Below are positions 1-38,883 of a stretch of DNA of 38,883 nucleotides, in pieces. How positions within the stretch are numbered: the stretch's first letter is position 1; each line of letters starts with the position of its first letter. The translations under genes and the position numbers were made by a program. Source of the DNA: Catajapyx aquilonaris (taxonomy: Eukaryota); the NCBI GenBank assembly GCA_000934665.2, contig KZ538960.1:1-38883 (forward strand), read 5' to 3'. Under the pieces are notes generated by a model. That model was not told where the DNA came from, searched no databases, and was given only the letters and a program-made list of their open reading frames with translations.

Positions 1-175
1 CGAGGTCCCGCGACGTGGCGGCTATCCTGAGGCGAGCTCGCCAGCTTCTGGCGACCTAGCGGCAAGCTCGCGGCTAGGTTAAATTTCGGTAAGGGAAGTT
101 TTCTTCTCTAAAAAGCGACTTCAGCTTTTCCGCGATAATCCCGATAGAAAAACCCTTTCGTCTTTTTAATACTTA

Positions 176-300
176 GGGCCGGTTTCACCGAGCTTGGTAT
201 ATGATAAAACCAGGTTTCTTTAGGAAAATCCATACAAATAGATAGGGATTTTGAGAAACACCCTGGTTTTATCATATACTGAGCTCGGTGAAACCGGCCC
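176..300. mobile_element. PIF/Harbinger-type (Tourist-like) MITE, 125 bp
   Basis: ~39-bp terminal inverted repeats (GGGCCGGTTTCACCGAGCT..., 2 mismatches) flanked by TTA at 173-175 and 301-303. Confidence 0.85.
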
Positions 301-355
301 TTAGTCACATAAAACTGGTTTACCTGCCCAGATCAAGACATATTTGGGTCTTTGC

Positions 356-357
<2 letters not shown>

Positions 358-426
<69 letters not shown>
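358..426. repeat. (AAT)n microsatellite, left part
   Basis: Uninterrupted AAT run. Confidence 0.95.
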
Positions 427-427
<1 letters not shown>

Positions 428-428
<1 letters not shown>

Positions 429-608
429 AGTGGCATCCGGATATAACATACTTTCGGTTATAACATACTCGAAAGGCCGTTCCTGGCATACTTCCACAGG
501 CCTATATGGTTTATTGTGTGTATTCGGCTGTAACAGACCTATAGGTTATAGGCTTATAGCATACTGATTTCCGCGGTCCCTTTAAGTCTGTTATATCCGG
601 ATTCCACT

Positions 609-609
<1 letters not shown>
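428..609. mobile_element. pogo/Tigger-type (Tc1/mariner superfamily) MITE, 182 bp
   Basis: 21-bp TIRs CAGTGG(C/A)ATCCGGATATAACA with 1 mismatch; TA at 426-427 and 610-611; TIR and subterminal sequence resemble the element at 8625-9159. Confidence 0.85.

Positions 610-610
<1 letters not shown>

Positions 611-675
<65 letters not shown>
611..675. repeat. (AAT)n microsatellite, right part
   Basis: Uninterrupted AAT run resuming directly after the MITE. Confidence 0.95.
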
Positions 676-677
<2 letters not shown>

Positions 678-1032
678 TTGCATAAATGTCGAATAGCGTT
701 TATCCTTCGTATCATCATCGTCGTCATCGTCATTATTGCCAGTAACAGTCAAGCGCACGTACTGTATACTATAGTGGGTAGAATTTTCGTCCCACTGCAA
801 GTTACTGCTAACTTAGCAGTGTTGGCTTTGGTACGGCTAACTTAGGAGTTTTTTTTTGTGTGTGTCTAGTAGTGGGACGAAAATTCGACACATTATTTTT
901 TGTATGACGCGCTTTTACCGATAGTATCGAAAGATATAATCGGTATCGTCTAAGATAATGATCGATTGGCAGTGTATCGCAATCGTCCCCTTTAAAAATG
1001 GCGCCATCTTTTCGGTGACCGGATTTTTTTAA

Positions 1033-3348
1033 ATGGAACGTCGTCCAGACATGTCCGGTCTGTCCGAGCTGTCCAACTCGCTGCAGGAGCTGAAGCTGAA
1101 GGAGGATCCGTCGGATCCACGTCGACTGGCGGACCTCATGAGGTGGGGGATGGGCCTGGTGGAAGAAGCCTTGCAGAAGGGAGGGTTAGTGAACTCATCA
1201 TATGGAATGTTCTAAACGAGTTCGAAATGAATTCTAAATAGGGAGAAGAATTAATTCTCATTGTTTTATGGCAGCCTGGATGTGGACACGGCGGTGGAGC
1301 ATCGGAGGAGAGTCCTGGATGAGTATGGGCAGGTCATGGATTCCAGGATTGGAGTCGACAACTACTGGGAAGGGGCTAAGACTCTGGCTGCGCAGGCCAA
1401 AAACGGTACAGATTTTCAGAAGGGTTTCAGAATTTATCTCATATTGTTAAGTAAATTTTGTGAACATTCACTCCCACTCACACCTATACAGTTCGGTGCT
1501 TTCGTGACGGTAGGGAAAACGCACGATGGCTTACATAAAGCTTTCATTGACAGTGAGATGTAATTTATTTTGCAGAGAGCCAGACGTGGACATCAAAGTT
1601 GACATCAATCAAGACAAGTTCCGACCCACAACGGTCAGAAAATTCCACCATCTTGCACGATCTTTTTAGTGACGAGCCGGACTTTAGTGATGTTACATAC
1701 CGTCCAGATCCAGCGCCGCAAGCGCCGCCACCGCCACCACCTAGGGCAATAATTAGGCCACCTGTAGCTGTGCAAAAAATGGCTCCATTTGGTAGTTACG
1801 CCAAATCTCGTTCCCAGGCCAGCTACCAGCCACCAGCATCGTTCAGATCTCAGCATCCAGTACACCCAGAACCAGAAGTTGAGAAACCAATTCATTTCCA
1901 ATCTGCAAGCAGTGTGCTGAAAGTATACATTTTTGCTGTACTATATGATTGTACTGAATTCCAGAGTTTACCTGATGATTCCGTTATTTAGGCACAGATG
2001 CAGCGCAAGAGACAGAATGGTGGTGCTGGGTCTTCAGGTGCATCCTCATACAATTTATCCCCTCCCTCCAAGAAATCCTTGGGTACCACTGGACGTGGTC
2101 CCTCCTCCAAGTTTGTACCGCCTTGGAAATCCAACCAGGAGCAGCAGCCTCAGTCGTCGCAGCCCTGTGCTGCATCTGGCTCAGAATCCAGCGGTGATGG
2201 CTTTTTGAGCAGTATCGACCCCAAGTTGGTGGAGATGATTACTAACGAGATAATGGATCGAGGTCCGCCTGTCACCTGGGACGATATCGCTGGGCTTGAG
2301 TTTGCCAAAACAACCGTCATTGAGATTGTGGTATTGCCCATGGTCAGGCCTGACCTTTTCAATGGCCTCAGGCAGCCTCCGAAGGGCTTGCTTCTGTTTG
2401 GGCCACCTGGAACTGGAAAGACACTAATCGGTGAATCTTCTTTTTGCACTCTAATAATTAGATTGTGATTTTTACAGGAATTTTTATTGCGTTTTGTATT
2501 TGTCAATTAACTTGGTTCATGAGATTCAGACACATTACACTTCCTTGCAGGTAAGTGTATTGCATCTCAGTCCCAGGCAACATTCTTCAGCATCAGCGCA
2601 TCATCCCTGACCTCGAAGTGGGTTGGCGAAGGAGAGAAGCTGGTGCGTGCCTTGTTTGCTGTGGCACGAGATCGACAACCGTCAGTTATCTTCATAGACG
2701 AGATTGACTCGCTTTTGACCCAAAGGAGTGACACAGACCATGAGGGCTCACGAAGGATGAAGACAGAGTTCCTGGTCCAGCTGGACGGAGCCACTACTGA
2801 TGCTGCTGATAGAGTACTGGTTGTTGGAGCAACCAACCGTCCGCAGGAATTGGATGAAGCAGCTAGGCGCAGGTTGGTCGAATAAGACCTGTACGCTACA
2901 TATGATTTACTTCATTGACATTTGTTGCTTAATCAGGTTGGTCAAGAGATTGTACGTCCCCCTGCCTGAAGCCAATGCCAGGCAGCAGATAGTTACGAGG
3001 TTGTTATCCAGAGAGAAGCACAATTTAACCGAGGATGACCTGCAAAAAATATGCAGTGCAACTCATGGCTTCTCCGGAGCAGACATGACCAATTTGTGCA
3101 AAGATGCAGCTCTGGGGCCCATCAGGGACCTCCAACTAGGACAGATTCAGCACATATCAGCCAACGAGGTAAGCTGTAGTTTGACAATGCTTTGCCATCT
3201 TTGACGTCTCTCTTCACAGGTACGTCCAATTTCGTACACTGACTTTGAAGCTGCTTTGCGCCACAACAAGCCAAGTGTCTCTGAAAATGAGATTGACGCC
3301 TACATCGACTGGAACAAAAAGTTTGGTTGCTGCAGTAATTCATCTTAG
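1033..3348 (+). CDS. FIGNL1: Fidgetin-like protein 1 (AAA+ ATPase), ~583 aa, 7 coding exons
   Basis: Exons 1033-1184, 1275-1405, 1576-1922, 1992-2430, 2551-2872, 2937-3168, 3220-3348, all GT-AG and phase-compatible. Walker A GPPGTGKT, Walker [27 protein letters not shown]-terminal WNKKFG. FIGNL1-like features: N-terminal VDNY...TLA...W, FxxA (FQSA), [34 protein letters not shown]. Confidence 0.92.
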
Positions 3349-3897
3349 GAGTGTTTGTGGCTCTTTTTTTATTATTTCTTTATGCAAAAACATTGCAAAA
3401 ATTATATAGTTTTGTGGACCGAAAGTTGCCTTTCAATTCCGAGAAAATAGATGGGGGGCTATTAAAGTTCTTTTTTCTAGGTGACATCTGTTTAACTAGA
3501 CTACAACTTTACAGAGGGGTGGGGGGGAAAACATGCTTTTGATAAAATAAAGGGTGGTCGAAAAACATTGTCAAGGATTGCACACAAGTTCCGCAAATTC
3601 TTGACTAGAGAGTTTAAGAAGCATGATTGTGTTCACTATTCAAATAAAGTTGTGGTGAAACTACTGATAGAAAAGAGTAAAGCTACTCTAAGAAGGACTC
3701 ATCTTTAAAAAAAAACAAAATCTAAATAACATTTGTGAATTATTTGTGCCCCCTTGAGCAAAAAAAAACTAATCCTATTTGGTTTGAATTCATGCCGTGA
3801 AAATGGTATGAAAAAAAAAGTACAGTATGCACTCAGGAGCCATTGAACCTGCCGAGTGTCAAAGCCTTTTCCTGCTGCAGTTCTGATCTCTGCATAA

Positions 3898-4079
3898 AGG
3901 CCCATTCACACAGACCGTCGACGGTTTTGGTCTTTGGTCGCGCTGACGCCGTGGACCAATCATGACTCGTGTAAACAAGCGCAACACTTGTATTGCGCTT
4001 GTTTACATGAGTCATGATTGGTCCATGGCATCAACGCGACCAAAGACCAAAGCCGTCGACGGCCTGTGTGAATGGGCTT
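3898..4079. mobile_element. Palindromic PIF/Harbinger-type MITE, copy 1 (182 bp)
   Basis: Whole element is a near-perfect inverted repeat starting AGGCCCATTCACACAG; TAA at 3895-3897 and 4080-4082; related copy at 13461-13636. Confidence 0.9.
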
Positions 4080-4811
4080 TAACGTTAAAAGCATTGGTTC
4101 TTGGTAATGGTAATTCTTATCGTGATTCCATGGACAGGTTCTAGCGATTGTTGTCTTTTTTGCAGCTAAATTTTTTGGAACATGCAGTGTGTGAACTTGA
4201 GTATTCTAAGGCTCTCTAAATGTATTAAAGCAATCCTTTATCTGCATGAGGCAGGAGGGGGAAAACAGTGGCCAAAACAGACACTTTGTACTCTGTACCA
4301 TGTCATTATAAAAACCCTCACATATATATATCAATTTTTTCGTGAATCTTTAAAATAAACATGGTTTCAAACATTTAAAACCAACACTGAGATATAAGAA
4401 TGGCACTAAAAGAACGCTACAAACATTTTTTTAAGGAAATTCATAGGATCCCAAAAACTTATCACTCTCGTAACACTGGAGTGTCCATAGCACTTGGGTT
4501 GGTTTCATACTTTGAACTTGTTGGTGGTCCATTTTCACATGATTATGTGCATTTTGTAGGAGGGGTTCTTTAAACTTTTCCCGTTAAGAGAGAGCAACAT
4601 TTTTTTAAAAACCGGGTGCGATAAAAACAATTCTGTTCCACATCGAACCACCATTGCACCACATCTCATAACAGTTCTGGTGTCAAACCACCTCAGCTGT
4701 AACGAAGCTGATATCTTTACCGATCTTTCAAAAATAGCCTGTTTAAACGTCGAACTTTAAAAATTCCTCTCAAGCAAAAATGGTGCCCCCTACGCTTTAA
4801 AAAAAATCCAA

Positions 4812-5575
4812 TCACATGAGGCTGCACCACCTCCCCCATCCCCTCCCACCACCTCCGCCATCAGCATCTACTTCAACCGCTTCCACCTCCTCTCCCCTGC
4901 CACTTGCGGGATAGTGCTCCTCCCTCTCTACCCTGCTTGCACCTCCAGCCCTGTCCACCTCGTCATCCTCCAGTCTTCTGACGGAGACTGCCACTTTGTT
5001 GAGGCTCACCACCTTGGCTTCGTTTACCACCATGGCATTTCCTAACCTGCTGCTTCTCCTTGCGCTTCCCTCCCGCTTCTCTTGCTCGAACTTCGCCTTT
5101 GATGCTGGCGTTGGGGTGCTGGTGCGGGGCTGTGTTGAAGTCCTAGGGCGGCCTCTTGGGCGCGGTGGCGGGTCAGGCGTCTTTCGCTTCTTGGGTGGCG
5201 GAGGTGAGGGCCTAGTGCGCCCCCGACTCCGGCTGCGGCTCCTGGAACGCTTCTGGGGCGGCGGCGGCGGCTTCTTTGGCGCCGACTTGCGCTTCTTTGG
5301 TGGCTCCGACGAGGCGGATGAGGACTCGGAGTCGCTCTGATCGTACTTGACATTCTTACGGGCCTGCTGCCTCATGTTGCTAACCAGGAGCTTGGTTGCT
5401 GTCGTCTTGTGCGGCGGCGAGCTGCTACCTACAAAACATTTTGTGTGAATATTCCATATTCGACTCCTTCTCCTTTCGTACGATGCTTACCTGACTTGTT
5501 GGACTTGGCCGTGGATCTTGTGGGTGTCCTGGTCCGCATGCTGCGTCCGGTGGGTGTCTTCTTAGGGGACGGCAT
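4812..5575 (-). CDS. Uncharacterised basic, low-complexity protein with AT-hook, NLS-like motifs and C-terminal CaaX (CSLM), ~233 aa
   Basis: Coding exons 5575-5491 (ATG CCG TCC CCT AAG AAG..., donor CAG|GTAAGC, phase 1) and 5428-4812 (acceptor TTTGTAG) join in frame with the listed 187-aa ORF. Protein MPSPKKTPTGRS...PPKKRK...RSRSRSRSR...PPKKRK...PRPRGRPR...RRSSRL...GRWCSLM*. Further acceptor TTGTTTACAG at 5628 precedes the ATG. Confidence 0.75.
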
Positions 5576-5844
5576 CCTTGCTTAGTCCCCACTCGAACTT
5601 GTTCCAACTGCTCAATTCGAACACTTCCTGTAAACAAGTACGTTTGAAACCATAGCAATAGAACACACTAAAAGAAAAAAAGAATATAAAAAAAACTGCG
5701 CGCGTCCTTCCCCCCCCCTCCCACTTCCTCCTTCCCTACATTTTTTCCCCCCCTTAACAACATTAGAACACTGTCCAAAAACCTACTGTTTGGATTCACG
5801 GGTGCGAACCCACTTGCCTAGTTGAGTGGATTGTGCAACGTTTG

Positions 5845-6130
5845 TTTTTCAAACTTCGCGACACTCCCCTGCCATTTTTGGGGGCTTTAGTTCGTTTACC
5901 TTTGGGCGGGAGCCAATCACACGGCGGGATCAGGAGACGCCATGTTTGTTCCGGGGAGGGGGGGAAGGAGGGGAGGGGGATAGGGGAGGGCGGGAAATTA
6001 TTTGGAACGTATCAATCCGCGCGTAACGGCTTTTTTTTCCGTGGTAACGTTTGAAGCAGGAGGCGGCCATATTGGAGCTCATGACCAATCAGTGTTGAGG
6101 ATTAAGATCACGTGACCATGCACGTGACCA
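5845..6130 (-). promoter_or_regulatory. Putative cell-cycle-type promoter of the CaaX gene
   Basis: On the minus strand: CHR-like TTTGAA (5853-5848) next to CGCGAA, E2F consensus TTTCCCGC (5997-5990). Also CCAAT boxes (5913, 6071 reverse, 6085) and two CACGTG E-boxes (6109, 6121). Motif matches only. Confidence 0.45.
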
Positions 6131-7349
6131 AACAGCTTTTAATAAAATAGCCAGAAACCGATCTGAAAATTATTAGTTAGAATCAGGTTTGTTGCATATT
6201 AATTTGTGTAAAATCTGCGGTTAGTCAGAAACGATAATATTGGCACAATTAGGGCTGTAAGGGCTGTACCGGGCTGTACTGTAATCAATGCATAATTTTT
6301 AAATTGGGACTTTGGGAGCCAATGAGCGCTGAACATGTGGAGTACTAACATGGCGGATTGTGCGTAGTTGTTATGTATCGTATCTAATTATTAGTGTCAT
6401 AATATTATGCGGAAATTGAAGCAAAAATTCCGATTTGCGCAATCATGTGGCGTCATTTCACGACGTCGATGAATTTTTGTAACATTTGGACCTAACATGG
6501 CGGCATGCAACTACAACATGTGGCCGCATGCTGTGGCCATACTTCTTCCAGAAACATTATTTTTAATACATGCATGTGGACATGCTCGTTTTGTTGTCGT
6601 GTACTGGCACTAAAGTTTTGAGTTACTGAGTGCGGGGCTGTTAGAACACTGCAAAATGAGGATGAAGATTGCGCCCCTTTTTGCGCTCTCAATCAAGTTC
6701 GCGCTATTTATTTTTTTTGGACCCGGGAAGGTAATTGAACAGGGTTGCCACATTGGCCATTTTGTTCGCATGCTCAAACGTTGTCATGTGCTTGTACAAA
6801 TTATTTTCATCTCAAAGAACGCCGTGATACTTGCCGTGATCACATCATGCGCACTGAATCTGCACGGTTAACTGTAAGTAGGTCAATAGGACGTCAATAG
6901 GTCAATCTGGCAACGTGGGTTAAACCCTGATGATGCGAGGGAAGCCTGTGATTGGTTGTTTTCAGAGGTCAAGGCGAATGCCGCGTTTTAAATCGGACCA
7001 ATCAGGATAGCTCAATTTTAAAATGTAATCAAGCTTTTTCTGATTGCAACGTACAGAAACGGTGAACTTATCAAGCACATAGTTGTTGTGTGTACTGTAA
7101 GTAATCCCTGGTATACAGTACATTGTCCAACATTTTTGCATTTGAAGCCGATTTGAAGTAATTTCGCTGGAGATGTGTGTGGCGCCACCTGAAACATGGC
7201 ATTCAAACTTAATATTTTTCAAATTCAACAAGTCCCAATTAGTGTTCATAGTACGCATGCGCTGGATACTGCAAGTCTTCCTACTATTTTTACAATGCGC
7301 ATGCGCCTTGTTCACTATAGTGACCACACGGTGAATGTTCAACTAATAA

Positions 7350-7392
7350 CCGTTTCCCGCCCGCCCAGATATCAACGTTTCGAATTTCAATT
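7350..7392 (+). promoter_or_regulatory. Putative promoter of the Ki-67-like gene (E2F + CHR-like)
   Basis: TTTCCCGCCC at 7353-7362 and TTCGAA at 7379-7384, followed by a CpG-rich stretch with candidate donors (7490, 7785) and an acceptor at 9770 ahead of the ATG at 9826. Confidence 0.4.
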
Positions 7393-8399
7393 ACATTTTT
7401 ATAGCACGTTATTGATAAAAAATGATATTACAGCCCTGGAAATAAACGGCCAGTTTCCTCCGTTGCTTGGAGGCGCCGGGGTGTAGCTGGTATCGTTTTT
7501 TAACGGCCGTATTTTGTTTTCCCCCCCCTCCCCGCCTTCCCCCTCTACCCCCCCCCCCTCCCAGTTGGCCAGTTCCGATTGTTGTTGCCGGATTCGCCGC
7601 CATTACCGAGCTGTGTTTGTCCCCCGCTAGAGGAGCGGGATCGGGTCGCCTTTTCGGATTACGAGAGGGTCTGTCGCCTCATCCTGTCTGTTCCCCTGCA
7701 TCTGGAGCTGGAGAGAGAGAAACCCAGGGCTCAAGCTGGGAGCCAGTAACAAGGGCGGGAAGGGAGAGGGGGGGGAAAAAAAGGGTGAGCATTGTTGCCA
7801 TGTTCCATAGGTTGGATTTCCTGGATAAGGCTGGGAAAAGTGGGCAGTTTGTACTAGTACTTGTGCTTAGAACATTAAGTGATTAGTTAGGGCAGACCAC
7901 TAGCGTAGGTAGCCAGTCGCATACACAATGTTGGAGCTGACTTTGGAACATTCCACTGAATTTGGTGACATGGGCACAGTTTGGCTCCAAATATGCATAT
8001 AATTTATTCCTGATCATGTTATTTCCTCGAAGAATGTTGGACATTAATCGCATCGTACTGCTAGCGACATTTTCCGAAGTGGCAGAAGAACAAATCGAAG
8101 CAATGGATAGGGCAAGCTGTGCTGCTTCGGAAAATGTCGGTAGCAGTATGACGCGATTAGTGTCCAACACTGTACACTGAATGCTGGTGATCGCAGAAGT
8201 AATCAAATCATGATTTGTATCAAAAGTGAAGCCCCAAATTAGCTACATTTCCCATGATAACCAAAAGTGCCCATGTCCCCAAAGAGCGAATCGCTGTCGC
8301 AGGGTTAATGAGTGTGGAGCCAGCATACTTAAGTATGGCTGTTTAATAGCATAGTTTCCATTAAAATTGAAAAAAATTGGCAATTATTACTGTTTAGAG

Positions 8400-9513
8400 C
8401 AGCGTTTCTCAACTGGGGTTGCTCGAGATATAGTGATGAATGGGCTAATCATGACACATGTAAGCGCCAGTCGCACCGAGAGTGGTATAAACCTGGCATT
8501 CTTTTGGAAAAGCCATACAAATTTGTATAGTTATTCCGAAAGAACGGCGGGTGTATCATATACCGCGCTCGGTGCTACCGGCCCTCTATGTACTTCTGGG
8601 TCGTTAATTGATAGGTCTATAATACAGTTGAATCCAGATATAACAGCCTCGGCTGTAACAGACTCTTCATTGTAACAGACTCAAAAGGCCAGTCCCGCCA
8701 TATTTCCATAAGGCCATGTGTATTTTACTCCTGATGTGACAGATCATTTTTTGGCCCCTCTGCGGTAAAATATGCTGTTTTTGATTACTCAGTTCCTTTC
8801 CCATGCGAGGGAAGCAGTGCATACTGGAGCGGGGATCATTTTCTTACCTGTCACTGTTCTAACACTTGCTGAAAATGTCAAAATCTTTCTTTTTCTGGTA
8901 TATTTGGCAAAGACAAGATGGCAGAAGGGAATGACGAATTTTTTTGGGGTGTTGCCTAAGTTATGGATGAGCTAATTTGGCATGTTTGTGGGTAGTTCTA
9001 GTTACATTAATCAGTATGCAGTATTGTGCATTATAAGCATATGAAAGCTGAAAACTTTGGGTGTTCATTGCAAGAGTGGCAATTTGGCTATAACCGACCT
9101 CAGTTATAACAGCCCGATTTCCTCAGTCCCTTGAAGTATGTTATATCCAGATTCAACTGTATAAATTTATGTCGGGGGTTCCCTGAGACCACCCCCCTGT
9201 TACTCCTACGAGGCTGGGGCTCAAATCCCGTCCCTGTCACCTCTGCTTGGCCGGGTCTGCTTTTTACCCGACATGCCCGGGTGGAATTGCACTCCCTACT
9301 CTGCCCAGGGCCAGGAGAAAAGGCCTGGTATTGAAAGAATGGGGGGNNNNNNNNNNNNNNNNGGGAGCGCCAGCACCAAATTCCCGCATGGTGGAGACTT
9401 ATATTAAACTCCCGTCAACACAGGGCTAGGCTGGAAGAATCAGGGGGCTGCCTGAAATTCTGCCCGAATATTATTTCAGGGTTCCGCAAGGGTAAAATGG
9501 TTGAGAAACGCTG
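8400..9513. mobile_element. Non-autonomous hAT (Charlie-like) element
   Basis: TIR CAGCGTTTCTCAAC / GTTGAGAAACGCTG and a perfect 8-bp TSD GTTTAGAG at 8392-8399 and 9514-9521; contains an N gap at 9347-9362. Confidence 0.88.
8625..9159. mobile_element. pogo/Tigger-type MITE nested in the hAT element, 535 bp
   Basis: 21-bp TIRs CAGTTGAATC(CA/TG)GATATAACA; TA at 8623-8624 and 9160-9161. Confidence 0.85.
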
Positions 9514-9663
9514 GTTTAGAGTGTTCCTAGGCAATTGTTCAATATATTGCCCCTTTTATAGGCGTAAGAGCAGCTTACAGAACAAGACTAAAGCGCAAGC
9601 ATTATGTAGAGGCAAGGTGTCATGAACAGTATGCCGTTTTTTTGCCCAGTGTGCATGCTGTAA

Positions 9664-9714
9664 AGGCCATTTCACAAAAAAAATGTCGCGCGACATTTTT
9701 TTGTGAAATGGCCT
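9664..9714. mobile_element. Minimal 51-bp palindromic Harbinger-type MITE
   Basis: AGGCCATTTCAC-A8-TGTCGC / GCGACA-T7-GTGAAATGGCCT, with TAA at 9661-9663 and 9715-9717. Confidence 0.75.
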
Positions 9715-9825
9715 TAATGCTTCAGAATTGTTCATCATGATTTTTGTTGAAGTAAATATTTTTGTTTCAGACTTGTCAGTCATCAAAAGATGAGCCCCAT
9801 CTAGACGTAAGCGGCAAAAGCAGTC

Positions 9826-12800
9826 ATGGAGTCATACGGCTACGTGGCAGTGATCCGTAAGAATGGAGCAGAAGGGTCCAAATTAGAGCTAGAGGGTGGG
9901 CGGATTACCTTTGGCCGCTCAGCAGATAATTCCGTCCGCATCCAATTCAATACTGTGGCTGACCAGCACTGCTACATTGAAGCAGATTCCAAGACTGGAC
10001 GTATCCATTTGGTCAACCTGGTCCGAGAAAATCCTGCCCTGCTGAATGGGACAGGGTTAACCCCAAATAAAAAGGCAACCCTGAAGACAGGTGATGTCAT
10101 CAATGTTGTTGGGCGGGATTTCCGCTGGGTCAGAAATGCCAGCAGGAAGTCACCACCATCAAGCCCGAAGAAGTTTCCTTCTATTTCACCCACGAAGTTG
10201 GCATCGACATCTCCTAAGAAGGCCCTTGCCTCACCCAAGAGGACATTGTCTCCAAATAAGTCACCAAAGTCACTTAAGAAAACTGTGGCTCCGAAGAAGA
10301 AGTCTTTAATTCCAATGCCAGTTTCATTGCTGAAGAAGTTAGGGACACCGAAGACACCTGCAGTGCCTAAGAAGTTGACCTCTCCAAAGCCTTCTGTGTC
10401 ATCTAAGAGGGTAGCATCTCCAAAGGCATCTGCATCGCCGAAGAAAGCAACCTCTCCAAAAGCATCTGCATCGCCTAAGAAGTCGGCTTCTCCGAAGACA
10501 TCTGCATCACCTAAGAAGTTTGCCTCGCCAAAGAAATTGGCATCACCTAAGAAGTCAGCTTCTCCGAAAACATCCGCAACACCTAAGAAGTTTGCCTCGC
10601 CAAAGAAATCAGCATCACCTAAGAAGTCAGTATCTCCAAAGGCATCTGCATCGCCTAAGAAGTCATCCTCTTCGAAGAAATCACCATCGCCTAAGAAGTC
10701 AGCATCCACAAAGACACCTGCATCACTGAAGAAGGCAGTGTCTCCAAAGAAGTCGGCTTCACCCAAGAAGAGGAAGAGATCTGTAAGCTTGGAGGGCACG
10801 TCCCCAAAGGTGAAACGGATTAAAAGGACTGGAGTGTCATTTGGACCTCAATTGAGTCCAGAGGTATATGATAGAAAGCTCCCACCAATAACTCCAGTGA
10901 GAAGAGGGGGCAGGCCTCCCTCCCGGAGAGTGCCCACCCCTAACTACTTTGGGAACCCCATCATTTATGAGAGAGGTTTCAAGCGGAAGTCGGAACCATT
11001 CCAGGTGGGTTTCTTTTTCTGGGAATGTAGCAGTAAAGATTATGTTGGGCTGGTCCAACTAAAATCTATCCTGCAACAGATCCTTTGTCTCATGTAGAAC
11101 TGCTAAATTTATTGATTTTCTCATTTTTAAAAGTCACAACTACTGGTGGCTGGCACTTCAACCAAGCAAAGGTCAGCCAAGTCCATCGGTGCATTTGCAA
11201 GTCCATTCGTAAGAGGGAAGATGAGAAGGCTCACTGCCGCTACCCCAATGCCACCTGAGTTGGAGGTGAGTCATTATACATACTTGATCATGGCCATTTG
11301 TAATGATAATTTTTTTCTCTTTAGGACTTTGGAACGCCATCAGGTTCTGTCCCCATGGTCGTGGATTCACCTCTGGTATCCCCAACCAAGAACTCCCCAC
11401 AGAAGACTACCTCGAGGAAGTCACCAAAGAGTGCTTCTCCAAAAGCAGCAACACCTAAGAAGTCTCCAAAGGTGGCTTCTCCAAAAGCAGCAACGCCTAA
11501 GAGGTCTCCGAAGGTGACTTCTCCAAAAGCAGCAACGCCTAAGAAGTCTCCTAAGGTGGCTTCTCCAAAAGCAGCAACGCCTAAGAGGTCTCCTAAGGTG
11601 GCTTCTCCAAAAGCAGCAACGCCTAAGAGGTCTCCTAAGGTGGCTTCTCCAAAAGCAGCAACCCCTAAGAAGTCTCCAAAGGTGGCTTCTCCAAAAGCAG
11701 CAACCCCTAAGAAGTCTCCAAAGGTGGCTTCTCCAAAAGCAGCAACCCCTAAGAAGTCTCCAAAGGTGGCTTCTCCAAAAGCAGCAACGCCTAAGAGGTC
11801 TCCAAAGGTGGCTTCTCCAAAAGCAGCAACCCCTAAGAAGTCTCCAAAGGTGGCTTCTCCAAAAGCAGCAACGCCTAAGAGGTCTCCAAAGGTGGCTTTA
11901 TCCAAGATGTCTCCTACTGCCAAATCATCTCCTGTGAAATCAACACCTACTATCTCATCAAGTGTGGCACGTTCACCAAGCCTTTCACCTAAGGCAACCC
12001 CAAGAGGGAAGTCGCCCAAGAACTCACCCAGAAAGTCTAGATCACCTAAGAAGGTGATTCCAAAGGTTGCACTGAAATTTCCGTCTATGGAATCACCTGA
12101 GGATTTGCAGGGGTCAATTTTCCATGTGCCTGAATCACCGGTTTCTTCACCAACTATGACATCACCCACTAAATCTGCTAGTGAAAAATCTCCATCTAAG
12201 ACGCCCAGGAATGCCACCCCTGAAAAATCTGCATCGTCTGAGATTCCCAGACAGTCCAAGGCTGGAAAGTCTAGTCCAACAAAGACTACCAGGAAATCCA
12301 GTCCTGGGAAAATTGCGGCAGTCAATACTCCTCAGAAGCCCGCTTCCAGGAAGTCAGCGCCTGGAAAATTTTCTTCAGTTCAGGTACTAAAGAAAAGCAC
12401 AACTTCACTGACTTCACCTAATAAACTTGCACCCGTAGCCTTGTATGTGAAGGAACCACTGATTCCTGCAGTGGAGGTGAGTGAAAAAGTGTGTAGGGAA
12501 TGTGAAAGGACGTGTTCCATGATCCGTTTTGTTGCTGTGAACCTTCCTTTCGGAGGAGATCGTACCTAACAATATCGGAATCTAAAGTTACACTCGGGAA
12601 ATAGAAATTTCCTTGCCTTCGGGGGGGGGGAAGAGAGAGAAGGAGAGAGCACATCACAGCCTGAAACATTGGAGTTCACGAATTTGAAACCCTGATTGTA
12701 ACAAGTGGTAATCCCAATAGTTAAAAAGAAAACGAGAGTTTCACTTTTCTGACTGTGTCATTGTTAGGTTCCATCTCCACTAAAAATTGTGGTGTACTGC

Positions 12801-15800
12801 AACGAAATTGATTCTGGAACACATCATTTATGCTTGATCAGAAAATATGTAAAATGAATCGTGATCTATGTGGTTGTTAGAAACTATTCTTTATTTACAA
12901 AACACCATGCATGATACTTCAAGATATTTGTCTTATCCATAAACACCGTTTAAACCTTGATACAAATCGATTTTTATTATTACAGCGAGTGTTAAAAAAA
13001 ACTATGTTGTCATGAGCTTCAAATCCTATTGATCAATTCAGTGTGTTTGTCTAATGAGCATAAATTTTGAGGCGCAGATGAAAGTGCTGCAAGTGTTCAA
13101 GAAGAACATTTATCTTGAGGGACTGAAAGAATTTGTGATGCAAGACCTGTGCATGAGCATGCAATGTTGATTTATGTTGCAACAAAATATTGGCCTTTTC
13201 TCCAACCATTTTTTTTATGTTTTTTTTTTTCTTCATTAAATTTGTAACATTCTGTGTCTCCAGGGGAAGGCAACGCCTAAGAAATCTCAAGCAAGCAAGC
13301 CAGCCACTCCCAAGGGAAGTCAGAAATTGTCCAGGGCTAGTCCAAAATCTGCAGCGTCTAAGGTGAGTCGTCGCATTAATTTTAACCATTTATGCCATGC
13401 ATACTCATGACAACCAGTTTGTCTTATGGCATGATGTGTTTCATTTTTTCGAAGGTGTAAAGGCCCATACACACAAGCCGTCGACGGTTTTGGTTTTTGG
13501 TCGCGTTGACGCCGCGGACCAATCATGACCCAAGTAAACAAGCTCTAAACAATGGGTTGCGCTTGTTTACATGGGTCATGATTGGTCCGCGGCGTCAACG
13601 CAACCAAAACCGTCGACGGCCTGTTTGTATGGGCCTTAATGTTGCTAACATATGTTGTACATACTGCATGACTTTGCCATAAACCATGTAAGTTAACAAG
13701 GCCAGACGTGAAATTTGCATTGGGATTGCTTAGACACATTTGCATTTTTTAATAAAAGACATTTGAATAAGCAGTTTCATTGGGAGACATACTGTATGAA
13801 CAGCAGACGTAACATTAACCTAGAAGTTCCTTTGTAGGTGAAGGTTAGTGTTAATGTGTTCAGTCTTTATTCTCCAGAAGTCCACACCTCAAAAACTCTC
13901 TGAATCTCCAAAGACCATGAAGGAAACCACACCAGGATCTAAGAGTTGGGAAAAGTCGACTGCCAAGTCCAAAACACCTGTGAGTAATTTTAACCTCTGT
14001 GAGATCTTTTGTTTTATGTAAATGAATTTACATTAATGCCCCTGTCGTTTATCAAAGTCGCAATTGTATCATTTACTGTTGTTTTGTTTGTTGGCCAACA
14101 GGTTACCCCAAAATCCAGTCAGGCGACACCTAAAAGTAAGGGCAAGGATGCTGTCCGCAAACGTTCCACATTGTTGACAGAGACCTCTGCTCTCCTCGAG
14201 GTGGATCCTGCATTGTCAGTCCTGAAATCTCCTCCTAAGTCCAAGAGAGTGACCATGAGCCTTCCCAGAGCTATCAAGAGGAGGAGGGCTACAGAAGTCA
14301 GCATGACTCCAGTGGCTGTTCCAGCCAAACGGACCAGATTGTTATCCACTCCAAAGGTGTCTGCCAAACCCAAGCAGACACCCAAGCAGACCCCAAAGTC
14401 AGCAGTTAAGCTTCTGTTTCCAGACAGGGCAACCCCACAGACACCAGCAGTAAGGAGGCCAGCTACGTTGCTTGAAATTAGTAGGAGGAAGACCCCAGCA
14501 GCCAAGAAGCCACTCTACTCATCTGTGGTCAAGGCTGGAAGGTTGTCCAAGAGGAAGTCCGTCCTGCTTAAGTCTGCCGTCAAGAAGAAGAAGCAGCCTA
14601 CCAAGGTGTCCAACAGAAAGTCCATCCACAATGTTAAGATCGTAAGTCCAAATCATTAGATTGCAATAGAGCCATTTTACACCCTGTTATAGGTAAACTG
14701 TTTGTGTGTCATAAAAATCGAAATAATTGAAGATTCCTAGCACCTGGAGCCATTATAAATTTTAAAAATTGTTGATTTGTGATGTTTAAACCAAACTTGA
14801 CACACCATAAAGAATATACAGTATAGTGGGAGGAAGAGAAGGAAAACTGAGTTTCACCTGATCACGTAATGTTAGTCGCTCCGGTTAAAATTGCATGTCG
14901 GGGAGACTCCTGAGATCCATGCAGTTGGCTTTGGTTTGACACAATATCTTCCTGTTTCTCTTAGGTTGTAGCCAAGAAGTTTGAAGCTGCCGCCAAAGGT
15001 CGTAAAAAGAAGCCCAAGCTGTACTACCTTTCATCTGCCGAGACCAGTCCAGTTTCACCATCCCCTCATGCCCCATCCACCTCCACTCCAGCGTCTTTGG
15101 CTCTTTCTCACTTGCCTTCAAATTCATCCACACAATCTGCCACACTTTCCTCTGCAGACTCCTCTGCAAATCCCTCACAGGTCATTCAGAATGTGACATC
15201 ATTTGATTTTGCGGGCTCTACCACTCCGCAGATCTCTTTAGAACGTTTTGTTTCACCCATTGCCACTGCGACACCACACCCTGAATATGTGAACATATCT
15301 GGGATACGTGGCCATTTTCGGGTCCCATCATCTACCCCACTGGACATCCATGACCTTGGGGTGGTCAAAGTCTCTCCGAAGAAGTCGGTCGACTTTGTTA
15401 GCTTCCGTAATGTCATGCGTCGCAAGATGGCCGCAAATCTTAATACAGAAGGTTACACTGGAGTTGGTTCTATGCTTAGAACACCCGAAGACAGCACACC
15501 AGTTGCTGTGGCCACTGCTGTTCCAGATGTTCCAGGCTACACGGGTGTGAAGCGATTATTCAGGAAGAGCCACGTCCCAGATTACTCGCAGGTCATGGGT
15601 GTGCGAAGAGTTCTAGCTGGAAATGCTGGTGGGGCCACACCAGATTACACCGATGTGGCTGGCATCAAGAAGATGATGCAGGCAGCAGCCGCTGGAAATG
15701 ATGGGAAGGTCAGCTTTGATGGGATTAAGGAGTTAATGGCCACACCAGAAGGTTGGGAGGAGACGAGAGGTGCTGCCAAGAGGAAGGGAGCGAGAGCAGG

Positions 15801-18800
15801 TTAGTGAAACACTCATGTTTAGTTGGTGTCGCACAAATGCTGTGTTAGTGTTGCATGAAGCAATTTAAAAGTTACGATTTGCTGGACTATTGAATTGCTT
15901 CTGGAATAACGAAAAATGTCTGCAATGGGATTTGTATGTTGGGAGAATGGAGCAGATGTTTTTTGATAGTATGGCAAAATATCCCTGATGTTTTCACATG
16001 TGATGTGACCAGTGAGAAGACTTATTTAACCTGCAAACAGACAACATTAATTTTCTCAACAAAAAAGCATCAAAAAAATCATTAAAATGTTATGTTCCAT
16101 GAGAGACTCATCAGTGATGCTCTTTTAATGTTTTGCGGTTTACAGTGTAGGGAAGGAGAAGGAAGGAGTCAAGTAGAGGTTGGGAGCAATTTGACACTGC
16201 AATGTCACAGTTGCATGAGGTTTTCTGCAAATCTACTGGTCATTTTAGTGATGTAAATAATTTTTCCAGCAAATTTTCTAATACTGATACTGGATATGAT
16301 TGTACAAGTAAGCAGTTTCAATGAGACAATATTATATTCCATTTCATAACTTTTGCTCCAGTCTGTGCATTATAATACTCCCGCAGGAGCAAAAGTCTTA
16401 AAATGGGCTGGAAAATTTTAAATATGATCCCTGATAATATACAGTATTGCTCATTTAGCGGAGAAAGGCGTCAAGAGGCAACAACATACCAAACATTGGA
16501 GTCAGATGCAGCTTTGTAATTTAGGCACATTGTCAAATGTTGCTGGTAGCATTTTAACTGGCATGCTGTGCCAGGCAGAATTGGTTTTTTGTGCAGGGAA
16601 GAAGCGTTTAAATGAAGCTTCATGGGCCTAACCTTGTAATGTGCACCATTGCCCCCATCAGTCGGTTTGAGTGATCAAATGCATGAGTTTGTTCCTCAGT
16701 TTGCTCCCATTGTAACCTATTGGACCATTTCCAGTCTGAATCCCTTGGGGATAGGTTGACATTCCTCAGTTCTCTCAACATCCCACTTTCACCCTTGGTC
16801 AAACACAAGCCTGCCTACTCTGTGATGCGCAACCAGTGACTTAATTTACATTTCGTGTGCTGCAGTTGAAGCCAAGCCAACTGGAAGGAGGAAGATGGCT
16901 TCTGCAACCTCCACCCCAGTGCTAGTTCCAGCTGAGTTGACTCGCCCACCATCAATGACAACCCTTCCCTCGCCCATTCCTGCAGTAACTAGGCACCAGC
17001 AGAAGACCCGTCCTTCCGTGGTTGCAAAGCCAGCTGGAGTTCACAAAAAAGGGAGGAAGAAGATTACAAAGGTGGTGCGAAGAAGCACCATGCAGGTATG
17101 ATGAATTGTTACAGTGGTTGAATAACCCCACATTTCACACGTTAGAACATGAATTATGTGCATTAAATTTAAACTGCATATTAATGCAATAACAGTCTGC
17201 CTTGGTGAAAGTTTTCACTACTGAACAGGTTAATGGGACTTCAAAATTACACTGAATTGTCACAAATAATTATTTCGTAATGGGCAAGTTTTCACTGACA
17301 GTGTGTATGTGATGTATTTTACTAGGTTGGCAATGGAGTGCTAATGGAAAAGATAAATTATGGGGGGTGTACCATATCAGTAGATGCTGTGTTTGGTTTT
17401 GTCACTTAATGCTTAACTGACGTTAATGTGGTAGCATAACGGTGGGTTATTATTGACTAATTGACCAAGGAATACACAAAATCTGCGTGTCACTAGGAAA
17501 GACTAGGGTGACACTGAAGGGTAACAAGAATTGAATGGGTTACTGGGAAAATTGGGCTTTCCAAGTTGCACTTTCGGAAGAACACTTTCGGGGTATATAC
17601 TAGTAATGATAAGGCCCCTTCCACTTGTTGAAATATTTTAGCAAGATTGTCATACACCCACGGACCCTCTCCACAACACCCCTGTCCAAATCTCATTGCT
17701 CTCAATCAGCGCCTGCTGCCATGATGCCAGAACAGTGTTCACTAAGCATCTGCAGTTGCCACTTCCAGTTTGTATTTCCTCCCTGAACATGATCCTATTT
17801 TATTCCTATCGGTCAGGAATAAGATATCTCCCACCTCCCACACCACGTATATTTTCTTCAACAGCTGCACTGCGGCCCTGAAACAGCGTTGGGTATACTA
17901 GCTAATAAGACCACTTCTGGTTAGAATATTCATTCCTAAAGTGGTCCTCTTTTACTCCAAATGGCCTGGAGTATCCTACTAGCAGAACAACTAGATTCTG
18001 TGTGTTTATTGGTCAGTTGTAGTTGATAATTACCAAGAAGGTGTTGGTCGTGAGGGTTGTGGTGGGATTTGGGTTCTGGTTTATGTTTGCAAACATTTGT
18101 GACTTTCTCGCAGGGACATACGGCTGTAGCCATTCTGATAGATTTTAGTGTCATCCTCTTGTGTAAAGATGCATATTTAAATTTCTGCTGCATATAATCC
18201 TGCAATGTGGGAAGGACAACTTCTTGAAATGCTGATAATTTTTTAAAAAAACTTGGTCATCATTCAAGTCATGCAAGCACTGCTCAGGAATTAAATTGCA
18301 GAAACAAAGCGTCTAATCTCAGAATGAACAGAAGCCCCATAAATAGCCCAGACAGCATTGCCAAGTCTGGGTTTCATGTTGATTATGAATTATATACTTT
18401 TATCATCTTCACAATTTATTGAAATGTTTTGGTGAAGATATTTATTCAGCTCTTTTTCTTACCATTTCATATAAGTGGATAGAAAACTGGTACTTTTTTA
18501 AATGTTCCAGCTGCAGCATTGCCATTACTTCAGGTGGGGAAGAGCAGTAACGTGACAACACAATTGTTGCACACTAATCGTTTTCTTATTGACAAGGACT
18601 CAGACTTGGCAGTGTTCTACAGGTTATTTGTAGTTATGTCATGAAGGTATTGGTAGTTTTTGTTAACTTATTAAAGGGTGACTTCACTATGCGTTTTATA
18701 ATGTATAGATCTATAGGCAACAAATCTGGTTATTCCTTGAATGATGTGCGACTAAATCTCTTGCCTTTCTGCAGGTGGAGGAAGTGGTGACTGTAGAAAG

Positions 18801-21485
18801 TGTGGCTGACTCAGAAGAAGAGAAGAGTTTGGAGAATACTCCTGTGAAGACCCGCCGCCAAAAGGGGACATTCATGATGATGCTTACAGAGGATATACAT
18901 GAGTCTCCTGTCAAGAAAGCAGGAGGGGCTAAGAAGGGGGTTGGTGCTGCTGCCAAGAAGGGATTGCCAAAGAGGGCTTCTAAACATAATGTCTCGGAGG
19001 CCAAGAAGCCAGCTACCCGAGCAAAGAGGGGTGGGAGTCGACAGGATACCCTCAAGCCTAAAGTTGCCTCTGATGGACTTGTTGTACCCAGTCCAAAACC
19101 AACCACAACTCGCAAAAAGTCCTCTGCAAGCAAGGCTACCAAGAAGAGGGTTGTTATGAGCAAGGTCAAGGGAGTACAAAAGGCCAAAAAAGCATCCCTG
19201 GCAAGAAAGTCAAAAGGAACTAAGAAAGCACCAGTGAAGGCCACCATCCCCTTGAGCAAAGATGATGGTAAAGACCAGCCATCTGAAGACGGCATCTCCA
19301 GCAGTGACAAGTCACCACCAGCCAAAGGAAGGGGTGCAAAAAGAGGGGCACCTCATAGATCCCTTAATACAAGCTCTGTCACAAAGCCACCTGCTGGCAG
19401 GTCTACCCGAGGAAAGAAACAGCAAGCTGATGGCTTGACTGCCCAACCTTCACCGGTGGCCACGAGGACTCGTCCAGGGAAGGCTTCAAAACCCACCACT
19501 AAGGCGGCTAAGACGGGTAAGGGCTCCAGCACAGTCAAGAAGCCAGCAAAAGGGAAAACCACCCGAGGAAAGGCTGCATCAGCAGATGAAAGTGCAGATC
19601 TCATGTCGCCACAACAAGGGAAGGAGTCACCAGCCGTGGCTCGGCCTGCAAAGAAGGCAGCACCTGTGAAGGGGAAGACTGCTTCTCCAGTTAAGAGGCC
19701 TAAGAGGGGCAAGGCAGCCTCTGCCAACAACACAAAGGTTTCACCAGTCACTAGCAGGGCTCCCAAAGAGATGGCACCACTCAAGGGCACCATTGCAAGT
19801 GCCATAAAGAAGCCTCGTAAGGGCAAGGCTGCCAGGTCACAAGCAGTGCCACTGGCCAGTTCTACCAGTTCAGCTGAGGAAGTGTCAGTGGCTACTGCAG
19901 GAAGGTCCCAGAAAACTAGAGCTGGGAAAACTGTTAGCAAAAAGCCAACTAGTGTTTCCAGTTCTGCAGAAGAGGCAGTAGTGAATCCTAAGAAGAGTAG
20001 AGCTGCGAAGGTTGCTAGCAGAAAGGCGGCTGGTGATTCCAATGTGGCAGTAGGGGGAGCCGGAAGTCCGAAGAAGACGAGAGCTGGGAGGTTTGCTGCC
20101 AAAAAGGCCGGTGGTGGTTCCAGTTCGGCAGAAGAGGGGTCAGTAGGTGCAGCAGCAAGTCCGAAGAAGACGAGAGCTGGGAGGTTTGCTGCCAAAAAGG
20201 CCGGTGGTGGTTCCAGTTCGGCAGAAGAGGGGTCAGTAGGTGCAGCAGCAAGTCCAAAGAAGACGAGAGCTGGGAGGTTTGCTGCCAAAAAGGCCGGTGG
20301 TGTATCCAGTTCGGCAGAAGAGGGGTCAGTAGGTGCAGCAGCGAGTCCGAAGAAGACGAGAGCTGGGAGGTTTGCTGCCAAAAAGGCTGGTGGTGTATCC
20401 AGTTCGGCAGAAGAGGGGTCAGTAGGTGCAGCAGCAAGTCCGAAGAAGACAAGAGCAAGGAAGGTTGATAATAAGAAGATAGCCACATTGAAGCCGAGCC
20501 GAGCCAAGGACTCTGAATTAGATGGCAAGGAAGCAAGCAATAGGGTGTCACCTCAGCAAGTTATGAAGCTAAAAGCAGTCCAGCGTCGGCTGTCTCGACC
20601 CAAGGTTACATTGACTGTCACGCTTGAGCCTGCATCAGATCTCAGCAGTTCAGGGGAGCAGTCAGTCACCTTTGATGTGCCACAACCCTCAACATCAAAG
20701 GCAGCAGTTAAAAAGTCTTCACGTAAGGCAGCCAATGGCACCACGACTTTGACAACTAAATCGAAGTCCACTGCAGCGAAGCCGAAACCTGCAGCCAAAT
20801 CCAAGCCTGCTTCTCGGTAAAGCTATTTTCTAATACTCTTCACTGACAAATGAGCACCTGGAATTCACTCTTAATTAGAATAATATAATTCCTGGCTCTA
20901 TTGTCGTATTCTAAATGGCCTTCAGAACCATAACTGATGTTGTTTTTTCGTAGGGATGTATCTCTCTCACCTGCCAAGACTCGACGTGGAACTCGGAGTC
21001 AAATGCCAGCCGCCCAGTCTCCTGATAGTGTGCCTAAGCGGAAGTATACGGTGACTGAATCTGACAGCACCCCTCCAAAACGGTATGTCCAACTTACAGG
21101 CTGATGTAGGGTGTCGGGAGAAAACACGTAGGGTAGCTGGGTAGCTGGAAAGTTTCTCCCAAGTGCTTTAAATGCCCAGAATTAGATTTTGTATTCATTT
21201 ATTTAGACGGTAATATGAAATTTGCGATTCTTTCTTGGACCTTAAAATTCATTTTATGGCCTGGAGCTCCAAACTTGGTGGATTGGTTTTCCCTTGCTCT
21301 TAATTGATTGGTTTTAACGATTAAAGTTGGCCCAAGCTCTATAAAAAGAGGTAGTGTGTAACTAGCTGTCTACATTGTTTTTCATTGCATATGCTGAATT
21401 TCACGACATTGACAACATTTTCTCTTCCAGTTCAAAGGTTCACACTCCAGCCCCACGGGCCCTTCGGTCTAGGGTGAACAAGTAA
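9826..21485 (+). CDS. MKI67-like: Proliferation marker Ki-67-like protein, ~2164 aa, 11 coding exons
   Basis: Exons 9826-11004, 11134-11265, 11325-12476, 13264-13362, 13878-13979, 14102-14641, 14965-15799, 16866-17095, 18775-20816, 20954-21082, 21431-21485, all GT-AG and phase-compatible. N-terminal FHA (VIRKNG...TFGRSAD...IQF...QHC...NP.LLNG...LKTGDVI...R.FR), PP1-binding-like VSFGPQLSPEVYDRKLPPITPVRRG, LYSSVVK block, GIKELMATP/GVKRLF-type motifs, basic disordered remainder ending RALRSRVNK. Confidence 0.8.
10380..10770 (+). repeat. Degenerate coding 18-bp repeat (SPKKSA / SPKASA units)
   Basis: About twenty 6-aa S/T-P-K-type units in the first coding exon. Confidence 0.85.
11421..11897 (+). 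repeat. Coding 42-bp tandem repeat, 11 units plus partial (SPKVASPKAATPK[K/R])
   Basis: Near-identical units at both DNA and protein level. Confidence 0.95.
13461..13636. mobile_element. Palindromic PIF/Harbinger-type MITE, copy 2 (176 bp), intronic
   Basis: Same family as 3898-4079 (AGGCCCATACACAC...CCGTCGACGG...CCAATCATGAC); TAA at 13458-13460 and 13637-13639. Confidence 0.9.
20065..20457 (+). repeat. Coding 93-bp tandem repeat, 4 units plus partial (SPKKTRAGRFAAKKAGG.SSSAEEGSVGAAA)
   Basis: Near-identical 31-aa units, with degenerate SSSAEE units just upstream. Confidence 0.95.
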
Positions 21486-21887
21486 GACCCTCATCAAGTA
21501 CAAAGAATCAAGTAGAACTATCAAGTAGATGGAAGAAAATATTTATATGGGATATGCCAGTTGGCAATTTTTTTTTTGTTGGAAAACGTAATAATTGATC
21601 ATCAGTAGGATCGATTATTATTATCGTTTTTAAAAATTATTCAGAAAAAGATTTTGCATCAAAGTTTTTAAAAATGTACTCTTAAAACGATTGTAGCATT
21701 TGGAAGGTTTGACCTGTATTTATCAGATATGTTTAACAGTGCCTTGGACAACTGTATTTTTTCAAAAACCAAGACTTCAAAATTGCTGTTATTCCATTGG
21801 CAAGCATGGTCAAGTTGTTTTTTTGTATGTGGGAGGCAGTAATCTTGGTAGTTCTGGCAAAGTTAATTTTTAAATTTTGATGCATTA

Positions 21888-22015
21888 AGCCACGTTTACA
21901 TGTGAGTGATTTGATCGACTATGTTGCAGCGATTGCATGGCTGAGTGCGATCGATATTGTTACCTTCTCTCAGCCATGTCATCACTGATCAAATCGCTCA
22001 CATGTAAATGCGGCT
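21888..22015. mobile_element. Harbinger-type MITE, 128 bp, in the probable 3' UTR of the Ki-67-like gene
   Basis: ~29-bp imperfect TIRs (AGCCACGTTTACATGTGAGTGATTTGATC), internal CATGGCTGAG/CTCAGCCATG inverted repeat, TTA at 21885-21887 and 22016-22018. Confidence 0.8.
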
Positions 22016-23132
22016 TTATTGATGATTTGTCATGGCAACCAGAGTAAAGGCATTGTTCTCATGAGAGTAGAGCACTTTTAACATATCGTGGCATTGCTTA
22101 TATCATGAATTTTTTAAAAATCTCTGTACACTTGATCGCATGGAAATAGACTGGCATTATTCCTTCTTACATATGTACAAATTAATCATTCACCATAGAA
22201 CCACACAGTTCATGCAAACGGAGGTTGTGATGATGCATTTTTTTTTTGCTTCTCACAATCGCTAGAAATTTATACTGAACAGGTGCCAAACGTAGCAATG
22301 ATTTTGAGGTGCTGGTTTGACCTCCCTTTTTTGTTGTGGGAGGTAGAATCACGAGGCCAGTTTTTTTGGCTCCCTTTCTTTTAAAAGATAGCTTTTTTAA
22401 ATAATGATTTTGTGTTTCCTCCGGTTTCCTCAAGTGTGTGTGTGTGTTGTACAAAGTGGCGATGCTCTTTACGATTATAAGGTACTTCACATTTTAAGTG
22501 CATGTGTAAAAGAATGAATAAAAGAAATCATGTTTGTCAAGTTTAACAAAGGTGTGATTTTGAATGTTCCCCTCCCGTTATTTTTGCAGCAATTTGGGGG
22601 GGGGGGGGNGTGTGACTTTTATGGCCAATAGGATGTGATTGTGTACTTTTTGCATTACTTGCAGGTGTAAATGTCTCGTGACGAAATCGGTCAGCAGGTG
22701 GGTGAATTACAGGTGGGATCCTAAGTAGCTGTTATTTGTAACTTTTTTTGGTCAATTCCCGTGCCCTTGGAATGATCCCGTGCCGCGTTTTTGGTTCGAA
22801 CCTGGACTGGTGTCCATGGTGGTGTTTCGCCCCTAGGCGACATACGACTCGGGGGGGGGGGGGGTGTTCGCCCCTGGGCCCGGGTTGTTTCGAACCTTTT
22901 TTCGAACGTGCCATGAGCTGCTATGCTACATCCGGCCCCCTCCCATTCTATTAAGCAGCTAAAAAGTCGGCCATGTTGGAATCCCCGTCGTCTATTCTAC
23001 TACTTCGGGAGAAGTAATAAAAGGGGCGATCCGGAGGCCGGAGGGGGACCCGCATCCGCAGCCATCCGACCCCGAGTGGACCACCAGAGGACCCGGATCG
23101 TACCTCGGAGGGAAGGGAAGGCCGTGTCCGAC

Positions 23133-26100
23133 ATGCTGAACCTGTGGAAAGTCAGGGAGATCGCCGACAAGGTGTAAGTTAAAATTAAAAAATAAATTGA
23201 AGAAGAACATAGATACGTGTAGAATCAGCTGACGTCAAATTTTTTGGAACGTCCATTGAATTTAATATGGATCGGTTGGACTTTTATTTGGAATGGGTCG
23301 GAATTAGAAGGTCTTGTAGCGCACAAGCTGGGTTACGAGCGACCATACTGTTGTAGAAATTGCATGTCCATGTTGGGTATTGTTAGTTGCGACGCCACAC
23401 GCTGAGGTTAGCAGCTGCTGGTTGGATAGTATGCGCTGTTATTTGAGTCGCAAGTTGCTTGCCGAACGATCCGAAAGCGAGCGTAGATACTAAGCGACAT
23501 CATGGAATATAAAGCCAGCTGATTCTCTTGGCTGTGTAAACGCTCGAAGTTTGTGCCACTGACAGGGTAGGCCTTGTAAGCTCAGTCGCCTGTGCGAAGG
23601 CCTGTGGCAAGATTCCTGAAGTGTTTCGAAGCATATGACATGTTTGGTGAGGCCGTGACTAGCCATGCTGTTGGTGTAAGTTTAAAGCGAATCTTAACAA
23701 GTTTTTTAACAAATGGCAAAGGCAGCCAATATCGCATATTGAAACCTGATGACTTTGTAATCTGCATCGTCAGCTCTGATGCAAACTGGCAGTCTTATAT
23801 ACGTGCGCAAAACATGTACTTTTTGCTCACGCCACCCTCAAAGAGTAGGAAAATTGCAAGTAAGTTTGTCGTGAAGGGGTTAATATTTTTATTTGCTAAA
23901 ACTGTGCTGGGCATGAAGTGAAATAACAATGACTTGCAATATTATGAGGGTGCTGTAATGATGCTGCGATGTTGTTGTGGACACTCGCCCGTAAGCGTGA
24001 AAGTGCCTGGAATAATATTGTGCTGATAGTACGTTTGGCTGTGCTTCTGCATGACTAATAACAGTGCTGCTCATTTGTATTGTGGCGCATGCGATATATG
24101 ACTGACTGGCCATCTGTCAGTGGTATTTTAGCTTCTATACTCATCACATTTTTATCACAGTGCAACCTCCTTAGCATGGCCTTTTGTTGGCAGTATTAAA
24201 ATTTGAAACTCAGTGCAGATGGGAAAGGTTATACAAGTTTGGCAATATTAATTAACACTGCTTACATGCAATGCGTATGAGATAATGAGGTGCATGTTGT
24301 ACTCAGTCCATTAAAAGGTTCTAAAGAGAATAATTATGGTGGTTATACAAAATGTCTATTGTGTTGCTGTAAGAACTAAGCAGTACAGTATGGCTACCAT
24401 AAAAAGTTGCAGTCCTGTTGATTAAATTATGTGCAAGGCGTGTCGGCTAGGCTTATTCATTTTCTGAAGTATAATGGTAGGGTGTATTACAATTGGGTTT
24501 TTAATGCAGGCCCTACCCAAATGCTTCATTGTCCTCCGCACTGCCATGCAGAGCTACATTATCCCTCTCATTTCGTCAGTGGCCTTGAAACCACTTGCCG
24601 GAAGGAAGTTTCCTGTCTTCTCTGTGCTTCCCATCACACTTGTGTGTAATTGTCATTTTATGACGCCTTTGTCAGCTGCACATAAAATGGTCTGAAGGCA
24701 GATGCAGTAATGGAAAAGCATAATTATTTGAAGTTCCTGTTTATTGTGTGAAGGCTATGTTACATGCATTCTTGCCATGGTTATAATGGCAGTAATGCCA
24801 AAGTGTGCAAATTGCTTTTGATAGGCTACAGTTCACACAGGTCCACATTTCATAAGGAGCATTCCATTTGCTCTTGTTGCTGTATCTTCTGTGATAACGA
24901 CGGACAGTACATTCATATACAACATCTGGGTCCTGAAATGTACTTGGAACTACATGGGCAGTTAAAATTATGATTGTGATACCATTGTTCTGAAAATTAC
25001 TTAAGTCCTGCACCAACTGTGTGTTAACCTTGGAGAAAAAACTGTATAAGAGTTGTAAAATAATAAATCGCCCTTTATATATAATGTGGCCTTCACATAT
25101 AATAGTAATAGACATTGTCCTGAAGTACATTTTTAAATATAACGCGCCTTGACTTGTTTGCAATCATCTCCATTTAAAATGATTTAATGAAGTGATTATT
25201 GTAATACAAGCCATAGTTGCACTGAGTGGGAAATGACAGCCATTTATCTTATATTGTATTCTTTCTTTATTAGGACAAATGTAGTAATGAATTACACGGA
25301 AATGGAGGCCAAAGTGAGAGAGGCGACAAATGACGAAGCATGGGGGCCAACAGGTATGTTTTAGGAGAATGCAAAAATACCAATTTTATCCGGTATATTA
25401 TTGATGCATTTTACTTTTCAAAACAGGTGCAATGATGCAAGAGGTTGCTCAGGCCACTTTTACCTATGAGCAGTTCCCAGAGGTAATGGGAATGCTCTGG
25501 AAAAGGATGCTGCAGGATAGCAAGAAAAACTGGAGGAGAACATATAAGGTATGTATATAATTTTATTATAACATGTTTATATTGTGTGTGAAGCAAGGTG
25601 AACTGCATGTTGAAAAAATTTGTTATTATTGCTTATTACTTTCAATTCATTCCTGATTTGATGTAAAAGTCGTGCACGTCACATCTAATAATTTTTAAAT
25701 AACCTAGGTGAGTTAGAACTTTTCAACCAGTCAAAATCTGCAGAATATCTATTCTCAATAGAGGGTTCTGAACAAATTAATCATGTTCATGTAATATTAA
25801 GAAGTATTATGTAAAACATTGTGAAACATGCCATGTGATTTTTTTTTAAAGCTTCCCAAATGTGAAAATTATGACTAGGAGGTTACATCATAAGAAACAG
25901 GTTGTTCATGCTACAACTTTCACTTGGAAACTTTTTTGTTGAGGTTTATTTTAAAACCTTGGAAGCTTGCTGTTTTCAAGCAGGCTTTGTATAGATAGAA
26001 TCCATTATGAATTATTATGATTACTATTATAAATCATAAAAAATGGCAGGTTAATCATTCCTTGTAAGCTCTTATGCTCTTACTTGATATCTGAAGCGAT

Positions 26101-29100
26101 TAGGAAACAAGGGCGCAGGTAAAAGAAGAGAACATGATTATCTCCAAACTTGCAGCTTTTATACTACCCTATCAACCAAGTCAAGCCTTATCTTACACCT
26201 TACCCTGGTTAAGAGATTCCATAACGGATCCTCATTCATCTGCAGGCTACAAGGCTGATTTATATGTATGGACAATATTGCCATGTTCTCTGCAACAATT
26301 ATATTTTCTGTTTCTCTATGTCCTTCCTATTGCCATGCACCATCATGCAGACACACACCAAGTACAAAAGAACTCCATAATAATTATAAGATTCTTGAAG
26401 CTACATGAACTCGCCTCATTGCATTGGTATGGTGGGATAGTCGTTGGAATTTTTGTGGTAGCCATTTTACACAAGTGGTGGGGAGAGGTGTATGCATTAG
26501 TGGTGTAATATATTTCATAGGGGGCCAGGAAGTATGCTAACTGCCTGTTGGGGAATTTTGGTGCCATGAAACATTTGGTATGTCCATCACCTTTCCAGGT
26601 ACACCATAAACCAGACATACTGGGTTTGTGAAAAGGCTTTAATTTTATGAGCTTTTTTTTTGTAGTTTCATGTAGCATTTATGTTTGATTCGGCTATGAG
26701 GGTCACAACATAATTTTGACCATAATATGTATACACTCAACTCATACGATCAGTGTGTAAAACATGGATCATAAGTTTTGTTAAGATAATGTGGATTTTT
26801 AAATTTTCCAAGGAGGGTCACTCCAGCAAATGTTAGATTGTAACAAACATTTAATTACCAATTATTTTATGCTTCCAGTCACTGCTGCTCCTAGCATATT
26901 TAGTGCGCAATGGGTCTGAACGTGTGGTGACGTCCTCCCGTGAGCACATATATGACCTTCGCAGCCTGGAAAACTACACATTCATGGATGAGTATGGAAA
27001 GGACCAAGGAGTCAATGTGCGCCACAAGGTGAAAGAGCTGATTGACTTTATTCAGGACGACGAAAAACTCAGGGAGGAGAGGAAGAAGGCCAAGAAGAAC
27101 AAGGACAAATATGTCGGGATGTCCAATGAATCCATGGGCTTTAGAAGCGGCTGTAAGTTACTTTCACTACTGTCCTATTATTGGGAATAGATGGTAAATC
27201 TTAAATACATTTGCTTACAGCAAGTGACCGTTGGGATGAAACACCCCGGTGGAAGGAAGAGGGATTCACGGACTGGGATCCAAACAAGAATGGTGGTGAC
27301 TCCAGTTTTGGGAGGAGTAAGAAGAGATTTGATGAGATGGGACACTCCAGGTGAGCACTCAACAATTGGTTAAAATGAGGGTGAGCTTAATGAAAAGTGA
27401 ACCACGATCTGTCCCATTTATAACTAAGAGAGCAAATAATATGCCACTTGTTGGTGTAATTATGTGTGAATTTAAGGCAACTCTTTGGTTTGTGGTTATT
27501 TTCGTTTATGTATAAAAGTCTCCAGAAGTGATCATTTAAAGAGGCATCAATACATTTTCATTTTGAAGAAGCCAAAGCAACTGTGGCCGTCTGCCTATAA
27601 TTCCTTATGACAATGAAGTAGCAGTAATAATAATAATCATAATCATAATCATAATCATAATCATAATAATAATGAATTAGCACATATATTACTGTAAGCT
27701 GGTATAGAACAGGGCTTCCCAGGAGTAGTTTGATGTTTTGTCTGGTCCCCAAAAGTGTTCCCTGTGCTTTACAAGGTAAAAACAACCCATGTCAATCGCT
27801 TGACAAGTTCTGCAAAATATTTGCAACATGTTTTGCCACTGCTGCAACAAATCTGTTCCAGCAGAGGATTTTACAAGATCAAATTCAAAATTGTCTCAAC
27901 ATTTTTTGTCTCACACTGCGTCAGTTTAGTGACAAAATCTCTTGAAAGCAATATTTCTTATCAAAACCGCATTTAACTTCCTCGAGGCCTGTTCCCGCAT
28001 TTATTTTGCAAATAGCAGTTGATGAACTAATAATGGATCCCCTATGTTTATTCAAGTTGTCACTCAAAGTCCTATGTCTTTTCAACTCTACAGTGTATTT
28101 TTTAAGATGCTCACCATTAGATAGAAATAATGCCACAAAAAATAAGGTGCCTCATAACTGCGACAGTGAGTTGTTTTGAAGGTTAAACCATGTGTTTTAA
28201 TCATAATTCTAGCTGTGATGATTTACATTGGCATCCTTGCAGTGACGAGGGTGAGAAGTTTGATTCAGACCACGAGAAAGGCAACAGTCCTGGAGGGCGA
28301 GAGTACCGTGACAGTGAGATTAAGGAAAAGCCGAAGCTCAAGTCTCCTGGTGCAAAGAAGGTTATTGACCTCGGTGCATCTGCAAATTATGGCCGTGACT
28401 CCTCGTCATCATCGCCTGCAAAAAGTCCTACGAAGAAGTCGCCTGACCTCTTCAGCAATCCAGTGGCACCAAGTGATGACGACTTTGATCCACGCGCTGG
28501 TGAAAATGGGGACTTTGGTAACTTCACTGCTGCCACACCTGACGCCAAAAGTGACGAGTTTGCTGACTTCACCAGCGCCTTCGATGCTTCTTCTGGTAAC
28601 CAGAGAGCAGCACCACAATCAGATGCAGATCTGCTTATGGGGTTGAATATGAACTCGGTTAGCAGCACTGGGCTTCCGGCTGGCATCCCTGGCCTTATGG
28701 GAGGAAATCTTCCTTCGTCTGGCATTCCCGGCCTCATGGGTGGAGTTGTGGCACCTAACCAGGGCATGCTGGGCAACCCTCCTGGCATCCCCAGCCTTAT
28801 TGGGGGTAACACTTCATCAAGCCTCATGGGTGGAATTTCATCCCCTCAGGGTGGTGGCAGCCTCACAGGTGGAGTTGCATCAACTAATCACATCCCGGAC
28901 CTATTAGAAGAAGGTGAGTGTTGCCACTTTACCTGCCCATAATCAGTGTGCCGTTTGTGTCAACATTTCTCTTGCAGCCTACAGTGCAACAATAAGTGAA
29001 ACTGCATCGAGACTTTTAGGAATGCTGAAAAATGATGACACTGCAGAACAGGCCATACGTGAAGTTTTGTTCTCATTCGTTCCGGGTCCTGAGACACCAC

Positions 29101-32100
29101 AAAAATTTGCTGGCGTGGACTCTGGCTCTAAACAGGCTTGGGAATATTACCGAGGTGGCCACTATTCAATGTTTCTCAGTGAGGCTCTGAAAACAAAGTG
29201 CCCTGGCACTCTTCTGGCAGCCCTTGGGGAAGAGGGTTATGGTGATGCTGCACTGGCAACATTTCTTGATGCCATTCACCAGGATGATTCGAGAATGGTT
29301 CGGAATTCATTGGCAGCTCTGGAAGCATGGGTCAAGTCAGATGCACCCACTGTCATGCTGACCAGGTGGTGTAAGCATGGTATCAGTTCAGATGCTGATA
29401 CAATAAGGGTGCTTGTGAGTGTACCAGAGCGAGTTGGCAATGCTGTCCGTGGAGATGCAGCCATAGTGCTACGGCCACGCCAGTACTCTCACCTTCTAGC
29501 ATCATGGATAATGAAGTCATTGTTTGCACTTAGATGTGCAGTGGAAAATGGTCTTGATGTCAAAGTCGCCCCATTGAGTGCTTTACTTAGCAGTGTGTGC
29601 ATGACACAAGATTCTAATGTGATTATGGGCGTTGTGACTCCAGTATTAAGACATTGGACACACACCAACCATTTAGCACGTAATTTGTCTCTTGAGTTGT
29701 TTGCTTCTGTGGACACAAGATCAATTGAACGCATCGTCACACCAATGTTGGTTTCCGATGTGCATCTTGTGTTGGGAAAGGTATTGAATCTAGCACCATG
29801 GCAGCACGTACTCACTAATAAACTAGTTCTGTTACGACACTTTCGAGATGAAAGTGTTGCCCGCAACATTGCCTTGTGCCTCTCCACCAATCAGGATGTT
29901 TTGTGCAACACAGTACTAAAAGTACTGGATGTCTGGGCTGATCGCAGCATACTGTTACACACCTCGTTTGATCAGCACCTATACATCACTAAAGTGTTGT
30001 TGTCATGCATTGCAAACCTCTCAACTGATGTCATGATGGAACGAAAGATGGACATACAAAGAAGGTTGATGGAAGGTGTACCTGTGCACTTGGAGTCCCC
30101 TGATTCTAACATTCGAAAGATTGGGATGTCAGTTGCTGAAGAGGTGGTAATGATTTTGGATCCTGATGGGCCTAGACCAGAATTTGGTCTGGATGGAAGT
30201 GACAAGTTGGTAGCATCCCTCAAACGATGTGTGACCACAGCAAAGGATTTGAAACCAGATCTAGGTGGAGGCAGTCCAGAGGATGTCTTGGAGAAGCTTC
30301 TTGAAGCAGGAATCAAAACTGATGTCACTCATGGTGTACCTGGAGCACAAGCGAAAATGTCTTCAGAGTTGGTCCAGTCATGTTGCAACACTGAAGTTGC
30401 AGCCAGTTGCAAGATACCAGAAGTGGCCACTAAATTGGCTGCAGCTGTCTCAACAAATTTCAAAAGTGATGAAATTGATAGTGATGATGACCTGGAACCA
30501 TATGATATGTCAAATGACACTGAAGCTTCGACTGCAAAGCCACCAACTTACCTTCGTGATCTTTTAGATGGACTGGTGCAGAATGAAGATATCAATCGCC
30601 ACACTGTGTGTTTCCAATGCGCTGAGGACTTGATACGTCGTGACCTTGCAAAAGATGACCCGTCATTTGCAGTGGAACTTTTACAAATATATGTCCTCTT
30701 AGATGACAGATATTCTGTAGAAAACTTTAGCCAAACTCGCCTAAACACAATGATTGCCATTTCATCCTCACACCCAACCATTTGTGGTGAGTTTCTTTGC
30801 TCACACTTTTATGACCGTGACCTGAGTTTGCGCCAAAGGATGGATATACTGGATGTAATTGGTTTGACTGCTCAACATATGACAAAACCACCATCGGAGC
30901 AAAAGAAACCAGAAACTAACCAGGAGAGGGAAGAGGATGATTGGCGTAAGATTGTGGATCAGCGGATTGCAGCAAAAACTCGCCGCTTTTTTGGCCCTCA
31001 TCTTGAGAAGGCAGGGTCTCCCAACAAGTTTTCACCTGTTGCAGGCTCTTTTTTCTTTCCATTGTTGTCAAGGATTAATTGCAACATTGGTACCCTGGAT
31101 CTGATCGGAAGAGACCACTACGTATTGGCACATTTGCTCAGGACACTTGGGGTTGTGCTGTATAATGCTATGAATTCTCCCTCAGGGCCTAGGATGGCCG
31201 AAACACTCACCAACTCACTGTGGGTGTTGCGCCACCATCCTGAACCTAGCGTGAGACTGGCTGTAGTGTATGCATTTTGCACTGCTACAATGTCAATGTT
31301 GCCAGGAGTTTTGGTGGTGAGGTGGGCATCTGAGCTGGATGACATGAGAGACTGGTTAGCCACCATGGCTTCTGAGGACATATCTGATGAGTGCAAGCAG
31401 GTGGCTGGGCAAGCACTTGCACTCTTGAACCAAACTGTGCGGAGTGGTTTGGAATTAGGACCCAACTTATGAGAGACCTGATTTTCCTCTTGTCATGCAT
31501 TTTTCAAGGTTGTGCTTAATATAAGTTGCACCTGTGCATTGAAAACTCTGTTTTTGATGGTAATGAAGTTCTACCCATGGTTTTTCTGTTGCCTCTCCTG
31601 ATCTTGAAGATCAGGTGATAGCAAGGAGGATTTATGAGATTTCTACTGACGTAAATAATTAACTTTTGAAACCATGGTATGAGAAGTGTGAGGTACTAGT
31701 TTTGATGAGTATTCTTACGAATAACTCATGACTACTTAACTGTGTGCAGTTGTTTTTTTAAGCGACCTTTATTTTTCTAAAGGGAAGGAACATTTTTGTT
31801 GTTCTACTTGTGCAAATTGATCAATCAATCTAATACTAATGATTTAGTATGGATAGCTACTCTGTGGAAGCATCAATTTCAATTTTTCAAGAGAGTAAAT
31901 GAGTAATTACTTTCTCCGAGTCGCATGCAGTAATCATGTTGGCAGTGATGCAAAACTAGTTAATTAGATCTTGAGAAGATATTTGAATCTAGTTTTTCAT
32001 AATCAGCATGAATCATAACTTAAGTGAAAAGTGCAACTGATGAAAAACCATTGTGAATCTTAATGTAGGCAGGCAAACTATCATCAGATAAAACTAGTGG

Positions 32101-33430
32101 CAAACCTGCACATCTGTATTTCATCATTGTTGAATTTTTGCCATAATAAAATGAAATTCGTCATTCTGAAGTCACTACACATTTTCTGTTTCTCTTTCCT
32201 GTGGACCATCAGGCATATCCCAACCCCCTCACAACTTTGCATCCCCCTTGACTCCTCTTACCCCATTGACCCCATCCACAGCACCCTCTCCTGGCAGCAC
32301 TGGTGTGAACGCCAACTCTGCAGCGGTGTCGTCCCCATCACACAACAACACATGGAGTGATATAGGCCTGGACATCAACATAGACAACCTGAGGATAAGC
32401 AACAAGTCAACCAGGTCATCTGCACCTCCCATGAACCAGATGGTGCACACAACTGTCTCACCAACGGGGGGAGGACCTGTGGGGGGACCCAGAATTCCAA
32501 TGAGTAAGTGTTGAGTGTTACAATCCATGTGTGGTGGTAGTGCATGTAAAGTGGGCTATCTAGTGAGAACATTAGTTGCATGTATTAAGGCAACACCAAG
32601 GAACAGTGTCTTTGGCTCCAGCCTTACCTTCCTTGAAGTCCCAAGGTCACTCCTCAGATCAGGATTTTTCTCATGAAAAAAAATTTCAATGGGTTCTTTC
32701 ATGTTTGCATTGATTTTTACAGGGTTATTACTATCTCTCTCAATTTCAGAATCTTGTGTCATTGATGAAGTCACAATCTGCTCAACATATCAGCAGAAAT
32801 GAGTAGCAAACCAAAAAGGGTACAATACCCAGATAGAGCATTGTAAGCAAAACGTGTTTTCTAACGCTAACTAGTTGAACTTCGCACATTTATTTTATTT
32901 GGTGAAAATGTAGTTACATAAACATGAAAGGTAGAGTACACAATACAAACTGTACAGTGATTTTTTATTTATTTCATTTAACTTACTTATTTAATTTATT
33001 TCTCTGGAGGGTGTAAAGCNNNNNGGGGGGGGGGGGGGGGGGGAGAGAACAGCCGGGGGCTTATGTACAGTGATTTTATCACAGTTAAAACTTGTAGTCA
33101 TGTACAGGAAGAAATATAAGTATCCTGGGTGAAACACGTTCAATGCGTGGCCCGAATACCAGTAATTCTGTTCATCTGAATCATTCAGCATTGTATAGTT
33201 GATTCCCCAGAGCACATTTAACCTAGAGCAATTAATATTATAGTGGGGGTTACGCACACATTGATAATTTACTCTTTATTTCAGATCTTCCTGGCATGAT
33301 GGGCTCCCCGATGACATCCCCAGTGATGTCCCCGATGGGTCCAGTGGCACCAAATCAGTTCGCGATGCCTGCACATCAACGGATGCCCCAACCCAACTCT
33401 CCATACTATCCAGTTGGGTTCAACAAGTAA
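23133..33430 (+). CDS. CLINT1: Epsin-related protein / clathrin interactor 1 (lqfR-like), short isoform ~584 aa
   Basis: Exons 23133-23173, 25274-25353, 25427-25548, 26879-27152, 27221-27350, 28243-28913, 32213-32503, 33285-33430, phase-compatible. ENTH MLNLWKVREIADKVTNVVMNYTEMEAKVREATNDEAWGP...NWRRTYKSLLLLAYLVRNGSERV; gamma-ear-type motifs DFGNF and EFADF; TWSDIGLDINIDNL; Met/Pro-rich tail. Confidence 0.93.
27625..27673. repeat. Compound (TAA)n/(TCATAA)n microsatellite, intronic
   Basis: Directly visible. Confidence 0.85.
28978..31472 (+). CDS. TELO2: Tel2/TELO2 coding exon, alternative terminal exon of the epsin-related gene (fusion ~1270 aa)
   Basis: Single uninterrupted ~830-codon frame with EIDSDDDLEPYDMSND, KPPTYLRDLL, LRQRMDILD, DWRKIVDQRIAAKTRRF, NKFSPVAGSFFFPLL. 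Preceded by acceptor TTTCTCTTGCAG (28977), phase-compatible with the donor AAG|GTGAGT at 28914. Confidence 0.9.
32965..33063 (-). mobile_element. Probable 5'-truncated non-LTR retroelement or SINE tail
   Basis: 14-bp direct repeat TGTACAGTGATTTT at 32951-32964 and 33064-33077 flanks ~100 bp ending (minus strand) in an AAAT-rich tail; includes an N gap. Confidence 0.55.
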
Positions 33431-35970
33431 GGACCTGGAAGAGGATTAGGAAGAAAATAAATTAAGCCATGTCTCAAAAGCCTCCCCTCAATACTAATTA
33501 ACTATTTTTGCTCACAATATTTCTGCTTGTATATAGACGACCATATAAGAGAGAGAGATTGAGAAATAATGGTGATTCCAGGGAGCACCCAAAAATACAG
33601 TGCCTTAAAAATAATTACCTACACCAAGGTGTTAGTCGCGAACTCGGGTTTCGTATTTACATAGTAGTGTATAGAAGACATATGTGAAATCATCCCTAAC
33701 CTCTTCCCCACTCCCTCGATGCCTCTGCCTTGCCCCCAGTATTCCCAACCCTTTTCACGTGTGAGTGCTTTTTGTTTTTGTTTGGTGCTGAAGTGAACAA
33801 AAGTTTATGGGGACAATTTGTACTTAAACTATTTTGGTCTGGCCTATTCTAAATGTTGGCAATGTTATAAGTCTTTCCAAAGAACGACTTGGGTTCACAT
33901 AATTTTTCTGCTCTTTCATGCAGAATTGCAATTACGATATGTTTGTGGGTAACTCTAGGGAAAAATCGTACGGGAGTATATGGCAATATGATTCACTTCC
34001 TCCTATCACTTACCTTTCTATTTGGACTACTGTTCTGAATTATCGTGCGTGGGTGTAAAAGCATCCTAAGTTATTCTAAAGTATTGTGAAGTAGAATGCT
34101 TTCATATCCAGGCACTGATTACTGTACGTGGTGCACAGGAAAAATCTGCAAGGAAAGGTAAGGTAGCACAGGATGTGTAATGAAGTAATAACATCATCTG
34201 TCACAACTCCGTCCTTGCATGTTAAATTCCCAATATCAACACTGACTATGTCACATGACTGAAGGGGAGGTGAAGAATCCTCCCACTCTACGGGCTACTT
34301 TTATCTGGTCATTGGTATGTCTCAGTGGTTTGTGTAACTTTCTATGTGTTATGTGGATGTATTCCACTCGCTGGAAATATTTTATGTTGAGTCGGGCTAA
34401 TGGGATTATGTAGGTATTCCAACATTCATGCTGAATTCGAGTGGTCTTTTAGGCTCTTGAAAGTAACATTTGATGCAATTTGTTAGGCCAAGTTCAAACT
34501 AGGTGGTGCAGCGGTGATGATGTGCTGAAAAGCTGAAGGAACAGGTTTTCCAAACAGTGGTTGAACCGGATGACTGATGCGACAGTGATGGATGGCTGCA
34601 TATGCATTCTGTTCCTGTGACTTTTAAGCCAGAAGATGCACTCACATGGCCTAGTTTCTGAGCAGCCTTCGAGATGTTGAATGAAAAATTCGGTGGCAGA
34701 GTAATCATTCAGTGCCAATGAGATGAATTCTTGAAGAAGCGCAATAGGAATACTATTGAGTTACAGGAAACCAACTACTTCCATCCACCATCTGTAGCAC
34801 ATAGCCTCAGCTGCATAGGGTCCTCCAATAAACTGATCATTCACCACACCATGGCCAAGTCTAGCCTTAATCCTATGTATTCAGCTTCTTGTATACAAGA
34901 TCCTAGGCAATACCCAGTGTTTAAAGAGGCAATATTCACAGTGAACTTGTCTGTAATGGAGCCTGTGTGCTATGTAAACATGGGTCCACTTTGGAATATT
35001 TGTTTGGTACTGGTGGAGCATTTTTAAAGAACTTTTTGTAAATATTGGAAGAAAACATGCTTGGGACAGGAAATTTTCACAGGAAGGATTGGCTTTGCTA
35101 CAGACAGGTTTTACTGTTTTGTCAAACCAAGCTAAATTTGAATGTTGGTCATCATATTTAGAACATTGCATAAGTATCTATTACACATTCCTGAAAGAGG
35201 CCTTTGCAAACATTGGCACATCATCCGTGGTTTGATCATGTGAAAGCCAAGTCGTTCATTCTTCCTAACTTATGATTTAGTGCTACTTCTGGTGTATTAT
35301 TGTGAAAAAGATTGAATATAATTATATTATTTCATTTTGATTTTTCAGCATAATATGTTTCACGTGTACTTACTGATCTGGTGCTTTTACTATTGTAATC
35401 TTTTACTTCTATCGATGCTGCGTTCTGGGCAGTGTTTATTATCATCATTCCAACATCATTCTTGTGTGGCCCAAAAAAATCATTTCTTGCTCGTTACTTT
35501 TGCACCATGTTATGGGAACATGTACATAGATTTAGTTCCAGTATTGAGTCATGAGAATGGAAACGTTCCATTTCCATGGTTCAATTTCTATTGGTGGGAG
35601 GATAGCACCTATTTGTATTATGAGGGGGATCACATGATGGATTATATTTAAAAAAATATTTAAAAAACCAGTAATAATGGTGCTCATATGCATGGTGAGA
35701 AACCTGCGCTTCCACACGGATGATTTTTTTGTGCCCTGAGGAATCGGTTGTGATTCCAATGATTGCAGCTGGGAATAATGTTTTCAATTGTGAATTCTTT
35801 TTTGGGATAATCACTCATCACGGGGTCATCTCCAAGGTTGTTACATCACTCCTGATGAATTTTTAATAAAATGTGGGAATATGCAAACTGACCCGCCGAC
35901 ATGTAATTTTATTCCCCCCATCCTGAGTGCAGGAATGCAAGAGAAAATGATGCTCTTTGGTACGTACATA

Positions 35971-36281
35971 TACTAAGGGCAAGATAACTCATGCGTTTTG
36001 GGCGTGGCTTGTGTCCTTGGCAACCATAATTAGCCCCGCCCCTTGCTGAGTTTTTTTGTATGGAATTTAAGATGATTGGTGGGGAAATATTTTCTCCCTG
36101 CTTGGTTACCAATTCCGTAAGTGTAAACAAACTCATCTCATTCTTGAGGTTTTAGAACATAACGCCCATGTCCTTTGAAATCGAATCCTGATTGGTTGAC
36201 CGGTATAAGGGGTGGGGCTAATTATGGTTGCCAAGGTCACAAGCCACCTCCCCAAACGCATGAGTTATCTTGCCCCTAGTA
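35971..36281. mobile_element. MITE with long (~75 bp) TIRs and TA target duplication
   Basis: TACTAAGGGCAAGATAACTCATGCGTTT...GGCAACCATAATTAGCCCC matches the reverse complement of the right end; TA at 35969-35970 and 36282-36283. Confidence 0.85.
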
Positions 36282-37330
36282 TAGGGTGGATCAAGCCCTA
36301 TGGTGTGTCTAGTCTGAGATTGAAGTAAGTAATACATGTTGTAGGAAAGTAATGCAAACGTGTCAATTTAAAAAAAATGTTTTTAATTAATTTAACTGGA
36401 TCCAAAGAAGTATGGAGGGGCTGAAAATCCATTTCCCCAAACAATCTGGCCAGTTCTGTGGGCAGCATGTTTCAATACTCCTTGCAGCGCAGAATGTGTA
36501 CTTGACTAAGGCTCTCGAGCAAGTAACTCCCTATTAGAGTCAAGCTACATTAAGTAATTTGCTGCTCCATCATTAACTCAATGCCAGGACAGTGTGTGGG
36601 AGAGTGGGAATATTCTTTTGAAAGTAAGATAATAATTGTGTTAGGCATAGGGCTGTAGGCAAAAAATCTTGAACTGTATATTAACAAAAGTCTACATATT
36701 GATTAGTATACTTCGTATGCTCAAATTACAAGGCCTTTACATGACTTGAGGCGATTGAATCCAGCATAAAGAAAAATGTCAGGGGATACCTAGACAATGA
36801 CCCATACCCAGGGGTATTACACTTCCTTGAGATATTCATGGGGTCTCTTACCTTAAGTGATTTCAGAGAATGACAGCAAAATGATTCTAGAAATGAAAGG
36901 AGTTTTCTATGAAAATCTATTGCTTGAGAGAGGCAAGTTCCGTTTGTAACTTGCATATAGGTAAAATAGTCCAGACGTCACAAGTCCTTCACTAATTAAG
37001 TTCTTACATTTTGCTGATATTACTTGTTACCCATTGTGATGTTAGTCCTACTTGAAGGCTGAATCGATTTGTAGGCTAATGAATTAGTTTTGATCGATCC
37101 CAACCTCAGGCGCTCAAGGATAGTCCACCGACTTGATTATTTGGGTCAGTTCGCTGCAATTTGGCAATGCTGAATATGTAATTTCAGACTTTTTTCCCCC
37201 CTTCTTTGGCCAGTTGTAGACAAGGTCCTGAAACAGCGGCAGCCTTTTCAGATGTCCAGCGTAGAGATGACCGCTGAAAGAGAGTGACGTACCCAATCGA
37301 TGCAAAGAAACCCATGCTCCATTATTAATA

Positions 37331-38032
37331 CAGGGTCATCAAAAAAGAATGTCCCAATTTGAAAACCCTATATGACTCGGAAACATGTAGACATATCTGA
37401 ATAATTTAAGTTATGAAATGCTAAGAAACGTCTAAAGTTTTGTTCTCACCTTAGTTTGTTTCAATATGAGCTTCATGTGTCGCTAGGCAGATTTAAAAGG
37501 TGGTAATCAGTGTTGTGCCTAACCATATCAATCATATCTGGAGTTACCGTTGCAATCCTATCCCATTGGTGCTGGATATCTTGGGTCGTTACACCACACA
37601 CGTTGTTCTTGATGATTCACACATGAAACAAACCTGCCATAGGAAAGTTTCATTTGTTTAGCCTCCCAGTGTCCGAAGTCCTGTATGAGATGTTTTGCCA
37701 TGTCTAGCCCCTCCAGAAGCCCAGATATTACCCCGATGGACTCTTTTCTGGAGACACATGCATGGTGAAAAGATCTGGCCTCACCAGCACCTACGTGATA
37801 AGATTGCAACGGTAAAGCCAGACATGCCTGAGCTGGTTTGGTACGACACCGATATTAAAACGACCATATTAAAATTTTTCGAGGGACAAATGGAGCTCAT
37901 ATTGAAACAAATTTATGGTAAGGCAAAAACTAGACTCTTCTGAGCATGTCAAAGCATAAATCATTCAGCTATGTCTACAAGTTTTCGAGTTATAGAGTTT
38001 TCAAATTGGGACATTCTTTTTCAATGACGCTG
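37331..38032. mobile_element. Decayed, rearranged Tc1/mariner-family element with transposase remnants
   Basis: Termini CAGGGTCATC...AAAAGAATGTCCCAATTTGAAAAC inverted at both ends, TA at 37329-37330 and 38033-38034; frameshifted remnants SPDITPMD (37718-37741) and FRGTNGAHIE (37877-37906) resemble the WPPRSPDL..DF and C-terminal motifs of this family. Confidence 0.8.
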
Positions 38033-38883
38033 TACATATTTATTTTCAAACTATTCCTAGTGGAATTTCTTGAACCCTGTGCTTCTGAGACCATTTTTGA
38101 CAAACAATTTATGTAGATCCGTACGCATAGGGTGGTAGGAGTGCACACCTTTGGTGATTGTTAAATATTCCTCGCAACACTAGGTGAGCAATTTGTACAA
38201 CAGTTTGTTGTAACAAACTAGCACTTGACTACATACAATTTCTGTCTCTGTCTGAAGTTGTTGGCAAAACCCATTTTCCTTTTCGATTCCATCTGAAATG
38301 GCCCATTGTACCCCTGTGAATAAAAGAGGCTATGGTCGTACGCATCAAAAGGCAATTTGTGTACGCCATTTAGCATAACACGCATTTTATTCACTTGCTT
38401 TACACACTAGTAAAATACAGACCAAAACTACAATATCTAATGCAGTGAAATATTTTGCACCAGAAAGACTACAGGGTACATAATTATAATAAGCCACATT
38501 CACTGTAACGTAGGGCATGTGGGAAATCTACTGTACCAGCGTACAATTCTATTAAGCCATAAATTTTCTCAGCTTTACCAGAAGTAAAACATGGACATCT
38601 TGTATATTTAAGCAAATCAATCAGTTATCATGACTAATATACATGTTCTACTATGGATTTTACCAATAAGCTACCATCGATATGTTCCTTTGTTATTGTT
38701 TTCAAAGTATCCGGGTCCTTTTAGTTAAATCAAAATTTGCGACAAGTAAAAGGAATGAGATCACAATTATAATGACTAATTCAGGGTAAGTAAGTTTTCT
38801 AGAAATAAGGACTTATCTTCTGCCTGTAGGTTGTCTGTCTACTCTCACGTTATTGTTCCTTCACTTATGTATGGTAGTGAAGC

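Follow-up and report, generated by a model that had tools for sequence, protein, structure and literature searches.

A small orphan gene of Catajapyx aquilonaris pairs chromatin-type motifs with a lamin-type CaaX end: a candidate lipid-anchored heterochromatin tether

Described tethers between heterochromatin and the nuclear envelope are few, and those named as widely expressed in the available part of PMC9839372 are LBR, PRR14 and CEC-4. A short reading frame of the arthropod Catajapyx aquilonaris (assembly GCA_000934665.2, contig KZ538960.1, positions 1 to 38,883, hereafter the window) raises the question of whether a small protein could do similar work. An earlier note, made from the DNA letters, had proposed that this frame encodes a minimal farnesylated protein linking AT-rich chromatin to the nuclear envelope. 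Here we ask whether the gene is real, whether its CaaX end belongs to the protein, and what the product might bind.

The gene is real. Its coding sequence runs on the minus strand from an ATG at 5575 through 5575-5491 and 5428-4812 to a stop codon at 4812 (702 nt, 233 aa) and terminates in WCSLM-stop, so that re-derivation of the frame returned the length and the CSLM end first reported; an in-frame TAA lies three codons 5′ of the ATG. A contig from one public run (X1, of unrecorded kind, whose contigs were placed on 2500-13000) maps to 5877-5786, 5626-5488 and 5425-5044 with 0 mismatches; the two stretches that it leaves out, 62 and 159 nt long, have GT..AG boundaries. Because X1 contigs skip such introns (three of them, across two genes), we read the run as cDNA. 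The 5491/5428 junction, which the earlier note had named as the first thing to check, is joined on both sides without a mismatch. Its two-exon structure holds for the coding part and misses a non-coding first exon, which the spliced contig adds to make three. Two unspliced X1 contigs, 4091-4504 and 4497-4809, lie directly behind the stop codon. The listed contig pieces leave a gap at 4810-5043, which includes the HP1 motif and CSLM and is counted neither way; for the CSLM end, the source is the genomic frame. Base composition separates the coding sequence (GC 0.62, GC3 0.69) from the introns and 3′ flank (0.37-0.42), and the gene is single-copy, its match in its own genome being itself only, by protein and by DNA. 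A near-perfect, MITE-like palindrome of about 180 nt (3899-4081) closes the 3′ flank. The features of the locus are collected in Table 1.

Table 1. Features of the candidate tether gene and its surroundings (window positions, or residues where so stated)
Feature	Position	Strand	Basis
Promoter-like zone: CCAAT 5911, 6083, 6317; E2F-type 5990; E-boxes 6109, 6121; TTTGAA 5848	5848..6325		motif scan
Exon 1, non-coding (5′ end = contig limit)	5787..5877	-	spliced contig, sequence
5′ UTR intron, 159 nt, GT..AG	5628..5786	-	contig joint
Exon 2: 5′ UTR, ATG 5575, codons 1-28, basic, S/T-rich, SPKK and TPTR CDK-type sites	5491..5627	-	contig, sequence
SPKK	residues 3-6	-	sequence
Intron 2, 62 nt, GTAAGC..TAG, phase 1	5429..5490	-	contig joint
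Exon 3, coding part, residues 29-233 and stop	4812..5428	-	open frame; contig over 5425-5044
NLS-like PPKKRK copy 1, residues 71-76	5286..5303	-	sequence
RS dipeptide run, residues 89-97	5223..5249	-	sequence
NLS-like PPKKRK copy 2, residues 106-111	5181..5198	-	sequence
Single AT-hook RPRGRPR, residues 118-124	5142..5162	-	sequence; core as in PMC11354804 (available part)
RRSSRL	residues 152-157	-	sequence
HP1-access-code (PxVxL-type) motif, residues 169-182, central Val176	4968..5009	-	regex of PMC12526061 (available part)
C-terminal Arg/Trp patch with both Trp, then CaaX CSLM (230-233), stop	4812..4844	-	sequence
3′ untranslated flank	4091..4811	-	two unspliced contigs, 4091-4504 and 4497-4809

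The predicted product is a basic protein of 25 kDa and pI 11.4, in which 80% of the residues are disorder-promoting. Its SPKK and RS motifs, high pI and R/K-rich composition would also suit a generic disordered chromatin protein, for example a basic protein of the germline or sperm, whose CaaX arose by chance or is spliced out. Such a splice, which would delete both the HP1-access-code (HAC) motif and the CaaX, has a usable donor at 5009 (GTGAGC) and a possible acceptor at 4795 (T-tract AAG) at its disposal, and the scan through which we came to the gene selects striking ends. We nevertheless consider this reading improbable. The 5009-to-4795 joint is absent among the listed X1 contig joints, one contig crosses 4795 unspliced up to 4809, and the last 77 codons have a coding-like GC of 0.59, compared with 0.37 in the 3′ flank. 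An end of the form C-x-[VILM]-[MSQA] was found in 21 of 200,000 shuffles of the protein, about 1 in 10,000, a chance figure that, like the one that follows, was taken on a gene from a scan favouring striking ends. In an own-genome control of 83,053 bases (from which loci picked by CaaX pattern, the lamin and self copies were excluded), 16 of 6,027 stop-ended frames had such an end, and C-x-[VILM]-M occurred in 1 of the 6,027, namely this gene.

The sole Cys of the protein sits at -4. According to the available part of PMC13524398, a CaaX box whose X is Met, Ser, Ala or Gln is a farnesyltransferase substrate, with Met directing farnesylation; CSLM-stop conforms to this rule, in agreement with the assignment originally made, and farnesylation of Cys230 is, judging from the motif, very likely. 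The genome also supplies a native example. One lamin locus was found (G000:C531:83340-79142, minus strand, L026), all Filament matches over the cut-off lying on C531, and it is complete, with a long Ala-rich head, rod, NLS and tail domain (PF00932 in its exons). Its last exon ends in CSLM, identical to the end of the candidate tether, and CSLM is thus an envelope-protein CaaX native to this host. The lamin-type CaaX of the candidate is probably functional. The last five codons of the two genes match at 13 of 15 nucleotides, a stretch too short to argue for a common origin. A split-off lamin tail was considered and ruled out, the lamin being separate and complete. Across the genome, the pattern W-C-x-x-M-stop occurs at 16 sites (L010-L025), as against 3 for the reversed control, and of the 16 only the site in this gene closes a frame of more than 49 aa. 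Other CaaX genes may have their short last exons at several of these sites.

K-Ras4B is targeted by a polybasic stretch together with its farnesyl group, and a protein as strongly basic as this one, with a farnesylation-type end, could similarly be cytoplasmic or reside at the plasma membrane. We regard this as very improbable, as the final 48 residues carry more acidic than basic residues (10 against 6), over 100 residues separate the basic tracts from the Cys, and the protein holds an AT-hook and two NLS-like motifs.

All of the motifs listed in the earlier note were found in the 233-aa frame (PRPRGRPR, two PPKKRK, the RS run, RRSSRL and the N-terminal SPKK/TP sites). We take PPKKRK to be a nuclear localisation signal; residues 52-62 presumably resemble the C-terminal chromatin tether of topoisomerase II, and RRSSRL, by our assumption, nucleosome-binding motifs. 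There are eight S/T-P sites, two of them with the full CDK consensus, and two Arg together with the only two Trp of the protein stand immediately before Cys230. In 200,000 shuffles of the protein, PRGRP was present in 968, PKKRK in 580, RxSxRL in 3,222 and bare RGRP in 7,849. The reading of RGRP as an AT-hook core agrees with the available part of PMC11354804, where the core is PRGRP with basic flanks, as here, and where short AT-hooks are described as binding DNA weakly; the candidate has a single one. No Pfam domain was matched in either coding exon, nor was the AT_hook profile; no hydrophobic segment was found (best 19-residue Kyte-Doolittle mean 1.08). A crude heptad scan returned no convincing coiled coil, the best window (170-198) being weak and the N-terminal half P/S/T-rich. 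These results bear out the view that the protein has no evident rod or globular domain.

Residues 169-182, which the first description had overlooked, match a published HP1-binding consensus, with Val176 at the center, Arg at +4, three basic residues within -4..+4 and acidic residues at +6 and +7. The regular expression for this HP1 access code, as printed in the available part of PMC12526061, covers 14 positions and requires 3-6 basic residues and a disordered region. It is degenerate, and we noticed the match post hoc: the expression alone is found in 7.4% of 50,000 shuffles, or 2.8% when the basic count is also imposed, and a single match turned up in the six further long frames of the window that were scanned. 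The segment is, by its sequence, a candidate HP1 ligand. In a complex prediction, a 38-residue piece was paired with the chromoshadow dimer of a stand-in HP1, which shares 58 of 67 positions with the HP1 of this genome. The pair scored 0.46, as against 0.02 for the best control, with contact agreement of at least 53% and partner pLDDT of at least 51, and was graded weak. In the benchmark, which had no peptides among its cases, 51 of 78 solved pairs passed the mark, as did 2 of 108 mismatched ones, and scores of 0.60 or below comprised just 5 of the 78 solved pairs but every one of the 4 mismatches that passed; in a eukaryotic benchmark, 39 of 65 solved pairs passed, as did 2 of 126 unrelated ones. 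As similar HP1-peptide complexes have already been solved, the pass may be a memory of those structures. Given this HP1-type motif, HP1 may be the chromatin partner no less than AT-rich DNA; of the originally proposed link to AT-rich chromatin, the AT-hook core stands, while the HP1-type motif has to be set beside it. The genome holds at least 5 HP1-type loci (G000:C2723, C3290, C8100, C2754 and C6908; L029-L033). Two near-identical HP1 copies differ at otherwise conserved chromoshadow positions, which suggests a recent expansion of HP1.

Protein searches for relatives used the exon-3 part (204 of the 233 aa). No homologue appeared among 8,000 scored candidates of 112-357 aa that share words with it, or among 1.84 billion representatives; with the Pfam result, this agrees with the earlier failure to place the protein in a named family. 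In the Atlas, exon 3 had no usable match and the last 82 aa reached 0.76 at best, which is chance level; 0 of 592 metagenome contig stretches and 0 of 47 viral contigs matched, and the PDB gave one chance match (E 0.7). TELO2 of the same host has a best identity of about 31%, with none above 32% among the matches listed. In a lineage whose TELO2 relatives stay at or below 32%, and for a low-complexity protein, blank searches prove neither youth nor uniqueness. We therefore describe the gene as an orphan with a coherent set of chromatin motifs, and its function is read from short motifs in one species. The TELO2 matches listed include ENTH-TELO2 joint forms from Daphnia, a beetle and dipterans; in the window, a clathrin-interactor-like frame (our own reading, with no Pfam match) stands directly before the single long TELO2 frame (28187-31472, plus strand).

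The model that we put forward, at close to even confidence for the whole of it, is that of a lipid-anchored, disordered heterochromatin tether. Farnesyltransferase would modify Cys230, the two PPKKRK signals would drive nuclear import, and the farnesyl group with the adjacent Arg/Trp patch would keep the C-terminal end embedded in the inner nuclear membrane. About 50 residues upstream of this anchor, the HAC motif would bind an HP1 chromoshadow dimer, and the AT-hook and RS/basic tract would contact DNA, RNA or histones. In mitosis, CDK, SR-kinase or Aurora would phosphorylate the basic half and so weaken chromatin binding. If true, a lamin-type lipid anchor, an HP1 motif and an AT-hook within 233 aa would represent a further, drug-switchable tether design. 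The open-licence literature that we surveyed, by titles and abstract starts, contained no CaaX-anchored HP1 or AT-hook tether.

Several points count against this model: the blank homologue searches, which give no motif a conserved counterpart, the degenerate and post hoc HAC match, the weak complex score, the lone AT-hook and the potential splice from 5009 to 4795. The main objection comes from experiments on Kugelkern. Without its coiled coil, Kugelkern forms nucleoplasmic puncta despite NLS and CaaX (PMC2947476, available part), and the candidate has no convincing coiled coil. The premise of the original proposal, that NLS plus CaaX sends a protein to the inner nuclear membrane, is hence insufficient for Kugelkern, although in the same source GFP-NLS-CaaX deforms nuclei weakly and a rod-less lamin tail likewise affects nuclear shape. 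The puncta would suit a farnesylated nuclear protein that acts on chromatin or mitotic chromosomes rather than residing in the membrane, its farnesyl group lying in a protein pocket, and that is maybe co-expressed with a Ki-67-like gene in proliferating cells. In Spindly and CENP-F, the farnesyl group fits a protein pocket in this way. Two properties of the locus fit such a protein. Its promoter-like zone carries CCAAT, E2F-type and E-box sites, as these motifs are commonly defined: 5780-6350 (570 nt) holds 3 of the 17 strong CCAAT, 1 of the 5 E2F-type and 2 of the 4 E-box sites of the window, a set that recalls proliferation-gene promoters, although as weak evidence. The divergent upstream neighbor, the Ki-67-like gene (9811-20820, plus strand), carries FHA and PP1_bind in its first long exon. 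On the other side stand the altered nuclear shapes; both Trp right before the Cys would suit a membrane interface, and the CaaX is the same as that of the lamin. We judge a non-membrane protein somewhat unlikely and retain the membrane tether as the working model.

The Ki-67-like gene has further long basic exons with SPK/TPK repeats, and one of its introns is confirmed by a contig. Non-vertebrate Ki-67 homologues, arthropod ones included, have been described (bioRxiv 10.64898/2026.06.18.733134, available part). Judged by the frames read, its product looks basic, whereas the fly protein is acidic. Another promoter-like zone (7254-7360), possibly that of the Ki-67-like gene, has sites of NRF1 and E2F type and lies about 1.4 kb from the candidate's. 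Downstream, an AAA-ATPase gene (Pfam AAA and AAA_lid_3; 1000-3400), fidgetin-like by our own reading, converges on the candidate and leaves no room for further exons. An N-terminal piece of an LBR gene was thus ruled out, there being no downstream room for membrane exons.

A bolder form of the tether model, in which a farnesyl-anchored, wholly disordered tether of HP1 and AT-rich DNA, of a new kind, replaces LBR in a lineage that lost it, is rather unlikely. Searching the host genome with PF01222 gave one match over the cut-off, which is DHCR7-like, and PF09465 (the LBR Tudor) gave none; since the same search missed the split tail domain of the lamin, loss of LBR is not established. The DHCR7-like sterol reductase (G000:C5689:3847-4590, minus strand, L028) is closest, among the matches listed, to a stick-insect protein.

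Among known systems, Kugelkern of Drosophila and mosquitoes is likewise an arthropod non-lamin protein with an NLS and a C-terminal CaaX, and as of 2010 it was the only non-lamin farnesylated nuclear protein known (PMC2947476, available part); its type of anchor is also described in the available parts of PMC10660854 and PMC12428385. Kugelkern has 570 aa and an N-terminal coiled coil required at the membrane, whereas the candidate has 233 aa and none evident, and the AT-hook, RS run and HP1-type motif of the candidate go unmentioned for Kugelkern in the available text of PMC2947476. Database searches with the candidate gave no homologue; beyond that, the comparison with Kugelkern (conserved block 353-404) is by description. 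One could suppose that the candidate is a Kugelkern orthologue diverged past recognition, which would shape nuclei by expanding the inner membrane instead of tethering chromatin; Kugelkern is, after all, the known NLS+CaaX nuclear protein of insects outside the lamins, and the host is an arthropod. The difference in length, the P/S/T-rich N-terminus without a coiled coil and the lack of a match to any database protein make this quite doubtful. If the tether model is true, Kugelkern-like NLS+CaaX proteins may recur across arthropods and, being disordered, would escape homology searches.

The B-type lamin of the host (G000:C531) shares the terminal CSLM and a basic NLS with the candidate, which has neither its rod nor its tail (Ig) domain by Pfam. 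HMGA proteins are similar in disorder, in the PRGRP core with basic flanks (PMC11354804, available part), in a nearby TP site and in an acidic C-terminal part, but have three hooks according to published abstracts, whereas the candidate has one RGRP and ends in CaaX. PRR14 (PMC9839372, available part) is proline-rich, has two NLS and LxVxL-type HP1 motifs, and bridges heterochromatin and the nuclear periphery; a protein domain attaches it to the lamina, while the CaaX of the candidate would bind the membrane directly, and the candidate has no Pfam or sequence similarity to it. The nucleoplasmic domain of LBR does possess the RS region named in the earlier note; behind it come an HP1 motif of variant PxVxL type (VEVKL) and then a membrane anchor (PMC13371100, available part). 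This is the order seen in the candidate, and motif order is all that the likeness consists of: the candidate lacks a Tudor domain (Pfam) and the transmembrane ERG4/ERG24 sterol-reductase domain, and its anchor would be a lipid. By analogy, we infer that the candidate may play a part like that of PRR14 or of the nucleoplasmic domain of LBR, from an anchor of the Kugelkern/lamin type.

What the first reader, a model, noticed from the sequence alone, without database searches (positions are those of the whole stretch)
9826..21485. Full-architecture Ki-67-like gene in an invertebrate genome
Seen: FHA at the extreme N-terminus, then VSFGPQLSPEVYDRKLPPITPVRRG, an LYSSVVK block, clustered GxKxL-type motifs and a basic tail ending RALRSR, in the same order as in vertebrate Ki-67. 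Known: Ki-67 is mostly studied as a vertebrate protein and Drosophila has no generally recognised orthologue. Inference: a real orthologue, likely fragmented or mislabelled as histone H1-like by automated annotation, implying a Ki-67-based perichromosomal layer in this lineage.
Basis: partly seen in the sequence, partly recalled or inferred. Interest (0 to 1): 0.72.

Follow-up and report, generated by a model that had tools for sequence, protein, structure and literature searches.

The report
Ki-67 gene of an invertebrate animal
This is an intact, spliced invertebrate (likely arthropod) copy of the cell-division protein Ki-67, which likely coats chromosomes in mitosis as in vertebrates; invertebrate Ki-67 genes, including a fruit-fly one, are already published, so it is a new family member rather than a discovery.

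Summary
The gene is real: 11 coding exons (9826-21485, +), ten GT-AG introns, one open frame of 2164 aa. Contigs of one run bridge 5 of the 10 introns. FHA and PP1_bind pass Pfam cut-offs. Human Ki-67 is the best PDB match by sequence and fold. A vertebrate Ki-67 FHA profile scores this locus 64 bits against 18 for the next of 16 FHA loci. It is the only PP1_bind match in the genome. Four short Ki-67-type repeats beat all 200 shuffles. LYSSVVK is weak, the TGHA.SP block is missing, and the FHA tree was unresolved.

Orthology is supported; novelty is not. Ki-67 from Hydra and Trichoplax was aligned in 2014 (PMC4032110), a Platynereis orthologue is published (PMC12669781), and Ciona and Drosophila homologues were tested in cells (bioRxiv 10.64898/2026.06.18.733134).

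Oddities: FHA Ser45 is Ala, the PP1 motif reads GVSF, and there are 35 SPKK-type motifs. One spliced contig starts inside intron 7, a weak hint of a tail-only transcript. The scan had not noted this before. New member of a known kind; interest 0.2.

The parts
9826..11004 (+). Coding exon 1 (aa 1-393): FHA, first SPKK-type array, PP1-binding domain
   Evidence: its donor is bridged by a contig of run X1
9826..10137 (+). Ki-67-type FHA domain; keeps G30, R31, H48, N74; Ser45 is replaced by Ala
   Evidence: Pfam; PDB 2AFF E 1.8e-10; model pLDDT 95.6, best fold match 1R21 TM 0.85; residue counts
10348..10770 (+). Tandem array (18/36/72-bp periods) coding ASPKK-like units
10825..10926 (+). PP1_bind domain: GVSF in place of RVSF, then a KiR-SLiM-like YDRKLPPITPVRRG
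11134..11265 (+). Coding exon 2
   Evidence: joint to exon 1 in X1
11325..12476 (+). Coding exon 3, with a 42-bp x 11.5 array (11417-11898) of 14-aa basic SP/TP units
   Evidence: splice joints not bridged
13264..13362 (+). Coding exon 4 (predicted)
   Evidence: GT-AG sites and frame only
13878..13979 (+). Coding exon 5 (predicted)
   Evidence: GT-AG sites and frame only
14102..14641 (+). Coding exon 6: AVKLLFPDRATP (14402-14437, like a motif in three invertebrate relatives) and LYSSVVK (14513-14533, likely the W-A-D-V-V-K core)
   Evidence: joint to exon 7 in X1
14965..15799 (+). Coding exon 7: four short Ki-67-motif-like units (15442-15753) and weaker ones; read-through past the donor meets TAG at 15802-15804
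16726..16865 (+). End of intron 7, carried by a contig that is spliced downstream: possible alternative 5' end or retained intron
   Evidence: one run, contigs only
16866..17095 (+). Coding exon 8; in-frame ATG at 16895 (aa 1357)
   Evidence: joint to exon 9 in X1
18775..20816 (+). Coding exon 9: K/A/S/R-rich basic tail with a 93-bp x 4.4 array (20048-20456)
20954..21082 (+). Coding exon 10
   Evidence: both joints in X1
21431..21485 (+). Last coding exon, ending RALRSRVNK and TAA
21486..22522 (+). Likely 3' UTR; contig reaches 22480, AATAAA at 22517

Best explanation
This is the genome's single detected Ki-67 gene, with an FHA domain, a PP1-docking domain, short Ki-67-type repeats and a very basic chain, predicted to be one 2164-aa protein that likely coats mitotic chromosomes under a CDK/PP1 phosphorylation switch. 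Shown: the domains and their order, the single copy by search, one open frame over 11 exons, 5 of 10 splice joints, pI 11.25, net charge +351, 145 S/T-P sites. Inferred from vertebrate and Ciona work: the basic tail binds chromatin; CDK1 phosphorylation in early mitosis extends the chain into a brush that keeps chromosomes apart; dephosphorylation at mitotic exit exposes basic patches that condense with RNA and cluster chromosomes. Inferred for this protein: the 35 SPKK-type motifs are phospho-switched DNA-binding units; the FHA binds phosphothreonine weakly or not at all; PP1 still docks through V-x-F and the KiR-SLiM, probably without the Aurora B R-x-S switch. With no second PP1_bind gene found, it likely stands for both vertebrate Ki-67 and Repo-Man.
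For: Pfam FHA and PP1_bind over cut-off. Of 68 hits to exon 1, 67 carry FHA and PP1_bind, and every hit whose name states a family says Ki-67; mollusc, nemertean and amphipod proteins are among them. PDB: human Ki-67 FHA first (E 1.8e-10), then the Repo-Man and Ki-67 PP1 peptides; CHFR FHA only E 0.054. Fold search ranks 1R21 and 2AFF first and MDC1 at 18. Reciprocal test: 64 bits against 18 for the next of 16 FHA loci. One PP1_bind match in the genome; FHA and exon-6 queries find only themselves. Repeats beat shuffles and lie in one exon, as in vertebrates (PMC8354752, passages). Eight relatives checked carry 541-1019 aa after the last repeat; this model has 833. Length, pI and composition resemble Elysia, Tubulanus and Trinorchestia. 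Mechanism: bioRxiv 10.1101/2023.11.23.568026 (passages); PMC5005033 (passages); Ciona Ki-67 reaches the perichromosomal layer in HeLa cells; SPKK biology in PMC9903204 (passages).
Against: The FHA tree did not resolve a Ki-67 clade; no starred set holds the window. The strict RVxF consensus is not met at the PP1_bind site: 106 of 111 distinct motifs have Arg before Val, and 111 of 111 have Phe where this has Tyr348. FHA Ser45 is kept in 117 of 120 relatives (mostly vertebrate, chosen by a pattern). The GHA..SP block is missing and LYSSVVK is not above shuffles by profile. No LR domain was identified. Phosphorylating all 145 sites would leave +61, so no charge reversal; 14 of 132 relatives also stay positive, at most +45. 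Introns 2-5 and 7 are unbridged. The Drosophila homologue behaved unlike human Ki-67 in HeLa cells, so orthology does not guarantee the same behaviour. There are no localisation data for this protein.
Confidence: 0.85

Rival explanations
1. The locus gives two products: full-length Ki-67, and a shorter mRNA from a promoter in intron 7 that codes only the 808-aa basic tail from Met1357, a free chromatin-binding protein of histone H1/protamine-like composition.
For: A 1689-base contig of run X1 begins at 16726, 140 bases upstream of the exon 8 acceptor, with no loose end, and is spliced at intron 8; no contig joins exon 7 to exon 8. The in-frame ATG at 16895 has A at -3 and G at +4; only one short upstream ATG lies in between. 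Three TCAKTY initiator-like hexamers lie within 16658-16771. Tail composition: K 15%, A 15%, S 13%, R 7%.
Against: One run, contigs only, library not on record; contigs cannot show a start site. Unspliced pre-mRNA or 3' bias explains it equally well. Initiator hexamers are common: 5 in this 1066-base intron, 10 in 4099 bases of the other nine introns. Pfam found no family, so no H1 globular domain, in exons 8-9.
Confidence: 0.12
2. Two separate genes: a Ki-67 that stops at TAG 15802-15804 (1347 aa) and an unrelated basic protein gene from exon 8 onward.
For: Intron 7 is unbridged, and its donor (CAG|GTTAGT) overlaps an in-frame stop. An ATTAAA lies at 16081.
Against: Donor and acceptor match in phase (1 in 3 by chance). 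Eight of eight relatives checked carry 541-1019 aa after the repeats; the short model would leave about 16. The tail has 10 TR[GARS][GRK] motifs, like the 3-9 in those relatives' tails, and aa 104-1331 has none. No AATAAA in intron 7.
Confidence: 0.05
3. A true orthologue whose job has shifted: with worn FHA, RVxF and conserved-domain motifs and SPKK arrays, it acts mainly as a phospho-switched, H1-like DNA-binding chromatin protein and not as the organiser of a perichromosomal layer.
For: Ser45Ala, GVSF, Tyr348 and the missing GHA..SP block. SPKK-type density is 16.2 per 1000 aa against at most 9.1 in 132 relatives. The Drosophila homologue differs in behaviour.
Against: Most of these changes recur in other invertebrates: Ala at this FHA position in Lottia, Asp in Elysia, GVSF in P0066. 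In human cells a PP1-binding mutant still rescued the chromosome periphery (PMC4032110, passage), and positive charge, which this protein has, is the key feature for clustering.
Confidence: 0.1
4. Not Ki-67: an FHA protein of another family (MDC1, CHFR, NBS1) or a Repo-Man-type protein with chance motifs.
For: The FHA tree is unresolved. The PP1 stretch matches Repo-Man peptides (E 6e-06) slightly better than the Ki-67 peptide (E 6e-05).
Against: FHA, KiR-SLiM and repeats occur together in family order. Ki-67 ranks first by sequence, profile and fold. Repo-Man and Ki-67 share only about 40 residues (PMC5005033).
Confidence: 0.02

Closest known systems
Vertebrate Ki-67 / MKI67 (PDB 1R21, 2AFF, 5J28; features from PMC8354752 and PMC5005033, passages read)
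   Same: N-terminal Ki-67-type FHA (31% identity in the fold alignment, TM 0.85), PP1_bind with KiR-SLiM, repeat motifs in one exon, basic low-complexity chain, many CDK sites, same order.
   Different: Four short degenerate repeats and no KI67R hit; GVSF for RVSF; Tyr for Phe in the KiR-SLiM; FHA Ser45 is Ala; no GHA..SP block; no recognisable LR domain; much more basic (net charge per residue 0.16 against 0.02-0.07 in the five fish proteins); SPKK arrays.
Non-vertebrate Ki-67 homologues of Haider et al., bioRxiv 10.64898/2026.06.18.733134 (parts 1-7 of 11 read; Table 1 and supplements not seen): Ciona, Drosophila CG42232, crab, tick, Daphnia, molluscs and others
   Same: Same definition (N-terminal FHA, PP1 motif, disorder, basic pI, repeats, S/T-P sites) and about 2000 aa. 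Composition resembles their P/A-rich, highly basic cluster (octopus, oyster, starfish, Capitella, lancelet, sea urchin, sponge).
   Different: Their strict RVxF pattern is not met at the PP1_bind site, and full phosphorylation would not reverse the charge. Unlike the acidic Drosophila protein (pI 4.5), this one has pI 11.25. I could not see whether their table includes this lineage.
Predicted invertebrate Ki-67-like proteins in databases: Elysia P0003, Tubulanus P0010, Trinorchestia P0062, Armadillidium P0119/P0350, Macrobrachium P0125, Chamberlinius P0092, Styela P0097
   Same: FHA-type N terminus; for the full-length ones, PP1 domain, core, repeats and basic tail in the same order, with similar charge and S/T-P density.
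   Different: Elysia, Tubulanus, Trinorchestia and Armadillidium keep GHA..SP and a basic residue before V-x-F; none of 132 relatives reaches this SPKK density.
Platynereis ki-67 (PMC12669781, passages read)
   Same: Invertebrate gene with FHA and PP1-binding domains, S/T about 20% (here 22.6%).
   Different: Annelid, and shown to be enriched in proliferating cells; no such data here.
Repo-Man / CDCA2 (PDB 5INB, 5IOH)
   Same: Shares the RVxF plus KiR-SLiM PP1-binding stretch.
   Different: Similarity is limited to about 40 residues. No second PP1_bind gene was found in this genome, in line with Ki-67 being ancestral (PMC4032110).
SPKK-bearing sperm histones of sea urchins and hydrozoans (PMC9903204, passages read)
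   Same: Tandem S/T-P-K/R-K/R motifs (35 here).
   Different: No histone fold or H1 globular domain; likely convergent. It may work like them in DNA binding but is not a member.

Membership tests
Ki-67 | N-terminal FHA domain of the Ki-67 type | tested here: met
   Pfam; PDB; 64 against 18 bits among 16 own FHA loci; fold search ranks 1-2 (the model used an alignment of Ki-67-like FHAs)
Ki-67 | FHA groups with Ki-67 in a tree | tested here: inconclusive
   55 rows, 106 columns; no starred set holds the window, and outgroups scatter on long branches
Ki-67 | FHA phosphothreonine-binding residues (G, R, S, H, N) | tested here: inconclusive
   G30, R31, H48, N74 kept; Ser45 is Ala (117 of 120 keep Ser). 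Lottia also has Ala and Elysia Asp
Ki-67 | PP1-binding domain (PF15276) with KiR-SLiM after the FHA | tested here: met
   37.9 bits, cut-off 27; PDB 5INB, 5J28; F-to-Y change at the first KiR-SLiM position
Ki-67 | Strict RVxF consensus [RK]-x(0,1)-[VI]-{P}-[FW] in that domain | tested here: not met
   Reads KRTGVSF; the pattern matches only at aa 26, 38, 1208 and 1316. The preprint says 'most', not all, homologues have it, so it is typical and not required
Ki-67 | Conserved block W-A-D-V-V-K ... TGHA.SP between PP1 domain and repeats | tested here: inconclusive
   YSSVVK lies at the expected place but is not above shuffles by profile; the second half is absent
Ki-67 | Ki-67-motif repeats, in a single exon | tested here: met
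   4 units above all 200 shuffles, all in exon 7. No hit to the long Pfam KI67R model (Elysia and Trinorchestia also lack it)
Ki-67 | Large, basic, many S/T-P sites | tested here: met
   2164 aa, pI 11.25, 145 S/T-P, 56 full CDK sites
Ki-67 | Mostly disordered outside the FHA | not tested
   Inferred from composition only (K, S, A, P, T make up 61%); no disorder predictor was run
Ki-67 | C-terminal LR chromatin-binding domain | tested here: inconclusive
   Last 300 aa are basic (0.14 per residue) but L+R is only 0.11; one PxVxL-like motif at aa 2032; no alignment to a vertebrate LR domain was made
Ki-67 | One transcript from FHA to tail | tested here: inconclusive
   One frame over ten GT-AG introns; 5 of 10 bridged, intron 7 not
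Ki-67 | Perichromosomal localisation; expression in dividing cells; NIFK and PP1 binding | not testable with these tools
   Needs cells. Pfam hNIFK_binding gave no match over cut-off in the genome, which is uninformative because the NIFK gene was not located
Repo-Man (CDCA2) | KiR-SLiM protein without an N-terminal FHA or Ki-67 repeats | tested here: not met
   FHA and repeats are present
Histone H1 / SPKK sperm histones | Linker-histone globular domain or histone fold | tested here: not met
   No such Pfam family at E up to 1 in the seven exon ORFs scanned (exons 1-3 and 6-9); exons 4, 5, 10 and 11 (18-43 aa) were not scanned

The most novel reading that the evidence does not exclude
A Ki-67 gene that also makes a free linker-histone-like protein: a promoter inside intron 7 drives a spliced mRNA for the 808-aa basic tail alone. 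The full-length protein, having lost the FHA phosphothreonine Ser, the Aurora B-type Arg of its PP1 motif and the TGHA.SP block, would grip DNA through 35 CDK-switched SPKK motifs like sea-urchin sperm histones. Ki-67 would then be a source of stand-alone chromatin-packing proteins.
Probability: 0.12. Interest if true: 0.55.

Novelty: new member of a known kind. Interest (0 to 1): 0.2.

Why it matters
As a plain orthologue it adds one divergent, likely non-insect arthropod sequence to a family already traced across animals, and a possible proliferation marker for this animal. It is a natural variant for asking which parts of Ki-67 matter: it keeps charge, length and CDK sites but changes the FHA pocket, the RVxF Arg and the TGHA.SP block. 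A rescue in MKI67-knockout cells would therefore test 'charge and disorder suffice' against 'motifs are needed'. A tail-only transcript, if real, would be a new product of a Ki-67 gene; one narrow literature search found no paper on one (0 papers with all five terms).

Tried and rejected
FHA tree with 11 own-genome FHA domains as outgroups: unresolved, long branches; 4 partial own-genome FHA matches (L010, L014, L016, L017) were left out. Profile and matrix tests of the LYSSVVK region: not above shuffles. A matrix for TGHA.SP found nothing in the model, and a six-frame pattern scan of 9001-22000 printed no GHA-type motif, so no missed exon was found. Pfam KI67R: no match, and the control rang nowhere, so it is uninformative. 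Pfam hNIFK_binding: two matches under cut-off. No RNA holder was listed by the run search; run X1 has no library on record and gave contigs only. Uncovered exons and depth differences are not used as evidence. TELO2 gave only fish hits at 27-38% identity and did not help with lineage. The C-terminal R-x-[TL]-R motif is weak support: only 15 of 90 distinct relatives' ends match it. KVSF at aa 1316 fits strict RVxF but overlaps a repeat unit whose relatives read TSF; I did not treat it as a second PP1 site. No complex prediction was run: no PP1 or NIFK sequence was in hand, and these pairs would pass by likeness to solved structures. Supplements not seen that may bear on claims: Table 1 and supplements of the 2026 preprint, and Supplementary Fig. 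4 of PMC12669781.
Full report
Observation. I read 9500-21499 and translated the candidate exons. Eleven coding exons on the + strand (9826-11004, 11134-11265, 11325-12476, 13264-13362, 13878-13979, 14102-14641, 14965-15799, 16866-17095, 18775-20816, 20954-21082, 21431-21485) are separated by ten GT-AG introns and give one frame of 2164 aa with no internal stop. Contigs of run X1, the only run listed (library not on record), bridge introns 1, 6, 8, 9 and 10 at the predicted lengths (129, 323, 1679, 137 and 348 bases); introns 2-5 and 7 are not bridged. Three other joints in that table have non-canonical ends and lie outside coding exons. The 3' contig runs to 22480, near an AATAAA at 22517.

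Identity. Pfam finds FHA (40 bits) and PP1_bind (37.9 bits) over their cut-offs in exon 1, and no family in the other six exon ORFs scanned. A protein search with exon 1 returned 68 proteins; 67 carry both domains, most are fish Ki-67, and Elysia, Tubulanus and Trinorchestia are among them. In the PDB the best sequence matches are the human Ki-67 FHA (E 1.8e-10) and the Repo-Man and Ki-67 PP1 peptides, with CHFR at E 0.054. The FHA model (pLDDT 95.6) matches 1R21 and 2AFF first (TM 0.85) and MDC1 at rank 18; it was built on an alignment of Ki-67-like FHAs, so this is not fully independent. The genome search found 16 FHA loci. A profile from 23 named vertebrate Ki-67 FHAs scores this locus 64.2 bits and the next 18.1. 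PP1_bind has one match in the genome, this one; the assembly is fragmented, so a missed gene is possible. The FHA tree (55 rows, 106 columns) was unresolved and is not used.

Strong and weak parts. A matrix from 555 repeat units of relatives gives four units at aa 1228-1331 with 9.8-22.8 bits, above the best of 200 local shuffles (7.7). They lie in one exon, as the review PMC8354752 says of vertebrate repeats (passages). LYSSVVK lies between the PP1 domain and the repeats, where relatives have W-A-D-V-V-K. A profile score of 1.5 bits was reached by 21 of 200 shuffles, and a core matrix did not rank it first. A pattern written after seeing it occurs in 47 of 5000 shuffles. A motif 38 aa upstream (AVKLLFPDRATP) resembles one in Elysia, Tubulanus and P0066 (0 of 5000 shuffles, also post hoc). 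I take it as the likely homologous core. The partner block GHA..SP, found in 89 of 89 retrieved proteins with the core and 150 aa after it, is absent.

Departures. FHA Ser45 is Ala; 117 of 120 distinct relatives keep Ser (the set is mostly vertebrate and was picked by a pattern over positions 29-39). The preprint lists this Ser among the phosphothreonine-binding residues. The PP1 motif reads KRTGVSF: 106 of 111 distinct motifs have Arg before Val, and 111 of 111 have Phe where this has Tyr348. In human Ki-67, Aurora B phosphorylates the Ser of RVSF and weakens PP1 binding 25-30-fold (PMC5005033, passages). Loss of that Arg would likely remove the kinase site; this is inference, with the R-x-S consensus recalled. 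Most changes are not unique: Lottia has Ala and Elysia Asp at the FHA position, and P0066 has GVSF. The protein has pI 11.25, net +351, 145 S/T-P and 56 full CDK sites. Its 35 SPKK-type motifs (16.2 per 1000 aa) exceed all 132 relatives compared (at most 9.1; the set includes isoforms). Full phosphorylation at -2 per site leaves +61, and 14 of the 132 also stay positive.

Lineage. The neighbouring FIGNL1 AAA domain is 76% identical to Limulus. It sits with two horseshoe crabs (SH-aLRT 94, unstarred, long branch), outside the starred clade of seven vertebrate-type rows (54 rows, taken from the 120 hits). Earlier scan notes call this genome arthropod (unchecked AI notes). 'Invertebrate' is supported; 'non-insect arthropod' is likely but not firm.

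How it most likely works. By orthology and by charge, length and CDK-site density, the protein likely behaves as vertebrate Ki-67. Phosphorylated in early mitosis, it would form an extended brush on chromosomes that keeps them apart. Dephosphorylated at exit, its basic patches would condense with RNA and cluster the chromosomes (bioRxiv 10.1101/2023.11.23.568026, passages). Ciona Ki-67 reaches the perichromosomal layer in mammalian cells, while the acidic Drosophila protein behaves differently; this basic protein is closer to the Ciona type. SPKK motifs bind the DNA minor groove and are switched off by phosphorylation (PMC9903204, passages), so the arrays at aa 204-315 and 480-623 are plausible phospho-switched basic patches. 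None of these steps is shown for this protein.

The intron 7 hint. One spliced contig begins at 16726, 140 bases inside intron 7, with no loose end, and no contig joins exon 7 to exon 8 (4 contigs laid on 14000-17300). An in-frame ATG at 16895 would start an 808-aa K/A/S/R-rich protein. This fits an internal promoter, but also retained intron or 3' bias; contigs cannot tell these apart. A split into two unrelated genes is less likely: the splice phases match, eight relatives all carry a 541-1019-aa tail after the repeats, and the tail shares their TR-G-R/K type motifs.

What is known. Booth et al. 2014 aligned Ki-67 from Ciona, Saccoglossus, Hydra and Trichoplax and called Ki-67 ancestral to Repo-Man (PMC4032110; section 6 and passages read). 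A Platynereis orthologue with FHA and PP1 domains was reported with phylogeny (PMC12669781; passages). Haider et al. (bioRxiv 10.64898/2026.06.18.733134; parts 1-7 of 11 read; Table 1 and supplements not seen) identify Ki-67 homologues across animals, including crab, tick, Daphnia and D. melanogaster CG42232, and test two in cells. Databases already name invertebrate and fungal proteins Ki-67-like.

Verdict. Observation confirmed; orthology supported; novelty low. New member of a known kind, interest 0.2. The residual interest lies in the worn motifs, the SPKK arrays and the possible tail-only transcript (probability about 0.12).

Noticed in passing
window 28908-31472 (+): An intronless 854-codon TELO2 frame (Pfam Telomere_reg-2 and TELO2_ARM) appears to lie inside an intron of an ENTH-domain gene on the same strand. 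ENTH exons lie at 25427-25548 and 26880-27153, a further exon ends near 28913, and low-complexity frames that look like later exons lie at 32170-32514 and 33236-33430 (the 32170 frame had no Pfam hit, and the epsin-related label is recalled).
   Followed up: partly
window 1034-3335 (+): Fidgetin-like 1 (FIGNL1) gene, spliced; AAA domain 76% identical to Limulus.
   Followed up: partly
window 4812-5575 (-): Small basic, proline-rich spliced gene, divergent from the Ki-67 gene; no Pfam hit in the 4812-5483 frame.
   Followed up: no
window 9790-9804 (+): A four-codon upstream frame (ATG at 9790, stop in frame) lies 36 bases before the Ki-67 start codon, just after an acceptor-like site near 9769, suggesting an upstream non-coding exon and a short uORF.
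   Followed up: no
window 13460-13640 and 3897-4078: Two copies of a palindromic, MITE-like element of about 180 bases, one in Ki-67 intron 4; seen by eye, no repeat search run.
   Followed up: no
L004 and L006 (G000:C6436, C1671): Two near-identical kinesin-associated FHA loci on different contigs: a recent duplication or an unmerged haplotype in the assembly.
   Followed up: no
P0108, P0113, P0166, P0101: Fungal proteins (Coemansia, Chytriomyces) have Ki-67-like FHA domains but no PP1_bind-type motif by my pattern; in the FHA tree the Coemansia rows nest among vertebrates on a long branch.
   Followed up: no
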